A stretch of 64,000 nt of DNA, from positions 982 through 64,981 of the forward strand of contig DASXCT010000016.1 in NCBI GenBank assembly GCA_036491055.1. Reading direction: 5' to 3'. Positions 1-64,000 of the stretch are shown here, one piece after another. Position 1 is the stretch's first letter; the number at the start of each line of letters is the position of its first letter. The notes beneath the pieces are model-generated. The model was not told the DNA's origin, made no database searches, and saw nothing but the letters and a program-made list of their open reading frames with translations. Source of the DNA: Allosphingosinicella sp. (GTDB lineage: Bacteria; Pseudomonadota; Alphaproteobacteria; Sphingomonadales; Sphingomonadaceae). The position numbers and the translations under genes were made by a program.

Positions 1-27
1 CCGCCCCCACATGGCAGCGGTGCACTC

Positions 28-492
28 ATGGGGTGGCGGCTCGACCTCGAAATCCATGGAAAGACATGGGACAGCGGAGAGGGAGCCTATCGCGTCGGCG
101 GGCGCTGGAATGCGAAGGGGAAGCGCGCCGTCTATTGCAGCGTCGACCCGTCAACCGCGATTCTGGAGGTTGCGGTTCACAAGACCTTCAAGACCCTCGA
201 CACCGTGCCCCATGTGCTCACGTGCCTGAGAATCCTCGATCCCTCAGGCGTCCATGTCGTGCAGCCGGCCGACGTGCCGAACCCCAATTGGCTCGTGCCG
301 GGCATTCCGGGCGATGGACAACAGAAATTCGGCAATCAACTGCTGGCCGATCATCCGTTCGTCCTGATCCCGAGCGCCGTTTCGTCGCGCAGCTGGAATC
401 TCATTTTCGACAGCGTGAAAGCCTCCGGAGCATATGAGTTGGTAAGCCAGGAGCGGTTCGCTCTCGATACGAGGCTCCATCCCCCTTCATGA
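28..492 (+). CDS. RES-domain protein (toxin of RES-Xre type TA system); reading frame is open back to position 1, so probably 5'-truncated by the window
   Basis: WDSGEGA..GGRWN..G..AVYCS.DPSTAILEVAVH and LIPSAVS..SWNLIFD motifs typical of RES domains. Confidence 0.85.
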   Translation: MGWRLDLEIHGKTWDSGEGAYRVGGRWNAKGKRAVYCSVDPSTAILEVAVHKTFKTLDTVPHVLTCLRILDPSGVHVVQPADVPNPNWLVPGIPGDGQQKFGNQLLADHPFVLIPSAVSSRSWNLIFDSVKASGAYELVSQERFALDTRLHPPS

Positions 493-572
493 GTGTCCAA
501 AATGCCGGATCGATCGACAGCGGGTCGAGCGAACCATGACCCAACATCCGGCGCGCGGGTGCCAGCATCCTG

Positions 573-3500
573 CTATGGTCCCATCGCGGTCTCCCGCCCC
601 AGCACCCGCGTCGGGACGCCCTGGTAGCGCAGGCCCGGCAGCAGATGCTCGTGCTTCATCACGACGCTGTGGGGGCCGACATGGGCGGCTTCGCCGATCG
701 CGGCGCCGTAGAGGGGGATTGTGGCGGACGCGACGGTGGCGCGGGGGCCGATGGTGACCTTGCCGATCTTGAGGACGCGGTCTTCGAACGTGTGGGCCTG
801 GAACATCGCGCTCACCGTCGCGCCGGCGCCGATCTCGATCATGTCCGGGTCCACCACCTGCGCGAATTCGGGGCCGAGGATCGCGCCGCGGCCGATTTTC
901 ACGCCCATCAGGCGCAGATAGGCCGTGAGCAGGAACGTGCCTTCGAGTTGCTGGAGCGTCAGCGCGGCGAAGCGGGCCCAGGCGACGAACAGGAAATCCC
1001 AGCGGCTGCACCAGCAGGACCAGAGCGGGTGCTGGCCCGGCCTGACGCGGCCGATCAGCCCCCATTTGAGCAGGAGGACGAGGAGGCAGAGCGCCGCGAT
1101 CGGCGCCAGGGTCGCGGCCGGAAGGACGAGGAAGGCGAAGGCGGCGGGACTTGCGGCGCGGTTCCCGGCCGCGACGATCCCGTACCAGCAGGCGGTCAGC
1201 AGCAAGGGCGGCACCGGCAGGACGAACCTTAGCGACTCCCAGAAGACGCGGTTGGCGAAGCGGATCGGCGAGGGATCGTGGGTGAGCCTGCGGTCCGCCT
1301 CCACCAGCTCGCGGCGGGGCAGGTCGAAGCTTGGATGGCCGAAGCGGCTGTGGCCGGCGGCGATCTGGCGGGAATCGGCGACGGTCGCGACCCCGATCAA
1401 GATGTCGTCGGGAAGCCGCTCGCCGGGCGGGATCACGACATGGTTGCCGAGGAACGTATTGCGGCCGAGCGATACCGGCGCCAGTGCCGCCACGCCGTTC
1501 GTCACCACCGGCCCGCCGAGGTAGATGCCGTCGGCGAAGAAGGTCTCGCCGCCGATCGCCACCAGCTCCGGAACGACGTCGACGATCGTGCTGATCTCGC
1601 TCCTGGCGCCGATCCGCATGCCGGCGAGCCGCAGCCAGAGCGGCCAGAACAGGGTGCCGCTCAGCCAGCGTCCGGCGGAGGCGAGGATGCCGGTCTTCAG
1701 CCAGATGCGGATGTAGGCGAGGCTCCAGCGGCCGACCGCCCCTTCGCGCACCGGGCCCAGGGCGCGCAGGATCAGGGCCTCGGCGGCGAGGGTGAGCGGC
1801 ACGCCGGCGATCGTGAGGCCGGTCAGGATCGCGATCGTGCCGAGGTCGAAGCTCGGGGCATAGAGCCAGCGCCAGAGCGCGGCCATGTCGATCCCGTAGA
1901 GGCGGCACAAAGCGAGGGTGAGGAGCTGGGCGGGGACGAGGACCAACCAGGCCGCGGCGCCCTCGGCGATCATGGTCAAGAGGCCGTGCAGCCACGGCGC
2001 GAGCGCGCGGGCGGTGGGGCGCGGCGGCGGCGCGGCGGCGAGGCCGGCGGGCGCGGCGGGGACGCCGTCCCAGCGCTCGCCGTCGGGGATCTCGGCGCCG
2101 GAATCGAGGACGGACAAAGCGGCGAGTACGCTGCCCGCGCCGAGCCGGCAATGGCCCTGCACCGCGGCGCGGACGCGCAGGGCCGCGCCGGCGCCGATCG
2201 TCACCGGGCCGACCACGATGTCGCCGCGATCGAGCTCGACCAGGCCGATTTGGGCGTCCTGGCCGATCGAGGCATCGTCGCCGATGTCGAGCAGGTCCCA
2301 GCCGCCGCGGCCGAGCGCGACGCCGCGATGGATGTGGACTCGATGGCCCACTTTGGCGCCGAGCATCCGCAGCACCGCCGCCTGGGCGCCGGTGCCGGCG
2401 ATCAGTGCCCAGGGGATGAGCCGCGCCACCTGCACGACCACCCAATGGCGGATGTAGAAGAGGCTGCCGACCGGCGCGCGCATGGGGCGGTAGCGGCCGA
2501 CGACCAGCCGCTTCACCAGCCAGGCGAAGGCGACCGACGCGGGCAGATAGAGCGCGGCCCCGGCCATGGCGAGCAAGGGGAGAGCGAAGATCGCGCCGGC
2601 GACGCCGAGCGCGTCGAACAGAGGGGGGAGCAATTTGAACGCGGCGAGCCAGGCGATCCAGGCGGCGATCAGCAATTGCGCGGCGAGGCAGGCGAGCTGG
2701 ACGATCGCGGTGAGGATTGGTCGGGGGCGGCCTTCGCGGTGCAGGATTGGCGCGGGGATGCCGGCGGCGTCGGAGCGGGCCATGCCGAGCTCGGCCAGCC
2801 GGCGGACGTTGCGCGCGTCGTAAATGTCGCTGACGGTGATCCAGTCGGTCGCGGATTGCTCGCGGAGCAGGGTGACGAGCATCGCCGCACTGAGGGAATC
2901 GCCGCCCAGATCCTCGAAGAAATCGTCCTCGACCGAGATTCCGTCGGGGCGCTTCAATATGTCGGCCATCGCCTCGCCGAGCCGGCGCTCGAGCGGGGTG
3001 GCGGGGGCGGCGGATCGGCGGGCGGGCTCGGGGGCGGGGGCGTCGAGCCGGGGCAGAGCGGCGCGGTCGAGCTTGCCGCCGACGCTGGTCGGGAGGGCGC
3101 CCAGCGTGCCGATCCGGCGCGGCACCATGTGGCGGGGGAGGGTGGCGGCGAGGGCGGCCTTCAGCGCCTCGGCCTCGGGCGGCGCATCGGGGTCGTCGGG
3201 GACGATCCAGGCGACCAGCTCGGGCGCGCCGTCTTCCTGCAGCCGGGCGGCGGCGGCGCGGATTCCGGGGAGGGCGGCGAGCCGCGCCTCGATCTCGGCA
3301 AGCTCGACGCGGTGGCCGCGGATCTTCACCTGGGCGTCGATGCGGCCGTGATAATGATAGTCGCCCGCGGCGTCGCGGCGGACGAGGTCGCCGGTCCGGT
3401 AGAGGCGGCCGAGCGTGGGATGGTCGACGAATTTCTCGGCGGTGATTTCGGGGCGGTGGCGATAGAAGCGGGCGAGGCCCGCGCCGCCGATGCAGAGCTC

Positions 3501-4589
3501 GCCGCGGCCGCCGTCGGGCACCAAGGCGAGGTTGGCGTCGAGCACCCAGGCATTCATGCCCGGCACCGGCTTGCCGATCGTGATCGGTTCGCCGGCGCGG
3601 ATTTCGGCGCGGAGGCACGTGACCGAGCATTCGGTTGGGCCGTAGCCGTTGACCAGCCGCCGCCCCACCGACCAGGCGTCGGCGATGTCGGACGGCAGCG
3701 CCTCGCCGCCGACATAGAGCAAGCGGAGGTCGGGGAGCGCCTCGGCCGGATTGCTGCAGCCCGTGCTGCGCAGCAAAGTCGGCGGCGGGCAGAAGATGGT
3801 GGCGCGCTCGCGCTGGAGCCAGGGGATCAGGTCCGGGCCGAGGCGCGCTGTCGCATCGTCCATGACGAGCAGGATCGCGCCGGCCGAGAAAGCGAGCCAG
3901 GTCTCTTCGAGGAAGCTGTCATAGGCGGCGGACGAACCCTGGACGGTGCGGTCGGCTTGGGTGATTCGGAATTCGTCGAGATCGGAGCGGATGAGGTTGG
4001 CGATGCCGCCATGCTCGATCATCACACCCTTGGGCCGGCCGGTCGTGCCCGACGTGTAGATGACGTAGGCGAGGCGGTTGGGGCCGATGTCGCGGGGGAG
4101 CGGGCGTTCGGGTGGGGTGCGTTCGAGCAGGATCGCGGGGTCGAGCAGGGGGCAGGATTCTTCGGCGAGCGGGCGCAGGCGGGCGCGGCCGGGATCGTCG
4201 GCGAGGACGATCGGCGGCTCGGCATCGGCGATGATCTCGCGGATGCGTTCGTCGGGGAAAGCGGGGTCGAGGCTGGTGAAGGCGCCGCCCGCCTTCAGTA
4301 CCGCGATCTGGGCGACGTGCAGCAGAGGCGAGGTGCGTGGGAGGAGCAGGGGGACGATCGCTTCGGGCGCGAGGAAGGGCAGGAGGTGGCGGGCGAGGCA
4401 ATCGGAGAGGGTGCCGAGTTGGGCGTAGCTCAGGGTTTGGCGTTCGGGGCGGTTTCGGCCTGGGGGGATTTCGATGGCGGTTGAATCGGGGGCGCGGCGG
4501 GCGGGGCCGGTCAGGAAATCGTGCAGCAGGACGGGGGCGCTCAGGCGCGCGTGCCCGGCATGCTGGTCCTGCGGATCGTCCCTCCCCAT
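573..4589 (-). CDS. Pls/PosA-family single-module membrane NRPS (A domain, T domain, transmembrane/left-handed beta-helix C-terminal repeats); poly-amino-acid synthetase-like
   Basis: A-domain motifs YVIYTSGTTGRPKG, YGPTE, YRTGDL, QVKIRGHRVEL; T domain FFEDLGGDSL; three TM plus hexapeptide blocks (GAKVGHRVHI, GMRIGARSEI, GVKIGRGAIL) ending FQAHTFEDRVLK. Confidence 0.9.
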   Translation of the reverse strand: MGRDDPQDQHAGHARLSAPVLLHDFLTGPARRAPDSTAIEIPPGRNRPERQTLSYAQLGTLSDCLARHLLPFLAPEAIVPLLLPRTSPLLHVAQIAVLKAGGAFTSLDPAFPDERIREIIADAEPPIVLADDPGRARLRPLAEESCPLLDPAILLERTPPERPLPRDIGPNRLAYVIYTSGTTGRPKGVMIEHGGIANLIRSDLDEFRITQADRTVQGSSAAYDSFLEETWLAFSAGAILLVMDDATARLGPDLIPWLQRERATIFCPPPTLLRSTGCSNPAEALPDLRLLYVGGEALPSDIADAWSVGRRLVNGYGPTECSVTCLRAEIRAGEPITIGKPVPGMNAWVLDANLALVPDGGRGELCIGGAGLARFYRHRPEITAEKFVDHPTLGRLYRTGDLVRRDAAGDYHYHGRIDAQVKIRGHRVELAEIEARLAALPGIRAAAARLQEDGAPELVAWIVPDDPDAPPEAEALKAALAATLPRHMVPRRIGTLGALPTSVGGKLDRAALPRLDAPAPEPARRSAAPATPLERRLGEAMADILKRPDGISVEDDFFEDLGGDSLSAAMLVTLLREQSATDWITVSDIYDARNVRRLAELGMARSDAAGIPAPILHREGRPRPILTAIVQLACLAAQLLIAAWIAWLAAFKLLPPLFDALGVAGAIFALPLLAMAGAALYLPASVAFAWLVKRLVVGRYRPMRAPVGSLFYIRHWVVVQVARLIPWALIAGTGAQAAVLRMLGAKVGHRVHIHRGVALGRGGWDLLDIGDDASIGQDAQIGLVELDRGDIVVGPVTIGAGAALRVRAAVQGHCRLGAGSVLAALSVLDSGAEIPDGERWDGVPAAPAGLAAAPPPRPTARALAPWLHGLLTMIAEGAAAWLVLVPAQLLTLALCRLYGIDMAALWRWLYAPSFDLGTIAILTGLTIAGVPLTLAAEALILRALGPVREGAVGRWSLAYIRIWLKTGILASAGRWLSGTLFWPLWLRLAGMRIGARSEISTIVDVVPELVAIGGETFFADGIYLGGPVVTNGVAALAPVSLGRNTFLGNHVVIPPGERLPDDILIGVATVADSRQIAAGHSRFGHPSFDLPRRELVEADRRLTHDPSPIRFANRVFWESLRFVLPVPPLLLTACWYGIVAAGNRAASPAAFAFLVLPAATLAPIAALCLLVLLLKWGLIGRVRPGQHPLWSCWCSRWDFLFVAWARFAALTLQQLEGTFLLTAYLRLMGVKIGRGAILGPEFAQVVDPDMIEIGAGATVSAMFQAHTFEDRVLKIGKVTIGPRATVASATIPLYGAAIGEAAHVGPHSVVMKHEHLLPGLRYQGVPTRVLGRETAMGP

Positions 4590-4711
4590 GGGACTCTCCT
4601 AGCGCTGGCGTGGGGGGCGTCAACGCGGGGCGCGGGGGTGGGGCGGGCGTGGTTTCTGGTTCGCGAAGGCGCGAAGGGGCCGCGGGGGTGGCATGGCGGC
4701 AGTGCATCTTT

Positions 4712-4761
4712 ATCCGCCCCGGGACGGGGAGGGGGACCACCCGCAGGGTGGTGGAGGGGGG
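4712..4761 (-). repeat. REP-like palindromic element, family A
   Basis: Reverse complement of CCCCCTCCACC-hairpin-GGTCCCCCTCCCC...GGGG unit. Confidence 0.8.
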
Positions 4762-4834
4762 TCGTGCAGAGGCGCAGGTCCCTTCATCGCACTGGGAGCG
4801 GGCGCGGGAAGTGCGGTGGAGGGAGGCTCGGTGC

Positions 4835-4894
4835 GGGTCTCCGGACCCCCTCCACCGCCGTTCCGGCGGTCCCCCTCCCCGCGAGCGGGGAGGA
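4835..4894 (+). repeat. REP-like element family A, identical over 60 bp to 5547-5606
   Basis: gggtctccggaccccctccaccgccgttccggcggtccccctccccgcgagcggggagga at both sites. Confidence 0.9.
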
Positions 4895-4943
4895 ATGTTT
4901 GGGCCGGTTCTTTCTTTGAAAGGCGCGCGATGTCCGAGCGGGG

Positions 4944-5459
4944 TCAGTCGGGCTTGGGTGGATCGGGCCGGGGCGATATCCAGGTGATCAGGTCCCATTC
5001 GTTGCGGATCGCCAAAAGCAGGCTGGCGGTGATCACGGCCGCCAGGCCGAAATCGGCCAATCGCCAATCCCGCCATATCGCCACGCCGGCCAGGCCGAGC
5101 GCCAGATACAGCGCGCTTGGGATCAGGCCGTAATACCAGATGTCGGTCCAGTGAATCTCATCGCCCAGCCGCCTGATCCCCGCGACCGAGATGAGGCCGC
5201 GCACCAGGCCCCACAGCGCCACCCCGACCGCGATCGCCGCGAAGGATATGCGGCCGATGCCCGGCGCCAGGGCGGCGGCGCTCAGCGCCAGGATGAAGCT
5301 GACGTTCAGGACGATCGGGCCCATGTACAGTCTCGATCCGGCGAGCACGCTCTCCCGCGAACGGCCGTGCATCAGGGTGATCACGACGAAGATCAGCCCG
5401 ATGAGCACCGCGGCCGCCGAGCCTGCCATCAGGAAGAAGTCGTTCCATCCCTCGAACAT
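4944..5459 (-). CDS. Small integral membrane protein
   Basis: C-terminal 171 aa of ORF 4944..7619 starting MFEGWNDFFLMAGSAAAVLIGLIFV; several hydrophobic helices. Confidence 0.75.
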   Translation of the reverse strand: MFEGWNDFFLMAGSAAAVLIGLIFVVITLMHGRSRESVLAGSRLYMGPIVLNVSFILALSAAALAPGIGRISFAAIAVGVALWGLVRGLISVAGIRRLGDEIHWTDIWYYGLIPSALYLALGLAGVAIWRDWRLADFGLAAVITASLLLAIRNEWDLITWISPRPDPPKPD

Positions 5460-5467
5460 GGCCGGGC

Positions 5468-6955
5468 TTATACCGATGGCGTTTCCGCGTGAAAACGGGG
5501 GGCGACGATTGTCGAGGGGCCGGCATGGTCCCGGCGGGGTTCGTGTGGGTCTCCGGACCCCCTCCACCGCCGTTCCGGCGGTCCCCCTCCCCGCGAGCGG
5601 GGAGGATGATGGCGCGTCGAATTCCAGCCGGTCCCGGGGGCCGGTCGCGCCGTAGCCCGTGTCCCTGTAACCGCGAGGATCAAGATCCGGGGGGCGGGAG
5701 TCTCGCGGGCGGTTTCCGTGGATTCCGGGTTGCGTCCGGAATGAGGGAAGGGCGCCCCGCTCGGCGCGCGGGCGATCGAGCTTCGTGAGGGGCCTTCCAG
5801 GCGGTCGCGGAGGCGCAGGAAGGGGCGCTCGACCGTCCAGTAGAGCAAAGCGCCGAGCGCCAGCGCTGCCGCGACGGCGAGGGCGAGGCGCGGGTAGCCG
5901 GCGAGGCCGGCGCGCGGGGTGAGGGTGGCGACGACGGCGTGATAGGCGATCTTTTGGCTGAGATAGAGGCTGTAGGCCGCGGTCGCGAGCGCCGCGGCGC
6001 CGGGGATTGGGAAGCGGCCGAGCAGCGCCCGGTCGGTGCTGGCGGCGGCGACGACGAGGGCGATCGCGCCGGAGAGCAGGGGAAAGCCGAGAGTGGCTGC
6101 CGGGAGATGCGCGATCTGGCCGTGGAAGAGGAGGATGGCGGCGCCGATGCCGGCAAGGCCGCAGGCGAGCAGCAGGTTCGGCCGCGCCACCAGCCGCGCC
6201 CAGGCGGCCGGCCGGTAGATTTTCAGCGCGGCCGCGGCGATGCCGGCGAGGAGGCCGTCGAGCCGGCTCCAGGTCGGGTAATAGATGAAGGCCATATAGG
6301 CGCCTCCATCGGGGTCGGCCGAGGGATCGAAGGCGGGTTGGGCGACGTAGCGCAGCCAGAGCCAGCTCCGGATCGCGACCCCGAACAGCAGGACGAAGGC
6401 CAGGATTGCGCCGGTCCGCCGCGCCGACGGGCGCCAGGCGAGCAAGGCGACGACGGCGGGGAAGACCAGGTAGAATTGCTCCTCCACGCAGAGCGACCAG
6501 ATATGGGAGAAGGCCTTGGGCGCGGTCGGTTCGAACAGCAAATTCTCGGTGAAGGTCGCGAACTGCCAGGCGGGCTGCATGTCCGGCCATTCGCGCGCGG
6601 CCGGGACGAGCAGATAGACGGCGAGGATCGCGGCATAAGCGGGCAAAGTGCGCAGCAGCCGGCGTGCGAAGAAGCGCTTGTAATCGGGCCGCGCGCCTTC
6701 GGCCCAGGGCCTGAGGAGCTGGCTCGCGATCAGGAAGCCGCTGAGGACGAAGAAGAGGTCGACGCCCATCCAGCCGAACATGATGAACCAATGATCCGGG
6801 TCCGGCACCAGATCGAGCGTCATCGCATGGTAGAGCATCACCCAGGCGATCGCCGCCGCGCGCACGATGTCGAGCCCGTGCCGCCGCGGGGCGCGTGGGC
6901 GCGGGGCGGGTGCGTCGGTGGGCGTGGCGGTGCGGAGCGGAGACAGGAGGTTCAC
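5468..6955 (-). CDS. Acyltransferase family 3 (OafA/YrhL-like O-acyltransferase) with a long non-homologous C-terminal read-through
   Basis: GLDIVRAAAIAWVMLYH, GVDLFFVLSGFLI, FSHIWSLCVEEQFY, AYSLYL, VERPFLRLR motifs. Confidence 0.9.
   Translation of the reverse strand: MNLLSPLRTATPTDAPAPRPRAPRRHGLDIVRAAAIAWVMLYHAMTLDLVPDPDHWFIMFGWMGVDLFFVLSGFLIASQLLRPWAEGARPDYKRFFARRLLRTLPAYAAILAVYLLVPAAREWPDMQPAWQFATFTENLLFEPTAPKAFSHIWSLCVEEQFYLVFPAVVALLAWRPSARRTGAILAFVLLFGVAIRSWLWLRYVAQPAFDPSADPDGGAYMAFIYYPTWSRLDGLLAGIAAAALKIYRPAAWARLVARPNLLLACGLAGIGAAILLFHGQIAHLPAATLGFPLLSGAIALVVAAASTDRALLGRFPIPGAAALATAAYSLYLSQKIAYHAVVATLTPRAGLAGYPRLALAVAAALALGALLYWTVERPFLRLRDRLEGPSRSSIARAPSGAPFPHSGRNPESTETARETPAPRILILAVTGTRATARPAPGTGWNSTRHHPPRSRGGGPPERRWRGSGDPHEPRRDHAGPSTIVAPRFHAETPSV
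5547..5606 (+). repeat. REP-like element family A, identical to 4835-4894
   Basis: Direct sequence comparison. Confidence 0.9.
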
Positions 6956-7005
6956 CGGCTGAAGCTAGAAAAAGCGGGGCCGGCGGGGAAGGGCAGGATT
7001 TTGGG

Positions 7006-7152
7006 TTCGCGCAGAGACGCAGAGACGCAGAGAGGCCGAGGCAATGGCGACGACATGGCGAGCCCGGCCAAGCCGGCATCTGAATCGGCTTCGCCGGACG
7101 GGCTGATGCCGATGTCATGAAACCGCGGCCTCTCTGCGTCTCTGCGCGAACC
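7006..7152. repeat. About 150-bp MITE-like element, family B, with GCAGAGACG-repeat terminal inverted repeats
   Basis: gttcgcgcagagacgcagagacgcagag ... ctctctgcgtctctgcgcgaac; core shared with 8726-8880. Confidence 0.8.
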
Positions 7153-7189
7153 ATTTCCTTTCTTAACGCCGAATCCGGCGCCTTGGGGC

Positions 7190-8605
7190 TCAGCGTGTCG
7201 TCGTAGCGATCGCCTCGACCAGGCCCGGCACCCAATGGTCGCCGTCGCGCAGCTTGAAGCCGGCGCGATAGCCCCAGGCGCAGCTCTGGATGCCGATCGA
7301 GGCGAAGGCGCTGCTGATCGCGTGATAATAGCGGATGCGCTGCTCCACGGGCACGCGCGGATCGTCCTGCGCGCCATATTCGCCAAGGATGGGGACGCGG
7401 CCGGTGCGTGCCATGTAATCTCGCACGGTTTGAAGGCCCCGGTCGAGCTCGGCCTTGTCGGCCGCCGAGCCGTAGGCGCGGCCGATCGGCGGCGGATGGG
7501 ATCCGGTCCAGGTCGCCCCCTGGTGGGTGAAGGCCATCGGATCGTAATAATGGAAGGTCGGGACGACATAGGGATCGTCGGGCATCGGCAGGGTAGCGAG
7601 GGAGCCGATTCCGCTCCAATTCTCGCCGCCGACCAGCACCGGCCGCGTCCGGTTGGTGGCGCGGATGGCGGCGAGCGCGGGGGTGAAGACGGCCATCAGA
7701 TTGGCGTTGGTGAATTTGTCGTGCGGTTCGTTGTCGAGCTCGAACCAGAGGCTGGCGGGGGCGTGGGCGAAGCTGGACGCGATCTGGCGCCAGAGGCCCG
7801 CGAAGCGCGCCGCATTGGCTTCCGGCGCGGCATCCAGCCCGTCATAATGGTGGATGTTGAGGATGACGTTGAGCCCAGACGCGGTTGCGAGGCCGACGAC
7901 ATGGTGGACGCGGGCGAGGAAGGCGGGGGCGATCGCATAAGGCGCCGTCTCGCCGGCATGGGCGGACCAGCGCACCGGGATCCGCACCGTCCGGAAGCCC
8001 GCCGCGCGGATGATGCGGAAATCGTCGTCGGTTATGCGCGGAGCCCAATCGCCTTCCGTAGGCGCCTCGAGCGCGTCGGAGACGTTGATGCATTTGCCGA
8101 CAGCCAGGGCCGGGCCGATCCGCGCCCGCGCCGCCGGCCCCGGCGTGTAGGCGAAGCCCGGGGCCATCGGCATCGACCAGTCGACCGGGGGAGGCGGCGG
8201 CAGCACGCCGCGAACGAAGCGCATCGGCACCGCGCCCTGGGGCGCGGCAAAGGCGCCGACATAGGCGTGTTGGGCCGGGTCCCACGTTCCGGCATAATGG
8301 GCCTTGGCCTGCGGCACGTCGAAGGCGAGCCGGCCGGCGTCGGCCGTCACGTTGGCGAGCGGAACGCCGATGCCGCCCTGGTCGGGAGAATCGACCGTCC
8401 CGGCAAGGGCACCGCCTTCGCGGCGGAAATGAAGCGCGATGCGCATGCCGCCGGTTGCGATGTCCGGGCCGTCATACCAGTCGCCCTGCGGATCGGGCGC
8501 GGCGGTGGGCGTGTCTTGGGCCGGGGCGGCGGCGGGCGATGCGGCGAGGCCGGCGAGGGTTGCAATCAATCCGAAAGCCACGGCGCCGTTGCGCATTCGC
8601 CTCAT
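7190..8605 (-). CDS. Secreted glycoside hydrolase family 5 with an extra N-terminal domain
   Basis: Signal peptide; GFRTVRIPVRW, FELDNEPH (acid/base), PTFHYYDP, ILGEYGA (nucleophile). Confidence 0.9.
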   Translation of the reverse strand: MRRMRNGAVAFGLIATLAGLAASPAAAPAQDTPTAAPDPQGDWYDGPDIATGGMRIALHFRREGGALAGTVDSPDQGGIGVPLANVTADAGRLAFDVPQAKAHYAGTWDPAQHAYVGAFAAPQGAVPMRFVRGVLPPPPPVDWSMPMAPGFAYTPGPAARARIGPALAVGKCINVSDALEAPTEGDWAPRITDDDFRIIRAAGFRTVRIPVRWSAHAGETAPYAIAPAFLARVHHVVGLATASGLNVILNIHHYDGLDAAPEANAARFAGLWRQIASSFAHAPASLWFELDNEPHDKFTNANLMAVFTPALAAIRATNRTRPVLVGGENWSGIGSLATLPMPDDPYVVPTFHYYDPMAFTHQGATWTGSHPPPIGRAYGSAADKAELDRGLQTVRDYMARTGRVPILGEYGAQDDPRVPVEQRIRYYHAISSAFASIGIQSCAWGYRAGFKLRDGDHWVPGLVEAIATTTR

Positions 8606-8725
8606 CCTCCCTCATCGCCGGCACGCGGCGGTCCTCACACATTCTGTGTTGTCGATATAATACACCGGTGCCGGATCGAATCAATGCGCTGTTCTCGCGC
8701 GCCGCGGACGGTCACTGACACGTTT

Positions 8726-8880
8726 TGGTTCGCGCAGAGACGCAGAGACGCAGAGAGGCCTGGGCAGTAATGACGGCATCACGAGCCCGGCGAAGCCGGC
8801 ATTTGAATGGCTTCGCCGGATGCGCGCTTCGTCATCACATGAGACACGGATCCTCTGCGCCTCTGCGTCTCTGCGCGAAA
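8726..8880. repeat. MITE-like element family B, second copy
   Basis: Same terminal inverted repeats and core gagcccggc.aagccggcat.tgaat.gcttcgccgga as 7006-7152. Confidence 0.8.
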
Positions 8881-8944
8881 TATCCTTCTTGTACTTCTTT
8901 GGTGGCTCTCCGCGATCGTCTATAAATCCGTGTAATTGAATTAG

Positions 8945-9020
8945 GTATTGTGTCCCCACGACTACCATAATCCATGTAATCGGTATTGCGTCCCCACGAC
9001 TAATTGCGTCCCCATGACTA
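8945..9020 (+). repeat. Three short direct repeats (GT)ATTGYGTCCCCAYGACTA
   Basis: Copies at 8945-8964, 8983-9002, 9003-9020. Confidence 0.75.
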
Positions 9021-9037
9021 AGCTTTCGCGGCTCTCA

Positions 9038-9086
9038 CCCCCCTCCACCATGCTTCGCATGGTCCCCCTCCCCGTCCCGGGGAGGA
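9038..9086 (+). repeat. REP-like element family A
   Basis: ccccctccaccatgcttcgcatggtccccctccccgtcccggggagga. Confidence 0.85.
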
Positions 9087-9136
9087 GACGAGCCGCGGGG
9101 AGCGGGCTGGTGTCCCCATGATTAGAGTCGCGTCCC

Positions 9137-10237
9137 CTAGACCACCGCCGGCTCCAGGATGCGGATCGTGCCCGCGGCGGCGTCGATCTCGGCGCGGACG
9201 CCTTCAGGGATGGCGAACTGGTTGGCGACATGGCCGATATTGGCGCCCGAAAAGGCCGGCACGCCGAGCGGCGCCAGGTGCTGGGCGAGGAGCTGGGGGA
9301 TGGTGAAGCCGCTATAATCGGGCACGTTGCCGGTGCAGCGCGCGCATTGGCCGAAGACGATGCCGGCGAGCCTGGCGAGGATGCCGGCCTGGCCGAGCTG
9401 GGTCAGCATCCGGTCGACCCGATATTCGGCCTCGCCGGTTTCTTCGAGGAACAGGATCCGGCCTTCGAAGGGCGGCAGCCACGGCGTGCCGACCAAAGCG
9501 CAGAGGACGGAAAGGTTGCCGCCGACCAGGATGCCGCTGGCGATGCCGGGGCGGATCGCGGTCGTGCGCCAGCGTTCCTGTGCGGCGGGGCCGGGGGATG
9601 GCGGGTTTGGGGATGACGGATCGGGGGCGCCCGGATTCAGGATAGCTGGATTCAGCGTGGCCGGATCGGGGCTGCGGAAGAGCGGCGTCGCGGCGTCGAA
9701 GGCGAGGCTGTGGAAGCTGCTCCGGCTCATCTCCTGCCAGCCATTGTCGGCATTGGGCGCGTGGACGGTCGGAAAGCCCGCGTTCGCGGCGAAGGCGAGG
9801 TGGAGCGCGGTGATGTCGCTGAAGCCGACGAGCAGCTTGGGATGGGCGCGGATCAGATCCCAGTCGAGATAGGGGAGGAGCCGCGCCGAGCCCCAGCCGC
9901 CCTGGACCGCGAAGACGGCGCGCACCGCCGGATCGGCATACATGGCGTTGATGTCGTCGGCCCGCATTCGGTCGTTGCCGGCGAGATAGCCGTAGCGCGC
10001 CGTTACATGCGGGGCGATTTTCGCATTGAGGCCCATGGCGGCGAGGGTCGCCTTGACCGGCTCGATCTGGGCGGGGTCGTCGCTGAAGCGGGCCGGCGCG
10101 ACGAGGCCGATCGTGTCGCCGGGGCGAAGCCGCGGCGGCTTGCGGGGCGCTTCCGCCTCCGCCGCCGCGGCGGGCCACGCCCCAGCGCCGGCGAGGAGCG
10201 CGCTCATTCCCGCGAGGACGGATCGCCGGCTGGGCAT
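9137..10237 (-). CDS. LD-carboxypeptidase (peptidase S66) with Tat-like signal
   Basis: MPSRRSVLAG; LRPGDTIGLVAPA, GGWGSARLL, LVGFSDIT, LVGGNLS, LFLEE, IGHV catalytic motifs. Confidence 0.92.
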   Translation of the reverse strand: MPSRRSVLAGMSALLAGAGAWPAAAAEAEAPRKPPRLRPGDTIGLVAPARFSDDPAQIEPVKATLAAMGLNAKIAPHVTARYGYLAGNDRMRADDINAMYADPAVRAVFAVQGGWGSARLLPYLDWDLIRAHPKLLVGFSDITALHLAFAANAGFPTVHAPNADNGWQEMSRSSFHSLAFDAATPLFRSPDPATLNPAILNPGAPDPSSPNPPSPGPAAQERWRTTAIRPGIASGILVGGNLSVLCALVGTPWLPPFEGRILFLEETGEAEYRVDRMLTQLGQAGILARLAGIVFGQCARCTGNVPDYSGFTIPQLLAQHLAPLGVPAFSGANIGHVANQFAIPEGVRAEIDAAAGTIRILEPAVV

Positions 10238-10650
10238 GGGGCTTCATAGCAAAGTGGGGCGGGAGAGGGAGGGCTGGTTTGTGCGGGGTGGGACCATGCG
10301 TTCGCGAAAGGCCGTGGCGATGAGGCGGAAAGCCCAGCGTCAGCCGGCGATCGTCCTTGCCCAGCCGTGCTCGGTGAGGTCCGGCTGGTCGGCCCGGAAT
10401 GTTTCGTCGAAGCCGCCTCCCATGGAAACAGGCCGACGCGGTCGGGCCAAACGAGGCGCAGGTAGGGGAAGACATCGCCGCCGTAGAACCAGCGGCTCCA
10501 GCCGAGCAACTCCGGACAATGGCGCGCGGGGTGAACGGGATCGGCTTCCGGGGTCGGGTCGCGCCGGCGAGGCCGGGGAATGGTCGGAGCGGGTGCCGTG
10601 CCGGCTTGCGCGGCGGGCTGCGCCTCCGGGCCGGCCGCGCTTCTTTCCCT

Positions 10651-11265
10651 TCAGCGATGTTTCACGAGGACAACGCCCACCAGCAGCAAAAGCGACACGA
10701 GCATATAAACCACGAGCACGGCCCGCTGTTGCCGAGTCAACCGGGGATAGTCCTCTCTGGCCGCCGCCATCGCCCTCTGGAATTCCGCTTCGTCGGCCTT
10801 CGTCGCGGCGGCGTTCTGGGCGGCCTTGATCATGTTGCTGATCTGGATGGCCAGGAGCGGCACGTCGAAGTTCAGCGACTGCCAGCGCGCCTTTTCCGAT
10901 GCGCTGTCGGGGAGCGGGTGCCAGCGAAGCTTCACATAGCGCGCCCTTGCGTCCATGATCCGGATCTGATCGATCTGGGACCATTGCCAGAAGCGCTCGC
11001 GCCCCGGCGTCAGCAGCCGAAGGCCGTCCATCGACATCCTGATCTCGGGCGGGTTCATGTAATAATCGACCGCGACCGCGGTGCCCGCGAGGAGCATGGC
11101 GATCAGGCCGGCGACGATCCAGGCGAACACATTGTCAAGCACCATGAAGCCGCCGGAATTGGTCACGGCCACCTTCAGCAGCCACCCGCCACAGGCGGCC
11201 GAGAGCACGCCATAAAGGACATAGCCCCAGCGGCGGGAGTGAATGACGATCGGTTCCGAATTCAT
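10651..11265 (-). CDS. Hypothetical membrane protein
   Basis: Two N-terminal and one C-terminal hydrophobic segments; no family recognised. Confidence 0.6.
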   Translation of the reverse strand: MNSEPIVIHSRRWGYVLYGVLSAACGGWLLKVAVTNSGGFMVLDNVFAWIVAGLIAMLLAGTAVAVDYYMNPPEIRMSMDGLRLLTPGRERFWQWSQIDQIRIMDARARYVKLRWHPLPDSASEKARWQSLNFDVPLLAIQISNMIKAAQNAAATKADEAEFQRAMAAAREDYPRLTRQQRAVLVVYMLVSLLLLVGVVLVKHR

Positions 11266-11587
11266 GGGATTTCCCTAAGGGATGAAAATTAACATCGTGT
11301 CGTCGTAAGCCGGCACGTTCGGCGGGCGATCGTTGGTTCCCTCTGCACGGCATCAGGCCGCGCCTCCTTCACGGTCCGATGGCGCCCGGCGTGGAAGATG
11401 TTGGCCCGGCAGCCGGCCGTCCGACAAAGCGGAGACGAGGTTGCGCCCGGCCGTGATTGTGATGTCGCAGCCGAGGAAGTCCGTTCCCTGCTTCATCGAT
11501 CGGCGCGGAGATTCGTGTCGGACGTTTGTGCCCTCGCCTTCGATCGACGAGGGTGAGGTCGACGGAGGCTGGGCGGGTCTCGCAACT

Positions 11588-11626
11588 CACCCCTCCCCAA
11601 CCCCTCCCCATCGAGGGGAGGGGCTT
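11588..11626. repeat. Palindromic REP-like element, family C
   Basis: ccctccccaacccctccccatcgaggggagggg. Confidence 0.7.
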
Positions 11627-11789
11627 TGTCGTTCGCCCCGCCGCTTATTCGCCATCCTCCGCGTCCAGCCCATTGGTCGTGCGGTTTTCGGGATCGTAGC
11701 CGGTGAGAAGGGCGCCGCGCCTCGTTCGAACGAATGCCGATGATCGCGCGGGTTTTTGGGTGCATGATCGGGCGGAAAGGGGAGAGAAG

Positions 11790-13602
11790 ATGGCGTACAC
11801 CGTCAGCATCAGCATCCGGAACGATTGCGGCGCCGAGGCGGACATCGCCTTGTTCCACAGCGGATCCCTGCCGCCGGGCAGCGGCGTCCAGTCGGGCGCG
11901 TGGACGATCGCCGCGGGGCAGGTTGCGGGGCCGCTAGCCGTCTCCTTCGACCCGGACGATTTCAACACCGATTTCTGGGCCGTGACCGCTTTCGTGAAAA
12001 GCGGGCCGAATGCCGGGCTTTACGTCAATGAAGGGGACACGTTCGCCAACTGGATCGAATGCCAGCTCGAGGAAAAGGATGGCGGCACGTCGCCGACCTT
12101 TTCGGTCGGCACGGCGACGTTCGACGTCGCTTTGGTTTCGGGCGGCTGTGCGAACGGGATGAGCCTGCTCGCGCCTTTGTCATCGAGCGCCACCGCGGCG
12201 ATCGGGCGGGTGTTCGTGGTCATGCTGGAGAACCGGTCGTTCGACCATATCTTCGCCTGGTCGGGGCTGCCCGGGATCGACGTGGCGGATACGGGCAATT
12301 CGAATACCTATGAATATCAAGGGAGTTTCATCACCGCCAATTGCACGCCCGGCGCCCCCAAGAGCCTGCGGACCGATCCCGGCCACGAATTCAACGACGT
12401 GCTGGTGCAGCTTTGCGGGCCGATGGTGCTCTACAGGCCGGGCAAGCCTTATCCCGAGACCGACAATAGCGGCTTCCTCGCCAGCTATGCGACCTCGACC
12501 TCCGAGCCGCCCTACGCGCCGCCTCCGATCACGGCGATCGGCGACATCATGCGCGGCTTCACGACGCAAAAGGCGATGCCGAACCTCTATGCGCTCGCGC
12601 GCGACAATGCGATCTGCGACCATTGGCATGCATCCATGCCCGGGCCGACCTGGCCGAACCGCTTCTTCGTCCACGGCGCGTCGTCGTCCGGCCTCGACGA
12701 CAGCCCGACCTCCACGCAGATCGGCGAGTGGGAGGCGAAGATACCGGCCGGGTTCGAATATGCGAACGGGTCGATCTTCGATCGGCTCAATGCGCAGGGC
12801 ATTCCCTTTGCCCTCTACAGCGACTTCACCTCGGACTGGCTGAGCGCCTATAGCGACGATCACCTATGCCGGGGGATCGTCGCAGCATCCGATGGACGAC
12901 GTCGTCGGCGGCGACCGGCTGCTCGGGGCGGTCTACAATGCGATCGCCGGCTCGCCCCATTGGGGGTCGAGCCTCCTGGTCGTCATCTATGACGAGCATG
13001 GCGGGCTCTACGACAAGGTCGCGCCGCCGACGGGGGTCGCGGCGCCGGGCGACGATCCCGACTTCGGGTACAGCACGCACGATTTCGACTTCACCACGCT
13101 TGGCGTGCGGGTGCCGGCGGTTTTGGTGTCGCCGCTGATCGCCGCCGGGACGGTCAGCAATGCCGTCTACGATCATTCTTCCGTGCCGAAATTGCTCGAG
13201 CAATTGTGGGGATTGGCGAGCCTGACCGATCGCGACCAGGCGGCCGAATCCCCGCTGCAATGCGTGACCTTGGCCGCGCCGCGAACGGGCGTGGCGATGC
13301 TTCCCGAGGCGGCGAGGCCGGCGCGGCACGGCGGACCGCGCGCGGCGCCGGCGGAGAGGGAGGCGCTGTTGAGCCGGCCGGTCCCGGCCTCGGGGAATCT
13401 GGTCGGCACGCTTGCGGTGCTCCGGAAGACCGATCTCGAGCTCTCCGGCTATTCGGCGGCCGCGCGGGCCGCGCTGGGGGTGCGCTGGGCGGCGATCCGG
13501 ACGCGCGGGGACGTCGAGGCCTATGCGAAGGAAGTGCTGGCGAAGGTGGCGGCCGAGCGGGAGCGCCGGCGGGCATCAGCGCGAGGGCCGCGGTCGGGGT
13601 AG
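11790..13602 (+). pseudogene. Phosphoesterase / phospholipase C family gene split by an out-of-frame internal deletion near 12861
   Basis: Frame 1: VFVVMLENRSFDH, DPGHEF, WHASMPGPTWPNRFFVHG; frame 2: TYAGGSSQHPMDD, LLVVIYDEHGGLYD, GVRVPAVLVSP, YDHSSV. Confidence 0.8.
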
Positions 13603-13615
13603 CACCTCCGCGGCC

Positions 13616-13894
13616 TCATTCGCCGACGTAATGGAAGGCGATGAAATAGACGTTGGTGCCGCTGCCGTGCTTCGCGGTCTTGAGCAGGTCGACGAGGCCG
13701 TCGAAGCCGGAGTCGCGCGCCATCTCGCCGGTGACGTCGGCGAGGGCGATCTCCATGATCGAGTCGATCACGACGTGGCCGGGCGGCAGGGGATAGCGGC
13801 CGCCGGCGCGGACGCGCGGCGATTGCCAGATGCGGATCGTTGTCGTGATCTCGCCGCGCCGGATGCGGTCGCGCAGTTTCTTGGTGAAGACCAT
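13616..13894 (-). CDS. ASCH-domain-like small protein
   Basis: MVFTKKLRDRIRRGEITTTIRIW..., ARDSGF motif; C-terminal part of ORF 13616..14359. Confidence 0.7.
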   Translation of the reverse strand: MVFTKKLRDRIRRGEITTTIRIWQSPRVRAGGRYPLPPGHVVIDSIMEIALADVTGEMARDSGFDGLVDLLKTAKHGSGTNVYFIAFHYVGE

Positions 13895-13956
13895 CAGGCC
13901 GACATGGCACGATCGCGGCGGGGATGCACGGCGGCAATGCTCGGCCTGCGACGCGA

Positions 13957-14466
13957 TCAGGGGAGAGAGGGCGTCGGTTCCTCCGGATCGTCGAACCGGG
14001 GATCGGGGCCGTAGAGGTTCGGCCCATCGGTTCCGGGCCACAGGAAGAGGACGAGAATAAGGAGGGCGAGCAGGTCCGCGGCCCAGCTCGCCGGCGTCAT
14101 TCGCGCGGCGAGGATCGCCATGACGTCGCCCTTCGCTTCGGCGATCCGCTGCGGAATCGAGAGGAGGAGGCTGAGAGGGAGGACCAGCCCCCACCAGCCC
14201 GGGCGGCCCTGGTCGTGGAGGCGCCGCACGAATAAAGCGAAGAGCGGGACGAGGACCAGCAGGCCGAGCGCGGTCTGGAACCAGAGGAAGCTGCGATAGG
14301 ATGCGACCGCCCCGATCGCGAAACCGGTGACGACGCCGAGCAGGGCGACGGCGATCCAATAATAAAGCACTTTGGTCCGGCGCGAGCGGCCGGTGAAATC
14401 GAACGTGCCGCGCAGCGTTTGGAGGAGCAGCCGCGCATTGTTTCCGGTGGCGTCGCTATAGGCCAG
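13957..14466 (-). CDS. DUF805-family inner membrane protein (start uncertain)
   Basis: FDFTGRSRR, LFVRRLHDQGRPGWW, GTDGPNLYGPDP; frame open upstream of the called start at 14370. Confidence 0.85.
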   Translation of the reverse strand: MAYSDATGNNARLLLQTLRGTFDFTGRSRRTKVLYYWIAVALLGVVTGFAIGAVASYRSFLWFQTALGLLVLVPLFALFVRRLHDQGRPGWWGLVLPLSLLLSIPQRIAEAKGDVMAILAARMTPASWAADLLALLILVLFLWPGTDGPNLYGPDPRFDDPEEPTPSLP

Positions 14467-14625
14467 ATGCCGTCCCTCCGCTTGTTCAGCGCCTGATTCT
14501 GTGTGGCGCGCGCGAGCGTGGGGTGCAATGGCCTTGCTTTCCGCCAGGTCCGCTCCCGAAAATGGTGCTCAGACTCCGGGGACGTAAATTATCTCGGTCA
14601 AGATGTCGGCATGCACCGTGCCCGG

Positions 14626-14672
14626 CCCCTCCACCAGCCTGCGGCTGGTCCCCCTCCCCGTTCCGGGGAGGA
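14626..14672 (+). repeat. REP-like element family A
   Basis: cccctccaccagcctgcggctggtccccctccccgttccggggagga. Confidence 0.8.
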
Positions 14673-14796
14673 GTTTGGAGCAACCTGCGGCGGGGAATTC
14701 GGGGGGCACATGTCTCGAATTCGGGTTTCATTCTCCGCCGGTGTGGGCGTCGAGGACAGCGGATGAGGGATGGTGCAACCGGCTGCGGATACTGGA

Positions 14797-17439
14797 TTAT
14801 TCCGGCAGCGTCGCCTGTCCCGTCACCGAGAAGGCGCCGGTGGCGGTCGGCAGGCCGGAGCCGGGCTGGCCGCCGCCGATCGACACGGAATAGCGGCCGG
14901 CGGGGACGATGATGTCGCCGGCCGGGGTGACCATCGAGAGGTCGCGGGGCTGGAGGTCGAAGGCCACTGTCTCGCTCGCGCCGGGGGCGAGGTGGATGCG
15001 GCGGAAGCCCCTGAGGGCGCGGATCGGGGCGCCGGGGATTTCGGGGAATATGAGGTAGAGCTGGACCACTTCGTCGCCGGCCACCTGGCCGCTGTTGGTG
15101 ACCCGGACCGAGGCGTGGAGCGGCGTGCCGGCGCGGATCGGCGCCTTGGGCAAAGCGAGCGCGTCATAAGTGAAATTGGTGTAGCTGAGGCCGTAGCCGA
15201 ACGGCCAGAGCGGCGTGCCCGCGAAATAGCGGTAGGTCCGCCCCCGCATCGAATAATCCTCGAAATTGGGGAGCTGGCTCGCGTCCTCGTAAAAGGTGAT
15301 CGGCAAACGGCCCGACGGGTTGGCGGCGCCGCTCAATATGTTGGCGATCGCCGTGCCGCCTTCCTCGCCCGGATACCAGGCTTCGAGGATCGCGTTCGCA
15401 TGCGCCTTCTCCCAGCGGGAGGCGAGCGCGCTGCCATTGGTCAGCACGACGACGAGCGGCTTGCCCGCGGCGGCGACGGCGCGGACGAGGGCTTCTTCCG
15501 GCGCGGGCATTTCGAGGCTGGTGCGGTCGCCGCCCTGGAAGCCGGGCTCGCTCACCGGCATTTCCTCGCCTTCGAGCGCGCTGGTGATGCCGACGATCGC
15601 GACGACGACGTCGGCCTCCCTGGCCGCGGCAATGGCAGCGGGATCGGGCGCGTCGTCGACCGGCGCCCAGATGAGCCGCGCCGCGGGCGCGCCGCCCGGC
15701 CGGGTGCGATAGGAGATTTCGAGGCGGACGGGCTGGCCCTTGTCGAGATGGATGCGGCCGAGGCGGGTGGCGCCATAGGTCTGGGCGATCGTCCTTCCGG
15801 CGACGCTGACATGCGCGAAGCCCGCCGCCTCGATTCCGAGCCGGTAGTCGCCGCTCGCGGGCGCGACGAGCATCCCCGTCCAGCGCACATTGAACGGCTT
15901 GCCGCGCAGGGCCGGCGGAACGCGGTCCGGGTCGAGATCGACGGCGGGCTCGATCCGCGATGCGATTGGGGCCGCGGCCGGATCCTCATGCTCGCCCGCG
16001 CGATAATCGGCGCGAAGGCCGGTCTTGCCGTCCGACGTGGCGAGCGAGGCGGTGGGCACTGGCGCCCCGGCGTTCGCGAGGAATTGGGTGCCGGGGACGT
16101 AGGCGATCGTCGCGCCGGGGAACGTCGCCTTCATCCCTTCCAGCATGGTGACGACGCGCGTCGGCTGGCCGTTATAATTGCCGAGCAGCACGTCTTTCTG
16201 GTCGGCGAGAGGACCGACGACGAGGATATGCTTCGCCCCTTTCAGCGGCAGCACGCCGTCATTCTTGAGCAGCACCATCGATTCCTCGGCGAGGCGCAAC
16301 GCCGATTGCCGGTGGGCGGGGCTGTCGAGCGCGCTGGCGTCGGGATGCGCATAGGGGCCGACCGAGGGCGGATCGAACATGCCGAGCCGCATGCGCGCGG
16401 TGAACAGGCGGACGAGCGCGGTGTCGATCGCGCCCTCGGCGAGCGCGCCCTCGCGGACGGCTTCGGCATAGGGCTTGTAGTCCGCGTCGCCGGTGACGTC
16501 GCCGAAGGTGATGCATTCATTGTCCATGCCGCGCGCGAGCGAGATGGCGGAGGCCTGGGGCTGGGACGGGCGGTAATGATGGCCTTCGAAAATGTCGTGC
16601 ACCGCGCCGCAATCGGAGACGACATAGCCCTGGAAGCGCCACGCGCCGCGCAGGATGTGCTGGAGCAGGAACTGGTTCGCGCAGGCGGGCTCGCCGTCGA
16701 TGCCGTTATAGGCGCACATGATCGAGCCGGCATGGCCTTCGGTGATCGCGGCGCGGAAGGCGGGGAGGTAGGTGTCCTCGAGATCGTGCCTGCTGACGTC
16801 GATGTCGGCGAAATGGCGCGTCGGCTCGGGCCCGCTGTGGACGGCAAAGTGCTTGGGGGTGGCGATGGCGCGATAATGTTGCGGATCGTCGCCCTGCATT
16901 CCGGTGATGTAGGCGACGGCCATGCGGCCGGTCAGATACGGGTCCTCGCCATAGGTTTCCTGGCCGCGGCCCCAGCGCGGATCGCGGAAGATGTTGACGT
17001 TGGGCGCCCAGAAATCGAGCCCCTCCATGGTCGACGAATGGCCGGCGCGGACGTCGGCCTCGTGCTTGATGCGGCCTTCGACGCCGATCTGCTCGGCCAT
17101 AAAGTGGATGCCGGGCGCGTCGAAGGTGGCGGCGAGGCCGATCGGCTCGGGATATTCGGTGGTGCCGTCGACCGCGACGCCGTGGAGCGCCTCGCTCCAC
17201 CAGTCGTAAGCGGGAACGCCGAGCCGCGGAATCGCGCGGGCATGGTTGACGAGCTGCGACGCCTTTTCCGCGAGCGTCATGCGGTGGACGAGATCGGCGG
17301 CGCGGGTTTCGGCGGGGAGGGTGGGGTTCAGGTAAAGCGGCTTGGGCGTGTCCCGGGCACCGGAAGCGCCGGCCGCGAGCATTGCGCCCGCCGCCATCAT
17401 CCCCGCCGCCATCCTCAACGTCGCGATGCGCTTGCCCAT
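14797..17439 (-). CDS. Glycoside hydrolase family 3 (beta-glucosidase/xylosidase) with PA14 insert and Fn3-like C-terminus
   Basis: WWSEALHGV, PNVNIFRDPRWGRGQETYGEDP, KHFAVH, YVVSDCGA, EGEEM, DEVVQLY..LRGFRR; start taken at MGKRIATL. Confidence 0.93.
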   Translation of the reverse strand: MGKRIATLRMAAGMMAAGAMLAAGASGARDTPKPLYLNPTLPAETRAADLVHRMTLAEKASQLVNHARAIPRLGVPAYDWWSEALHGVAVDGTTEYPEPIGLAATFDAPGIHFMAEQIGVEGRIKHEADVRAGHSSTMEGLDFWAPNVNIFRDPRWGRGQETYGEDPYLTGRMAVAYITGMQGDDPQHYRAIATPKHFAVHSGPEPTRHFADIDVSRHDLEDTYLPAFRAAITEGHAGSIMCAYNGIDGEPACANQFLLQHILRGAWRFQGYVVSDCGAVHDIFEGHHYRPSQPQASAISLARGMDNECITFGDVTGDADYKPYAEAVREGALAEGAIDTALVRLFTARMRLGMFDPPSVGPYAHPDASALDSPAHRQSALRLAEESMVLLKNDGVLPLKGAKHILVVGPLADQKDVLLGNYNGQPTRVVTMLEGMKATFPGATIAYVPGTQFLANAGAPVPTASLATSDGKTGLRADYRAGEHEDPAAAPIASRIEPAVDLDPDRVPPALRGKPFNVRWTGMLVAPASGDYRLGIEAAGFAHVSVAGRTIAQTYGATRLGRIHLDKGQPVRLEISYRTRPGGAPAARLIWAPVDDAPDPAAIAAAREADVVVAIVGITSALEGEEMPVSEPGFQGGDRTSLEMPAPEEALVRAVAAAGKPLVVVLTNGSALASRWEKAHANAILEAWYPGEEGGTAIANILSGAANPSGRLPITFYEDASQLPNFEDYSMRGRTYRYFAGTPLWPFGYGLSYTNFTYDALALPKAPIRAGTPLHASVRVTNSGQVAGDEVVQLYLIFPEIPGAPIRALRGFRRIHLAPGASETVAFDLQPRDLSMVTPAGDIIVPAGRYSVSIGGGQPGSGLPTATGAFSVTGQATLPE

Positions 17440-17554
17440 GCCCCTGCTGCTCCCCCTTCCTCGGCGAGGCACCATCGCGGCTTTGCCGGACGTCCGCAAT
17501 GGGTGGAAAGCGGGCATGGCCGCCGCTACGCTCGCCGGACGGGAGAATGACAGG

Positions 17555-18094
17555 ATGATCGGGCTGTTGATCGCTTCGGCGCTGCTCGCGGCGCCCGGGC
17601 CGGGCGTAGGGGTGGCGTGCGGCCTTCGCCGGCTGGAGGCGTGCGAAAGCACGAACCAGCTGGTGTGGGGCCCGGGATTCGAGCGCGCCTTGCGCCGGTT
17701 CCTGGGCCGCGATGCCGACGATCGGGTCAGCTATCTCTATTCCCGCGGGCGCCTGATCGGCCAGGTGCGCGAGGTGCTGGGCGGGCCGCCCGATGCGCCG
17801 CGCAGCCTGCCCGGCGGCAGCCGGCTGTTCACCGCCTGCCGCGCGCATTCCTGCGAGGAGAAGGGCGCGGTCGCGTTCGCGGCCGACGGCCATATCGTCG
17901 CGATCGGCGTCCTCAACTATCATTGCGGGAAATGCGCGCGGGCCTGGCTCGACCTGTTCGTGCGCGGGCGGGGCACGGCGACCGAGACGGCGCGGACGGC
18001 GATCGTCCGATGGGCCGCCGCCGCGGCGGGCGATCGTGCCGACATTCTGCGGAGGTCGCCGGAAAAGGCCGTGATCCTGCACAGGCTGGATTGA
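17555..18094 (+). CDS. Hypothetical exported protein
   Basis: MIGLLIASALLAA signal; Cys pairs (ACRAHSCEEKG, HCGKC). Confidence 0.6.
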   Translation: MIGLLIASALLAAPGPGVGVACGLRRLEACESTNQLVWGPGFERALRRFLGRDADDRVSYLYSRGRLIGQVREVLGGPPDAPRSLPGGSRLFTACRAHSCEEKGAVAFAADGHIVAIGVLNYHCGKCARAWLDLFVRGRGTATETARTAIVRWAAAAAGDRADILRRSPEKAVILHRLD

Positions 18095-18158
18095 GGCGGG
18101 GCGGCGCGATGGTCGGAAAATATCGGGAAAGCCGTTGCGGCTGTCACAGGCTCGGCTG

Positions 18159-18809
18159 ATGGGTCCGCGCACCCGCCTGGGCGTCATCCTTGCGACGTTC
18201 GTGGCGCTGATCTTGTCGACGGCCGCCGACGCGAGGTTCGTCAGATATACGACCGTTCGGGACGAAAAGGACGGGTGCGGCATGTATCCGTCGGACGTGT
18301 TCGACGAGGCGCGTGCCGGCTGGGGGGATTGCCGATTGCGCAGCGCCGGCGAGAGCCCGCTCTGGAAGGGTCTCACAATGGCCGGTGCGCGCCGGCAGGT
18401 GCGGTTCACGTTCAACGAAGGCCACGGCCGGTACACAAGGGTGATCGACTTCGTCGAGCTTGCCGACGGGAGCGGCGAAGTGCGGCGCGAGACGATTACG
18501 CCCCTTCCCGGCCATTGGCTGCGGGTCGACGAAAGGCACCATGATCGCGTTTCGGCCGAGGACGTGCGGAGACTCAATGCGCTCGCCGATGCTTCCGGCC
18601 TGTGGAAGTTCGACGTCGGGACGTGGAACCATCAGGATCCCGACTGGCTCTATTTCGATTGCGAGAGCCTGGACATGGAGCGGATCGACGCCGGCGGCTA
18701 TCGTTTCTCGACCGTCTTCATCAGCTGTAGCCGGCCCAAAAAGCTGGTTCCGCTGGTCGATTTTCTTACCGGGCTGGCCGGACTAAAGGCGGACGACTTC
18801 CTGTACTGA
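18159..18809 (+). CDS. Hypothetical exported protein
   Basis: Signal-peptide-like N-terminus LGVILATFVALILSTAADA; globular remainder. Confidence 0.6.
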   Translation: MGPRTRLGVILATFVALILSTAADARFVRYTTVRDEKDGCGMYPSDVFDEARAGWGDCRLRSAGESPLWKGLTMAGARRQVRFTFNEGHGRYTRVIDFVELADGSGEVRRETITPLPGHWLRVDERHHDRVSAEDVRRLNALADASGLWKFDVGTWNHQDPDWLYFDCESLDMERIDAGGYRFSTVFISCSRPKKLVPLVDFLTGLAGLKADDFLY

Positions 18810-19176
18810 TCAGGTTTGCCGGCGGTCGGGGGCGTGGCTGTCAGGTGCGACAGGGAAGGGCACCACCGATTCGCGCTCCAGTTTGCTGCCACGGCTTACC
18901 GCCTCCAGATCCGCAGCGAACGCTTCGAGCGCTGGCGCCAGATCCCGCCACCGTGTGGGAATAACCTGAAGGGGATGGGGTCCATCGGTGCCTTCACTTC
19001 AGCTGATCCGACGACCCGCGAAAGCCGTTAGGAAGGAGGAGATTGGGTTGCCGCTTGGCGCCAGGTTCACTTGCATTCGTCAATATAGGACGCAGGCGGC
19101 GCGGGCCAAGCACGTCTTTTGAGCAGGGTTTTCCGGGCTCGTTCCCGGGCGTTGCTGCCGAATTTCCAGTGCCGTG

Positions 19177-19211
19177 TTCATGGATGCTGAATCGAGTTCA
19201 GCATGACGGCT
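19177..19211. repeat. Palindromic REP-like element, family D
   Basis: atgctgaatcgagttcagcat inverted repeat. Confidence 0.55.
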
Positions 19212-19356
19212 TTGGGGCGGACTTCGCGGCGTGGGCTTCGCGGCGCGATGCCGGATGTGGCGCGCCGCGCGATTTTTCTTTTTCGTGGACTTTCGCTTTC
19301 CGATTTTTTGTGATTCATCCTGGCGGCCGGGGGCTTCGGCGTGGGGAGGGTGGTCG

Positions 19357-21414
19357 ATGTTCGCGTTGCAGCCGCCGGCGGCGGTCCAGCCGGCTCCGGC
19401 GGACGACAGGTCCGACGTCATCGAGGTGGTCGGGACCCGCCTCGACCAGGTCCAGAAGATCGACCGGCGCAGCTATCAGGTGAAGGAGACGCCACACGCG
19501 GCGCAGCAGGACATGCTGCAGCTGCTGCGCGGGCTGCCGGCGGTCACCATCTCGCCCGAGGACGAGATCATGCTGCTCGGATCGGGCAATGTGACGATCA
19601 CGGTCGACGGGCGGCCGCTTCATGTGCTCGACGTCGGCCAATATCTGCGCACGCTCCACGGCAGCGACATCGAGCGGATCGAGATCATCACCAACCCGTC
19701 CGCCCAATATTCGGCCGCGGGCACGGGCGGGGTCATCAACATCGTGCTGAGGAAGAAGCGCAACGACGGCGTCACCGGCTCGGCCAGCGTCGAAGCCTCC
19801 AGCTACGGGCGCGGCGAGGCGAGCGGGTCGGTCAAGTCGAAAAAGGGACGGTGGACGTTCGAGCTCCAGGCGCAGGGCGACGACGGCCGCACCAGCCGCA
19901 GCACCTATCATTCGCTGCGCACGATCGCGCCGGCCGGCGGCGGCGCGCCGACGGTCAACACCCAGGACGGGGACAATCGCTCGCGGGCAGCCTGGACGTC
20001 GATCGACGCCAAGATCAGCTACGATCTCGACCCCGGGACCAGCCTTTCGCTCGACTCGTTCGGCGGCTTCTGGCGCAACCGGACGACGGGCGAGGACGAT
20101 TATCGCGGGCTGACGCCGGACTTCCAATCCTTCTCCGAGCGCCGGACGCAGCGCAATGAGGGGACCTTCCTCGGCAGCCAGCTCGCGCTCGACCACAAAG
20201 GCGCGCGGGAAGGCGAGATGCTGAAGGCGAGCGCGCAGGTCTACGGCAATCCGCGAAGCGACCAGGACGCTCGGATGGACCTCAGCGACGGCGGCGCGCT
20301 GGCGAGCGACCGGCATGACGGCCTGCTGTTCACCGACGCCCAGGCCGATTGGGAGCATCCGATCGGCAAGAAGGAGATATTGTCGCTCGGTGCGCACTGG
20401 TTCCTGCAGGATTTCCACCACCATTATGCGTTCATGGGCTCGGGCGATCCGTCGCTCGATTTCAGCGCCGCGGACGCCTATGTCGCGGTCGACCGGACCG
20501 CCTCCGCTTACGCGACCTTCCAGCAGGCGATCGGGAGCTGGACCTTCATGCCGGGCCTGAGGGTGGAGCAGGACAGCCGCAGCATCTCCAGCCCCGGCCG
20601 GCCCTATGTCCGGATCGAGCGCACCGATCTGTTCCCGACCTTCCATGCCGAGCACCGGTTCGGCAAGGCGATCGACCTGACGCTCAGCTACAGCCGGCGC
20701 ATCGACCGGCCGGGGATGGACCAGCTCCATCCTTACCCGATCGTCACCGGGCCGCTCTCGATCACGCAGGGCAATCCGGACCTTCGCGACCAGTCGACCG
20801 ACGCCTGGGAAGCGAATTTGCATTATCACCGCCGCAAGCTCGACATCGGCCTGATCCTCTACGACCGCGAGACGCGCGGGCTGTGGGGCCAGGCCTTTTC
20901 GGTCGATGCCGACGGGATCAATGTCGACATGCCGATCAATGCCGGCCGCAAATCGGACCGGGGCGCGGAATTCGACGTCGGAACGCCTCTGCTGCGCCGC
21001 GTCAAGCTGACGACCAGCCTCAATTTGTTCGACAGCCGCGTGCCGATCGGCGGCCCGAACGATGGGGCAGCGGGCAGCGCAAGCGACGAGACGCTGCGCT
21101 TCACCGCCAATATGACGCTCGAATGGGACGGGTCCGAGCATCACGGCCGCGCGGGTGACGTCGCCCAGCTCCAATTCTATTATAACAGCCCACAGCGGAC
21201 GTTCGAGAATCGCATAGGCAGCTTTTTCCTGCCGATCCTCAGCGTCACGCACAGCCTGACGCGCAAGCTGGCGGTCACCGCGACCCTGTCGGGTTATGGG
21301 CTGATCGACCGCCGCTACGACGTGTCGTCGCCTTTGCTGCAGGAACGGACGATTTCGGGCGGGCGCCGGCCCGAGTTCAGGCTGAAGCTGGTGAAAACGT
21401 TCGGTGGATCGTGA
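19357..21414 (+). CDS. TonB-dependent receptor / outer-membrane beta-barrel
   Basis: Plug motif IERIEIITNPSAQYSAAGTGGVINIVLRK; GNPDLR; C-terminal FRLKLVKTF. Confidence 0.9.
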   Translation: MFALQPPAAVQPAPADDRSDVIEVVGTRLDQVQKIDRRSYQVKETPHAAQQDMLQLLRGLPAVTISPEDEIMLLGSGNVTITVDGRPLHVLDVGQYLRTLHGSDIERIEIITNPSAQYSAAGTGGVINIVLRKKRNDGVTGSASVEASSYGRGEASGSVKSKKGRWTFELQAQGDDGRTSRSTYHSLRTIAPAGGGAPTVNTQDGDNRSRAAWTSIDAKISYDLDPGTSLSLDSFGGFWRNRTTGEDDYRGLTPDFQSFSERRTQRNEGTFLGSQLALDHKGAREGEMLKASAQVYGNPRSDQDARMDLSDGGALASDRHDGLLFTDAQADWEHPIGKKEILSLGAHWFLQDFHHHYAFMGSGDPSLDFSAADAYVAVDRTASAYATFQQAIGSWTFMPGLRVEQDSRSISSPGRPYVRIERTDLFPTFHAEHRFGKAIDLTLSYSRRIDRPGMDQLHPYPIVTGPLSITQGNPDLRDQSTDAWEANLHYHRRKLDIGLILYDRETRGLWGQAFSVDADGINVDMPINAGRKSDRGAEFDVGTPLLRRVKLTTSLNLFDSRVPIGGPNDGAAGSASDETLRFTANMTLEWDGSEHHGRAGDVAQLQFYYNSPQRTFENRIGSFFLPILSVTHSLTRKLAVTATLSGYGLIDRRYDVSSPLLQERTISGGRRPEFRLKLVKTFGGS

Positions 21415-22079
21415 TGATGTCCGGTACGGGAGGTTTTGAAATGCGTGGATTCTCGCCCCTCTGGATCGGACTGTTCCTGCTCGCCGCTGCTGCGCCGGCC
21501 GCCGCGAAGACGGTGACGATCGCGGACGGCACGGCCGAGGTGCAGGTCACCGACCGGCCGGTGCAAAGCCGGTGCGTGGTGGTCGTATCGAGCGGCTCCA
21601 ATGCGCGCGATGCCGATGCCTGCGCGCGGGCGCTGGCGGCGGTGCCGGTCGAAGCGGGCGGGCTGCCGCCGGGCGCATTCCTCTTTCCCGGGCGGGATCG
21701 GCTTTACGCGGACGGCGCGTGCGTCGAGGCCGGCGGGGCGCCGGTTGCGGATCGCTTCGCCGCGGCCTGCGCGGCGATGCTCAAGACCATGGGTGAGGCG
21801 CGGGTCGCCATGGCGATCGATCCGGAAACCTGGGTTCGGCCGGGCGACCTCCGCAGCCGCGATGTGCATGGGGGCTCGATCAACCTTTCGATCGGCGTCG
21901 GCCCGGACGGAAAGGCAAGCTACTGCGTGCCGATCCGTTCGAGCGGCAGCGACAGGCTCGACAAAACATTGTGCGCGGCGATCCTCGAGCGCGCGCGATT
22001 CGAGCCGGCGCTGGACGAGAAGGGGCGGCCGATGCCGTCCGCTTATGCGCGGCAGTTCCGCTTTCCAGCCGCCGATTGA
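21411..22079 (+). CDS. TonB C-terminal domain protein (energy transducer-like)
   Basis: IGVGPDGKASYC...SSGSDRLDKTLC...RFEPALDEKGRP. Confidence 0.8.
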   Translation: MMMSGTGGFEMRGFSPLWIGLFLLAAAAPAAAKTVTIADGTAEVQVTDRPVQSRCVVVVSSGSNARDADACARALAAVPVEAGGLPPGAFLFPGRDRLYADGACVEAGGAPVADRFAAACAAMLKTMGEARVAMAIDPETWVRPGDLRSRDVHGGSINLSIGVGPDGKASYCVPIRSSGSDRLDKTLCAAILERARFEPALDEKGRPMPSAYARQFRFPAAD

Positions 22080-22153
22080 GGAGGCTCGGGCCCCGGTTGG
22101 CGGAGCCGCCGAACATCGTCAGGGCCTTTTGGGAGAGGAACAATCGCCCGGTT

Positions 22154-22558
22154 TTACGCCACCGGGCGAGACCAAGCGTTCCTGAGCAGGTTCGCCAAAG
22201 CGAGCATTTGCCATGCCACCCAGAGGCCGAACCACAGGGCCACGCCGGCGGTTTCGAAGGCCCACATCTTCAGGAAATATTCGCGCTCGGCGCCGAATAT
22301 GTTGCGCAGCAAAAGCAGGTCCAGCATCGCGGCAATGATCAGGATGGCGGCGTCGATCCCGATCGCGCGTGACGACGCGGCGAAGGCGCGGATGAAGGTT
22401 GCAGGATAGAGGGGCAGCAAAGCGAGCGTGAACCAGAAGGGCGCAACCCAGCCATGCCCTGCGCCGGCGACGCCCAGGCCGAGCAATAAAGTGGCGAACC
22501 AGGCCAGTAGGCCGAGCCCGCCCCAGACGACCAACCGTTTGCGCCGCCCCTTCGCCAT
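22154..22558 (-). CDS. Hypothetical membrane protein
   Basis: Four hydrophobic segments. Confidence 0.6.
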   Translation of the reverse strand: MAKGRRKRLVVWGGLGLLAWFATLLLGLGVAGAGHGWVAPFWFTLALLPLYPATFIRAFAASSRAIGIDAAILIIAAMLDLLLLRNIFGAEREYFLKMWAFETAGVALWFGLWVAWQMLALANLLRNAWSRPVA

Positions 22559-22630
22559 CGGCCGAAATTGGCAGAGGCCGAGGCCGTCCGCAACGGCGAG
22601 CGGAATAAGCCTGCCCGATTCCGGAATGCG

Positions 22631-23230
22631 TCACGACCGCGCGAAAACGAGCAAAGGTTCGATATCGTGCGCATCGGCGGCGCGCTGTGCAGCGATATAG
22701 CGATTGCGGGCCTCGCCCGGATCGATGGGGCTGGCGCTCCAGGTGAAGCGCGGCGCGCCGAGCCGGGTTATGAGGAGGTCGGCGGCGAGCCGGCCATGGC
22801 GGCCATTGCCGTTGGGAAAGGGATGGATGAGCACCAGCCGGTGATGGAACCGAACGGCGATCTCGTCGGGGGAATAGGTCCCTTTTTCCACCCAGTAATG
22901 GGTGTCGCCGAGCAACTGGCGCAGATCGAGCGGGATCATGACGCTGTCGGAGCCGATCCGGCGATTCTTCTCGCGCGAATATTCGCCTGCCCAGGACCAG
23001 ACCCGGCCGAACATCCGCTTGTGAAGCGCGCGCAGGACGCTTTCGTCGAGGACGTCGCGACCGCGGCTGAACGCCCAGCGCTCGCCTTCGAGGATGTTGG
23101 CCTGCTCAACCTCGTTCAACTCGTGCCGAAGGGCGATCCAGCTCGGGATGAGCCCCGTTTTCTCTTCATGCGAGAGCGGGGTGTTGCCGTCCTCGTCCGA
23201 GAACAGGTCGACCGTCACGATTCGTCCCAC
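22631..23230 (-). CDS. Mobile mystery protein B (Fic domain)
   Basis: HPFPNGNGRHGR Fic motif; TPLSHEEKTGLIP..ELNEVEQANI N-terminus; overlaps protein A gene. Confidence 0.9.
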   Translation of the reverse strand: MGRIVTVDLFSDEDGNTPLSHEEKTGLIPSWIALRHELNEVEQANILEGERWAFSRGRDVLDESVLRALHKRMFGRVWSWAGEYSREKNRRIGSDSVMIPLDLRQLLGDTHYWVEKGTYSPDEIAVRFHHRLVLIHPFPNGNGRHGRLAADLLITRLGAPRFTWSASPIDPGEARNRYIAAQRAADAHDIEPLLVFARS

Positions 23231-23688
23231 AGGCGTCTGGGATCGCCCGCGAGCAGCTCGTCGACCAGGCGTTCCCGTTCGGCCGCAAGCGCGGCGCGGT
23301 CGAGCCCCTGATTCTCCAGGGCCATGCTGTGGCTGATGGGCGCAAGCAGCCGCTCGGCGACGCGCGCGGCGCGCTCACGCAGGATTTCGTCCAGGGGACG
23401 GTTGGGCACGAGTGCGTAGACGAGGGTGCAATCCATCGCCGCTGCCGCCTCCCGGAGCAGCTTGAGCGTAATGGCGTCGTTCGCCTCGTTCTTTTCGAGG
23501 ACGGTGACGTTCGAGTGGGCCCGGCCGAGCCTGGCGCCGAGCTGGCGCGTGGTGAGGCCGAGCGCATCCCGAACGGCCCGGACCCATCCTCTTGGCGGGC
23601 GCTCGAAATCGGCGATGGCGCGGATCGGAGTGAAGCGCCGTTCGAGGTGCTTGCGGGCGAGGGCTTTCGTATTCATGGTCCATTCCAT
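23215..23688 (-). CDS. Mobile mystery protein A (Xre HTH); likely start 23676
   Basis: PPRGWVRAVRDALGLTTRQLG..., ITLKLLREAAAAMDCTLVYALVP, HSMALENQ. Confidence 0.9.
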   Translation of the reverse strand: MEWTMNTKALARKHLERRFTPIRAIADFERPPRGWVRAVRDALGLTTRQLGARLGRAHSNVTVLEKNEANDAITLKLLREAAAAMDCTLVYALVPNRPLDEILRERAARVAERLLAPISHSMALENQGLDRAALAAERERLVDELLAGDPRRLWDES

Positions 23689-23831
23689 TGGAGCGGTATC
23701 GCCTTATTAGGTATCATGTAATAGACCATAAAGCAACAATTTGGTTCGTTATAATGGAACGGAGCTAGGCGATTGACGGAAGGTCGATTGCGCGCTCAAC
23801 TCGCGCATGCCGTTCGAAGGGGAGCAGGAAC

Positions 23832-24338
23832 ATGTCGCGTCGCTTCAGGATTGCCGGCCTTGCGCTGGTGCTCGCTCTCTCTGCGCGGGCCGATGCGGCG
23901 GGCTGGGCGCTCGCGCCGGCGGCCGGAGGGCACGGGGCGGTGCTGACCTTCGGGGCGGGGGCGCCGCTCTCCTACCGGTTCGAATGCGCGGCCGACGCCG
24001 TGATCGTCACCGAGACCGGGGTCACCAAGCTCCTCGACGTCAAGACGGGCAACAGGATCGGCGACGATGCGCAGGCGGCGATGCCGCCCGGCGCGGCGAT
24101 GATGGCGCTGTTCGCGGGCAAGGGCGAACCCGACTTCCGGCCGGCCGAGGCGGCGAAGAATCCGGCGGGCGGCTGGGACCTCACCATCCGGCTACCGAAG
24201 GGCGACAAGCAATTGAAGGCGGCCGCGCGGAGCGAGACGATCTCGCTGTTCACCACCGGCGAGACCGCGGCCGTCCCGATGGATGCCGACGCGCGGGCGA
24301 AGTGGAACGATTTCCTGCGAAGCTGCAATGCGGGCTGA
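23832..24338 (+). CDS. Hypothetical exported protein
   Basis: Signal peptide; good RBS (ggagcagga). Confidence 0.65.
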   Translation: MSRRFRIAGLALVLALSARADAAGWALAPAAGGHGAVLTFGAGAPLSYRFECAADAVIVTETGVTKLLDVKTGNRIGDDAQAAMPPGAAMMALFAGKGEPDFRPAEAAKNPAGGWDLTIRLPKGDKQLKAAARSETISLFTTGETAAVPMDADARAKWNDFLRSCNAG

Positions 24339-24393
24339 GCGGGTGGCGTCAATCCGCGACGGACATCTAGGTTGTAGCAGTCAAATAATCATG

Positions 24394-25146
24394 TCAGCGG
24401 TTTGCGCCTGCAACCGAGGTTATCACCGCGGGCGGCGCGTTTGGCTTCGTGGAAGTTTGCGACGGCGCGCTGGCCGTGCGCGGCAGTCCAGGATTCTGTA
24501 GGCGAACCGCTGGGAAACTGATTCGTTTCTCAGTAGCTCTTTTCGCCTTTTCTGCCGCTTTTTCCGCTCGCTTGCTCTGCCAGTTGGCCCACCAGCTCTT
24601 GAACGCACCAAATGCTTTTCGGCGATACGCGGCGCCGGCATCCTCGGCTGCCATTGCGACTGGTGCCACGATCTTCATGGTGGCTTGGGCGATGGCATCG
24701 TCGGACACGCCATCGACCAGCTGGATATAGCGGCATTGCCGGCGGCAGGATTCAATGGCCTCTGCATAAGCCGTTCCACCCTTTCGGAAGGCTCGAATGA
24801 GGTGCTGAACTGATTTGGATATACCCTCGCCGATGCCGATGACGATTTCCGCGTGCTCGCTGCGCAAAATTTCGGCGATTCGTTTGCGATCGGCCATTGG
24901 CCCTTTTGGGCCGTAAAGCGTCAGGATCGCGACGAGCTTCCTGAGCGACATGCGCTCAGCCTCGCTCAATTCCGCGAGCCCTTTCACCTCGGTTCCAAAG
25001 AATTTGAGCTTGGCGAGTGCCGCAACAATTCTAGGCGTCGCGAGTAGGATTATGGTGCCAAGTCCGAGACCTAACCCAACTCCAAAACCGATGCCAAAAG
25101 TAAAGAATGGAATGGTCGGTGAGATGAATTCCCAAAGGGCGTGCAT
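24394..25146 (-). CDS. Hypothetical protein with N-terminal transmembrane helix, AT-richer than flanks
   Basis: Long ORF in visibly lower-GC DNA; RBS GGGGGA before MHALWEF. Confidence 0.6.
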   Translation of the reverse strand: MHALWEFISPTIPFFTFGIGFGVGLGLGLGTIILLATPRIVAALAKLKFFGTEVKGLAELSEAERMSLRKLVAILTLYGPKGPMADRKRIAEILRSEHAEIVIGIGEGISKSVQHLIRAFRKGGTAYAEAIESCRRQCRYIQLVDGVSDDAIAQATMKIVAPVAMAAEDAGAAYRRKAFGAFKSWWANWQSKRAEKAAEKAKRATEKRISFPAVRLQNPGLPRTASAPSQTSTKPNAPPAVITSVAGANR

Positions 25147-25447
25147 GTCCTGTCCCCCGTGCACCGATTCAAGAATTATCATCTATTGCTGCTCTGAGGA
25201 ATAGGTGACGCTGCCATTTTATTATCTAACGCAGGAGAGGAGGCAGGGCTAATCTCGACACGTCTGCGTTGGTGCAAGCCCCCTTCCAAGCTTAGACGGG
25301 CGTGTCGCGGGTCCGCGGGCTCAGCGTGCCCGCCGCCAGCGGCGCCACGCTACCCACGCCGGCACGAACAAGGCGCTCTTGAGTGCGCGGCCAGCTATCG
25401 GCAGATTGCGCACATCGGGAGCGCGCCGGTCCGCACTGGGGGTGATT

Positions 25448-25981
25448 ATGTTCGTGGGATTGTCGGCAAGTGGGGTCGTCCTCCGCCGCGTCCGCCTCGT
25501 CGCCGGGGTGGCGGCGTTGGCGGCGGGCGTGGCCGGGTGCGGGAGCGGGGGTTCGAAGCAGGCGGGGCGGCCGGAGCGGGGCGCCTTTCCATGCACGCCT
25601 TCTTATGTCCATGACGGGGATACGTTCCGCTGCACCGACGGGACGCGGATCCGGGTGGCCGGCATCAATGCGCGCGAGATCGCGCATGAGGGGGCCGAGA
25701 CCCATGACAATGGCTGCAATCCGGGCGCGCCTTGTCCCCAGGTCGATGCGGTGGCGGCGCGGGAGAAGCTTGTCCGTCTGCTCGGGACGCCCGGCGCGAT
25801 CGACGATTATGGCAACGAGCATGTCAGCGGTCCGCCCTTGAGCTGCGATCCGAACGGCATGTCCTATGACCGGATCGCGGCCTTCTGCTTCACTGGGAGC
25901 GGGACCGACATTTCCTGCGCGATGGTGGCGGGCGGGGCGGCGGCGACCTGGCCGCGTTACTGGAAAGACCATCGCTGCTGA
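25448..25981 (+). CDS. Thermonuclease (SNase) family lipoprotein
   Basis: Lipobox VAGC; VHDGDTF..IRVAGINARE, SYDR motifs. Confidence 0.8.
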   Translation: MFVGLSASGVVLRRVRLVAGVAALAAGVAGCGSGGSKQAGRPERGAFPCTPSYVHDGDTFRCTDGTRIRVAGINAREIAHEGAETHDNGCNPGAPCPQVDAVAAREKLVRLLGTPGAIDDYGNEHVSGPPLSCDPNGMSYDRIAAFCFTGSGTDISCAMVAGGAAATWPRYWKDHRC

Positions 25982-26029
25982 TCCCGTGGCTTGCCTGGCG
26001 ATGCCGTGTTGTTGGAGGCGCCGTAATTT

Positions 26030-26297
26030 TGTCACGCGAAGGCGCGAAGGCGCGAAGAAAAAGGCAAGGAAGCGGCTTCGCCGAAAGGGTATTGGAGCCG
26101 CGGACTCTCTGCGTCTCTGCGTCTCTGCGCGAACCAGATAGGGACTCTGGGACCGCTACGCCGTCGTCGGTTCGTGGCATCGATGCTGCTGATTGTTCGC
26201 GCAGAGACGCAGAGACGCAGAGAAGGAAAAGAAAATTGATTGCGGCTTCGCCGCGAACGCGCGGGAGCAGCGGACCCTTCGCGCCTTTGTGTGAACC
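26030..26297. repeat. Composite family B repeats (GCAGAGACG and GCGAAGGC arrays)
   Basis: cgcgaaggcgcgaaggcgcgaag at 26035; ctctgcgtctctgcgtctctgcgcgaac near 26107; gttcgcgcagagacgcagagacgcagag near 26195. Confidence 0.75.
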
Positions 26298-26352
26298 GGA
26301 AGCAGCGTTGCCGCCCGCGCCGAGGCCGGCGATCAGGGCGGCGGGGCGGCTG

Positions 26353-29136
26353 TCAGGGGAAGAGCTTCGGCAGAGCGTCGAGGAGGCGGTCCATGCTCAG
26401 GCCGCCGAGGCGGCGGTAGGATTCCCATTGGGCTTCGTCGAAAGACTGGTCGATCGTGGGTTGCTGGGGGAAATCCTTGTTGGCCGTCGCATAGCCGAGG
26501 ATGTCGGGCGGGACGTCGGCGAGCAGGCGCGGCTTGATCCAGAGGAGGTGGATCGTCGCGTCGTCGAACGCGGCTTCCAGGACCAGATAGGAAGCGGGCT
26601 CGGACGGCCTGGCGAAGGCCTTGCGCCAATCCCTGTCCGCGTCGGGATCGACGAAGAGTATATGGTCTTTCGGGTGGCAGCCCCAAGCCCTGAGTTGCGC
26701 CTTGCGGGCCGTGCCGCCCAGGATCCGGATCTCGCCGCCGAGATCGATGCGGGTCGTGCGGACGAGCGTCTCCAGATTGGCGAAGACATGGTCCGGATCG
26801 GCGGCATTGTCGCTGACCAGGATGAGCGGGACGCGCCGCTTCAGCAGCCTATAGGCGCCGGTATTTTCGAAATGGCCGCCGTCGGTCAGATATTTGCGGC
26901 TGCGGCGCCGCGAATAATGGGCGATCATCTCGTCGCGGAGGTAAAGGAAGGTTTCGAACGGCCTTTGCCATTGGCGCCGCCTGAAATCGGGATCGACGCC
27001 GGGCGACCACCACCAATAGCCGAGCCGGACATTGGCGAAGCTGAGCGCGAGCGCATAGCCGAGATGGGTGAGGCGGCCCATGCCGCTCGAGACGGCCGCG
27101 CCCGAGATCGCGCACCATTGGCCGAGGCTAAGATGCTCGGCGCAATCGCGCTTACCGAGCGCGGTCCAGCCGACGGCGCGATCGATGCCGATCTCGACGC
27201 CTTTGGGCGTCAGCGTCAGCATCTCGCCCTTGCGGTCGCGCTCGACCAGTTGGGAGCGGGGGTCGACCGTCTCGTTGAGCGTGGTGTTGATGAGGTGAAG
27301 CGGCGCCGGCAGGTCGAGCCGGCTGTAGAGCTCCGGTCTGATATAGTCGCCCGGATCGTTCTCGGTGATGCCGGAGCCGCGATGGGCGGCCGCCACCTTT
27401 TCGAGCCGGCCCATGTTGCTCGCGCCGAGATAGGCGCGGGTCAGGCGGGCGGCGTAGAGGCCGTGCAACGACGACAGGTTGATGAAGCCGGTCGAGCCGC
27501 CGGCGATCAGCGCCAGCACGGCGATCGCGGCGGCGAGCAGCAGGAACAGGCGCCACTGGATCTGGCTCTGCCAGCCCGGTCCGCTCCAGGCGACATGGTG
27601 AAGCACCGCGCCGACCATGATCGCGACCGCGCCGTAGAGGATGAAGCCGGCAGCGAAGGCGAGCGGCTGCAGCAGCGTGCGGAGCAGGGCGCCGGCCTTA
27701 CCCTTGCCCTTGCCCTCGAACCAGCCGGGCAGCTTGTTGATCAGGAAGGCGAGCAGCGGCACGAGGGCGGCGGCGAGCGCGGAGAAACGGCTCGTCGTGG
27801 CGAACCAGGAATCGAGGGCGACGGCGCTGCTGTCGATCAGGGCGACGACCAGGATACGCAGCAGCCAGAGATTGCTGACGGCGAGCGCGGTGAGGCGGCG
27901 GCGCGTTTCGGCGGTGAGGAGGGCGGATCTGCCTTCGCCGATCTGCGTCCAGCCGGCCACGAGCAGGGCAAGGAAGCAGGCAGCCGCCGCGGCGGCAAGG
28001 CCGGCCGCGACGAGCGACGGGAAGCCGAAATGCCAATGGCCGGCGCGATCGAGCAGCGGCCAGGCGAGCATCGGCGGCCAGGAAGGACGGTGCGGGAACC
28101 GGCCGATCCATTCGTCGGCGAGCAGGATCAGCACGAGCCCGGCCAGCATCGCCGCCACCGCGGCGCCGAGATTGAGCCAGAGCCGCGGCCACGCTTTCTC
28201 GTTGGGGGACATCGCCTCGGTCATCCAATAAGCGATGCCGAAGACGATCGAGGCGAGCAAAGGGAGGATGGCAAGCGCCGCGATCGGGCTGACCGGGACG
28301 AAATGGAGAGGCGGCGGGAGCGGATGGGCGGCGGCGCAGAGGGTGCAGGGCGGCGGCGGGGCGGATGGGAGCGGGACCCAGGTCCAGCCGAACGGAACAT
28401 GCCATAGGCGCGCGAGCCAGCCTTCGGCGAGGATCGGCACGGCGAGGATGAGGGCGGCCGCGAGCGCGAAGACATAGAGCATCGCGATCCAGTTGCGCGC
28501 CAGATAGGCGACGGCGTAGCCGTAATCGCCGAGCCCGTTGGGGGCGAGATAGCGGCTATGCTCGCGCAGCCACCAGATCGGGTTGCGGACGCCCCTTCCC
28601 CCGTCGGAGCGCGGCCAGTCGAGCCGCCTTTCGCAGGCCCGGCTGGCCAGCGCCTCGTGCGCGAATTCATATTGGGTCTCGATCGATTGCGGCCAGTCTG
28701 GCGGCAGGACGATCGTGTCCGCGCCGCCTTCATCCTCGATCCGGACCTGTGGCGCGATCCCGCGCGCCGCGCCCGGCACGAACAGGCTGCGCAGGAAGCA
28801 GCCGATATAGCCGCCGCCCGAGACGGTGGAGAGGATGTCGATCCTGCCGAGCGCGTTCCGAGCCCAGCCGCGGGCGGGCCTTCGCGCGAGCGCCTGGATC
28901 AGGCCGAGCGAGAAGGTGGCGCTGCGGATGCCGCCGCCCGACAAAGCGAGGCCGACCAGGCTTTGGCGCAGCGCCCGGTCCTCCGGCGTCTTCTCTTCGG
29001 GGTGCGGCGCTGCGTTGTCGCTTGCCCGCCTGGTCGCGTCCCGCGTGGGCCTGCTTTCCCACCATTCGCGCACCCGGGCCCGATGCGCGACGAGCGCCGC
29101 CACCGCATCGCGGTCGATGCCGGTCCGCTCGGTCAT
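26353..29136 (-). CDS. Patatin/cPLA2-like phospholipase with many transmembrane helices
   Basis: GLALSGGGIRSATF, STVSGGGY nucleophile, LTDGGHFEN; about ten hydrophobic segments; FPQQPTIDQSFDEAQWESY. Confidence 0.85.
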   Translation of the reverse strand: MTERTGIDRDAVAALVAHRARVREWWESRPTRDATRRASDNAAPHPEEKTPEDRALRQSLVGLALSGGGIRSATFSLGLIQALARRPARGWARNALGRIDILSTVSGGGYIGCFLRSLFVPGAARGIAPQVRIEDEGGADTIVLPPDWPQSIETQYEFAHEALASRACERRLDWPRSDGGRGVRNPIWWLREHSRYLAPNGLGDYGYAVAYLARNWIAMLYVFALAAALILAVPILAEGWLARLWHVPFGWTWVPLPSAPPPPCTLCAAAHPLPPPLHFVPVSPIAALAILPLLASIVFGIAYWMTEAMSPNEKAWPRLWLNLGAAVAAMLAGLVLILLADEWIGRFPHRPSWPPMLAWPLLDRAGHWHFGFPSLVAAGLAAAAAACFLALLVAGWTQIGEGRSALLTAETRRRLTALAVSNLWLLRILVVALIDSSAVALDSWFATTSRFSALAAALVPLLAFLINKLPGWFEGKGKGKAGALLRTLLQPLAFAAGFILYGAVAIMVGAVLHHVAWSGPGWQSQIQWRLFLLLAAAIAVLALIAGGSTGFINLSSLHGLYAARLTRAYLGASNMGRLEKVAAAHRGSGITENDPGDYIRPELYSRLDLPAPLHLINTTLNETVDPRSQLVERDRKGEMLTLTPKGVEIGIDRAVGWTALGKRDCAEHLSLGQWCAISGAAVSSGMGRLTHLGYALALSFANVRLGYWWWSPGVDPDFRRRQWQRPFETFLYLRDEMIAHYSRRRSRKYLTDGGHFENTGAYRLLKRRVPLILVSDNAADPDHVFANLETLVRTTRIDLGGEIRILGGTARKAQLRAWGCHPKDHILFVDPDADRDWRKAFARPSEPASYLVLEAAFDDATIHLLWIKPRLLADVPPDILGYATANKDFPQQPTIDQSFDEAQWESYRRLGGLSMDRLLDALPKLFP

Positions 29137-29510
29137 GCGGCGGCGCCGAGCCGGCGCTGCGAAAGCGCATCGTCCATATCGAGCCGTCCCCCATTCCTGC
29201 GGCTGGAAAGGAACGCGAAAAGCTACGGGGTCTGGAAATCGAAGTATAGCGGGAAAATACGATTGGAATGGAAGAATCCGGCCGCTTGTCCGGCGTCAGG
29301 GACGTCGGGCTGCGACGCTTAAACCCGCGCCGCAGCCCCGCGGCCGATTGTTAACATCGCTTAGAAGCCTGGAATCGCAAGCAAGTTTTCTTAAATCTTC
29401 TTTAGAATCCTGCTCTTGTTCCTTTCGCTGCTGGTCCCTGCCCACGAATCGTGTCATGGTTGCATTCCGGTCTCTGCTCGTGGGGGATTTCGGCAGGAGG
29501 GGAGGGGGAG

Positions 29511-31340
29511 ATGGCGACTTTGGACCTTCGCGTCTATTGCGGCGCGGACAGCAATTTCCTGGCCTGGTGGTCGGCCGCGAAGATCCCCGGCTGCCTCGGC
29601 TATGGGGTGAACAGGCGGATCGACGGCGGCGCGCCGGAGCCGCTGACCGCTTATGTCGGCTTCGGGGGCGGCACCGGGCCCGTCCAGGCCAATGCCGACG
29701 GCCAGCCGAGCACGAAATGGCCGTTCCAGCGCTTCACCTGGTCCGATTTCGAGCCGCATCCCGGCACGGTCGAATATCAGGTGGTCGCGATCGTCGGGAC
29801 GTCGGACGCGCCGGCCGAGGGCGCCGTGTCGGACTGGGTCGCGCCGGCGCCGCCGCAATTCGGCGACATCATCCCCTATTTCAACTTCGGGACGATCAGC
29901 TCGCGCTGGTTCTCGACCATGGCGGCGATCTATCCGGAGGAATTCGATACGCTTCGCAAGAAGGTGTCCGGGGCGGGATCCGAGCAGGCACTGGCGGATG
30001 TGCTGAACCTGCCGCAGGTCAAGGGCGCCCCTGAGGGCAGCCCGACGATCGGCGACAAGATGGGCGGCGCGCTCAGGCAGCGGGTCCACAAATTGCTGGC
30101 CGACGTCAAGGCCGACCCCACGGCCGAAATCTATGCCGCTTTGTTCGAGCTTGCCGGCGACGATCTGGTCGAGGGCCTGGCGGCGCTCGGCGCGCGCTGT
30201 CACCTCCTCCTCGCCAACGGCACGCATACCCAGGACAAGGCCACCAAGACCGACAAGGACGAGAATGCGGCGGCGGCGGCCGCGCTTGAGGATAGCAAGG
30301 TCGACCTCAAGCGGCGGATGTTGAAGCCGGACGGCGTCTTCGCCCACAACAAGTTCGTCGTGGTCTGCCAGGGGGGAAAGCCGACATGGGCCTGGTCGGG
30401 CAGCACCAACTGGACGCCGCACGGCCTCTGCAGCCAGGCCAATAACGGCATCGAGATTCGCGATGCGGACGTCGCCCAGGCGTATTTCGACGCCTGGCAC
30501 CGGCTCGCCGCGGCCGCGGACGCGACACCGCCGCCGCAGCTTCCGCCGGCGCAGGAGCAATATCATTTCGCCAAAGGCGGGCTTACGACTTCGGTCTTCT
30601 TCAGCCCGCACAAGCTGCCGGCGGCGGACGGCGCCAAGTCGCCCGACCTCGTTTACGCGAACGCGCTGATCCGCGGCGCCAAGCAGGGCATCCTCTCGCT
30701 GATGCTGGACCCGGGTTGGGCGGGGAGCATGTTGCAGGCGATCCGCGAGGCGGCGGCCGCGAACCAGGATCTCTACGTGCGCGGCGTCGTCAATTCCGAC
30801 CCGACCGTGATGGCCAAGAAGGATCCGACCGCGATCGGCTTCCTCCACGGGCATGAGGCGGTGCCGTCCAATTACGACATCGTGCTTCCGGCCCAGCAGC
30901 AGCAGGATAATGAGCCGATCGACGATTATCTCGGCCGGCTCGGCATCGTCGTCGTCCATTCCAAGGTAATCATCATCGATCCGCTGGGCGATCACCCGGT
31001 GGTGATGACCGGATCGCACAATATGGGCGTCAAGGCGGCGACGAAGAATGACGACAATCTCGTCATCGTCGAAGGGGACAGGGATCTGGCGGTGGCCTAC
31101 GCGCTCAATGTGATGAGCGTGTTCAACCATTTCTGGTGGCGCCACAACATGGCCCCGCCGTCGAAGAAGGCGGCGGCGGCGGCTTCCACCGCCCAGGCAG
31201 CGGGGCCATCCACCGCCGCGGCGAGCGCCGCCTCGGGCGCGGGCTGGACCGGGCTCAGGACGGACGATGGGTGGCAGGACAAATTCTACGACGGCGGCAG
31301 CGAGGTCAGCGAGGCGCGGTTCTGGGGAGTGGCGCCTTAG
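29511..31340 (+). CDS. Phospholipase D-like protein (two HKD-type motifs)
   Basis: AHNKFVV..SGSTNWT and VHSKVIIID..TGSHN. Confidence 0.88.
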   Translation: MATLDLRVYCGADSNFLAWWSAAKIPGCLGYGVNRRIDGGAPEPLTAYVGFGGGTGPVQANADGQPSTKWPFQRFTWSDFEPHPGTVEYQVVAIVGTSDAPAEGAVSDWVAPAPPQFGDIIPYFNFGTISSRWFSTMAAIYPEEFDTLRKKVSGAGSEQALADVLNLPQVKGAPEGSPTIGDKMGGALRQRVHKLLADVKADPTAEIYAALFELAGDDLVEGLAALGARCHLLLANGTHTQDKATKTDKDENAAAAAALEDSKVDLKRRMLKPDGVFAHNKFVVVCQGGKPTWAWSGSTNWTPHGLCSQANNGIEIRDADVAQAYFDAWHRLAAAADATPPPQLPPAQEQYHFAKGGLTTSVFFSPHKLPAADGAKSPDLVYANALIRGAKQGILSLMLDPGWAGSMLQAIREAAAANQDLYVRGVVNSDPTVMAKKDPTAIGFLHGHEAVPSNYDIVLPAQQQQDNEPIDDYLGRLGIVVVHSKVIIIDPLGDHPVVMTGSHNMGVKAATKNDDNLVIVEGDRDLAVAYALNVMSVFNHFWWRHNMAPPSKKAAAAASTAQAAGPSTAAASAASGAGWTGLRTDDGWQDKFYDGGSEVSEARFWGVAP

Positions 31341-31693
31341 GGGGGTTGCGAAGACGATTCATTCGATGTGGCGCCGGCATGTCCGGAGCGCCGGCGCGTT
31401 TTTGTCGGCGCGGTCACGGGACGCGCCCGCATCGGATTCCTGGCTTTGCCGGCTCCGAGTGAAGGGCGGATTTGCCGGCGCATCCGGTCGCGCTCCAACC
31501 GAAAGCTGGATCGGTGTTCGAACCTCATGTTCCAGTATCGCATAATAGTTGATCCACATCTCTCCGGGGCGGGGAGCTCGTAGAGCCCGCCGACCCTCCT
31601 TCTCGATTCCAGGCGCTTTTTCCCCTCCACCGCGCTGCGCGCGGTCCCCCTCCCCACGGCGTTCGCCGTGGGGAGAACAAACGTTAGTCTTCC

Positions 31694-32152
31694 ATGGTCG
31701 CAGATTCAGGCTTGCGCGATTTGTGCGTATATCGCATATACCGACTCATGCACATGGAAGTGGATCATTTGGCGGGCGTTCGCGCCGGGATGGCGTTCCG
31801 CGTCTGTTTCGGCGGGTACAGCTTGCACAGGCTGAGGCGGCTGCCGCTGCCGCGCGGCTTGCTGCTGGTGGCGGAGATCCAACGGGCGGTTTGCGATCAT
31901 TATGGGTTGCCGCTGAGGGCGATGACGGTGGCGGGGCGGGCGCGGGAGATGGCGTGGCCGCGGCAGGTGGCGATGTTCCTCTGCCGGGAGCTGACCGGGC
32001 GATCCTTGCCCGACATCGGGCGGCGCTTCGGTGGGCGGGACCATACGACCGTGCTCCATGCTTTGCGCGCCGTCGAGAAAAGGCGGCGGGGCGATGCGGA
32101 GCTCGACCGGGATTTGCGGCTGCTCGCGGCGCGGCTGGAGGGGCGGCGGTGA
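31694..32152 (+). CDS. Stand-alone DnaA C-terminal (domain IV) HTH protein; start uncertain
   Basis: IQRAVCDHYGL..RQVAMFLCRELTGRSLPDIGRRFGGRDHTTVLHA. Confidence 0.9.
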   Translation: MVADSGLRDLCVYRIYRLMHMEVDHLAGVRAGMAFRVCFGGYSLHRLRRLPLPRGLLLVAEIQRAVCDHYGLPLRAMTVAGRAREMAWPRQVAMFLCRELTGRSLPDIGRRFGGRDHTTVLHALRAVEKRRRGDAELDRDLRLLAARLEGRR

Positions 32153-32343
32153 CGGCGACGGGGCTCGACACGCTGCGCAGCGGGCTGAGGAAGGTTCATG
32201 CGGCGGGGGCGCTCGGCTGCGTCCGCGTCGAGCATTGGGCGCGGACGCATGGGCGGTCGCACGAGGAGATCGAGGGGCTGATCGCCGAGATCCGGCTCGA
32301 GGACGCGCTGCGGGTGCGGCCGGAGGCGGAGGTTGAGGAATGA
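32149..32343 (+). CDS. Small hypothetical phage protein
   Basis: GTGA overlap with upstream stop and ATGA overlap downstream (translational coupling). Confidence 0.55.
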   Translation: MTATGLDTLRSGLRKVHAAGALGCVRVEHWARTHGRSHEEIEGLIAEIRLEDALRVRPEAEVEE

Positions 32344-32690
32344 GGGGGGATTCGGGGGGTGCATGTCGGATCGATCCGGCGGGAAAAGTGGGCTCGGCGG
32401 TGCCGCGCGCCGGCCTCTGGCCGGCACCCCCACCCCTTCCCCTCCCCACAAGGGGGAGGGGTTTGGAAAGTTGGAATCACGCGTCTGCCAATTCCGCGAT
32501 CTATGTCCACGGCGGCGGCGCTTGTCCGGTCGATCCCGACTCCGCTGTCCGCGTCACCTTTCGAAATGGGGTGAGCGCGCGTCATGCCTCCCCGGCGCGG
32601 CAGCTTCATTGGGGGCATCGGGGGCGGGACGATGTGTGGGACATCGTGGCTTATGAGAGTCTCGCCGGCGCGGGGCGGGGGCGGCGATGA
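32340..32690 (+). CDS. Hypothetical phage protein carrying an in-frame palindromic repeat
   Basis: HGGGACPVDPDSAVRVTFRNG..W.H..WDIVAY motif recalled from small phage proteins; ATGA overlaps at both ends. Confidence 0.6.
   Translation: MRGDSGGACRIDPAGKVGSAVPRAGLWPAPPPLPLPTRGRGLESWNHASANSAIYVHGGGACPVDPDSAVRVTFRNGVSARHASPARQLHWGHRGRDDVWDIVAYESLAGAGRGRR
32425..32461. repeat. REP-like element family C inside a coding region
   Basis: caccccttcccctccccacaagggggagggg. Confidence 0.65.
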
Positions 32691-33652
32691 GCTTGGCGGG
32701 GGGGTATGTCCGCGTCCATCGCAGCCTGATCGGGCATCCGGCGTTTCGCAACGACGCGGAAGCGATGGCGTTCGCCTGGCTGGTCTGCCGCGCGGCCTGG
32801 CAGCCGGTGGAGCTTCGCTACAAGGGGCGGCTGGTGCGGCTGGGGCGGGGGCAGCTTGCGCTGTCGGTGCGCGATTTCGCCGCCGCCATGGACCGCGACA
32901 AGGGCTGGGCCGAGAGGCTGCTTCGGCGACTCCGCGCGCGGGCCATGGTCGAGACGGAGAAGGGGGCCGGCTCGCTCATCATAAGCATCTGCAATTACGG
33001 GCGATTCCAGGCGGATGAGGCGGCGGCCAAGGCGCCGCGCAAGACGGCGGCCAAGACGGCGGCGGGACGCGGGCGCGACACGGAACAAGGAATCGAAGAA
33101 GGGGAAGAGATTCCCCCTCCGCCCCCGGCGAAGGGGCCGGCGCGGGCTTCGGGCAAGCGGGCCCTTCCGGCCGACTGGCAATTGCCGGCGGTCGAGAGCC
33201 TGACCGACAAGGCGCGCGCCTGCGCCGCCTTGTGGTCGCGGGCGAGCTATGAGGCGGTGGGGGAGGCCTTCGTCTGCTATTGGCGGCGGACCGGGCGGCG
33301 CAATGTCGACTGGCGGCTGACCTTCTGCGGCTGGGTGCTGCGCGAGCATGAAAAGGTGATGCGGAGCGAGCGCTTCGGTGCCGCGCCGCCCGCCGCCGCC
33401 GCCGCGCCGCGGGCGATGGACGCGGAAGAGCGCGCGTCGCTCGCCGCCCTCCACCAGGCGCGCGAGACCATGGCATTCGACGATTGGCACAGGCTGCGCC
33501 AGGCGCATTTTCGGCGCTGGCCGGGCGACGCGGTGCGGCGCGACGCGGGCGGGCGCGCGCGGGCGCTTGCCGACGCGCTGCCGCCGGCGCTGCGGCGCAA
33601 GCGGGCCGGCGGGGCATCCAAAGACGGGCAATCGACGGGGCAGGAGGACTGA
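32687..33652 (+). CDS. Phage replication initiator (lambda O-like / replisome organiser)
   Basis: GGYVRVHRSLIGHP..RGQLALSVRDFA..IISICNYGRFQ N-terminal domain; F..YW..NVDWRLTF C-terminal motif. Confidence 0.75.
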   Translation: MSLAGGYVRVHRSLIGHPAFRNDAEAMAFAWLVCRAAWQPVELRYKGRLVRLGRGQLALSVRDFAAAMDRDKGWAERLLRRLRARAMVETEKGAGSLIISICNYGRFQADEAAAKAPRKTAAKTAAGRGRDTEQGIEEGEEIPPPPPAKGPARASGKRALPADWQLPAVESLTDKARACAALWSRASYEAVGEAFVCYWRRTGRRNVDWRLTFCGWVLREHEKVMRSERFGAAPPAAAAAPRAMDAEERASLAALHQARETMAFDDWHRLRQAHFRRWPGDAVRRDAGGRARALADALPPALRRKRAGGASKDGQSTGQED

Positions 33653-33656
33653 AGAC

Positions 33657-34256
33657 GTGGCGAAACGGACCAAGCGCAAGGTCAAGACGGCGACGCAGCT
33701 CCAGGCGGAGGCCGAGCAGAGGCTGCGCATCCGCGCAGTCGATTCCGGCATTCCCGAGCATCGCGTCGCCGGCGAGCGCATCCGCGATTATGCGCCCGAC
33801 CAGGTGATCGATTTGAGCGGCGAGCTCGGCGGCGGGCGCAACCGGCAATATCAGGTGCTGCGATTGCTCTATCCGACGGTGGTCGACCGCTGGCTGGCCG
33901 AGGGCGGGCCGGGCTTCGAGGAGCCGCAGCGGCGCGCGATCGAGCATTGCCGGGCGCTGTGGACCCGGCTCGGCACGCAGGGGCGGCTGACCGCGCGCTG
34001 GGACGGCGTCGGCGGCGGCCGCGGCGACCGCAACCGCGTGCTCGAGCAGGCCGAGGCCCATGCCGAGATCAGGGGCTATGAGGCGCGGCTGGGCATGCCC
34101 TGGGTGTGGGAGGTGTTCGAGCTGGTCGTCCGCCACGACGAGCCCGCCGGCGCCGCCGCGAGCAAGCTCGCCAGCAACAGCGCCCAGCGGCAGGCGCACG
34201 CCAAGGCCTGCGTGGGGTTCGTGGCGAGCGCGATCGCGATGTGGCGGGGCTATTAG
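33657..34256 (+). CDS. DUF6456-like protein, putative late-gene regulator/antiterminator
   Basis: Position between replication and packaging genes; TVVDRW, LTARW, VFELVVRHDEP..A C-terminal helical motif; family assignment from memory. Confidence 0.6.
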   Translation: MAKRTKRKVKTATQLQAEAEQRLRIRAVDSGIPEHRVAGERIRDYAPDQVIDLSGELGGGRNRQYQVLRLLYPTVVDRWLAEGGPGFEEPQRRAIEHCRALWTRLGTQGRLTARWDGVGGGRGDRNRVLEQAEAHAEIRGYEARLGMPWVWEVFELVVRHDEPAGAAASKLASNSAQRQAHAKACVGFVASAIAMWRGY

Positions 34257-34317
34257 GGCAGATTGGCAAGTACTTGCCAATCGTCATTGGAATTGGTTCT
34301 CCCGATGCTGGGAGCGG

Positions 34318-35463
34318 CTAGGCCGGCTCGGCGGAGATTCCCGCTTCCGGAACAGGCTCGGCCGGCGTTGGCGCAGGCACATTTTCGATAAAGAGGGCTG
34401 CGAGCGGATCATTGATGTAATAATTGCTTCGGCCCGCCCGGTGCTTGGACAACAGCCCCCCGGCGGTGAGCTGGTCAAGGTAGCGGGCGGCCGTCTGCCG
34501 GCTGATGTCCAGTTCCCGCTGCAGGAATTCGATGCGGGTGTAAGGGAATCGGAAGAGGGTGTTGAGCAGATCCTGGGAATAGATCTTCTTGTGGTTCGTG
34601 CGCAGATTGTTCTTATAGTCCCGCATCAGCTCCTTGATGTCGCCGATGAGGCGCAGCGTGTCGATGGAGGTGCTGGTGACGGCCTGGAGCATGTACAGGA
34701 TCCAGCTCTCCCAGTCTCCGGTCTCCCGCACCGCCTGAAGCAGCCGGTAATATTCGCCCTTGTTCGCGGTGATGTAGCGGCTGAGATAGAGGATCGGAAT
34801 CTCTAGCAGCTTCTCGCGCACGAGATAGAGGACGTTGATGATGCGTCCGATCCGACCGTTGCCGTCGGGGAACGGGTGAATGCTCTCGAACTGGTGGTGA
34901 ATGACGGCCATCTTGACGAGGGGATCGAGGTCGCAAAGCGCATCGTCGTTGATGAACCGCTCCAATTTCCCCATCAGGTCCTGGATCGCGTTGGCGTCCT
35001 GCGGCGGGATATAGACGAGCTTGCCGCTGGCTTCGTTCTTCAAGGCGGTTCCCGGCGTCGCGCGATATCCGCCCGTCGTCCGCTTCAGCACCTGGAACAT
35101 CCGGGTGATGGTGTTGTTGGTGAGCAGTCCCTCCTGAGCGCACAAGGCGTCGTGGCCGACCTGGAGCGCGTCCCGGTAAAGCGCCACTTCCTTGGCGGCC
35201 GGCGAGGCGGGGTTTTCGGGGAACAGGCTGACCTGGAACACCTCATCCTGCGTCGTGACGATATTCTCGATCTCCGAGCTCGCCTTCGCTTCCTGGAGGG
35301 CGAGCGTGTCGATGAGGATGCCTTGGTTGGGGATGCCGCCGGCACGGCCCTTCAACTCGGCGAGGTGACGGTGCGCGCGCGCGGCGGCGCGCAGCACGGA
35401 AGGGTTTTCGAGCGCCGCGTTCGGCGGGAGCTCAGGGATCGTATAAGTCGGCTTGAGAGTCAT
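34318..35463 (-). CDS. Fic family protein with N-terminal Fic_N region and C-terminal HTH
   Basis: EAKASSEIEN inhibitory-type motif; HQFESIHPFPDGNGRIGR; SRQTAARYL. Confidence 0.92.
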   Translation of the reverse strand: MTLKPTYTIPELPPNAALENPSVLRAAARAHRHLAELKGRAGGIPNQGILIDTLALQEAKASSEIENIVTTQDEVFQVSLFPENPASPAAKEVALYRDALQVGHDALCAQEGLLTNNTITRMFQVLKRTTGGYRATPGTALKNEASGKLVYIPPQDANAIQDLMGKLERFINDDALCDLDPLVKMAVIHHQFESIHPFPDGNGRIGRIINVLYLVREKLLEIPILYLSRYITANKGEYYRLLQAVRETGDWESWILYMLQAVTSTSIDTLRLIGDIKELMRDYKNNLRTNHKKIYSQDLLNTLFRFPYTRIEFLQRELDISRQTAARYLDQLTAGGLLSKHRAGRSNYYINDPLAALFIENVPAPTPAEPVPEAGISAEPA

Positions 35464-35471
35464 TGCGGCTC

Positions 35472-35500
35472 ATGTTCGCGGAACTGGTTTTTGCGAACAT
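35472..35500. promoter_or_regulatory. Inverted repeat ATGTTCGC-N13-GCGAACAT just upstream of the Fic gene
   Basis: Perfect 8-bp arms 9 bp from the start codon. Confidence 0.45.
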
Positions 35501-35660
35501 ATCATGCATGACGTGTTACAAAAAGTGAAAAATGTTAACACGTCTGGCCGCATATGCTATGCAGGGTGACGCATCTCGAGACCGACTCTCGCAAGCCGTC
35601 ATGCTCGCCCTCGTCGAAAGCTTGCGCTACGCTCCGCTAGCACACAGGGGGAATAGACGC

Positions 35661-36602
35661 ATGAAATCATGGATTTTCGCGCTCGCGGCGGTCGCCGCGT
35701 GGGGATCGGCCGCTTCGGCGCGGACTGGGGCGGCGCCGGCGGTCGCCTATCGGCCGCTGGGGGTGGACGATCTCGGCATCCAGTTCGTCGACGACGGCTC
35801 GGTCCGGAAGGACGGGACGAGCCGGGATTTTTCGATGCTGGTGGTGTTCGCGCACCCGATAGCCGACGATAACGGGGCCGAATTTCTCTATGCGACGCTC
35901 CGGTCGCGGGTCGATTGCGCCGCCGGGACCGAGCAGGACCTCTTCGCAATCTTCCACGCGAAGGACGGCACCGACCAAAGGCCGACCGTCCACCATCCGG
36001 CCGCTTCCCTCCAGCCCGGATCGGTGATGGCGGACGCCGCGGATTATGTGTGCACGGGGAGGCGCAAGGCCGCCGCCGCGGAGGGGCGGGCGATGAGCGA
36101 GGCGGAGGCGGTGCGCGTCGCGACGGGCGCCTTCGCGGTTTCGGCCCCGGCGGCCGGCGCGTCCCAACCCGTCTATCGGTTGCTGGGCGTGACCGATGAG
36201 GATGCCGAGTTTCTCGACCAGGGCTCGATCGCGAAGGACGGAGCGCTCCGGGACTACCGGCTGCTGGTGGTGTGGGCGACGCCCAAGCTCGGGAGCGACG
36301 GCAGGACCGAGCATCCCTTTGCCAAATACCAGGCCCGGATCGACTGCGCCGCGTGGATGTCGAGCCTGCTTTCCATCACCATCTACAGCAGGAGCGGCCC
36401 GGAAAAGCCGATCATCCTTGGCCGGGGCCCGGATCGTCTTGAGCCGGGCTCGGTCGCAGAGACCGGCGCCGACTATCTCTGCAAGGGTAAATTGGCTGCG
36501 CAGATCGCGGGCGCGCCCCTGATCACGGTGGAGGAAGCGGTCCGCTCCGCGACCATGCTTTTCGCGGGACGCAAGGACCGGCGCGGCGCGGGAGGACAGT
36601 GA
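35661..36602 (+). CDS. Exported protein with two tandem about 130-aa surface-adhesin-E-like domains
   Basis: Signal peptide; each domain YR.LG..F.D.GS..DG..R..R.DCAA..PGSV..ADY.C.G. Confidence 0.75.
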   Translation: MKSWIFALAAVAAWGSAASARTGAAPAVAYRPLGVDDLGIQFVDDGSVRKDGTSRDFSMLVVFAHPIADDNGAEFLYATLRSRVDCAAGTEQDLFAIFHAKDGTDQRPTVHHPAASLQPGSVMADAADYVCTGRRKAAAAEGRAMSEAEAVRVATGAFAVSAPAAGASQPVYRLLGVTDEDAEFLDQGSIAKDGALRDYRLLVVWATPKLGSDGRTEHPFAKYQARIDCAAWMSSLLSITIYSRSGPEKPIILGRGPDRLEPGSVAETGADYLCKGKLAAQIAGAPLITVEEAVRSATMLFAGRKDRRGAGGQ

Positions 36603-36705
36603 GCGGCGCGGGGGCTGCGCCGGCTCCGGCGTTTCGCCGTCGACGCGATGCTCGCGCTCTTCGCCGACTTGCGCTAGGCTTCATCGCAAAACGGGGGGCA
36701 GGCGC

Positions 36706-38064
36706 ATGAAAGCGTGGTTTTTGGCGTTCATGGTGTTGGGGGCTTCGGCGGCTGCTGCTGCGGCGCAGTCGAGCGCCTTGCCGGAGGCGCGCTATCGGTT
36801 GATGGGCTACAGGGGCGATGAGGTTCAGTTCCTCGACGAGGGATCCGTCGACACGGACGGGACCAGGCGGGACTTTTCCTCCCTGACGGTGGACTCGGCG
36901 CCCCGGGCCGGCCCGCACGGCCGGCCGGAAGACAGCTATGGCGTGATTCGAAGCCGGATCGATTGCGCCGCGTGGACGGTGCAGCCGCTCTCCGCGCGGG
37001 TCCATTGGCAGAGCGGCCTGGGCGAACGCGTGGCCGCCAATCGAGCGCCCGTGGCCATCCCGGTGAATTCGTTCGCGGAGCTTTTCGCCGATTTTCTCTG
37101 CAAGGGCCGGACGGATTGGCTGATCAGGCGGTCGCATCTGGTCCGCGAAGCGGATGCGGTTCGCTCCGCGCGGCGCTTTTTCTCCGTCCCGACGGCGACG
37201 GACGCGTCGGGAGATTCGCGCTACCGCCTGCTGGATCTCGAGGACGCCGACGCCCAGCTCATCGACGAAAAGTCCATCAAGGAAGACGGCCCGCGCCGGA
37301 AATTCTCGCTGCTGATCATTTGGCCTCAACCCCGGTCCGGGGGAGGGGAAAGCGAGCCCGCCTCTCTCCACGACGAAATCCCGATGCGGGTCGATTGCGC
37401 CGCATGGACGATGCAGACCCTCTCGGGGAGGCCGAATGCGGGAAGCGGCACCGGAACGCCGCTTGTTCATGCCATCCTGCCGGGCTCGGTCGCGGAGACG
37501 GCGGCCGATTATGTCTGCAAGGGCAAGCTGGACCCCGACATCTCGCCGGCGAACGCCGCGAACGAAGCGCAGGCGGTGCGCGGCGCGATGCGTTTCCTCG
37601 CCGTGACGGGTTGGGGAAGCGCGCCGCCGGATCCCGCCTACCGTCTCATCGCCGCGGACGGCGATGCGGCCAATTATCTCGACGAAAGCGCGATCGCGCG
37701 GGCCGGCGCGACCCGGGAATATTGGATTCTGGGGCTGCGGGCAAAGCCCGAACGCGACAGGTACGGCGCCGAACATCCCTATGCGAGGTACCAGCTCCGC
37801 ATCGATTGCGCCGCGTGGACTACGCAGGCGCTCAAGGTGATTCCCTATACGAAGCGCGGGCCGGACCAGCTTGTTTCGCTTGCCGCCGAGCCGCAGCGCA
37901 TCGACCCGGATTCGGCGACGGAGGCCACCGCCAATTTCCTGTGCAAGGGCGAACTCGATCCGGCGATCGCGGCGAGGCACCTGGTCTCGCAGGACGAAGC
38001 GGTGCGCGAGGCGCTGAGCAATTTCGTGGCGGCCGGCCGGCCGCGCGATGCGCGCGGGAGGTGA
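36706..38064 (+). CDS. Exported protein with three tandem surface-adhesin-E-like domains, paralog of the upstream gene
   Basis: Same repeat three times (RIDCAAW ... LCKG); similar signal peptide MKAWF vs MKSWI. Confidence 0.75.
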   Translation: MKAWFLAFMVLGASAAAAAAQSSALPEARYRLMGYRGDEVQFLDEGSVDTDGTRRDFSSLTVDSAPRAGPHGRPEDSYGVIRSRIDCAAWTVQPLSARVHWQSGLGERVAANRAPVAIPVNSFAELFADFLCKGRTDWLIRRSHLVREADAVRSARRFFSVPTATDASGDSRYRLLDLEDADAQLIDEKSIKEDGPRRKFSLLIIWPQPRSGGGESEPASLHDEIPMRVDCAAWTMQTLSGRPNAGSGTGTPLVHAILPGSVAETAADYVCKGKLDPDISPANAANEAQAVRGAMRFLAVTGWGSAPPDPAYRLIAADGDAANYLDESAIARAGATREYWILGLRAKPERDRYGAEHPYARYQLRIDCAAWTTQALKVIPYTKRGPDQLVSLAAEPQRIDPDSATEATANFLCKGELDPAIAARHLVSQDEAVREALSNFVAAGRPRDARGR

Positions 38065-38120
38065 ACGGGGCGGCCACCGGAACAACCCAGGTTGCCGCCG
38101 CGACCCTTCGCGAAAAGGCG

Positions 38121-38149
38121 GTTGACAACGTAATGCCGACCTGCTAGGA
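38121..38149 (+). promoter_or_regulatory. Putative sigma70 promoter for the late operon
   Basis: TTGACA-17 bp-TAGGAA preceded by GC, in the gap before the co-oriented late genes. Confidence 0.45.
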
Positions 38150-38422
38150 AGGTCATACTCGCTAGAGTTGCGCCTGACGGGCAGAGGGGAAATCCCCCGG
38201 GCAGCCGCGGCGCCGGCTCCGGCCTCTTTCATCCCTACGATGATCTTCCTATGCCGTGCCGCGCGTTCCTTCCCTGCGCGCGTGCGCGGTGCCGCCCGCA
38301 CCCCCGACGCACCTTCCGAACGCCAAGAGCGCTTGTCACCGCTGAGGCGAGGTTTGCGGGCGGCATAAAATCCCGGCCCCTGTCACGTCCGGCCGAAATC
38401 CAGCCAGCCCAGGAGAGTCCCG

Positions 38423-38617
38423 ATGAGCGACGACGGCCTCTGCGGCTTCGGCGAGCCGGCGTTGGCGCCCGCGCTCGCCGCGCCCGAGCCGGTCGGCATG
38501 GTCGACGGGCGTTCGATCGCCGGCTTCTGGATGCCTTATTGGGCATCGCGTTCCTATCCCATGGCTGCCCATCCCGTGCCGGGCCGCTGCATTCTCGGGC
38601 GGGGCTGTCGTGGATGA
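38423..38617 (+). CDS. Small hypothetical phage protein
   Basis: RBS AGGAG; overlaps next ORF. Confidence 0.4.
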   Translation: MSDDGLCGFGEPALAPALAAPEPVGMVDGRSIAGFWMPYWASRSYPMAAHPVPGRCILGRGCRG

Positions 38618-38813
38618 TCCGATCGCGCCCGATATCGAGGCCATCTACCGCATGGTCGCGCTCGCCTGCGCCGCCTTCGTCACCGACGAGGCGAAGGATC
38701 ATACCGCTGTGCTCGCCGTGGCGGACAGCTTCCTCGAATATATCGATCCTTTGATCGCGGCCGACCAGGGCGTGCGGTTTACGTGCGACAAGGCGGTGCA
38801 GCCGAAGAGGTGA
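38610..38813 (+). CDS. Small hypothetical phage protein
   Basis: Host-like codon usage, co-oriented with late operon. Confidence 0.5.
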   Translation: MDDPIAPDIEAIYRMVALACAAFVTDEAKDHTAVLAVADSFLEYIDPLIAADQGVRFTCDKAVQPKR

Positions 38814-38845
38814 GAGCGGAGAGGGGGCTTCGTGCGGGCCTCAGG

Positions 38846-38894
38846 CCCCCCTCCACCGCCGTTCCGGCGGTCCCCCTCCCCGTCCCGGGGAGGA
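38846..38894 (+). repeat. REP-like element family A (inside prophage)
   Basis: cccccctccaccgccgttccggcggtccccctccccgtcccggggagga. Confidence 0.85.
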
Positions 38895-38991
38895 TTTGAG
38901 CAGCCGTCTTGTCAGGTCGCGCGGGGCCTTTCGCTGAACCGCGCATTCGCCGCCGCCATTCCCGGCCCATGGCCAAACTTAGGAGAAGCAC

Positions 38992-40827
38992 ATGACCCTC
39001 AATCCCACCAATGCCGGCCTGTTCGTCGACCTCGCCAGCGTCTCGATCGACGCCGGGATCGATATGATCGAGCTCGAGGGCTATCGCGAGGCAGGCAAGG
39101 GGGCGGGGCGTTATTTCCGGTGGACCGACGATCTGCCGGCGCTGCCGGCGGTCGGCACCGGCGAGAATGCCTGGTGGGCGACCGATGCCGACGGCGGCAC
39201 TTGGTATCCCGACGAGACCCAGCTCAACCTCTATCATTTCGGCGCCTATTGGGACGTTGAGACCGCCACCAATCCCTGGACCGGGACCGACGATTATCCC
39301 GCCTTCCTCGCCTTCAAATCTTATTGCATCTGGGTGCGCAAGAGCGACGGCTTCGCCGCCGACTATCTGTGCCTGCCCAAGCTGAGCCTGCCGTTCGGCG
39401 CCGGCTATACGTCGGCGACCTGGGAGTTCAATTTCGGCACGCCCCATCTCGTCGGCGTCGGATCGGGCGGACGCAACGGCGGCTATCCGACCATCCTCGT
39501 CGCGGCGCCGGGCGTCGACGGCATCGCCACCGAAACCACCAATACGACCGGCAACACGACCCGCACCCCCGGCGTCGGCGCGACCGACGCCTTGTTCGAG
39601 CATATCCAGCTCCGCACCTTCGGCGACGGCGGCGGCACGACCGCGGACGGCTGGCGGATCCGCTGCCAGACGCGGCTGATCGAATGCTCCGCGCGCGATT
39701 TCATCCGTTACGGCGTCAACATCACCGGAACGATCGGCGGCGGCGGATCGGCGGAAGGCAATGACAATCTCTGCGAGATTATCGGCGGCACCTATAGCTA
39801 TAACGGCGCCGCCGGCATTTTCCTGGATGGCGGCGATTCCAACCAGAGCACGATCACCGGCCCCGTCGACGTCTCGTCGAACGGCGGGTGGGGCGTGTGG
39901 GACAGCTCGTTCCTCGGCAATCTGTGGTCGGGAACGCACACCAACGGCAATGGCGTCGCGACCTCCGGGCCGCTTTATGCCACCAACGTCAATGGCAATT
40001 GCTGCAATTATAGCGGCAACCGCTATTCGGTGCAGCCGGGCCAGGCGGCCGGCGCCTCGACCAATGCGCCGAGCGGCACGACCGCGGCCAACACATGGTG
40101 GCATTGGATCCAGGCCGGCGGCGTGCACGTCGAATATCCCACCTGGGTTTCGGGCATGACCTGGACCGAGGGGGGGCCGTTCTTCACAGATAATCTCAAT
40201 TCGACCTCCGTCTTCCTCCATTGCTATTCGGAGGAGCTTGGCGGCCCGTCGCGCTTCTCCAACCAGACGCTCATCATCGGCGGCCTCCATGCCGCGGGCG
40301 TCATCGGCGGGACCTTCATCCGCGCCGATCTCGGCAGTCTCAAGAATACGGGCGGCGGATTCTGGTCGATCCAGGACGATGGCACCGGCAACAATGTGTC
40401 ATCGATGATCGGTGGCGCCGCATTGAGCCGTGATTTCCGGACCTTCTCTTATGGGACGCTGCAGCCCTGGACCGAGCATTACAATACGAGCACCGGCAAC
40501 ATCCACTTTCTTTACTCGCATTTCGACGGTTGGTGCGCCTACACGATCACCGGGCCGAGCACGACCTACCAGTTCGGCCGCGGAGCGGGCGTGCCGCATC
40601 GGCTGCAGGTTCCCGAGATCTTCGTCGGCAGTACGTCCAACGCGCGGAGCATCAGCTCGGCCTCGGCGATGCCGTCGAGCGGGACCTATGGCGAGGGCGA
40701 TTTCGTGCACAATACGCTGCCGAGCGTCTCGTCCGGCAAGGTGCTGACCGGCTGGATCCGGCTGACCAGCGGGAGTGGCAACGTGCTCAATACCGATTGG
40801 GCGGCCTGCTACGCGACGACGAGCTGA
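38992..40827 (+). CDS. Tailspike / beta-helix receptor-binding-like protein
   Basis: N-terminal GYREAGKGAGRYF head-binding-type motif; Gly/Asn/Thr-rich beta-helix-like body; C-terminal PSSGTYGEGDFVHN..GWIRLTSG tailspike motif. Confidence 0.7.
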   Translation: MTLNPTNAGLFVDLASVSIDAGIDMIELEGYREAGKGAGRYFRWTDDLPALPAVGTGENAWWATDADGGTWYPDETQLNLYHFGAYWDVETATNPWTGTDDYPAFLAFKSYCIWVRKSDGFAADYLCLPKLSLPFGAGYTSATWEFNFGTPHLVGVGSGGRNGGYPTILVAAPGVDGIATETTNTTGNTTRTPGVGATDALFEHIQLRTFGDGGGTTADGWRIRCQTRLIECSARDFIRYGVNITGTIGGGGSAEGNDNLCEIIGGTYSYNGAAGIFLDGGDSNQSTITGPVDVSSNGGWGVWDSSFLGNLWSGTHTNGNGVATSGPLYATNVNGNCCNYSGNRYSVQPGQAAGASTNAPSGTTAANTWWHWIQAGGVHVEYPTWVSGMTWTEGGPFFTDNLNSTSVFLHCYSEELGGPSRFSNQTLIIGGLHAAGVIGGTFIRADLGSLKNTGGGFWSIQDDGTGNNVSSMIGGAALSRDFRTFSYGTLQPWTEHYNTSTGNIHFLYSHFDGWCAYTITGPSTTYQFGRGAGVPHRLQVPEIFVGSTSNARSISSASAMPSSGTYGEGDFVHNTLPSVSSGKVLTGWIRLTSGSGNVLNTDWAACYATTS

Positions 40828-40852
40828 GGAGTCGCCGCGGGCGGGGCTCAGG

Positions 40853-40901
40853 CCCCCCTCCACCATGCTCCGCATGGTCCCCCTCCCCGTTCCGGGGAGG
40901 A
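40853..40901 (+). repeat. REP-like element family A (inside prophage)
   Basis: cccccctccaccatgctccgcatggtccccctccccgttccggggagga. Confidence 0.85.
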
Positions 40902-40931
40902 TGAAGGCCGACCAGCCCGAAAGGGAGCCGG

Positions 40932-41219
40932 ATGACGAAGACCATGGAGGACGCGCCGGCAGCCGTGGGGCGGGCGCGTCCTGGGCGCAGGGCGGCGCGG
41001 GCGAAAGCCGCAGCGCCGGGGCTGCGGGCGGCGAAGGAGGCGATCGCGCTGGCGGCCGACGCGCTCGGGGGGCATGAACGGCTCGTCGAATGGGCGCGGG
41101 AGGACGCGAAGAACGAAAGCGTCTTCTGGTCGAGCATCTATCCCAAATTGATTCCGATCCAGCTTTCCGGCGACGGCGGGGGGGCGGTGGAACATGGGGT
41201 GACGGTGAAGTTCGTTTGA
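40932..41219 (+). CDS. Probable terminase small subunit
   Basis: Directly before TerL; AADALGG..L.EWA..FWSSIYPKLIP motif. Confidence 0.6.
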   Translation: MTKTMEDAPAAVGRARPGRRAARAKAAAPGLRAAKEAIALAADALGGHERLVEWAREDAKNESVFWSSIYPKLIPIQLSGDGGGAVEHGVTVKFV

Positions 41220-41269
41220 ATTCGGTTTTGGTGGGGGTCGGGGGTTGGGGATAGTTCTCAGACGCCGAA

Positions 41270-41350
41270 CCCCCTCACCATGTGCCGCCGCTAAGGTTCG
41301 TCTGGGGGACGAACCAGGCGGCACATCCTCTCCCCACTTGGGAGAGGGAG
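41270..41350. repeat. Nested-hairpin REP-like element family C between terS and terL
   Basis: tgtgccgcc..ggcggcaca, ggttcgtc..gacgaacc, cctctcccca..ggagagg stems. Confidence 0.7.
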
Positions 41351-41363
41351 TCTGGAGGCTCCC

Positions 41364-42632
41364 TTGCATGAGGTCGAGATTCCGGGCGCCTTTCGGGGGT
41401 TGTTCGAGGCGCATCGCTACAAGGCCTTTTACGGCGGGCGGGGATCGGCCAAGTCGCATAGCTTTGCGACGGCTTTGGTCATCCTGGCGGCCGCGCGGCC
41501 TTTGCGGATCGTTTGCGCGCGGGAGATCCAGAACAGCTTGCGCGATTCGGTCAAGCAGCTGATCGAGGACAAGATCGCGGCGCTCGGGCTCGACGCGCAT
41601 TTCGATTGCCAGAGCAAGGTGACCAGGGGCCGCAACGGCTCGCATTTTTCCTATATCGGCCTGTGGCGGAACCCGGACGCGATCAAGTCGATGGAGGGGG
41701 CCGATATCTTCTGGGGGGAGGAGGCTTCGGCTTTCTCCGAACGCTCGCTTCGGATCGTGCGGCCGACCATGCGCAAGCCGGGATCGGAATTGTGGTTCTC
41801 GTGGAACCCGGAGTTCGAGCACGATCCGGTCGACCGCTTCTTCCGCGGCGGGGCGCCGCCGCCCGACGCTTTGGTGCGCGAGGTGAGCTGGCGCGACAAT
41901 CCCTGGTTCGCCGGCACGCCGCTCCAGGCCGAGATGGACTATGATTATTCCGCCGATCCGGCGCGCGCCGCCCATGTCTGGGGCGGGTCCTATGTCAGCG
42001 CGGTCGACGGGGCTTATTATGCCGCGGCGCTCGGCGAGGCACGGGCGGCGGGGCGGATCGGCCAGGTCGCGCCCGATCCCCTGATGGCCAAGCGCGCCTT
42101 CTGGGACTTGGGGGTGAGCGATTCGACCTCGGTCTGGGTGGCGCAGTTCGTCGGGCGCGAGATCCGGGTCCTGGATTATTGCGAGGGGCAGGGGCAGCCG
42201 CTTTCTTATTATTGCGACTGGCTGCGGGCGCGCGGCCATGGGTCGGCGCTCTGCGTGCTTCCGCATGACGGGGCGCGGCGGGACAATGTGACCGCTCTGC
42301 GCTTCGAGGACCATCTGCGCGAGGCCGGCTTCGCGGTCGAGACCGTGCCCAACCAGGGCAAGGGCGCTGCGATGCGGCGGATCGAGGCGGCGCGGCGGCT
42401 GTTCCCGGCGATCTGGTTCCACGAGGAGACGTGTCGCGAAGGGCTGAAGGCTTTGGCGGCTTATGCCGAGAAGCGGGACGACAAGAGGAATGTGGGGCTG
42501 GGGCCGGACCATAATTGGGCCTCGCATGCGGCCGATGCCTTCGGGCTGATGTGCATCGCTTATGAGGCGCCGCGGGAGCGGCGGAAGGCGGTGGAGCGGG
42601 CGGATTTCGGGGCTGGGGGGTGGATGGGGTGA
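41364..42632 (+). CDS. terL: Terminase large subunit (PBSX-type)
   Basis: YGGRGSAKSH Walker A; IFWGEEA Walker B; FSWNP; WDLGVSDST and HNWASHAADAF nuclease motifs. Confidence 0.95.
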   Translation: MHEVEIPGAFRGLFEAHRYKAFYGGRGSAKSHSFATALVILAAARPLRIVCAREIQNSLRDSVKQLIEDKIAALGLDAHFDCQSKVTRGRNGSHFSYIGLWRNPDAIKSMEGADIFWGEEASAFSERSLRIVRPTMRKPGSELWFSWNPEFEHDPVDRFFRGGAPPPDALVREVSWRDNPWFAGTPLQAEMDYDYSADPARAAHVWGGSYVSAVDGAYYAAALGEARAAGRIGQVAPDPLMAKRAFWDLGVSDSTSVWVAQFVGREIRVLDYCEGQGQPLSYYCDWLRARGHGSALCVLPHDGARRDNVTALRFEDHLREAGFAVETVPNQGKGAAMRRIEAARRLFPAIWFHEETCREGLKALAAYAEKRDDKRNVGLGPDHNWASHAADAFGLMCIAYEAPRERRKAVERADFGAGGWMG

Positions 42633-42642
42633 CCTTCTTCAT

Positions 42643-42847
42643 TCTCCCTGCGATTTCGCGGGGAGGGGGACCATGCGAAGCATGGTGGAGGGGCCTTGGC
42701 ACGGCGCATGAAGGGGGCCCCTCCACCACCCTGCGGGTGGTCCCCCTCCCCTCAGAATCGAGGGGAGGATTTAAGGGCGCCCGCCTCCGCCACCCTGCGG
42801 GTGGTCCCCCTCCCCTCGGAATCGAGGGGAGGATTTAAGGGCGCCCC
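42643..42847. repeat. Cluster of three family A REP-like copies (one inverted, two tandem direct) between terL and portal
   Basis: 42643-42693 (-), 42718-42769 (+), 42785-42833 (+). Confidence 0.85.
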
Positions 42848-42872
42848 GCCTTTGAAATGATGGGAGATTGGG

Positions 42873-44948
42873 ATGGGTGAGATTGCTCCTGGCGACGGTT
42901 ACGACGCCGATGCCGACGACGCGGCCGAAACGCCCGACAAGATCCTTGCCGCGGCGCGGGAGGATTATCGGCGGGCGCGGGAATATTGGCAGGACAATCA
43001 GCGCGAGGCGCAGGCGGACCTGGAATTCGCGCGGCTGGGACGGCAATGGCCGGCAGCGGTCGAGGAGCAGCGGCGGCGCGAGCATCGGCCGTGCCTCACC
43101 TTCAACAAGATGCCCTCCTTCATCCGCCAGGTCGTCAACGATAGCCGGCAGAACAAGCCTTCGATCAAGGTCCACCCGCAGGATTCGGGCGCCGATCCGC
43201 AGGTCGCGACCATCTATGACGGGCTGATCCGCAACATCGAGGCGACCTCCGACGCCGACGTCGCCTACGACACCGCGATCGAGCATGCGGTGGGGCAGGG
43301 CTTCGGCTTCTGGCGGGTCAACACCGCTTATGCCTGCGACGACGCTTTCGACCAGGATATCGTGATCGAGCGGATCGCCAATCCGTTCACGGTGTACGGC
43401 GATCCGCGATCGACGGCGGCGGATTCGTCGGACTGGAACATCGCCTTCGTCATCACGACGATGCCGAAGGACGAGTTCGAGCGGCAGTACCCGGACGCCG
43501 AATGCACGAGCTGGGAGTTCGATTTCGCCGACTGCCCGGACTGGCTCGACGGCGACGACGTCGTCCTCGCCGAATATTGGACGCGGGAGAAGGCGGCGCA
43601 CGACATCGTCGCGCTTTCGGACGGATCGATCATCGCGCTCGAGGAATTGGAGGCCGATCCGCGCCAGTTCGAGGGCGTCGAGGTCGTCGGGCGGCCGCGT
43701 ACGGTCGAGACGTACAAGGTGACGCAGCGGCTGATGACCGGCGCCGAGATACTGAAGACGGTCGACTGGGCGGGCAAATATATCCCGATCGTCCCCGTTT
43801 ATGGCGACGAGGTGATCGACGAGCATGGCAAGCGCCATTTCCGGTCTTTGATCCGCGACGCCAAGTCGGCGCAGGAGATGCTCAATTACTGGCGGACGAC
43901 GACGACCGAGCTTGCCGCGCTCGCGCCCAAGGCGCCCTGGGTGGGCGAGCAGGGGGCGTTCGACGTCGATCCCAATTGGGACGTCGCGAACAGCGCGAGC
44001 CTTTCGAAGCTCGAATATCGCAAGGGCTCGCCGATGCCGCAGCGCCAGCCTTTCGCCGGCGTGCCGGCGGGGGCGCTGCAGGAGGCGCTGAACGCCAATG
44101 ACGACATGAAGGCGATCATCGGCATTTACGATGCGTCCTTGGGCGCGCGCAGCAACGAGACGTCGGGCAAGGCGATCATGGCGCGGCAGCGGGAAGGGGA
44201 CGTTTCGACCTTCCACTTCATCGACAATCTGTCGCGGGCGATCCGCCATTCGGGGCGGATCCTCCTCGACCTCATTCCCAAGGTCTATTCGACCCAGCGG
44301 ATGATCCGCGTGCTCGGCGACGATCTGGCGCCGGCCAATGCCCAGGTCGCGCCGACCGGGCAGGCGGTGACTCCGGTGGTCGGGCCGCCGCGGGCCGATC
44401 CCGCCAATCCGATGCAGCTGATGCCGCCGGCGGTGGTCGGGCATGTCTACGATCTCGCCGCGGGCAAATACGACCTCACCGTGTCGGCGGGGCCGAGCTA
44501 CACGTCGCGGCGCGAGGAGGCGAACGACCTCATGATGCAGATGATGCAGGCGGCGCCGCAGGTCATTCCTTTGATCGCCGACATCTGGGTCGAGCAGCAG
44601 GACATGCCGCTTGCCGACCAGCTCGCCGATCGGCTGCGGCTGATGTTGCCGCCCCAGGCGCAGCAGGGGCCGGGCGGGGCGGGGGGCGGTGTGCCGCCGC
44701 AGGTGGCGGCGCAGATGAGCCAGCAGCAGCAGGTCATCCAGCAGGGCGCCGCGAAGCTCCAGCAGCAGGCGCAGGAGAACCAGGCGATGCAATTGCGGAT
44801 CGCCCTGCTCGAGACCGAGCTCGCCAACCGCCAGAACGAGCAGGGCCTCAAGAGCCAGGAGCTGCAGGTCAAGAGCTACGACGCCGAGACGCGGCGGATC
44901 GAGGCGATGCGGCCGCAGGTGGTCGGGATGGGGGCGCAGGCGGGGTAG
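42873..44948 (+). CDS. Portal protein (P22 gp1-like)
   Basis: RPCLTFNKMPSFIRQVVNDSRQN, YIPIVPVYG, SLIRDAKSAQ, NETSGKAIMARQREG, GKYDLTVSAGPSYTSRREEA; Gln-rich C-terminal barrel. Confidence 0.93.
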   Translation: MGEIAPGDGYDADADDAAETPDKILAAAREDYRRAREYWQDNQREAQADLEFARLGRQWPAAVEEQRRREHRPCLTFNKMPSFIRQVVNDSRQNKPSIKVHPQDSGADPQVATIYDGLIRNIEATSDADVAYDTAIEHAVGQGFGFWRVNTAYACDDAFDQDIVIERIANPFTVYGDPRSTAADSSDWNIAFVITTMPKDEFERQYPDAECTSWEFDFADCPDWLDGDDVVLAEYWTREKAAHDIVALSDGSIIALEELEADPRQFEGVEVVGRPRTVETYKVTQRLMTGAEILKTVDWAGKYIPIVPVYGDEVIDEHGKRHFRSLIRDAKSAQEMLNYWRTTTTELAALAPKAPWVGEQGAFDVDPNWDVANSASLSKLEYRKGSPMPQRQPFAGVPAGALQEALNANDDMKAIIGIYDASLGARSNETSGKAIMARQREGDVSTFHFIDNLSRAIRHSGRILLDLIPKVYSTQRMIRVLGDDLAPANAQVAPTGQAVTPVVGPPRADPANPMQLMPPAVVGHVYDLAAGKYDLTVSAGPSYTSRREEANDLMMQMMQAAPQVIPLIADIWVEQQDMPLADQLADRLRLMLPPQAQQGPGGAGGGVPPQVAAQMSQQQQVIQQGAAKLQQQAQENQAMQLRIALLETELANRQNEQGLKSQELQVKSYDAETRRIEAMRPQVVGMGAQAG

Positions 44949-44992
44949 GGGTGGCGACCGGTGTCGCCGCATGTTGTAGCGTCTAAGAAGCG

Positions 44993-45211
44993 CTAGCGGT
45001 GGCCCCGCCCGAAGCTGGGCTGTGAATGCCTCACGCCGCTAGTGACAACGTCATAGCCGCATGGGTGGCAAACCAGGGTATTGGCCCGTCCCACCGGGAG
45101 GCTTTCATGCTTCATGATCGATTTCTTGCCGTGCTGATAGCAATGGGGACATATCCAATGGGGTGGCTCCGACGGCTCCACGCCTTCCTTCAAACGGTAG
45201 GCGACAGAGCC
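44993..45211 (-). pseudogene. 3' remnant of a zinc-ribbon hypothetical protein
   Basis: GSVAYRLK..EPPHWICPHCY..KKSIM..LVCHPC; recognisable homology stops at about 45212. Confidence 0.5.
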
Positions 45212-45213
45212 TT

Positions 45214-45435
45214 GCCTGGGATGCGCTAAACTCCGATCAGGATGCCGGGTCCATGGCCAGGACGTTCGCCCTGAATTATGAGGGGATGGCCAACAAAACA
45301 GACGATCCAAAGCAGCGGGCAGCGCTCGCGGACGTGCTCAGCACAATTCCCCTCGATCCTACCAAGTCCCCGCGGCGGCCCACTAGCCCGCCACCTGAAA
45401 TCCAGGCCTATCTCCGGCGACGAGCGGGCCGCTAA
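45214..45435 (+). pseudogene. 3' remnant paralogous to the C-terminus of the lysozyme-tipped ejection protein (61410..63578)
   Basis: AWDALNSDQDAGSMARTFALNYEGMANKTDDPKQRAAL vs AWAALHSNQSAGQMAAKVAMDYEGMANKTGDPEKRAAI; 35/58 identical over the last block. Confidence 0.85.
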
Positions 45436-45462
45436 ACCGACAGTCGGAGAGGGCCCAAAGAC

Positions 45463-45774
45463 TCAGTTGCGGTTCTTCCGGCATGGCAGCCAATAGAACA
45501 TCGACCTGGGTGCTTCGAATTCATGCGAGCCCCAGCACCAGCCCATCCGCTCCACGCGTTCGATTAGTCGGTCACGGCGCGCGCAGGTGCGTTTCTTGAC
45601 CGCAATGTCGTAGGTTCCGCTGCAGATCGGGTCCAGGACGGTAATCCGGCGGATGAGGCTTTCAAGCGGCTGCGTGCGCGGCGCTTTGTATTCCGAGATG
45701 CAGCATGCGCTCGCCGACGTCGTGATCAGTGTTGCCGCCAGGAACGCTGCCGCGATCGTTGTCGAAGGGCGCAT
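45463..45774 (-). CDS. Small exported Cys-rich protein, paralog of 63564..63914
   Basis: Signal peptide; ACCISE, TYD.AV.KRTCARRDRL, GWCWGS, YWLPCR shared. Confidence 0.8.
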   Translation of the reverse strand: MRPSTTIAAAFLAATLITTSASACCISEYKAPRTQPLESLIRRITVLDPICSGTYDIAVKKRTCARRDRLIERVERMGWCWGSHEFEAPRSMFYWLPCRKNRN

Positions 45775-45815
45775 GGACCGTCTCCCAGCCCATTCATACC
45801 GGAACGCGATTTTCG

Positions 45816-45830
45816 GAACAAGTGAAGAAC
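45816..45830. promoter_or_regulatory. Alphaproteobacterial LexA (SOS) box consensus GAAC-N7-GAAC
   Basis: GAACaagtgaaGAAC in the intergenic gap between divergent genes. Confidence 0.6.
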
Positions 45831-46058
45831 AGAGTGCTTACGCCAAATCGCTCATCCTAACCCAGGGTCGGATCCGGGCGAAGGGTCGTTCACCGCTTTC
45901 ATCCATCCTTCGATACGCCGTTTCGACAAGCTCAACAGCTACTCAGGATGAGCGGGCAGGGGGGCACGGCGAGATCATGAGTTTGCCGCCAACCCCTGCG
46001 GGGGAGCGGCTTTACCTGGCCCGTCGTGAGACGCGCCTTTTCCTGAAAGAGGAGCCCC

Positions 46059-46925
46059 ATGGAGAACGAGACCGCGACCAACCCAAGCGGCGGCGAGGAT
46101 ACGGATTTTTCCACCCTCGCCGGCGATGCGGGAGTCGAGACCGAGACGCTCGAACCGACCCTCGATGATTACGGCAATCCGGTCGAACCGGACGACAGCG
46201 AGGAAGTCGAGCAGGATGGGCAGAAATTCCGCGTGCCCAAGGCGCTCAAGGATTCGTTCCTGAGGCAGGCGGACTATACCCGCAAGACGCAGGAAGTGGC
46301 GGACATGCGCCGGGCCGTCGAGGCCGAGCGGCAGGTCCTCCACCAGGCCAGCGACGCGGAGATCGGGACGCTCGCCCAGGTGCGGGCGCTCGACCAGCAG
46401 CTTGGCTATTATAACCGCATCGACTGGGACCGCTGGGAGCAGCAGGATCCGTTCGAGGCCCAGAAGGGCTGGCGGCAGTTCCAGCAGCTCCAGCAGGCGC
46501 GGCAGCAGACCGCGGGACATTTTTCGCAGCTCGTACAGCACCGGAATTTCGTTGCGCAGCAGGACACTGCCAGGCGCATCGAGGAAGGCCGGGCAGTGCT
46601 CGCCCGCGACATCAAGGGATGGGGCCCCGAGCTGGCATCGGGCCTGCTCGAGACGGGCGCGAGGCAATACGGCCTGCACAGAGCGGAGATCGAGGAGGCT
46701 TTCACCGATCCCCGCCTGGTCAAGGTCCTGCACGACGCGCACCAATATCGCCTCATCCATGGCAAGCAGCAGCAGGCGCAGCGTCATCTCGCCGCGCAGC
46801 AGGCCGAACCAGCAGCCCGCCCCGCCGCCTCGCGCGCGCCCGGCCAGGGACTGGACGATCGGCTGAGCGCGGAGGAATGGGCGCGGCGCCGCGACGAGCA
46901 GGTGCGCAAGCGCCGGGCTCGATAA
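46059..46925 (+). CDS. Capsid scaffolding protein
   Basis: Acidic N-terminus, FLRQADYTRKTQEVA motif, helical Gln-rich body; lies between portal and coat. Confidence 0.85.
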   Translation: MENETATNPSGGEDTDFSTLAGDAGVETETLEPTLDDYGNPVEPDDSEEVEQDGQKFRVPKALKDSFLRQADYTRKTQEVADMRRAVEAERQVLHQASDAEIGTLAQVRALDQQLGYYNRIDWDRWEQQDPFEAQKGWRQFQQLQQARQQTAGHFSQLVQHRNFVAQQDTARRIEEGRAVLARDIKGWGPELASGLLETGARQYGLHRAEIEEAFTDPRLVKVLHDAHQYRLIHGKQQQAQRHLAAQQAEPAARPAASRAPGQGLDDRLSAEEWARRRDEQVRKRRAR

Positions 46926-47026
46926 CAGGCAGGACATCCGACCGTCGCGCCTCGACTCCTGCCCCTGGTGGGCAGGGGCTGAGGTGGGATGCCGGACCTG
47001 GTCCGGCGCGCGGCTTTGCCGCGCTA

Positions 47027-47074
47027 CCCCTCATCCGGCTCTTCGAGCCACCTTCTCCCACAAGGGGAGAAGGG
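47027..47074. repeat. REP-like element family C
   Basis: cccctcatccgg..gccaccttctcccacaaggggagaagg. Confidence 0.75.
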
Positions 47075-47173
47075 AGATTGAAGCCGAACGGGCCACGGAA
47101 CGTCCTTCCTTCCTTTCTTCAACCCACACCCGCGCCGTGAGGCGCCGGCCTTCCCACAGATGGATTTTTCACC

Positions 47174-48370
47174 ATGGCAAACAGCATTCTCACGCCCACC
47201 GCAGTGACCCGCGAGGCGCTGCGCATCCTCCACCAGAAGCTCAATTTCGTGGGCAATATCGTCCGCGAATATGATGACAGCTTCGCCAAGAAGGGCGCCC
47301 GGATCGGCGACACGCTCAAGATCCGGCTGCCCAACCAATATGTCGTGCGCACCGGCGCGGTGCTGGCGACGCAGGATACGAACGAGACCAGCGTGTCGCT
47401 GACCGTCGGCACCCAGAAGGGCGTCGACCTCAACTTCACCTCGGTCGACCTCACCTTGTCGCTGGACGATTTCTCCGACCGCATCCTGCAGCCGGCGATG
47501 ACCGTCCTCGCCGCGAACATCGAGGCCGACGCGCTTTCGATGTACAAGGACGTCGCCAACAGCGTGTGGAACGGCGGATCGGCGGCGACGCTCGCCAAGG
47601 TGCTGCAGGGGCGCAAGCTCCTCCAGGATCATTTGACGCCGCTCAACGAGCGCACGGCCTTGCTCAACACGCAGGACAATGTCGACATCGTCACCGACGT
47701 CAAAGGGCTGTTCAACGCGCAGGACACGATCTCGAAGCAATATAAGGAAGGCTATGTCGGCCGGACCGCGGGCTTCGATTTCGCGGAGAATACGTTGATC
47801 CCGGCCCATGCCCGCGGCGCCGGCAACACCGCCTATACGACCAACACCACCGGCCTTGCGACCGACGGCACCGAATATGCCGCCATCACCGTCGCGACCG
47901 GCACCGGCACGCTGAAGAAGGGCGACGTCATCACCATCGCCGGCATCGACCGCGCGCATCCGGAATCGAAGGCGGACCAGGGCGCTTTGCGCCAGTTCGT
48001 CGTCGCCGCCGATTATGCGGGCGGGGCCGGTTCGGTTTCGATCTCGCCGAGCATCTTCCTCGGCGGGCCGAAGCAGAATTGCGTCGCCGCGACGACCTCG
48101 GCGACGGCGGCGGTGGCAATCGCCGGCACCGCCTCGACCGCGGTCGGCACCTCGCTCATGTTCCAGAAGGAAGCGTTCGCCTTCGCGACCGCCGACCTGG
48201 TCATGCCGCAGGGCGTGGACTTCGCGTCGCGCCAGGTGCTCGACGGGGTGTCGATGCGGATCGTCCGCGCATACGACATCAACAACGACAAGTTCCCGTG
48301 CCGGATCGACGTCCTCTACGGGTACAAGACGCTGCGGGCCTCTCTGGCCTGCCGGCTGCACAACAACTGA
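47174..48370 (+). CDS. Major capsid protein (P22 coat protein gp5 family)
   Basis: MANSILTP, KGARIGDTLKIRLP, FAFATADL, FPCRIDVLYGYKTLR. Confidence 0.93.
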   Translation: MANSILTPTAVTREALRILHQKLNFVGNIVREYDDSFAKKGARIGDTLKIRLPNQYVVRTGAVLATQDTNETSVSLTVGTQKGVDLNFTSVDLTLSLDDFSDRILQPAMTVLAANIEADALSMYKDVANSVWNGGSAATLAKVLQGRKLLQDHLTPLNERTALLNTQDNVDIVTDVKGLFNAQDTISKQYKEGYVGRTAGFDFAENTLIPAHARGAGNTAYTTNTTGLATDGTEYAAITVATGTGTLKKGDVITIAGIDRAHPESKADQGALRQFVVAADYAGGAGSVSISPSIFLGGPKQNCVAATTSATAAVAIAGTASTAVGTSLMFQKEAFAFATADLVMPQGVDFASRQVLDGVSMRIVRAYDINNDKFPCRIDVLYGYKTLRASLACRLHNN

Positions 48371-48373
48371 CCC

Positions 48374-48412
48374 TGAAGGGGAGGGGGCGTTCGCGCTTCC
48401 TCCCCTTTCTTC
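48374..48412 (+). terminator. Putative intrinsic terminator after the coat gene
   Basis: gaaggggaggggg-cgttcgcg-cttcctcccctttc stem followed by T-rich run. Confidence 0.6.
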
Positions 48413-48432
48413 CTGCGAATTGGAGGGCGGAC

Positions 48433-49074
48433 ATGGCGACCCTGACCCAGCTTTATGCCCGCATCATCCTCGACACGAACCGCGACGACCTGAATGCGGG
48501 CGGCGAGCTCGAGCAGGCCAAGATCGATGCGGTGGCCGACGCGATCGAGACCTGGGCCGACGAGCTTTTCTGGTTCAACCGCACCACCGGTGTCGTCACC
48601 ACCGTGCCGAACATCGCCACCGCGGCGATACCGGCGGGGATGCGATCGGCGACGATAATCTCCTACCACGCCGCCGCCCTGCGCAAGGTGCCGGTCGAGA
48701 ATCTGGAGCGAAGCTTCGATCCGGCCAATATCGTCAAGGGCCAGCCGACCGAGTGGGCGGCCTATCTTGACGAGCTTTCCTTCTATCCGACGCCGGACGC
48801 GGCCTATGCGCTCGTCGTCTACGGCACCGCCGATCTTGGCGTTCCCGCGACGTCCAACGCCTGGACCGTCGAGGGCTATCGCCTGATCCTCGCCACCGCC
48901 AAGAAGATCCTGTGCCGCGGCTCGCTGCGCGATCCCGACGGCCTCGCCCTCGCCCGCGACGAGGAGCAGGAGGCGCTCGACAAATTGCGGCGCGAGACCC
49001 GCCGACGCGCCGGCGCGCCGCGGTCGATCGAGCTGCCGGTGAATCCGCCGGCGTTCAACATCGTGACCGGGTGA
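48433..49074 (+). CDS. Head-tail adaptor protein
   Basis: Follows coat gene; GQPTEWA..LSFYPTPDAAY motif. Confidence 0.7.
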   Translation: MATLTQLYARIILDTNRDDLNAGGELEQAKIDAVADAIETWADELFWFNRTTGVVTTVPNIATAAIPAGMRSATIISYHAAALRKVPVENLERSFDPANIVKGQPTEWAAYLDELSFYPTPDAAYALVVYGTADLGVPATSNAWTVEGYRLILATAKKILCRGSLRDPDGLALARDEEQEALDKLRRETRRRAGAPRSIELPVNPPAFNIVTG

Positions 49075-49084
49075 GGCGCGGGCG

Positions 49085-49954
49085 ATGAAGCTGTTTCGCC
49101 CGTCCGAGGGCCCGGTCTGGCTGCCGCGCTTCGGGGATTCGATCCTTTCCGGCTTCAAGTCGGTGATGAGCGCGCCCTTCCGTCCGTGGCGGGCGGCGAC
49201 GGCCGACCTTCCCGCCGCTTCGGATTATGAAGGCGGGATCGTCTGGAATACCGACGATAAGCAGATCGGCTATTCGGACGGCACGGCCTGGCGGGAGCTG
49301 GTGCGGGCGGGGGCGGACACTGCTTACGCCTTGCGGGCGGACAATCTGTCGGACCTGGCCTCTGCTTCGACGGCGCGGACCAATCTCGGCCTCGGTACCG
49401 CCGCGACGCAGAATACAGGCACGTCGGGGGCGACATTGCCCTTGCTCAGCACCGCCAATGCCTGGACGACCGACCAGAATTTCGCCGGCCTGGTCAAGGC
49501 CAATGGCGGCGGGATCGCCTTTCCCGCGACGCAGGTCGCCTCTTCGGATCCGAACACGCTCGACGATTATGAAGAAGGCGTCTGGACGCCGGGCGTGGCG
49601 TTTGGAGGGGTTTCGACTGGAATCACCTATAGCGTTCAAGCCGGCAAATATACGAAGATCGGCAGGCTGGTCTTCATCGATATCAGCGTCATTCTGACCT
49701 CGAAGGGAAGCGCGACTGGATCGGCTCAAATCACGGGCCTTCCTTTCCCGATCGGATCGAGCACGGCGTTCAGCAATATGCCGGCCTATGGCACCAGCCT
49801 CGCCTCCACGGTGACGAATCTGTTCTTTTTCGCCTCTCCCGGAGCCTCCGCTTTGACCGCGCTCAATTTCTCGTCGGGTGCATTGGCCGCGCTGACCGAC
49901 GCCAGCTTTACCAACACCACCGTCGTACGCGTCAACGGCGCCTATTCCGCCTGA
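49085..49954 (+). CDS. Tail fibre-like protein
   Basis: LPAASDYEG..SDGTAW; NLSDLASASTARTNLGL; LDDYEEGVWTP..GKYTKIGRLV..ITGLPF fibre motifs. Confidence 0.75.
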   Translation: MKLFRPSEGPVWLPRFGDSILSGFKSVMSAPFRPWRAATADLPAASDYEGGIVWNTDDKQIGYSDGTAWRELVRAGADTAYALRADNLSDLASASTARTNLGLGTAATQNTGTSGATLPLLSTANAWTTDQNFAGLVKANGGGIAFPATQVASSDPNTLDDYEEGVWTPGVAFGGVSTGITYSVQAGKYTKIGRLVFIDISVILTSKGSATGSAQITGLPFPIGSSTAFSNMPAYGTSLASTVTNLFFFASPGASALTALNFSSGALAALTDASFTNTTVVRVNGAYSA

Positions 49955-49981
49955 CGATGCCGTGAAGAGAGAGGAACCAGC

Positions 49982-50347
49982 ATGCAGCGTTACGATCCCA
50001 ATGCCGCCCATGGCGCGGTGTTCAGCCTGTGCCCGGGCACCGAATATGCGACGATCGCGGCCGCGCAGACCGACCAGGTGCTTGCGGGCTCGGAGAGCGG
50101 CGACGGCGTCGGCGCGGTCGGCGACTATCTTTCGCACCTCGTCATCGTGCCGGCGGCCGCGGCGTGCGGCGCGGTTTCGGTCAAGGACGGGAGCAATGCG
50201 ATCACAATCTTCGCCGGCGGCGGCACCGTCGCCTTGCCGACGCTCGCGCCGATCACGATCTTCCTCGGCCTTCGCAGCAAGTCCGGCTCCTGGAAGGTGA
50301 CGACCGGCGCCAGCGTCTCCGTGATCGCCGCCGGGGCGTTCAGCTGA
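49982..50347 (+). CDS. Hypothetical virion protein
   Basis: Co-oriented, beta-rich; TGATG coupling to next gene. Confidence 0.65.
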   Translation: MQRYDPNAAHGAVFSLCPGTEYATIAAAQTDQVLAGSESGDGVGAVGDYLSHLVIVPAAAACGAVSVKDGSNAITIFAGGGTVALPTLAPITIFLGLRSKSGSWKVTTGASVSVIAAGAFS

Positions 50348-51207
50348 TGTACCCCGCCGTCGCCGCCGCGATGAGCGGTGCCCAGGCCCCCGTCATTGCG
50401 GCGGCGGCGGCGAGCGGCTTCACCTTCGCGAACGCCGAGGCGGCGGCGGTCGTGGTCGCGATGACCAGCCCGCCGGACGATGCCCGCAAGCAGCTGATCG
50501 ACGATCTGGTCGGCGCGCTGAAGAACGGCGCGACCAGCGGCTCCGACATCTGGGCGAAGCTCGACTTGCTCTACATCCTCGCCGCCGCCGACCGGCAGGC
50601 CGCCTTGCTGAACTGGAAGGGTGGGGGCTTCGACGGCACGATCGCCGGTACCGGGACCTTCACGTCCGATCGCGGCTGGCAGGGCGACGGATCGACCGGC
50701 TATATCGATACCGGCTTCGACCCGACGATGGCGACGGCGCCGAATTACGCGCTGAACAGCGGGCATCTCGGCTTCTGGTCGCGGACGCCGGATGCGGCGG
50801 CCAGCACGGTGTCGCGGGACATCGGCTCGAACGGCAGCGGCAACGGAGCCGTCGCGCGGGACTCGAACGACAATGCATCCTGCGCGATCAATACGATTAT
50901 CAACCTCCAAAACGGCCCGACCTTCGGTCCGAACAGCGACGGCAGCGGTCATTTTTCCTTCAATCGCTCGGCGAGCGACGCGGAGCAGGTCTACCGGAAC
51001 GGTGTCGACATCGCCACGGTGAACAGGAACAAGGCGTCGCGAATACTTGTCGACGCGAACATCTTCGTCGGTGCGACGGGTAGCCCGCTCGCCCTTTCCT
51101 CGCGCGAGTTCGCAGCCGCGCACATTGGCGCAAGCCTGAATGCCCCGGAAACCGCAGATCTCTCCAATGCGCTCCAGACTTATCTTCACCAGGTAGGGGC
51201 CGCCTGA
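50347..51207 (+). CDS. Putative tail-associated protein, copy 1
   Basis: AMTSPPDDARKQLIDDLVG..IWAKLD N-terminal domain; beta-rich C-terminal domain; part of ORF 50029..51207. Confidence 0.75.
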   Translation: MYPAVAAAMSGAQAPVIAAAAASGFTFANAEAAAVVVAMTSPPDDARKQLIDDLVGALKNGATSGSDIWAKLDLLYILAAADRQAALLNWKGGGFDGTIAGTGTFTSDRGWQGDGSTGYIDTGFDPTMATAPNYALNSGHLGFWSRTPDAAASTVSRDIGSNGSGNGAVARDSNDNASCAINTIINLQNGPTFGPNSDGSGHFSFNRSASDAEQVYRNGVDIATVNRNKASRILVDANIFVGATGSPLALSSREFAAAHIGASLNAPETADLSNALQTYLHQVGAA

Positions 51208-51265
51208 CGTCGACCGCCACTCGACTACCCGGCAAATTCGGGAACCGTTTTCCCGTTGAGCGAGA

Positions 51266-51880
51266 TCAGGTGGTCCCTTTCGTTCCTGCGTTGGTGAGGA
51301 TGGTTTGCGAAATATGGCCGACCGACCATGAAAGCTGGTGATCTACGAAGATTTTGACCCCGGCCGCGCCGAGCTTGCGGAAAAGGTAATAATCCTCGCC
51401 AACGAAGTTCTCGCCATCCTCGCTCGGTTCGTTCAGGAAATAAGGCTTCTCGATTTTGCTGAAAACCGAGGTCTTCATCAGGCATAAGCCGAGTCCCATG
51501 GCGTCGACCTCCGTCAGCGCCCCTTTTTCGGCCAATTCCCTTGTTGTGGCAAACCATAAGCCGGGCCCGAGCGATGCCGTCGGCTGCTCCGGCATAAGCC
51601 GTTTGGCATAGTTCGCCCCCACAACGTCGAGATCGTGAGAGAGGAGCCTGGCAAGCGCGTCCGGTGGGAATGTGTGATCGGCGTCGAGCCACAGAATATA
51701 GTCTGCCCCACCCGTGATCGCCGCCTTGACCAATGACTGCCGAATGCCGGGAAGAGTGGCGGAGCTGCCTGCGATAAGCCCAATCTGCGCCTTGACCGTA
51801 TGCAGAAGAAGCTGACCCAGGCTGACCATGAACGCCAGCTTCGGATCGCCATGGCAGGGGATGCAGACCGCGACTTTCAT
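51266..51880 (-). CDS. GT-A fold (GT2-like) glycosyltransferase, copy 1, antisense to the late operon
   Basis: MKVAVCIPC, YILWLDADH (DxD), VVGANY, GEDYYL, VDHQLS..VGH. Confidence 0.8.
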   Translation of the reverse strand: MKVAVCIPCHGDPKLAFMVSLGQLLLHTVKAQIGLIAGSSATLPGIRQSLVKAAITGGADYILWLDADHTFPPDALARLLSHDLDVVGANYAKRLMPEQPTASLGPGLWFATTRELAEKGALTEVDAMGLGLCLMKTSVFSKIEKPYFLNEPSEDGENFVGEDYYLFRKLGAAGVKIFVDHQLSWSVGHISQTILTNAGTKGTT

Positions 51881-52212
51881 TCGGGCGGCGGCATAGCAGA
51901 AGGCATGGTTTGCCACATCGGATAAAATTGCGGGACTTCATCCTGATTCCCGCTCGCAACCGAAGCGTATCAGCGTCGCCGCCAAGCCATGTCCGCAAGG
52001 CCATCTGGAATGGACTTTTGTTTTACCGTTCTTTTCGGCCTGCTCATTCCACCTGACTGAAAACCACTCTAGCGAACGCCACGCACAATCCGGCAGGACC
52101 GCCGTCATCGTCGCTCCTTGGCGCGAAAGGGAGGAATTGTGATCGACCTCATCGCCTGCCTGCCTCCGCTTGGCTTCGGCTCGGATCGTATCGCTGTCGG
52201 GACTTTCGGCAG

Positions 52213-53028
52213 ATGAACCCTGCCGTCCTCGCCGCTTTGTGCGGCGCCCATGTCTCCGTCATGGCCGCGGCGGCCGAAGGCTTCGTCTTCGCGAACGTCG
52301 AGGCGGCGGTTGTCGTTGCCGCCATGACGAGCCCGCCCGACGATGCCCGCAAGCAGCTGATCGACGATCTCGTCGGATCGCTGAAGAACGGCGTGACCAG
52401 CGGCTCCGACATCTGGGCGAAGCTCGATTTCCTGTGGGTGCTGGCGGCGGCGGACAGCCAGGCTTCACTGATCGACTGGAAGGGAAGCTACGACCTCACC
52501 GCCAATGACGCGCCGACCTTCACCGCAGACCGGGGCTGGAACGGCGACGGGGCTACGGCGGGGATGAACCTGTCGAGCGCGTTCACGCCGTCGACGGCGG
52601 GAGGCCAGTGGGGAACGAACAGCGCGCATATCGGCGCGTTTAATCTTACCGCAGCCAGCTCAAGCGCCATTTCGGCTGGCGCGAGCACTGCCGTCGTTAG
52701 CGGCGGCACCGGTTCACCGGGCGGCTGGATTGGAACCAACTTCTTTGGCGAAACCCCCGCGCCGGCGGGCTCGGCGCCTCACCACATCTGCATCAGCCGA
52801 ACCGGCAACACGACCCAAGTCGCGTACCGAAACGGCGTCGGCGGATCGACGCAAACTTCGTCCGCAAGCGCCGTCGTCACTCCGATCTTCGTGCTTTCCG
52901 ACAGCGCGGGAGGCCCAGCAACAGACGCAAACATCTCTCTCGTTCATGGCGGCGCCGGGCTGAGCGCGGCCGAAGTGCTCGACCTCTACAACGCCGTCGC
53001 GACCTATTTGGCCGGGGTTGGCGCCTGA
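52213..53028 (+). CDS. Putative tail-associated protein, copy 2 (conserved N-terminus, divergent C-terminus)
   Basis: 34/36 identity to copy 1 over AMTSPP...WAKLD; C-terminal halves much less similar. Confidence 0.75.
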   Translation: MNPAVLAALCGAHVSVMAAAAEGFVFANVEAAVVVAAMTSPPDDARKQLIDDLVGSLKNGVTSGSDIWAKLDFLWVLAAADSQASLIDWKGSYDLTANDAPTFTADRGWNGDGATAGMNLSSAFTPSTAGGQWGTNSAHIGAFNLTAASSSAISAGASTAVVSGGTGSPGGWIGTNFFGETPAPAGSAPHHICISRTGNTTQVAYRNGVGGSTQTSSASAVVTPIFVLSDSAGGPATDANISLVHGGAGLSAAEVLDLYNAVATYLAGVGA

Positions 53029-53618
53029 TGCTTCAGCACGGTCTCCGCGATATGCCCGATCTCCCAGGAAACGGCATGATCGACGTAGACCGGTATCTTG
53101 GCGGCAAGTAGATTGCCGAAAAGGAAACTGTCCTCCCCTATCGCAATCTTGCGGTCGCGGTCATAGCCGAAGAGAAACCACGGTTCGGGAAGCCGCTCGA
53201 AAATCGAGGTGTTGGTGAGGCACAGGCCCAGACCCAGAGCGGACACCTGCTCCACGCTTCCGGACCTGACCTTCTCTTCCGTCGTGGCGACAGGCGTTTG
53301 ACCGATATAGGCGGTTGAGGGTTGTCCGGTTTGGCGCCTCACGCAATTGGCGCCGACCACGGGTACGTTGCGGGCGAGAAGTCGGCTCAGCGTGTCCGGT
53401 GGAAAGGTCATGTCCGCGTCGATCCAGAGGATCCAGTCGGCGCCCCATTCCCGGGCCTGGGCGACGAGCACGTTCCTGGCCTGTGGAAGGATCGCGGAGC
53501 TCACGACGAACAGGCGCACGTCGACATTTTCAATTCGATGGTTCGTCAGCCCCACCATGCTCAATAGGAAGCCGAGCTTCGGATCGCCGTGACAGGGTGT
53601 GCAGATCGCGACCTTCAT
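53004..53618 (-). CDS. GT-A fold (GT2-like) glycosyltransferase, copy 2, antisense
   Basis: MKVAICTPCHGDPKL, WILWIDADM (DxD), GEDSFL, VDHAVSWEIGH. Confidence 0.8.
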   Translation of the reverse strand: MKVAICTPCHGDPKLGFLLSMVGLTNHRIENVDVRLFVVSSAILPQARNVLVAQAREWGADWILWIDADMTFPPDTLSRLLARNVPVVGANCVRRQTGQPSTAYIGQTPVATTEEKVRSGSVEQVSALGLGLCLTNTSIFERLPEPWFLFGYDRDRKIAIGEDSFLFGNLLAAKIPVYVDHAVSWEIGHIAETVLKHQAPTPAK

Positions 53619-53677
53619 TTGACGGACCATAACATGCCGATGCTCTTCGCACAGCATCGCAACCACACGGAGGAATC

Positions 53678-55141
53678 GTGGCCGATCTCATCACCTTTCT
53701 TCCACCGCCGGGGCTCAGCTCGGACGACACGACCTTCGAGGATGAGGGGAAGTGGGCGGACGGCTCGAACGTGCGCTTCCGGCAGGGCAAGCCGGAATGC
53801 ATCGGCGGCTGGTCTTTGCTGATCTCCGGCCTCGCCGCGTCGATCACCGACATGCTCGGCTATATTTACGATTCCATCCCGCACGCCGTTTATGCGGGCG
53901 GGTGGAAGCTCTATGTCGCCAACGAGCTCGACACGACGCCGACGGACGTCACCCCGACCGGCCTCACCAGCGACGACACCTCCGCCAATTGGGCGCTCGC
54001 CGCCTTCGGATCGACGCTGCTTGCCTCGCAACGCCTCGGCAAGCTCTACGCCATGCCGGTGCCGGGAACGCCCGCGGCGCCGGTGGCCACCGCGCCGGCG
54101 CAGATCATGTCGATGCTGGTGACGCAGGAACGCCAGGTGCTCGCCTTCGGCTGCAACGAGGAGGTGTCGGGCATCTTCAACCCGGCCTGCATCCGCGGCA
54201 GCGACCTCGAAGACTATACGGTCTGGACGACGCTCCCGACCAACAATTGCTTCGAGCATGTCCTCGACGACGGCGGCATGATCTTCGCCGCGGCTTTGGT
54301 CGGCGCCTATGTCGGGGTGTGGACGACGAGCGGCCTGTGGATGGGCCAGTTCATCGGCGATCCGAGCCAGACCTACCGCTTCGACCGGGTCGATACCGGC
54401 GTCGGCATCGTCGCCACCGGCGCGGTCGCGATCGACAAGGGCATCGCTTACTGGGTCGGCATCGACCTCAATTTCTACCGCTGGGAGCCGGGCGCGGCGC
54501 CCGAGATGCTCGCCTGCCCGATTTCCAAGGATTTCAAGGAGAACGTCGTCTCGGGGGCCTCGATCCGGGTCGAGGTCAATCCCTCGTTCAACGAGATCTG
54601 GATCCTCTATCCCGACAATCGCGACACGCCGGGCGTCAATTGCAGCCGCTACGTCGCTTATTGCGTCGACGAATCGGCGGCGGCCGCGGCGGCGGGCGGC
54701 ATGGCGGTCTGGTATCGGGGCCAGCTCGCGCGGGATTCGATGCTGCCGCCGGGGCCGCTCTCGCAGGTGCTCGGCGCCCAGACCTTGATGGGCGACGTCG
54801 CCGGCAACATCTACACGCACGAAATCCCGACCGTCGCCCCGGATGCCTGGTTCATCCAGTCGGCGGACCAGTATCTCGGCAACAGCCGGACGCGGATGAT
54901 GGTGCGCGGGTTCGTTCCGGATTTCGATTATCAGTCGGGCGACGTCACGCTCACCCTGCTGATGCGCGACCGGCCGCGGTCGACGCCGGTGACCAAGGGC
55001 CCCTACACGATTCCCAACACCGCGGCGAAGCTGGATTTCCGCGCCTCGGGCCAGATCGCCGCGGTCCGGCTCGACGGCACCGCCACCTATATGCGGCTCG
55101 GCAAGCCCCTGTTCGACACGGCTCCGCTCGGCGAGCGGTGA
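53678..55141 (+). CDS. Tail hub/tubular protein (P22 gp10-like)
   Basis: About 490 aa beta-propeller-like; W.DGSNVRF..G..IGGW N-terminus; position in tail module. Confidence 0.7.
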   Translation: MADLITFLPPPGLSSDDTTFEDEGKWADGSNVRFRQGKPECIGGWSLLISGLAASITDMLGYIYDSIPHAVYAGGWKLYVANELDTTPTDVTPTGLTSDDTSANWALAAFGSTLLASQRLGKLYAMPVPGTPAAPVATAPAQIMSMLVTQERQVLAFGCNEEVSGIFNPACIRGSDLEDYTVWTTLPTNNCFEHVLDDGGMIFAAALVGAYVGVWTTSGLWMGQFIGDPSQTYRFDRVDTGVGIVATGAVAIDKGIAYWVGIDLNFYRWEPGAAPEMLACPISKDFKENVVSGASIRVEVNPSFNEIWILYPDNRDTPGVNCSRYVAYCVDESAAAAAAGGMAVWYRGQLARDSMLPPGPLSQVLGAQTLMGDVAGNIYTHEIPTVAPDAWFIQSADQYLGNSRTRMMVRGFVPDFDYQSGDVTLTLLMRDRPRSTPVTKGPYTIPNTAAKLDFRASGQIAAVRLDGTATYMRLGKPLFDTAPLGER

Positions 55142-55294
55142 GCCCGCGCCTGCTTGCGGCGGAAGGATCGGGCTCATGGGACCGGTGACGATCGCGGCGA
55201 TGGCCGGATGCCAGCATGCGGTCCACGCCGCCGGCCCGGCGGTCCCGGGGCCCTATGCGCCGTGGCGGCCTGATCCGCTTCGGGGAGATGCACG

Positions 55295-55666
55295 ATGATC
55301 CCCGTCATGTGGTGCGACTATCTGCCGTGGCGGGCGTCGTTCGAGCGGGCGCTCGATCCGCGTTTCTTCACGATCGACTATCTCGATCGCCGCATCAATG
55401 ACGGGAGCGTCAAGCTGTTCGTCTGCCGCGCGGCGGCTCTGGTCGTCGAGCTCAAAGCCTATCCGACCGGAAATTTCGACGGCCATGTGCTGATCGCGGC
55501 GGGCGATCCGGCGGCGATCGTCGGCACCTTGCGGCCCGAGGCGGAGGCCTGGCTGAAGGGCATCGGCGCGCTCGGCGCCCTGGTCGAGAGCCGGCCGGGC
55601 TGGGCGCGGCTGCTTCGCGAACATGGCTATCGCACCCACCAGCAGGTGGTGAGGAAGGATCTGTAG
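55295..55666 (+). CDS. Small virion assembly protein (P22 gp14 / T7 gp13 position, GNAT-like)
   Basis: Position before ejection genes; SRPGWARLL..GY motif. Confidence 0.6.
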   Translation: MIPVMWCDYLPWRASFERALDPRFFTIDYLDRRINDGSVKLFVCRAAALVVELKAYPTGNFDGHVLIAAGDPAAIVGTLRPEAEAWLKGIGALGALVESRPGWARLLREHGYRTHQQVVRKDL

Positions 55667-57412
55667 ATGGACCAATGGACCCAGCGTTTCGCCGACATCA
55701 AGGACCAACTCTCCCAGTCCGGCCTCAACGCCGCCCAGCAAGGCCAGGCGCTGAGCGGCTGGGTGGCGGCCAATCCGCGGCCGGCCAATGCGGCGCCGCC
55801 GCCGATGCTTTCGGGCGATGCCCTTGCCGGCGCGCCGGCCGGCCCGATGAGCGCGGCGACCGCTTCCGCACCGCCGCCCTTGTTGCCCCAAATGGCGGCG
55901 AGTCCCGCGGCGAAGCCCGCGCCGGCGCTTGCGCCCAATGTCGCGCCGGTGCCTTTGCCCAGGCCGCCGGCCAACGCGCCGGTTCTGCCGCCGGCCCTTG
56001 CCCCGGCCGCGCCGGGCCTTGGCGCGTCACTGGCCATGCCGCCGCTCGGCGGGCCGAACCTGGCGCGGGCGCCGATCGTCTCGGCCGACGCGCCGATCGC
56101 CGCGTCGCCCTTGCTGTCGCCGACGCCGATCCTGCCGCGGGCACCGCTTATTCCGCAGGTGCCGCCCCCGACCGCGCCGGCCGTGCCGGCGGCGCCTTCC
56201 GTGGCGAACATGCGCGTCGGCGCGCCGGTCCAGGCTTCGTCGCCCGCGCCGGTCGTGCCCGCGCCGAAGCCCGCCGCCATCCCCGCCGCGCCGCTCCCGT
56301 CGCCCGCGCTTATTCGTCCGGCCGCCTCGCCGGCGCCGGCGCCGCTGCCGGTGCAGCCGAGCCCGGCGCCGGCGCCGCCCATGCCCAGGCCAATTTTGTC
56401 GCCGACGCCGGCGCCGCTGCCGGCCCCGCTGCCGGCGGGCGGGCCGAACGCGGCGAACCAGAACGAGAGCTCGAACATCGACGCGCGCGTCAACGCGATC
56501 CTGGCCCGCAACAACGCGCCTTCTCCGCCATCGCCAACGCTCCCTCCGCCTCCGCCGCCGCGGCCGGCCCCGGCGCCCCCGCCGGTCCCGGTCGTGCCGC
56601 CGCTTCCGAAGCCGGTTCCTGCTCCGGTGGCTCCGGTGGCGCCCGCGCCGCCGCCGGCCGCAATGCCCATGCCGCCGGCGCCGCCTCTTGTGGCCCCGCC
56701 GGCTCCGGTCGTCGCGCATCCGGTTCCGGCGCCGCCCGTGCCTGTGCCCGCGCCCGCTCCGGTGCCGAAGCCGGTGCTTCCGCCGGCGCCGCCGCCGATG
56801 CTGCCTTCGGCGCCGATCGTGAGCGTGCCGCCGCCGCCTCTGCCCAGGCCGCCGGTGAGCGCGCCGGTGCTTCCGCCCGCGCCGCCGCCGCCTCCGCCGC
56901 CCCGGCCGGCGCCGATGCCCCCGCCGATGCCGGCCGTGCCGCCACCGCCCGGAACGCCGTCGACGCCGGCGACGATCGCGCCGTTGCCGACCCAGATGCC
57001 GACCGTGTCGACGATGTCGCCGGCGCCCAAGGCTCCCGCCACCGCGAACATCGACACCCATGTCAATGCGCCGACCCAGGTTTCGCTGCCCGTCTATCAG
57101 CCGCCGGCTCTGCCCTCCTTCCTCGACGGCGGGCTGATCCCGAGCTTCACCGGCTACACGCCGGCGCCGTCGATGCCGGGCTATGCGATGCCGCGCACCG
57201 GCCACCCGTTCGCGCCGACGCCCGCCGCCCAGAATGCGCCGCTGCTGCCGGGCTTCAACAACCCGTTCGTCGGGGCGGCCGGGGGCGGCGGCGGGATCGC
57301 TTATGGGGTTGGGGGCGCGATCGCCGGCACCGGCTACGATCCGAGCGATCCGACGGGGCTGGGGGCGCTTTACGGCCAGCTGCTGGTGCCGAAGATCACG
57401 CCGCAGGTTTAG
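55667..57412 (+). CDS. Extremely Pro/Ala-rich protein in the ejection-protein position
   Basis: ATG directly after the upstream TAG; CCG-dominated Pro codons; non-repetitive N- and C-terminal caps. Confidence 0.65.
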   Translation: MDQWTQRFADIKDQLSQSGLNAAQQGQALSGWVAANPRPANAAPPPMLSGDALAGAPAGPMSAATASAPPPLLPQMAASPAAKPAPALAPNVAPVPLPRPPANAPVLPPALAPAAPGLGASLAMPPLGGPNLARAPIVSADAPIAASPLLSPTPILPRAPLIPQVPPPTAPAVPAAPSVANMRVGAPVQASSPAPVVPAPKPAAIPAAPLPSPALIRPAASPAPAPLPVQPSPAPAPPMPRPILSPTPAPLPAPLPAGGPNAANQNESSNIDARVNAILARNNAPSPPSPTLPPPPPPRPAPAPPPVPVVPPLPKPVPAPVAPVAPAPPPAAMPMPPAPPLVAPPAPVVAHPVPAPPVPVPAPAPVPKPVLPPAPPPMLPSAPIVSVPPPPLPRPPVSAPVLPPAPPPPPPPRPAPMPPPMPAVPPPPGTPSTPATIAPLPTQMPTVSTMSPAPKAPATANIDTHVNAPTQVSLPVYQPPALPSFLDGGLIPSFTGYTPAPSMPGYAMPRTGHPFAPTPAAQNAPLLPGFNNPFVGAAGGGGGIAYGVGGAIAGTGYDPSDPTGLGALYGQLLVPKITPQV

Positions 57413-57450
57413 GGGGCGGCGCCGTCAGCGGGTTTGCTTCCACCTCCCGT

Positions 57451-57525
57451 CACCCTCACCCAACTTCGCCTAGGCTCCTTCGTCGCCAAGGCTTCGTATC
57501 CCTCTCCCCTCAAGGGAGAGGGGGG
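57451..57525. repeat. REP-like element family C
   Basis: caccctcacc..ccctctcccctcaagggagaggg. Confidence 0.7.
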
Positions 57526-57565
57526 TTTCACCCGCCTTCACGCAATCCTTTGACCGGAGGACCCG

Positions 57566-60500
57566 ATGGGCCTTTCTTCTTCTTCGTCCAACTCGACGAG
57601 CAACCAGCAGACCAATCAGACCGCCACGACCACCCCGGTCGCGCCGTCCTGGCTGACCCAGGGGCTGCAAAATTATGTCGGGTCGATCGGCAGCTTCGCC
57701 GATTCCGATCCGAACAGCTTCGTCGCCGGCGCCTCGCCGCTCGAGCAGCAGGCGTATAACAATGCCGACGAGCTTGGCGGGCTCAACAACAATTTCAGCA
57801 CCGCGTCCAAGATCGCGCTCGGCGTCGCCAACGCGCCGGCGAGCACGGTCCCGTCCGCCTCCGGCTACGGCGCCGCGCAGGGGGGGGTGTCGACCTATAA
57901 TCCGGCGACCTTGTCCAACCCGTTCGCGGCGGGCGCCAGCGGCTATAATGCCGCCCAGACGACCGGCACCTCTTATTCGGCGCCGACCTTCACGCCGGTC
58001 AATGTCGGGGCGGGGCTGGATCTCAATGGATTTTCGCCATCCTCATCGTCCTCGTCCGGATCCTCGCCGTTCACGATCACGCCTTTCTCCTCGACCTCGC
58101 CGCAATCGATCACCGCCGGCGGTTCCATTCCGCAGCCGCTGACCGCCAATCCGAACGCCGCGCAGGGCGGCTCCTTCACCCTCTCGCCCTTCTCGGCGAC
58201 GTCGCCACAGGCGGATTTCAACGCGGCTTCGTCCTCGGCCATTCCCTATGCTTTGACCTCGGCCTCGGGCTACAATTCAGCCAATGCCGCGGCGACCGGC
58301 TATGCCGCGCCCAATCTCGGCGCGGCGAGCCAGGCGGCCGGCGCCGGCTACAATGCCGCCACCGCCAATTCCTCGGGCTATGCGGTGCCGTCGCTCGCCA
58401 ATGCGGCGCTTGCCACCGGCACCGGCTTCAACGCCGCGCTCGCCAATGCATCGGGCTATGCCGCGCCCAATCTCGGCGCGGCGAGCCAGGCGACCGGCGC
58501 CGGCTACAATGCCGCCAATGCCGCCGCCGCCGGCTATGCGGTGCCGTCGCTCGGCGCCGCGAGCCAGGCGACCGGCGCCGGCTACAATGCCGCCAACGCG
58601 GCCGCGAACGGCTATTCGGTGGCGTCGCTCGGCAATGCCGCGCTCGCTTCGGGCCAGGGCTATAATGCCGCGCAGGCGGGGCCGGTGACGATCGCGCCGG
58701 CCGCCAATGCGGCCGCGTCCAACGCCCAGGCGGCGAGCCTGCTCACCAACCTCAATGGCTACATGAACCCCTATCTCGGCCAGGTCGTCAACGCGAGCAT
58801 GGCCGATTTCGACCAGAATGCCGCCGTGCAGCAGGCCCAGCTCAAGGCGCAGGGCGCGGCCGCCGGCGCCTTCGGAGGATCGCGCTTCGGAGTCGCCCAG
58901 GCGAGCCTGGACGACGATCTCGCCCGCGCCCGCGCCACCACCGAATCCGGCCTCCTCTCCAACGCCTTCAACACTGCGGCCGGCCTTTCCCAGTCGGACG
59001 CCGCCAACCGCCAGCAGGCGAGCCTGTTCAACGCCCAGAACCAGACCGGCGTATCGCAGGCCAATGCCGCCGCCGCCAACCAGCGCGCGCTCAGCCAGGC
59101 GCAGCTCAGCGCCCAGCTCGGCCTCGCCAACCAGTCCGCGACCAACCAGGCGTCGGAGTTCGGTGCCAATGCGCAGAACGCGGCGAGCCTCGCCAACCAG
59201 TCGGCGAACAACCAGTTCGCGCTCACCCGCGCCGGCATGCAGAATGACGAATCCCAGTTCGCCGCCTCCGCGCAGAACCAGGCCTCGCTCGCCAATGCCG
59301 CCGCCGCCAACCAGGCCGGCCAGTTCGGCGCCAATGCGCAGAATGCGGCGAGCCTCGCCAACCAGTCGGCGAACAACCAGTTCGCCTTGACCCGTGCGGG
59401 CATGCAGAATGACGAGGCGCAATTCGCCGCCGGCGCGCAGAACCAGGCCTCGCTCGCCAATGCCGCCGCCGCCAACCAGGCCGGCCAGTTCGGCGCCTTG
59501 GCGAGGAACAATGCCAGCCTCGCCAACCAATCGGCCAACAACCAGTTCGCCCTGACCCGCGCCCAGCAGCAGGCCGACGCCTCGCAATTCGGGGCGGCGG
59601 CGCAGAACCAGGCGGCGCTCGCCAACGCCTCGGCGCGCAACCAGGCGAGCCTGTTCAACGCCCAGGCGACCAATGCCGCCGGCCTTTCCAACCAGAGCGC
59701 GCTCAACCAGTTCGCCCTGACCCGCACCGGCATGCAGAACGACCAGGCGCAATTCGCGGCTTCGGCGGCGAACCAGGCCGCGCTCGCCAATGCGGCGTCG
59801 CGTAACCAGGCAGCGCAGTTCGGCGCGACGGCCCAGAATAATGCCAGCCTCGCCAACCAGTCCGCCAACAACCAGTTCGCGCTGACCCGGGCCCAGCAGC
59901 AGGCCGACGCCTCGCAATTCGGGGCGTCGGCGGCGAACCAGGCGGCGCTCGCCAATGCGGCGGCGGCCAACCAGGCGGGCCAGTTCGGCGCGGCGGCGCG
60001 CAACACCGCCAGCCTCGCCAACCAGGGCGCCGTCAACCAGATCGGGCTCGCCCAGGCGCAGATGCAGAACGACGCCGCCAAATATGGGGCGGATACGGCG
60101 AACCAGATGGCGCTCGCCAATGCCGCCGCGCAGAACCAGGCGGCGCAGTTCGGCGCGACGGCGCTGAACAATGCCGGCCTCGCCAACCAGAGCGCCGGCA
60201 ACCAGTTCGCGCTCGCCCAGGCGCAGATGCAGAACGACGCCTCGCAGTACAATGCGACCGCCAACAATGCGTCGATGCAGGCCTATCTCGCCGCGCTCAA
60301 CCAGTCGGCGCAGTTCAACGCGGGCGCGCAGAACCAGGCGAGCCTGTTCAACGCCCAGCAGAATGAGGCCGGGCTCGCCCGCCAGCTCCAGGCGGCCAAT
60401 GCGCTCAGCCAATATGGCAGCGATTACGGCACCAACACCCGCGCGGATCTGGGCGCGATGTCGCAGCTCGGCGCCCAGCAGCAGCAGATCGAGCAGGCTT

Positions 60501-60700
60501 ATGCCCTGGCGCCGCTCGCCCAGCTCCAGGCGGTCGGCCAATTGTTCGGCGCGACGCCCTACCAGGCGCTGATCGGGCAGACGATCAACACCAACGGCAC
60601 CAGCAGCGGGACGAGCTCGACTACCACGACACCGAGCCTGTTCTCGATGCTCATGCAGGCGGGCCAGAACGCGGCTAATGCCTATGCGGCGGGGGCTTGA
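57566..60700 (+). CDS. DNA ejection (transfer) protein with 26-aa and 55-aa tandem repeats
   Basis: MGLSSSSS N-terminus, YMNPYLGQVV and GAFGGSRFGV motifs typical of podoviral ejection proteins; Asn/Gln/Ala repeats. Confidence 0.8.
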   Translation: MGLSSSSSNSTSNQQTNQTATTTPVAPSWLTQGLQNYVGSIGSFADSDPNSFVAGASPLEQQAYNNADELGGLNNNFSTASKIALGVANAPASTVPSASGYGAAQGGVSTYNPATLSNPFAAGASGYNAAQTTGTSYSAPTFTPVNVGAGLDLNGFSPSSSSSSGSSPFTITPFSSTSPQSITAGGSIPQPLTANPNAAQGGSFTLSPFSATSPQADFNAASSSAIPYALTSASGYNSANAAATGYAAPNLGAASQAAGAGYNAATANSSGYAVPSLANAALATGTGFNAALANASGYAAPNLGAASQATGAGYNAANAAAAGYAVPSLGAASQATGAGYNAANAAANGYSVASLGNAALASGQGYNAAQAGPVTIAPAANAAASNAQAASLLTNLNGYMNPYLGQVVNASMADFDQNAAVQQAQLKAQGAAAGAFGGSRFGVAQASLDDDLARARATTESGLLSNAFNTAAGLSQSDAANRQQASLFNAQNQTGVSQANAAAANQRALSQAQLSAQLGLANQSATNQASEFGANAQNAASLANQSANNQFALTRAGMQNDESQFAASAQNQASLANAAAANQAGQFGANAQNAASLANQSANNQFALTRAGMQNDEAQFAAGAQNQASLANAAAANQAGQFGALARNNASLANQSANNQFALTRAQQQADASQFGAAAQNQAALANASARNQASLFNAQATNAAGLSNQSALNQFALTRTGMQNDQAQFAASAANQAALANAASRNQAAQFGATAQNNASLANQSANNQFALTRAQQQADASQFGASAANQAALANAAAANQAGQFGAAARNTASLANQGAVNQIGLAQAQMQNDAAKYGADTANQMALANAAAQNQAAQFGATALNNAGLANQSAGNQFALAQAQMQNDASQYNATANNASMQAYLAALNQSAQFNAGAQNQASLFNAQQNEAGLARQLQAANALSQYGSDYGTNTRADLGAMSQLGAQQQQIEQAYALAPLAQLQAVGQLFGATPYQALIGQTINTNGTSSGTSSTTTTPSLFSMLMQAGQNAANAYAAGA
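58268..58657 (+). repeat. Five 78-bp (26-aa) coding tandem repeats
   Basis: GYNAANAAAAGYAVPSLGAASQATGA and variants. Confidence 0.9.
59159..60313 (+). repeat. Seven 165-bp (55-aa, 5 x 11-aa) coding tandem repeats
   Basis: FGANAQNAASL ANQSANNQFAL TRAGMQNDESQ FAASAQNQASL ANAAAANQAGQ; register holds exactly from ttc 59159 to ttc 60314. Confidence 0.92.
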
Positions 60701-60701
60701 A

Positions 60702-61295
60702 ATGGCAGGATTGTTCGACACATCATCGCCGCAACAGCAGCACGGCTTCGACTGGGGCTCGGCCGCGCTCGGCTTCTTCGGCGTGCCGGCGAGCCTCATC
60801 CAGGCGCACAAGAAGCGCAAGGCGGAGCAGCAGCAACAGCAATTGATCTTCAACGCGATCGACAATGATCCGAACCTCAGCGACGGCCAGCGCGCCATCG
60901 CCAAGCTCTATCCGGGCGCCTACGCCCAGAGCCAGCTGCAGAATCTCGGCCCCGCAATGCCGGCGGCGAGCGGCGGCTACGCCGTCGCCAATGCGAATCC
61001 TTCGACCGCCAATTACCTGCCCGCGGGCCCGCCGGCGATGGCGATGGGCGCCATCGATCCGACGATGGGCCAGCCGCTCGGCGCGGCCACCGATTCGTCC
61101 TCGATCCCGTTCGGCTGGGGCGATGGGACGGCGATCGGCGGCGCGACCGCTTCGGTCGTGCCGCTGACCGACCAGGATGTTTCGGGCATGGATCAGACCG
61201 GCGGCTACGATCCCTATGGCGGCTATGGCAGCAGCTACGGTTTCGACAGCGATTACGGCAACGGCAGCAGCGACGGCGGCTTTGCCGATTTCTAG
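60702..61295 (+). CDS. Putative ejection protein
   Basis: Starts 1 bp after the upstream stop; Gly/Asp/Tyr-rich tail. Confidence 0.65.
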   Translation: MAGLFDTSSPQQQHGFDWGSAALGFFGVPASLIQAHKKRKAEQQQQQLIFNAIDNDPNLSDGQRAIAKLYPGAYAQSQLQNLGPAMPAASGGYAVANANPSTANYLPAGPPAMAMGAIDPTMGQPLGAATDSSSIPFGWGDGTAIGGATASVVPLTDQDVSGMDQTGGYDPYGGYGSSYGFDSDYGNGSSDGGFADF

Positions 61296-61409
61296 TCGGT
61301 AAGTCGCACCCGCCCAAGGCAGGCCTGCGGCCCTTTTCACGACCATCATCAAGCTTCGCAGCCGGGCCGTCCCGCCCGCCATGCGGATCAATCCCCAGGA
61401 GGACGATCA

Positions 61410-63578
61410 ATGGCCTATCAGGACGGCGATTCCAGGACCTATGGCGGCGTCACCTATCTGCGCCAGGACGGCCTCTGGTATCCGCAGCCCGATCCCGTGC
61501 TCGCGGCCGCCCAAGGCGGCGATGGCGGCGCGCCCGGCGATGGCAGCCAGGGCAACGCGCCCGATGCGTCGGCGCAGGCCGATCCCGACCAGCTCACCGG
61601 TCAGATCGCCCAGGTCAAGGACCAGTTCGTCAACGCGACCGATCCCGGCCAGAAGGTCAACGCGCTGTGGCAACTCGGCTCACTGATCATGGCGGCGAGC
61701 CAGCAGCCGCAGCAGGGCGGGGGAAGCGACGGCAGCGGCGGTTCAACCGGCAATCCGCCACAGCCGGCCGCGCTTTTCCAGCCGGGGCAGAACCAGCAGA
61801 ATCCGCCGCCCTTCATTGCCGGGCTGTCCGGCGCGCCCGACGACCCGGCCGGCGCGCTCCAGCAGCTCGGCGCGCCGCAGGGATCGGATGACGGCGGCAA
61901 CGGCACTGCGCAGCCGCCGCTGCCCCCGCCGCTCCTCGGCCAAGGTTCCGACAATGACGGCAACGACGGATCGGGCATTCCCCTCCTACCGTCCGATCAG
62001 CAGGGTCCGCCGCCGTTCATAGCGGGGCTTCCGGGCGCGCCCGGCGATGTGGCCAGCGCCCTGCAGCAGCTCACCACCCAGCAGGGCGCGACGGCTCCGG
62101 GTCTCGGCGGCGGCAACGGTCCGCAGCCACCCGCCTCCTTGTTCGCTGCCGGCGGGCCAGGCGGCACGAGCGGCGGAGCGCAGTCCGGCGGTCTGTTCGG
62201 CGCGCCAAGCCAGTCCGCCGGGCCGCCGCTGCCGCCGGACCAGCAGAACCCGCCGCCCTTCGTCGCGGGACTTCCCGGCGCACCCGGCGACGTAGCCAGC
62301 ATCCTCCAGCAGCTCGGTACGCCGCAAGGGGCAGGGGCTTCCGGCGACGGGCCGGACGCGCCGCAGCCGCCGGGCTCGTTGCCCGTCACCAATGCACCCG
62401 GCACCGGGAGCGACGATCAGCAGCAGCCCGGCGGCTTGCTTGGCATGCCGGGCCAGCCCGTCGTACCGCAGGCGCCCGCGCCGGGAGGGCCGGGCCCCCA
62501 GGGAAGGCCGCCTTTCATCCTGGCCTCCGCGCAGCAGCCCTTCCAGCCGAATGGCTTGCCGCCCGGTGGCGCTTTTCCAGGGCAGGGTGCCCGCGGTTCC
62601 CAACCCCCTTTTGGCGGCGCACCTGCCGGATTCCGTCTGGCTTCGCTGGATTCGCCGTCGGACGGACAGGCGGTCCTGCGGACCTACGGCTCTCCATTGG
62701 ATCCGGTTCTTGGGCCGCCGGCCAGCATCGCCCGCGCGCCGATCAAGGGTGCGCCGGCAGCAACTGCGACGCGGCAACCGACAGCCGCGCCAGGAGCGGC
62801 CACCCCCCAGCCGGCACAGGACCCGTTGCATGCCGAGTATAATTTTCAAGCCAACACCAACCTGGCGGTGGGGAGCAGTAAACTCACTCCAGATCAGAAA
62901 GCCGACCGCATCTATCAGATTGCGAAGCAACGCGGCCGCCCACTCGATCCGCACATGCGGCCGTGGCTCAAGGGCCACGCAAACGCGCCGATGATCGGGA
63001 ACATGCACATCGGGGAAGTCATCTCGCTCGCCCAGCGGGGCACCAGATTACGCAACCGGCTGATGCAGTTCGGATTCACTCCCGCCGCCGCGGCAGCGAT
63101 GGCGGCCAACGCGATGGTGGAAAGCTATGGCTATTATCGGTCTCCACAGCTGAGTGGCGGACCCGGCTATGGCCTCTGGCAATGGTCGCCTTATCGGCGG
63201 GGCTTATACGAAACGCTGAAGAAAAAGCAGAACAAAACGCTAAAGCAAAATCAGGACGTAAGCTTCTCAGCTGCTAATGAGGATGACCAGATCCGGTTCA
63301 TGATCTGGGAAATGCAGAATCAGCACCCCTACCATGATGCGTGGGCGGCGCTGCACTCCAATCAGAGTGCGGGGCAGATGGCGGCCAAGGTCGCAATGGA
63401 TTACGAAGGAATGGCGAACAAGACGGGAGATCCCGAAAAACGGGCCGCAATCGCGGATCTGCTGAGCAGCATTCCCGTCGATCCTCGGATGAATCTGGCC
63501 GCGCCGTCGAGTCCGCCACCGGAGGTCGACGCCTTTCTGCGGCGCAAGGCTGCCAGTGCGCGGTCAGTCGGGCGCTGA
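61410..63578 (+). CDS. Ejection protein with low-complexity N-terminus and C-terminal phage-tail-lysozyme-like domain
   Basis: FGFTPAAAAAMAANAMVES..GPGYGLWQW..RR..DQIRFMIWEM..DYEG matches the Phage_lysozyme2 pattern; three PPPF.AGL.GAP.D.A..LQQL repeats. Confidence 0.8.
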   Translation: MAYQDGDSRTYGGVTYLRQDGLWYPQPDPVLAAAQGGDGGAPGDGSQGNAPDASAQADPDQLTGQIAQVKDQFVNATDPGQKVNALWQLGSLIMAASQQPQQGGGSDGSGGSTGNPPQPAALFQPGQNQQNPPPFIAGLSGAPDDPAGALQQLGAPQGSDDGGNGTAQPPLPPPLLGQGSDNDGNDGSGIPLLPSDQQGPPPFIAGLPGAPGDVASALQQLTTQQGATAPGLGGGNGPQPPASLFAAGGPGGTSGGAQSGGLFGAPSQSAGPPLPPDQQNPPPFVAGLPGAPGDVASILQQLGTPQGAGASGDGPDAPQPPGSLPVTNAPGTGSDDQQQPGGLLGMPGQPVVPQAPAPGGPGPQGRPPFILASAQQPFQPNGLPPGGAFPGQGARGSQPPFGGAPAGFRLASLDSPSDGQAVLRTYGSPLDPVLGPPASIARAPIKGAPAATATRQPTAAPGAATPQPAQDPLHAEYNFQANTNLAVGSSKLTPDQKADRIYQIAKQRGRPLDPHMRPWLKGHANAPMIGNMHIGEVISLAQRGTRLRNRLMQFGFTPAAAAAMAANAMVESYGYYRSPQLSGGPGYGLWQWSPYRRGLYETLKKKQNKTLKQNQDVSFSAANEDDQIRFMIWEMQNQHPYHDAWAALHSNQSAGQMAAKVAMDYEGMANKTGDPEKRAAIADLLSSIPVDPRMNLAAPSSPPPEVDAFLRRKAASARSVGR

Positions 63579-63914
63579 ATACCATGCCCAATTGTGGTTC
63601 CTCCGGCACGGAAGCCAATAGAGTTCGAGCTCCAGTGCGCGGTCGTCACGCGAGCCCCAGCACCAGCCTAATCGGTGCGCCTCGTGCAGCAGGCGATCTC
63701 GGCGTGCGCAGGTGCGTTTGATGACAGCCTCGTCGTAGGTTGAACCACATTGCAGGGCTGCGACTGCAACCCGATGGATGATGACATGCGCCCGCCCGGA
63801 GCGTGGCGCTCCAGTTTCCGAAATGCAGCACGCCGCCGCCGGCGCGGCAAGCAAAGTTGTGGCTGCGAGGAACAGGAAAAACCGCGTCGCCCTTTGTGAC
63901 AATGCAATCCTCAT
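63564..63914 (-). CDS. Small exported Cys-rich protein convergent on the lysozyme gene; candidate inhibitor/immunity protein
   Basis: Signal peptide, six Cys, paralog of 45463..45774; 15-bp 3' overlap with the lysozyme gene. Confidence 0.78.
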   Translation of the reverse strand: MRIALSQRATRFFLFLAATTLLAAPAAACCISETGAPRSGRAHVIIHRVAVAALQCGSTYDEAVIKRTCARRDRLLHEAHRLGWCWGSRDDRALELELYWLPCRRNHNWAWYSAPD

Positions 63915-64000
63915 AACCACTATCCCTTCTTGCCGGCCCGTCATCTGTCGCCGAACCGACGTACTTTATTATCAGGGACCTGCTTCTGGAACAATAGAAG

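Follow-up and report, generated by a model that had tools for sequence, protein, structure and literature searches.

Tandem lectin-fold and glycosyltransferase genes in the late operon of a podovirus-type prophage

The window, a stretch of 64,000 nucleotides from a soil metagenome, carries a temperate podovirus-type prophage in an alphaproteobacterial chromosome, probably that of a sphingomonad. Host genes fill positions 1–31 kb and are followed by a replication initiator, terminase, portal, coat and adaptor, of which coat and portal are of the P22 type and the adaptor of the SU10 type. Within a hypervariable, accessory stretch of the late (virion) operon, the tail-fibre gene p289 is followed by p121, by two units that each combine a gene here termed A with a glycosyltransferase gene (GT) on the opposite strand, and by the hub gene p487 (Table 1). 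Every element described in the original prediction was recovered in place, and the repeated unit of plus-strand A and minus-strand GT proved to be a real tandem duplication within the virion module of a prophage.

Table 1. Features of the tandem A–GT region, in window coordinates.
Feature	Coordinates	Strand	Basis
p289, tail-fibre-like, upstream of cassette	49085..49954	+	PHROG tail-fibre families
p121, small conserved virion-module protein, no assigned function	49982..50347	+	94% identical in L004
A1, predicted ConA/LamG-like lectin-fold protein of accessory fibre/receptor-binding type	50347..51207	+	AF2, Foldseek, BFVD
Repeat copy 1 of conserved N-terminal block	50400..50621	.	82% identical to 52263-52484
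GT1, minimal soluble GT-A glycosyltransferase (predicted), convergent with A1	51266..51880	-	AF2, PDB fold match
Duplication joint, SD AAAGGGAGG and 25-codon ORF (52139-52216)	52126..52216	+	alignments to p487 and p121
A2, A1 paralogue with another hypervariable C-terminal half	52213..53028	+	alignment with A1
Repeat copy 2 of conserved N-terminal block	52263..52484	.	DNA match to copy 1
GT2, second GT-A glycosyltransferase (predicted)	53004..53618	-	GT1 alignment; 65-67% to L004 GT
p487, hub- or nozzle-type virion protein	53678..55141	+	phrog_3287 'virion structural protein', E 1e-43

The genes flanking the cassettes belong to the virion module. By sequence, p289 matches the 'short tail fiber gp92' of PDB entry 9zd7 (E 1e-10), and p487 matches a chain present in six copies in 9nwi (E 3e-13). 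Homologues of p121 form 64 clusters, none of them named. The gene lies upstream of A in the window, in its closest relative (locus L004) and in loci L071 and L076, is doubled in L005-7, and is found too in phages that have neither A nor GT. The ATG of A1 overlaps the TGA of this 121-aa gene (TGATG), as expected from the predicted coupling of the first copy to the late operon, and the 3′ ~23 nt of p121 belong to the duplicated unit.

A1 (286 aa) and A2 (271 aa) are paralogues that share 43% identity from end to end (E 7e-54). Both contain a near-identical N-terminal block, MTSPPDDARKQLIDDLVG.LKNG.TSGSDIWAKLD, in which 33–34 of 36 residues are equal, and exact runs of 32 and 33 nt are common to their DNA (at 50476/52339 and 50532/52395). 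For A2, dS is 0.47 over the first 93 codons and saturated after them. The AF2 model of A1 (pLDDT 79, pTM 0.83, with values of only 52–64 at residues 150–200) shows a conserved helical N-terminal part and a jelly roll with hypervariable loops; the variable part, where Ser, Thr, Gly and Asn abound, has low model confidence. In Foldseek searches of the PDB, the model retrieved carbohydrate-binding and lectin domains (E 5e-7 to 1e-5), including domain 4 of AbnA, the lectin-like subdomains of BoNT Hc and the lectin domains of trans-sialidases. In BFVD it aligned with C-terminal domains of long phage proteins (TMq 0.7–0.78), among them ConA-like and LamG proteins. Both searches identify the two-sheet jelly roll of the ConA-like/LamG superfamily. 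Sequence profiles of Pfam (Laminin_G_3 or similar) and NCBIfam gave no match to the A proteins, nor did a sequence search of the PDB. As modelled, the A proteins form a phage family, uncharacterised so far, whose fold is a concanavalin-A/LamG-like jelly roll. The picture of a lectin-type fold with a conserved N-terminal and a hypervariable C-terminal part was borne out by AF2 and Foldseek and by the A1/A2 alignment.

Long fibre-like proteins elsewhere have the same jelly-roll fold as their distal domain. The A domain caps the C-terminus of larger proteins such as phiM12 gp398, which contains an SGNH-type esterase domain, and also of collagen-repeat proteins, Ig-like-domain proteins and one DUF2793 fusion. 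Its homologues and its position between the tail-fibre and hub genes make A a probable virion component. A1 and A2 may be alternative glycan-binding proteins that act as accessory fibres or receptor-binding proteins.

GT1 and GT2, each 204 aa long, are likewise paralogues (47% identity, E 7e-63). Both begin with MKVA.C.PCHGDPKL and contain an LD-A-D motif. Their GC3 (0.71 and 0.74) is lower than that of their neighbours (0.78–0.90), in keeping with the predicted pair of diverged, AT-richer enzymes with a common start motif and a DxD. Alternative GTG starts are present at 51916 for GT1 and at 53666 for GT2, and the 3′ ends of A2 and GT2 overlap by 25 nt. The AF2 model of GT1 (pLDDT 95, pTM 0.92) is a single Rossmann-like GT-A fold, and all of the top 50 Foldseek matches are GT-A enzymes. 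The best PDB fold match is A197 of the virus STIV (E 1.6e-10), followed by the protein O-glycosyltransferases COLGALT1, LH3 and ppGalNAcT and by mimivirus R699. D66-x-D68, E162, D163, D180 and H189 are invariant across 23 homologues and are present in GT1 and GT2, providing both with the DxD and the conserved acidic and His residues of GT-A enzymes. Pfam matches are confined to the DxD region: Glycos_transf_2 scores 20–21 bits for both proteins against a cut-off of 23.3, and Anp1 scores 32.4 for GT2, above the cut-off of 28.8, and 22.5 for GT1, below it. No transmembrane segment was found in the GTs (KD19 maximum 1.27). Judged by fold and invariant residues, GT1 and GT2 are minimal soluble GT-A enzymes with a DxD.

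The gap between GT1 and A2 reveals how the tandem probably arose. Its 332 bp contain AAAGGGAGGAATTGTG and then the 25-codon ORF, the stop of which overlaps the ATG of A2 (ATGA); A2 would therefore have a coupled, strongly initiated leader. The gap itself had been predicted correctly, but the accompanying statement that copy 2 has no clear ribosome-binding site did not hold, given the strong SD and the coupled ORF. This ORF fuses the 5′ end of p487, the hub gene further downstream (52130–52185 aligns with 53669–53724), to the 3′ end of p121 (52190–52212 extends the A2/A1 alignment back to 50324–50346). The p121-derived part is short (~23 nt), is not significant alone (score 28 against a shuffle maximum of 32), and is counted only because it is continuous with the significant A1/A2 alignment. 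The right flank of the cassette is fused to its left flank at the joint, the arrangement left by unequal crossover. Such an event would have joined p487 at codon ~16 to the last ~8 codons of p121, duplicating the A–GT segment, and the joint would survive as the 25-codon ORF that keeps the strong ribosome-binding site of p487 and is stop/start-coupled to A2. L004 contains the same SD and the same p487/p121 remnant, which suggests that the duplication is older than the split between the window and L004. In L004 the joint is followed by a non-A protein and no GT, and the locus has one GT in all.

The source is a metagenome, and the exact 32–33-nt repeats break k-mer contigs at both copies, with Logan contigs ending precisely at the conserved N-terminal block; these features would fit an assembler that concatenated two strain variants of one cassette each. 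We consider such an artefact extremely improbable, because the fusion joint on the path from GT1 through the gap to A2 is unique and could not exist without a tandem arrangement. The joint is spanned by a 200-nt contig of a different run (52121–52320), and in three further soil runs short contigs provide independent cover of the A1/GT1, GT1/gap and gap/A2 junctions. One run (X1) contains 97% of the sampled words from the whole region, and the joint recurs in the independent assembly of L004.

Comparison with L004 reveals a mosaic. In the flanking genes and in A up to codon ~150, dS is 0.2–0.5, whereas the C-terminal half of A and the GT are much more diverged (dS ~0.9 to saturated). Between A1 and the A of L004, DNA identity is 84–92% up to that point (dS 0.40) and falls to about 45% beyond it (dS ~2). 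This pattern supports the idea, present in the original prediction, of recombining cassettes that are swapped via the conserved N-terminal block, which serves as a substrate for homologous recombination. Following the duplication, the C-terminal half of A together with the GT would have been replaced through the conserved flanks, making the two copies old alleles rather than recent duplicates. The GT of L004 is 65% identical to GT2 and 47% to GT1, whereas its A is A1-like, so the relationships of A and GT are discordant; neither GT1 nor GT2 is the other's closest relative. With a dN/dS of about 0.27 between GT2 and the L004 enzyme, the GT appears to be under purifying selection.

Homologues of the GTs occur on at least 575 IMG/VR contigs. 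Of 137 GT genes, 96 point the same way as the genes on either side. Most commonly the order runs scaffold, SU10 coat, p100, GT and SU10 adaptor, and start/stop codons of the GT frequently overlap those of both adjacent genes; one example comes from a complete temperate genome that has an integrase. This arrangement inside the structural module points to late co-expression of the GT with virion proteins. Of 49 loci anchored on a P22-type coat, 11 have a GT, as do 24 of 73 anchored on an SU10-type coat; the GT of these marker-anchored loci usually faces the same way as the late genes and usually has no A alongside. Both A and GT are accessory rather than core genes. Some phages add a GT11-type glycosyltransferase or carry 2–3 GT paralogues, as glycan-building sets do. 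Family-wide, the GT lies with virion genes; in the window the GTs are in the same module, on the opposite strand. The GTs belong to a large accessory phage family in fixed virion-module slots, and would most likely transfer sugar onto a phage-made (virion) protein. We favour this predicted acceptor over the host surface, and do so tentatively: the GTs of the window and L004 are antisense to the late operon, and the acceptors of minimal GT-A enzymes are poorly predicted from likeness of fold. The inverted orientation in this lineage would uncouple the GTs from late read-through.

The same orientation is central to a reading that we regard as doubtful, in which promoters of their own would drive GT1 and GT2 in the lysogen and the enzymes would add sugars, at the cytoplasmic face, to the precursor of a cell-envelope glycan (glycosphingolipid, EPS or capsule), altering the surface bound by the prophage's own or competing phages and thereby causing lysogenic conversion or superinfection exclusion. 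Placed antisense within the late operon, the GTs would have to work against late transcription and would be favoured by lysogeny. Together with their lower GC3 and the company of further antisense accessory genes in the window prophage and L004 (SoFic, Fic and p103), this placement gives them the classical look of lysogenic-conversion genes. The GT is accessory within its phage families, inverted GTs recur beside the hub gene in two other loci, and chromosomal homologues of about 40% identity lie among housekeeping genes of Sphingomonadales, which makes a role in cell-envelope glycans plausible. A precedent is the prophage enzyme TarP of S. aureus, which is a soluble GT-A protein and alters a surface polymer. 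Against such a role, the tight co-directional packing of most family members in late operons, including the temperate genome, leaves no room for lysogen-specific expression, and the GTs have neither a membrane anchor nor a GtrA, GtrB or GtrC-type partner: Gtr-type Pfam domains are absent from the GTs and their neighbours, and the genes lie inside the virion operon. A scan for sigma-70-like promoters, a weak instrument for alphaproteobacteria, found none in the regions upstream of GT1 and GT2, and no RNA run carrying the sequence was found. In addition, the known sphingolipid glycosyltransferases Sgt1, Sgt2 and Cer-GlcAT presumably represent a different enzyme type from GT1 and GT2. All three are named in PMC13318209.

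The original prediction also held that each GT is matched to its neighbouring A, by masking the glycan bound by this A or by glycosylating the protein itself, so that the A C-terminus and the GT would travel and co-evolve as one specificity cassette. The deeply diverged segment does comprise exactly the C-terminal half of A and the GT between conserved flanks, and in three elements a GT comes directly after A: in the window, where this happens twice, in L004, and in L005-7, where the order p121-p121-A-GT occurs on one strand of an unrelated phage backbone. The composition and low-confidence modelling of the A variable part would fit a binding surface or a target of O-glycosylation. The survey of homologous loci nevertheless argues against matching. 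The only close comparison is the discordant one, in which the L004 A is nearer to A1 and its GT nearer to GT2, and the second L004 unit, behind the same joint, pairs no A with a GT. Of ~30 distinct loci with A, about 25 show no GT within 7 kb; A is missing from nearly all of the roughly 135 loci with a GT, and the frequency of GT given A (about 17%) is not above the base rate of 22–33% in marker-anchored samples. A and GT occupy separate slots in L071 and L076, and some phages carry 2–3 GT paralogues yet no A. We therefore regard matched pairs as very unlikely; which GT would serve which A, if any, is not fixed. Somewhat less remote, but still improbable, is joint action, with GT1 and GT2 each adding one sugar of a common glycan and the interleaved A genes being a by-product of duplication and of a shared accessory slot 5′ of the hub gene. 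Sets of 2–3 GT paralogues, or of GT with a GT11-type enzyme, occur without A in six loci, the closest relatives of GT1 and GT2 lie elsewhere rather than with each other, and a single GT fills the slot directly 5′ of the hub gene in four loci. In contrast, the joint shows that the second GT came with an A gene as one unit, one GT suffices for L004, and sequential action is a proposal. Glycosylation of a virion protein remains our preferred reading; taken as a whole with the prophage context, the tandem A–GT anatomy and the crossover history, it forms an explanation that we consider possible and put forward with reserve.

The architecture resembles the specificity cassettes of tail fibres, such as T4 gp37-gp38, lambda stf-tfa and Mu/P1 S-U, which combine a variable C-terminus with a downstream accessory gene. 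As in these systems, the conserved N-terminal part of A would provide the anchor and a handle for recombination, exchange appears to affect the hypervariable distal domain along with the gene that follows, and alternative copies lie in tandem. In contrast to these systems, A is followed by an opposite-strand glycosyltransferase gene and not by a fibre-chaperone gene. An invertible fibre segment of the Mu G or P1 C type was rejected: no inverted repeats were found flanking the GTs or the A C-termini, and no recombinase or invertase was seen in the module. The fold of A is shared with phiM12 gp398 and phiN3 'YapH' of Sinorhizobium phages, with Rhizobium phage proteins and with cyanophage LamG proteins; the rhizobiophage proteins also belong to the same subfamily (29% identity, TMq 0.76). 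Unlike in these relatives, the ligands of which are putative, the A domain here stands alone, in a protein of ~280 aa with a lineage-specific Ala-rich N-terminus.

The Gtr clusters of P22- and Sf-type phages and TarP of S. aureus are prophage-borne enzymes for serotype conversion or surface modification. They resemble the GTs as accessory glycosyltransferases able to change phage receptors, and the antisense, moron-like placement in the window fits. They differ in that the GTs and their neighbours have no GtrA, GtrB or GtrC, the GTs have no membrane domain and do not lie beside int/att, and in that most members of the GT family are co-directional inside late operons. STIV A197 is described as essential and as a possible glycosylator of the coat protein (PMC10551542). 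It is the best structural match (PDB 2c0n, TM 0.65–0.69) and the only PDB sequence match (E 0.025), and is likewise a virus-encoded, single-domain GT-A fold of ~200 aa with a DxD. In contrast to the GTs, it belongs to an archaeal virus with an unrelated genome context and shares 17% identity with them; its acceptor is putative too. Finally, virion glycosylation by phage-encoded glycosyltransferases was reportedly described in mycobacteriophages by Freeman and colleagues (in Cell Host Microbe, 2023; cited via PMC11256854 and PMC12801897). Those phages are actinobacteriophage siphoviruses and myoviruses, whereas the elements described here are podovirus-type prophages of Gram-negative hosts, with GTs that lie inside the head–tail module and are inverted in the window. 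In both cases, the enzymes are accessory, phage-encoded and soluble, occur in only some members of a group and sometimes as sets of several, and the proposed acceptor is a virion protein.

Ordinary bacterial genes occupy 1–31 kb of the window (a TonB-dependent receptor, GH3 and GH5 enzymes and an LD-carboxypeptidase). From about 32 kb they are followed by a phage replication initiator, an antisense SoFic defence gene, a terminase, a P22-type portal and a virion operon, the last gene product of which is a lysozyme-bearing protein. This phage region is an integrated prophage. The sequence derives from a soil metagenome, and the closest relative, locus L004, lies in an Allosphingosinicella MAG (coat protein 97% identical, dS 0.16).

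Features of the prophage region (window coordinates)
Feature	Position	Strand	Remark
SoFic-type single-gene defence protein	34318-35463	-	PADLOC E 2.9e-116; Fic_N, Fic and SoFic-like_C domains; prophage early region
p103 (phrog_25984), copy	45211-45774	antisense	small gene
Coat protein	47174-48370	+	P22_CoatProtein, E 3e-35
SU10-type adaptor	48439-49074	+
p289, tail-fibre-like protein	49085-49954	+
p121, 121-aa protein	49982-50347	+
A1	50347-51207	+
GT1	51266-51880	-	between A1 and A2
38-nt stretch	52037-52074		in the GT1-A2 gap
25-codon ORF	52139-52216		in the gap before A2
A2	52213-53028	+
GT2	53004-53618	-	between A2 and p487
p487, 487-aa virion protein	53678-55141	+	phrog_3287, E 1e-43
Pro/Ala-rich 581-aa protein	55667-57412	+	after p123 in the virion operon
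p103 (phrog_25984), copy	63400-63875	antisense	small gene

The tandem arrangement of two cassettes, each a virion-type protein (A) with an antisense glycosyltransferase (GT), is correct as originally described and far beyond chance: A1 and A2 share 43% identity (E 7e-54), GT1 and GT2 share 47% (E 7e-63), and across 222 nt of the N-terminal A block the DNA identity is 82%. GC3 is lower in the GTs (0.71, 0.74) than in their neighbours (0.78–0.90). Logan contigs of the main soil run end exactly at exact repeats of 32–33 nt. Because contigs of three other runs contain unique cassette junctions and L004 repeats the joint between the units, the two-cassette arrangement is unlikely to be an assembly artefact.

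The second cassette had been thought to lack a clear ribosome-binding site. In fact, the 332-bp gap before A2 holds such a site (AAAGGGAGGAATTGTG) and a 25-codon ORF that is coupled to A2, its stop codon overlapping the A2 ATG. Both the ribosome-binding site and the first 16 codons of this ORF have a homologous counterpart at the beginning of the hub-type gene p487 (52130–52185 versus 53669–53724), and the last ~8 codons of the ORF extend the A2/A1 alignment into the 3′ end of p121 (52190–52212 versus 50324–50346). Judged by its sequence, the ORF is the joint expected of an unequal crossover between the p487 start and the p121 end, which would have duplicated the A–GT segment. In L004, the same ribosome-binding site and hub-gene remnant follow the inverted GT; the joint is thus common to both loci, and the duplication predates the split of the two phages. 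In this part of L004 (9598–10205), the remnant is followed by a 161-aa protein that could be assigned to no family and matches the A N-terminus in its first ~11 residues only, and the second unit has no GT. Probably, the A 5′ end was kept after the body had been replaced. In at least one of the two phages, therefore, the second unit was later exchanged. The 38-nt stretch in the same gap has a word depth of 55–400 in soil run X1, where the prophage as such is at ~25, and is the end point of several long contigs. No second copy turned up in the window, loci or genome contigs searched; a regulatory motif or a short repeat dispersed in the sample are possible identities.

Divergence along the cassette is mosaic. 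Between the window and L004, backbone genes differ at dS 0.16–0.30 and the first ~150 codons of A1 and L004 A at dS 0.40; the first 93 codons of A1 and A2 are at dS 0.47. The A C-terminal halves are near saturation (dS ~1.8–2.0). GT2 and the L004 GT differ at dS 0.93 (dN/dS 0.27), and comparisons of GT1 with either give dS ~1.9 or are not computable (saturated). This pattern delimits a variable island, the A C-terminal half plus GT, between conserved flanks, and bears out the proposal that the conserved N-terminal block allows cassettes to be swapped. There is good support for an unequal crossover as the source of the duplication, for a leader coupled to A2 and for subsequent exchange of alleles via the conserved flanks. 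The island also shows discordance: L004 A resembles A1, and L004 GT resembles GT2 (65–67% versus 47% identity). The nearest relative of GT1 is a metagenomic protein (59% identity) adjoining another GT on the same strand.

The A proteins have no match in Pfam, NCBIfam or PDB sequences. The AF2 model (pLDDT 79, pTM 0.83) comprises a disordered Ala-rich N-terminus (1–22), two helices (30–60), a jelly roll and a C-terminal helix. Its PDB structure matches fall in the ConA-like superfamily and are lectin or carbohydrate-binding domains. Its BFVD matches (TMq 0.7–0.78) are phage proteins far longer than A, which align through their C-terminal domains; some have collagen repeats or Ig-like domains; one, a 775-aa phiM12/phiN3 protein, also has an SGNH/GDSL esterase domain. 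A database homologue of A is fused to DUF2793. A, a putative virion protein, thus appears to be a free-standing form of a distal, fibre-type and probably glycan-binding domain.

Neither the GT nor the A family has a described function, yet GT-anchored searches found homologues at 50 genome loci and in at least 575 viral contigs. GTs are co-directional with both neighbours in 96 of 137 cases and form inverted islands in seven. A related element with a co-directional GT is present in the cultivable Sphingomonas parva 17J27-24 (L026). The commonest order, in ~75 GT-anchored loci, is scaffold, SU10 coat, p100, GT, SU10 adaptor and GP4 fibre-I protein; an annotated example, from a complete temperate genome, has start/stop overlaps. 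As these loci had been found via the GT itself, a control survey was re-anchored on coat proteins. Of 49 P22-coat-anchored loci, 11 have a GT between coat and hub (nine co-directional, two inverted); of 73 SU10-coat-anchored loci, 24 have one between p100 and adaptor, always co-directional. These counts rule out a core gene of the phage family, which the GT-found loci had suggested, and make GT an accessory gene with fixed slots, filled in about one quarter to one third of two large podovirus-type phage groups. In some SU10-coat phages (L120, 5974–6672, plus ~17 loci like it), a GT11-type (fucosyltransferase-like) gene lies two genes upstream of GT, which suggests multi-step glycan synthesis encoded in the head module.

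That each GT is matched to its neighbouring A, as originally predicted, is not supported, because A and GT are discordant, are not enriched together and GT sets occur without A. A is rarer than GT (2 of 49 coat-anchored loci). Among ~30 A-anchored loci, five distinct elements have a GT no more than 7 kb from A, and in the window, L004 and L005-7 the two genes are immediate neighbours. Several phages carry two or three GT paralogues without A. Such paralogous sets occur in L129 (6992–11120, the hub gene surrounded by two co-directional copies and one inverted), L032 (6424–8630, three tandem copies adjoining a serine recombinase), L014 (7116–9755) and L011 (8001–10176). Against this, the order p121–A–GT recurs in the unrelated phage backbone of L005-7, and A and GT may have a looser functional link. 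p121 is not a fixed partner of either, occurring without both in four more loci, nor a relative of GP4 fibre protein Gp80 or p100 (profile–profile probability <1%).

The GTs are predicted to be 204-aa single-domain GT-A enzymes (pLDDT 95), with D66-x-D68, E162-D163, D180 and H189 invariant in 23 homologues and no hydrophobic segment; their family, phrog_1574, is annotated 'unknown function'. In structure they come closest to STIV A197; protein O-glycosyltransferases and mimivirus R699 rank next. The literature describes A197 as essential and names the STIV coat protein as its possible target (PMC10551542). These neighbours, the soluble minimal fold and the late, tightly packed placement across the family lead us to favour, tentatively, a phage-made protein as acceptor. 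Conversion of the host surface is somewhat less likely: in its favour, the window GTs are antisense, of lower GC3 and part of a prophage, this prophage contains other antisense accessory genes and host homologues of GT exist. These homologues (~40% identity) lie in conserved housekeeping surroundings (hisS–prfA–prmC, Sphingomonadales); they are found in Allosphingosinicella and Sphingomonas genomes (L013–L025 and L046, ~8001–8700 in each) and form a clade nested among phage GTs. The GT sequence was in none of the public RNA runs, consensus promoter/terminator scans around the GTs gave nothing useful and both convergent junctions fold no better than shuffles (z −1.7 to +0.3). Quite improbable is a combined scheme in which A would recognise a host surface glycan, in a sphingomonad perhaps a glycosphingolipid headgroup, and the lysogen would express the neighbouring antisense GT, which would add a sugar to the same glycan. 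DNA glycosylation is unlikely, with the GTs sitting in virion modules; the annotation of one complete GT-bearing genome lists no base-hypermodification gene.

PADLOC gave no match for GT, A, p121 or p103, and therefore no support for a known defence system. Neither an Rfam scan of 51100–53800 nor an NCBIfam scan of GT, A, p121, p289, p487 and the chromosomal GT homologues returned a match. Elsewhere in the prophage, the + strand ahead of both p103 genes encodes the C-terminal ~70 residues of p722, the lysozyme-bearing protein, as a copy or as a fragment. The pair recurs in L174 and L186 and looks like a duplicated end-of-operon segment set between portal and scaffold. In L004, an antisense Fic gene lies between portal and scaffold. 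The 581-aa protein, conserved in both L004 and L011, is extremely Pro/Ala-rich (local GC 80%), a low complexity that draws many unrelated metagenome contigs.

Whatever the proteins do, the preserved joint provides a clean, datable case of a specificity cassette duplicated inside a late operon and then diversified by recombination. If A and GT did act on the same glycan, the two cassettes would represent two adsorption specificities with two matching superinfection immunities, and the first phage-driven conversion of bacterial glycosphingolipids. Should the GTs act on glycans of the host surface, conversion enzymes would gain a new type that does not depend on the membrane. If they instead glycosylate virions, particle glycosylation, with its bearing on adsorption, stability and immune recognition, would reach well beyond mycobacteriophages, its documented range, and include phages whose Gram-negative hosts live in soil and water.

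Follow-up and report, generated by a model that had tools for sequence, protein, structure and literature searches.

A Phage_lysozyme2-tipped late gene and its convergent Cys-rich partner as a candidate mobile effector/immunity-like cassette of soil alphaproteobacterial prophages

The window, meaning the whole 64,000-nucleotide stretch of DNA analyzed here, comes from a soil alphaproteobacterial metagenome bin; ordinary chromosome fills its left half, and it also contains a prophage of the P22-portal type that is cut by the window end. The late genes all lie on the + strand in the order TerL, portal, scaffold, coat, tail-like genes, and genes for proteins of 581, 1044, 205 and 722 aa, with the terminase, P22_portal (E = 4.7e-184), scaffold and P22 coat genes upstream of the 722-aa gene, the last virion gene of the late operon that the window shows. 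The 722-aa gene is best explained as encoding a modular accessory virion protein of an integrated temperate podovirus whose portal, coat and terminase are of P22 type and whose host is a soil alphaproteobacterium.

The 722-aa protein, hereafter the carrier, is encoded at 61410–63578 (+), a gene delimited by its ORF, ribosome binding site, homologues and synteny, with a Shine-Dalgarno sequence (AGGAGG, 61397–61402) 7 nt 5' of the ATG. It consists of an N-terminal module, a linker and a wall-hydrolase cassette. An initial annotation, made from the DNA letters, had described about 470 aa of low-complexity linker; composition places the low-complexity region at about aa 101–464 (~365 aa, 61710–62801, +; G 20%, P 20%, A 13%, Q 11%), and the first ~100 aa instead form a conserved, non-repetitive module. 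This module (aa 1–100, 61410–61709, +), running from MAYQDGD to NALWQLGSLIMAASQQ, has a mean column identity of 78% among five aligned proteins, and the MAYQDGD start is kept in four homologues. In an exhaustive HMMER search, 1.84e9 representatives yielded this small family only, and we presume that the module serves virion incorporation or anchoring. The linker contains exactly three matches to the expression PPPF.AGL.GAP.D.A..LQQL, at aa 132–153, 200–221 and 281–302 (61803–61868, 62007–62072 and 62250–62315, +), with isoleucine or valine following PPPF, just as the three repeats had first been read. At the DNA level the copies share just 77–83% identity, yet the peptides hardly differ, so that the repeat motif is under selection and is not the product of recent duplication.

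The carrier had also been called an ejection protein, and this holds for gene position, though not for homology. Its place behind the tail genes of the late operon, among the last virion genes, fits that of podovirus ejection or internal proteins (P22 gp7/gp20/gp16, T7 gp14–16); cultured podoviruses with the same portal type carry internal-protein genes at the late operon end, and the layout around the 722-aa gene agrees with that of internal proteins A–C of Xanthomonas phage PBR31. The PBR31 internal proteins themselves, however, have no similarity to the carrier, which outside its lysozyme domain has no Pfam, PHROG, NCBIfam or PDB match and no match among 50,697 phage records. Moreover, one related locus (L001) contains two MAYQDGD genes with partners outside phage modules, flanked by IS200/RAYT-like genes. 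The carrier lacks a signal peptide and transmembrane segment (19-residue hydropathy maximum of 1.06). On the basis of synteny, it is a putative virion protein.

The C-terminal cassette of the carrier (aa 465–722, ~255 aa, 62802–63578, +), delimited by Pfam, homologues and lower GC3, contains a PF18013 Phage_lysozyme2 domain at aa 548–682 (63051–63455, +; E = 1.5e-20), scoring 74.2 bits against a curated gathering cutoff of 28.2 and covering profile positions 7–133 of 140. The family is defined from tail proteins according to its Pfam description, and PHROG 9570 is annotated as "tape measure". E571 and S572 of the NAM.ES motif and the G.GL.QW motif are invariant in four cassette homologues, and the NAM.ES-type Glu/Ser and G.GL.QW motifs recur in the carriers of L011, L015 and L027; we take E571 to be the catalytic glutamate, from general knowledge of lysozyme-like folds. 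The tail-lysozyme-like C-terminus noted at the outset, with its NAMVES and GYGLWQW segments, is therefore upheld by both the profile match and the conserved motifs. A single-sequence model of the domain was too poor for viewing the cleft (pLDDT 49.7). From linker to tail, GC falls from 0.71–0.78 to 0.55–0.62, a drop owed partly to amino-acid composition, and GC3 falls from 0.79–0.85 to 0.67–0.75, in keeping with the AT-richer tail first remarked on. GC3 of the cassette and partner (0.66–0.71) is well under that of core virion genes (0.88), and in all five loci tested the cassette and partner have lower GC3 than the N-terminal parts of the carrier.

Convergent with the carrier is a gene for a 116-aa protein with six Cys residues (63564–63914, −), hereafter the partner, assigned by its ORF, homologues P0005–P0008, dN/dS, an AF2 model and a match to PHROG 25984 (E = 3e-7). 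Homologues set its start at 63914, the longest ORF starting at 63944, and an RBS-like stretch, GAAGGGA, can be read ~9 nt 5' of the ATG. A consensus scan found no promoter for the partner within the window, which stops 86 nt upstream of its start. The tail-to-tail overlap with the carrier spans 15 nt (63564–63578, TCAGTCGGGCGCTGA); the same overlap occurs in L002 and L005 and is replaced by gaps of 3–11 nt in L004, L011, L015 and L027. The protein has a Sec-type signal peptide with cleavage likely after AAA28, leaving a mature part of ~88 aa with Cys at 29, 30, 56, 69, 85 and 103. Although long spurious ORFs are frequent in high-GC DNA, and GC by codon position in this antisense frame is flat (0.62/0.57/0.65), a chance ORF has effectively no probability: the partner domain occurs in 12 copies in 10 loci (11 in related loci and a second in the window), the Cys positions are conserved across the eight close copies analyzed, the signal peptide and a GWCWGS motif are conserved among copies, pairwise dN/dS among the eight is 0.15–0.5 except for 0.71 between the two window copies, and AF2 predicts a confident core (pLDDT 80–94) of two helices and a beta hairpin in addition to the PHROG match. 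The small opposite-strand protein with a signal peptide and six Cys that had been proposed to overlap the carrier 3' end is thus a genuine gene. It has no Pfam match (E up to 1), no NCBIfam or PADLOC family, and no Foldseek match with E below 1 against the PDB, Spackle structures included. By profile and fold it lies outside the known lysozyme inhibitors Ivy, MliC/PliC, PliG, PliI and LprI. It takes the label "inhibitor" from its context, and is a candidate periplasmic inhibitor of the cognate lysozyme2 domain and a candidate superinfection-exclusion protein.

To place the pair in context, we compared the 10 loci that make up our sample, mostly short metagenomic contigs. Over aa 1–300 the window carrier is 43–64% identical to P0001–P0004, whose C-termini differ from its own, while aa 465–722 are 59% and 44% identical to carriers from L005 and L004 that start with MVKPWELDW or MLKQMDW and are unrelated to MAYQDGD. 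The C-terminus of P0004 is 55% identical to another L004 carrier. Similarity to P0001–P0004 stops near aa 300 and cassette similarity to the L005 and L004 carriers begins at aa 465, which puts the apparent recombination junction between N-module and cassette inside the linker. In all, five MAYQDGD proteins carry four C-terminal types, namely Phage_lysozyme2, SLT, and two unassigned types that we designate "GRYQM" and "GLGQF", and at least three tip types occur on a second N-terminal family (MVKPWELDW).

The neighboring genes change with the tips. Phage_lysozyme2 is paired with a convergent Cys-rich partner in all seven intact cases (the window, L002, L005, L004, L011, L015 and L027), the "GLGQF" tip is adjoined by a secreted protein of 229 or 232 aa (2/2), the "GRYQM" tip by a 129-aa secreted Cys-rich protein (2/2), and a VgrG3-like_C tip in L004 (E = 6e-46) by an LprI-family protein (E = 4e-15; 1/1). 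The lysozyme2-plus-partner pair also occurs on portal-proximal proteins and on tape measure proteins, both unrelated to the MAYQDGD carrier, giving three carrier types at three sites: the late operon end, the gap between portal and scaffold, and the gap between tape measure and DNA_circ_N genes, the gene after the tape measure carrier of L011 being a Mu-type DNA_circ_N. The varied C-termini with matching neighbors, together with the recurrence of the pair on unrelated carriers, support both an "exchangeable cassette" and an "effector/immunity-like pair". Among homologues of the N-terminus, C-termini and adjacent small secreted genes do vary together; the exchangeable tip of the initial annotation is borne out by four C-termini on one N-terminus and by the unrelated carriers, and its effector/immunity-like pair by tip-matched neighbors and by orphans (below). 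These comparisons support the view that the lysozyme2 tip and its partner constitute a mobile two-gene cassette.

Linkage of this kind might also arise if the Cys-rich gene were functionally unrelated to the lysozyme, being a moron or lysogenic-conversion gene (for example, one that masks receptors or modifies the envelope), or if it acted on the wall substrate. The partner resembles no known inhibitor, and the P22 slot behind the last ejection-protein gene is a known site of moron and sie genes. Lysozyme and partner identities correlate strongly (Spearman 0.88, 15 pairs that are not independent), but correlated divergence is expected from linkage alone. However, simple hitch-hiking in a slot does not explain why the pair stays together on three unrelated carriers and at different places in the genome. 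Different tips also have different partners, and in L011, the one locus where this is seen, the partner domain is fused to the PF07007 "lysozyme inhibitor LprI" domain (E = 1.5e-9). We therefore consider a merely linked gene distinctly improbable.

A second, decayed cassette lies in the window between the portal and scaffold genes. Here tblastn detects a 5'-truncated Phage_lysozyme2 C-terminus at 45163–45450 (+), with 61% identity to aa 644–714 of the 722-aa protein and 68% DNA identity over 411 nt; the ORF ends at 45435 and the tblastn similarity extends to 45450. Convergent with it is an intact orphan partner (45463–45774, −) of 103 aa with six Cys and a signal peptide, identified by tblastn (52% identity to P0007) and by the partner HMM (E = 6e-40), and matching PHROG 25984 (E = 1.6e-6). 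Intact partner genes without a functional lysozyme are present in the window (45463–45774), L001, L004 and L006, and L027 also has an orphan copy.

These orphans, together with gene orientation, bear on whether the partner protects the phage-producing cell, either by shielding its own wall before lysis or by timing lysis, with the tip perhaps acting like an endolysin once the inner membrane has been permeabilized. The 129-aa, 229-aa and LprI-like partner genes lie on the same strand, directly after the carrier, and would be co-expressed with it late; for these same-strand types, late co-transcription suits self-protection as well as it suits lysogen-expressed exclusion. T4 Spackle is likewise made during infection and not lysogeny (PMC7677548). 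A separate lysis cassette is not visible in the window, an absence that says little because the window end truncates the prophage. Against this, the Cys-rich partner is convergent and not co-transcribed in 7/7 intact pairs, carriers without a signal peptide or transmembrane segment would stay cytoplasmic until lysis and leave a periplasmic shield with nothing to do, and orphans are retained at sites with a deleted or missing lysozyme (window, L006, L004, L001), which points to a target arriving from outside. Protection of the producer or control of its lysis is accordingly improbable.

The target could instead be a competitor's cell, as in polymorphic toxin systems, with the carriers killing competitors through the particle or after release at lysis and the partner conferring immunity on kin lysogens, a reading in which keeping out phage DNA plays no part. 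The layout is that of polymorphic toxins, with a constant N-terminus, a variable C-terminus, a co-varying neighbor, tandem arrays and orphan immunity genes; a T6SS VgrG3-like C-terminal domain forms one of the tips and adjoins an LprI-family gene, and the MAYQDGD genes of L001 lie outside any phage module. Prophage polymorphic toxins have precedents in MuF (PMC5576092) and Bxa (PMC11699363). However, all assignable tips are wall hydrolases, with no nuclease, ADP-ribosyltransferase or pore former of the MuF/Bxa kind among them. The cassette is also found on tape measure proteins, whose hydrolase domains are known for a role in infection, and the window carrier shows neither a secretion signal nor a known trafficking domain. 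Finally, the few molecules in each virion are unlikely to lyse a cell, and the Gram-negative outer membrane is impassable for free enzyme. We regard a weapon as unlikely, and the antibacterial delivery device envisaged in the initial annotation found no specific support; the presence of lysozyme2 and partner on tape measure proteins points instead to a virion-borne function in infection.

MuF and Bxa toxins resemble the carriers in combining a constant phage-associated N-terminus, a variable enzymatic C-terminus and a small cognate neighbor, in being found in temperate phages only, and in that delivery by virions is a hypothesis (PMC5576092, PMC11699363). Their N-termini are unrelated to those described here, and they pair cytoplasmic toxins such as nucleases and ADP-ribosyltransferases with cytoplasmic immunity proteins, in contrast to the periplasm-acting wall hydrolases and secreted partners of our loci, whose window-type cassette also occurs on tape measure proteins. 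The MuF paper nowhere mentions peptidoglycan or lysozyme (PMC5576092). T6SS pairs (VgrG3/TsiV3, Tse/Tsi and LprI/DUF1311-type) are similar in that periplasm-acting hydrolases adjoin signal-peptide proteins and orphan immunity genes occur, and the sister cassette of L004 indeed joins VgrG3-like_C to an LprI-family protein; the present loci, however, contain no T6SS genes or trafficking domains and lie within phage morphogenesis modules. In the case of the T7 gp16 LT domain, phiKMV gp36 and TM4 Tmp, too, a wall-hydrolase domain resides in a protein that exits the virion at infection. To our knowledge, no dedicated co-varying secreted partner and no interchangeable set of tips sharing one N-terminus has been described for these three.

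Two exclusion systems provide further parallels. In T4, the tail lysozyme gp5 is selectively inhibited by Spackle (gp61.3), a small disulfide-bonded protein of the periplasm (PMC7677548). Our partner is likewise small and phage-encoded, with six conserved Cys and a signal peptide from which periplasmic localization is predicted, and is encoded beside a virion-type lysozyme gene; exclusion through selective inhibition of the incoming enzyme is what we propose for it. Yet the two proteins share no sequence or fold similarity, Spackle being a helical bundle and the partner model two helices and a beta hairpin, so that the partner is at best an analogue of Spackle; the enzymes also differ (T4-type lysozyme in gp5, PF18013 here), and in the temperate window phage the partner is convergent and coupled to its enzyme as a mobile cassette, with orphans and multi-cassette arrangements. 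P22 sieA offers a parallel in position and orientation, as it follows the last injection-protein gene, gene 16, at a distance of 22 nt, is convergent with that gene and has its own promoter, and the partner is likewise convergent, with a 15-nt overlap, with the gene in the last ejection-protein slot. SieA targets ejection proteins and blocks DNA injection, and has three transmembrane domains (PMC10883804). It is thus a three-helix inner-membrane protein without a signal peptide, in contrast to the secreted, soluble, Cys-rich partner, which has one N-terminal hydrophobic stretch only, no homology to SieA and no PHROG or Pfam link to it, and the P22 ejection proteins gp16 and gp20 lack a lysozyme domain. 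By analogy with the position and orientation of sieA and the logic of Spackle, a superinfection block fits the partner better than a delivery device does.

The overall reading that we favor, a virion-delivered wall hydrolase countered by a prophage-expressed periplasmic inhibitor in a Spackle-like superinfection block, is in our judgment about evenly balanced between right and wrong. The domain identity, the partner as a real gene with export signals, the cassette mosaicism, the co-variation and the orphans are shown by the data above, and virion packaging, binding, inhibition, lysogenic expression and an exclusion phenotype are inferred. For binding and inhibition the indirect pointers are adjacency, co-divergence, orphan copies and the LprI fusion. 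The N-terminal ~100 aa would probably steer the 722-aa protein into the particle and the long, disordered Gly/Pro-rich linker would serve as a tether, so that the Phage_lysozyme2 tip would probably cleave peptidoglycan locally as the protein exits the virion at infection. The partner, exported through its signal peptide and presumably disulfide-bonded in the periplasm, would most likely bind and inhibit the cognate lysozyme2 domain. If read from a promoter of its own, counter to the late operon, it could be made in the lysogen, where it would neutralize the wall-penetration enzyme of incoming phages with the same tip. Recombination in the low-complexity linkers may shift the cassette among internal-protein, portal-proximal head and tape measure carriers, and in an arms race of this kind one would expect tips to be swapped, carriers with different tips to stand in tandem and orphan partners to be retained. 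In the laboratory, phages can often do without their virion wall hydrolases, as for T7 gp16 and the tape measure of mycobacteriophage TM4, and inhibition of one may therefore exclude only weakly. More broadly and more tentatively, as a proposal that may well be wrong, we suggest that a polymorphic system of wall-penetration enzymes and periplasmic inhibitors operates among temperate phages of soil Alphaproteobacteria, in which cassettes cross ejection-type, portal-proximal and tape measure carriers, the Cys-rich protein has a previously undescribed fold, and resident prophages employ the inhibitors, orphan copies among them, to exclude incoming phages by tip type.

Exclusion aimed at an incoming wall-penetration enzyme is documented in one system, T4 Spackle/gp5, and prophage-borne polymorphic toxins are documented with cytoplasmic toxins only. 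Should the partner prove to be a specific inhibitor, temperate phages would have arrived at the Spackle strategy independently, enzyme and inhibitor would be passed on and traded together among podo-, myo- and sipho-type carriers, and the peptidoglycan step would be a contested, diversifying interface, as receptor binding is. The partner would then represent a new family of proteinaceous lysozyme inhibitors, with the 129-aa and 229-aa partners as further candidate families, and searching directly downstream of hydrolase-tipped virion proteins would become a rule for finding others; it would also provide a handle for phage engineering, predicting cross-exclusion between phages. If exclusion follows tip type, phages would fall into "lysozyme immunity groups", with selection for tip swapping and multi-tip arrays, and the lone T4 Spackle case would become one instance of a modular arms race that is widespread at the cell-wall step of infection. 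Even if the partner is not an inhibitor, its tight, carrier-independent linkage still marks a function tied to virion lysozymes. Within the cassette itself, the window copy is set apart by an 11-aa K/N/Q-rich insertion that occurs in this copy only.

The 722-aa carrier gene (61410-63578, +) closes a phage morphogenesis module that runs rightward on the + strand from about 41 kb, in a window of 67% GC whose left half is ordinary bacterial chromosome, encoding an NRPS-like adenylation protein, a GH3 glycosidase, a TonB-dependent receptor and an LD-carboxypeptidase. The module is comprised of genes for the large terminase (41364-42632, +), a P22-type portal (42873-44948, +; PF16510, E=4.7e-184), a scaffold (46059-46925, +) and a P22-type coat (47174-48370, +), tail-fibre-like and structural genes 3' of the coat (+) and, at its end, large genes for proteins of 581, 1044, 205 and 722 aa, in this order (+), none of which has a family match, the C-terminal domain of the 722-aa protein aside. 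The window contains no tRNA genes. Its sequence is present in soil metagenome runs, and homologues were found in metagenome-assembled genomes assigned to Allosphingosinicella and "Alphaproteobacteria", which makes this the prophage of a soil alphaproteobacterium. Among cultured podoviruses, those with the same portal type, such as Xanthomonas phage PBR31, encode "internal proteins A-C" at the corresponding operon position. No sequence similarity was found between the PBR31 proteins and the window genes, the carrier is not homologous to any known ejection protein, and PDB sequence searches of the virion genes neighbouring the carrier returned nothing informative.

The three repeats, the AT-richer lysozyme-like tail and the overlapping antisense gene for a six-cysteine signal-peptide protein described in the initial annotation are all borne out at the sequence level. 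The PPPF...LQQL motif gives three exact regex matches, with the peptides kept and the DNA copies 77-83% identical, and the carrier C-terminus (the tip) is a Phage_lysozyme2 domain (PF18013, E=1.5e-20), hereafter lysozyme2. Both GC and GC3 fall across the last ~770 nt of the carrier gene and are still low in the antisense gene, which we call the partner. The low-complexity linker of about 470 aa proposed earlier was confirmed except for its first ~100 aa, which form a conserved N-terminal module, MAYQDGD, instead of linker. This family is very small, as an exhaustive HMMER profile search of 1.84 billion cluster representatives retrieved only P0001, P0003 and P0004, with P0002 sharing a cluster; one further match to the N-terminal module, P0009, is a spurious repeat protein. 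Word-indexed protein searches were dominated by low-complexity words (four matches for the full-length protein, zero for the N-terminus), and N-terminus pattern scans of GTDB genomes, IMG/VR and JGI contigs gave zero matches. No relatives of the carrier, of its C-terminal cassette (aa 465-722) or of the partner were found among 50,697 cultured or deposited phage records, and NCBIfam and PADLOC searches gave no match. A single-sequence structure model of the cassette was too poor to use (pLDDT 49.7), and a PDB sequence search of the cassette was uninformative.

Comparison of C-termini with adjacent genes, the check proposed in the initial annotation, reveals that the MAYQDGD homologues differ in their tips and that the small neighbouring gene tracks the tip. 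The lysozyme2 tip of the window is paired with the convergent Cys-rich partner, while P0001 ends in an SLT domain (PF01464), P0002 and P0003 end in a "GRYQM" tip with a gene for a 129-aa Cys-rich signal-peptide protein 3' of both, and P0004 ends in a "GLGQF" tip with a gene for a 229-aa secreted protein 3' of it. PDB sequence searches of the "GRYQM" and "GLGQF" tips were uninformative, and the idea, formed by eye, that the "GRYQM" tip of P0002 and P0003 is lambda-R-like was not supported (BLASTP E=0.25). The window phage has a close relative in locus L003, where the 3' end of the 1044-aa gene shows 94% nucleotide identity but the tip is of the "GRYQM" type; the L003 copy of the 129-aa gene is absent from the annotation, yet is 61-65% identical. 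That identity ends there and the genes beyond are diverged or replaced, which places a recombination boundary near 60.6-61.2 kb. The contig of locus L002 encodes, in order, a lysozyme2 C-terminus, a convergent Cys-rich partner and a second MAYQDGD gene, this one tipped with SLT. The last 100 nt of the window (63898-64000) align to the L002 spacer 5' of that second gene, and the fragmentary unitigs of the source-run assembly graph break at 61427-61448 and ~89 nt beyond the window end, as fits a repeated 5' end; a second carrier gene thus probably starts ~75 nt after the window.

Further loci, reached via partner and cassette homologues, place the same cassette on unrelated carriers. Carriers of loci L004, L005 and L027 share an unrelated N-terminus (MVKPWELDW...LPIVPFFG), and those of L004 and L027 sit in the gap between portal and scaffold, which is a hot spot (L004 7855-14990; L027 3614-6124). 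The three tandem carrier genes of L004 pair a lysozyme2 tip with a convergent Cys-rich partner, a "GLGQF" tip, 55% identical to that of P0004, with a 232-aa gene 46% identical to the 229-aa gene of locus L001, and a T6SS VgrG3-like_C tip (E=6e-46) with an LprI-family gene (E=4e-15). L027 contributes a single lysozyme2 pair, together with an orphan LprI-family gene 62% identical to that of L004. In loci L011 and L015, the lysozyme2 domain ends tape-measure-like proteins and a convergent partner-domain gene lies 5-8 nt from the carrier; in L011 a Mu-type DNA_circ_N gene comes next, and the partner gene there is an LprI domain (E=1.5e-9) fused to the partner domain. At locus L008, a lipoprotein gene accompanies a SleB-like (Hydrolase_2) tip, a partner-like lipoprotein accompanies a lysozyme2 remnant, and a further tip is lambda-R-like (E=3e-16).

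Seven intact lysozyme2/partner pairs were found on three unrelated carriers, in a comparison sample of ten loci that are mainly short contigs of related soil bacteria. The three closest pairs conserve the 15-nt overlap at their tail-to-tail junction, lysozyme and partner divergence are correlated (Spearman 0.88, over 15 pairs that are not mutually independent), and the GC3 of cassette and partner is lower than that of carrier N-terminal parts and core virion genes. Distant stand-alone lysozyme2 proteins, found on low-GC phage or viral contigs, have no partner, so the pairing is confined to the high-GC, virion-fused group. Judged from these sequence comparisons, the lysozyme2 domain and its partner very probably constitute a mobile enzyme-plus-partner cassette.

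Intact partner genes also occur at four places that have no working lysozyme, namely loci L006, L004 and L001 and the window itself. The L006 orphan lies directly 3' of a homologue of the 205-aa gene, and that of L004 is one additional Cys-rich partner. In the portal-scaffold gap of the window, a lysozyme2 C-terminus survives as a 5'-truncated remnant (45163-45450, +; 61% identical to aa 644-714 of the carrier), convergent with an intact 103-aa orphan partner copy (45463-45774, -); a decayed enzyme beside a retained partner is what would be expected if the partner targets enzymes arriving from outside. A Zn-ribbon-like ORF without family matches (44993-45310, -) adjoins this decayed cassette. 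L001 (1-12860) encodes two MAYQDGD genes with partners beside LysR and alcohol dehydrogenase genes, and two orphan partners, one of the 129-aa type and one Cys-rich (968-1456, -), with no phage module within its 12.9 kb. L001 may represent an array that has decayed or been transposed; alternatively, such proteins may be able to work outside a virion. Three near-identical Y1_Tnp (IS200/RAYT-like) genes are interspersed among its carriers and partners, an arrangement that may reflect transposon-mediated cassette spread.

The partner starts at 63914, as set by homologue comparison, and encodes 116 aa with a signal-peptide-like N-terminus and six cysteines (63564-63914, -), overlapping the carrier 3' end by 15 nt. 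Its dN/dS of 0.15-0.5 across eight copies indicates purifying selection. The core of its structure model is adequate and matched no PDB fold, it belongs to none of the known inhibitor families, and both a partner pattern scan of JGI contigs and a type-C scan of IMG/VR were empty. A consensus promoter scan found none in the 86 nt upstream of its start that lie inside the window; an AT-rich TGATAATAAAG patch there is suggestive only. Assignment of the partner as an o-spanin was rejected given its convergent orientation, the absence of an i-spanin and a cleavage site that, read by eye, is not a canonical lipobox.

Tape measure proteins are established virion components whose wall-hydrolase domains aid infection, and the tip is therefore most simply read as a wall-penetration enzyme delivered by the virion. 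Neither signal peptides nor transmembrane segments occur in the carriers, and every partner type has export signals, so enzyme and partner would come into contact only in the periplasm, on delivery of the enzyme from outside. The partner is best read as a specific periplasmic inhibitor of the tip, a role in keeping with four findings: it neighbours the tip whatever the carrier, it diverges together with the tip, orphan copies exist and in L011 it is fused to an LprI domain; on this comparative evidence we consider inhibition of the enzyme somewhat probable.

In view of two precedents, such an inhibitor would most likely serve in superinfection exclusion. In T4, the gp5 tail lysozyme is selectively inhibited by Spackle, a small disulfide-bonded protein of the periplasm (PMC7677548), and P22 sieA, which acts on ejection proteins (PMC10883804), is convergent and lies 22 nt after the last injection-protein gene. 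Spackle and gp5 work as proposed for carrier and partner, and the partner occupies the genomic slot that matches sieA, but neither system is homologous. T6SS wall-hydrolase effector/immunity pairs also work as proposed, without homology-based membership, and polymorphic toxin systems, of which the prophage-encoded MuF and Bxa families are closest (PMC5576092, PMC11699363), are alike in organisation but not homologous. The full exclusion model has, in our estimate, an even chance of being correct. In the literature, we found no described case of interchangeable virion wall-hydrolase tips, each with a co-varying secreted partner, and this reading of carrier and partner is directly testable.

Other features of the window were also recorded. 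The 1044-aa protein (57566-60700), which has no family matches, is A/N/Q-rich and its gene carries tandem repeats of 165 nt (6.7 copies) and 78 nt (~5 copies). To the left of the virion module (26353-38064) lie patatin-like (26353-29136, -), PLD-like (29451-31340, +) and Fic/DOC (34318-35463, -) genes and two Adhesin_E-like genes (35532-38064, +), which may be accessory or defence-type cargo of the prophage or a separate island. Within the prophage, 50029-53666 presents a second tandem layout of virion gene and antisense partner, in which each of two tail-fibre-like paralogues (50029-51207 and 52213-53028; PHROG 26223/18498) is followed by a convergent PHROG 1574 gene (51266-51916 and 53004-53666, -). 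PHROG 1574 has a weak link to a glycosyltransferase moron family, and each pair may combine a receptor-binding protein with a gene for receptor modification or a chaperone.
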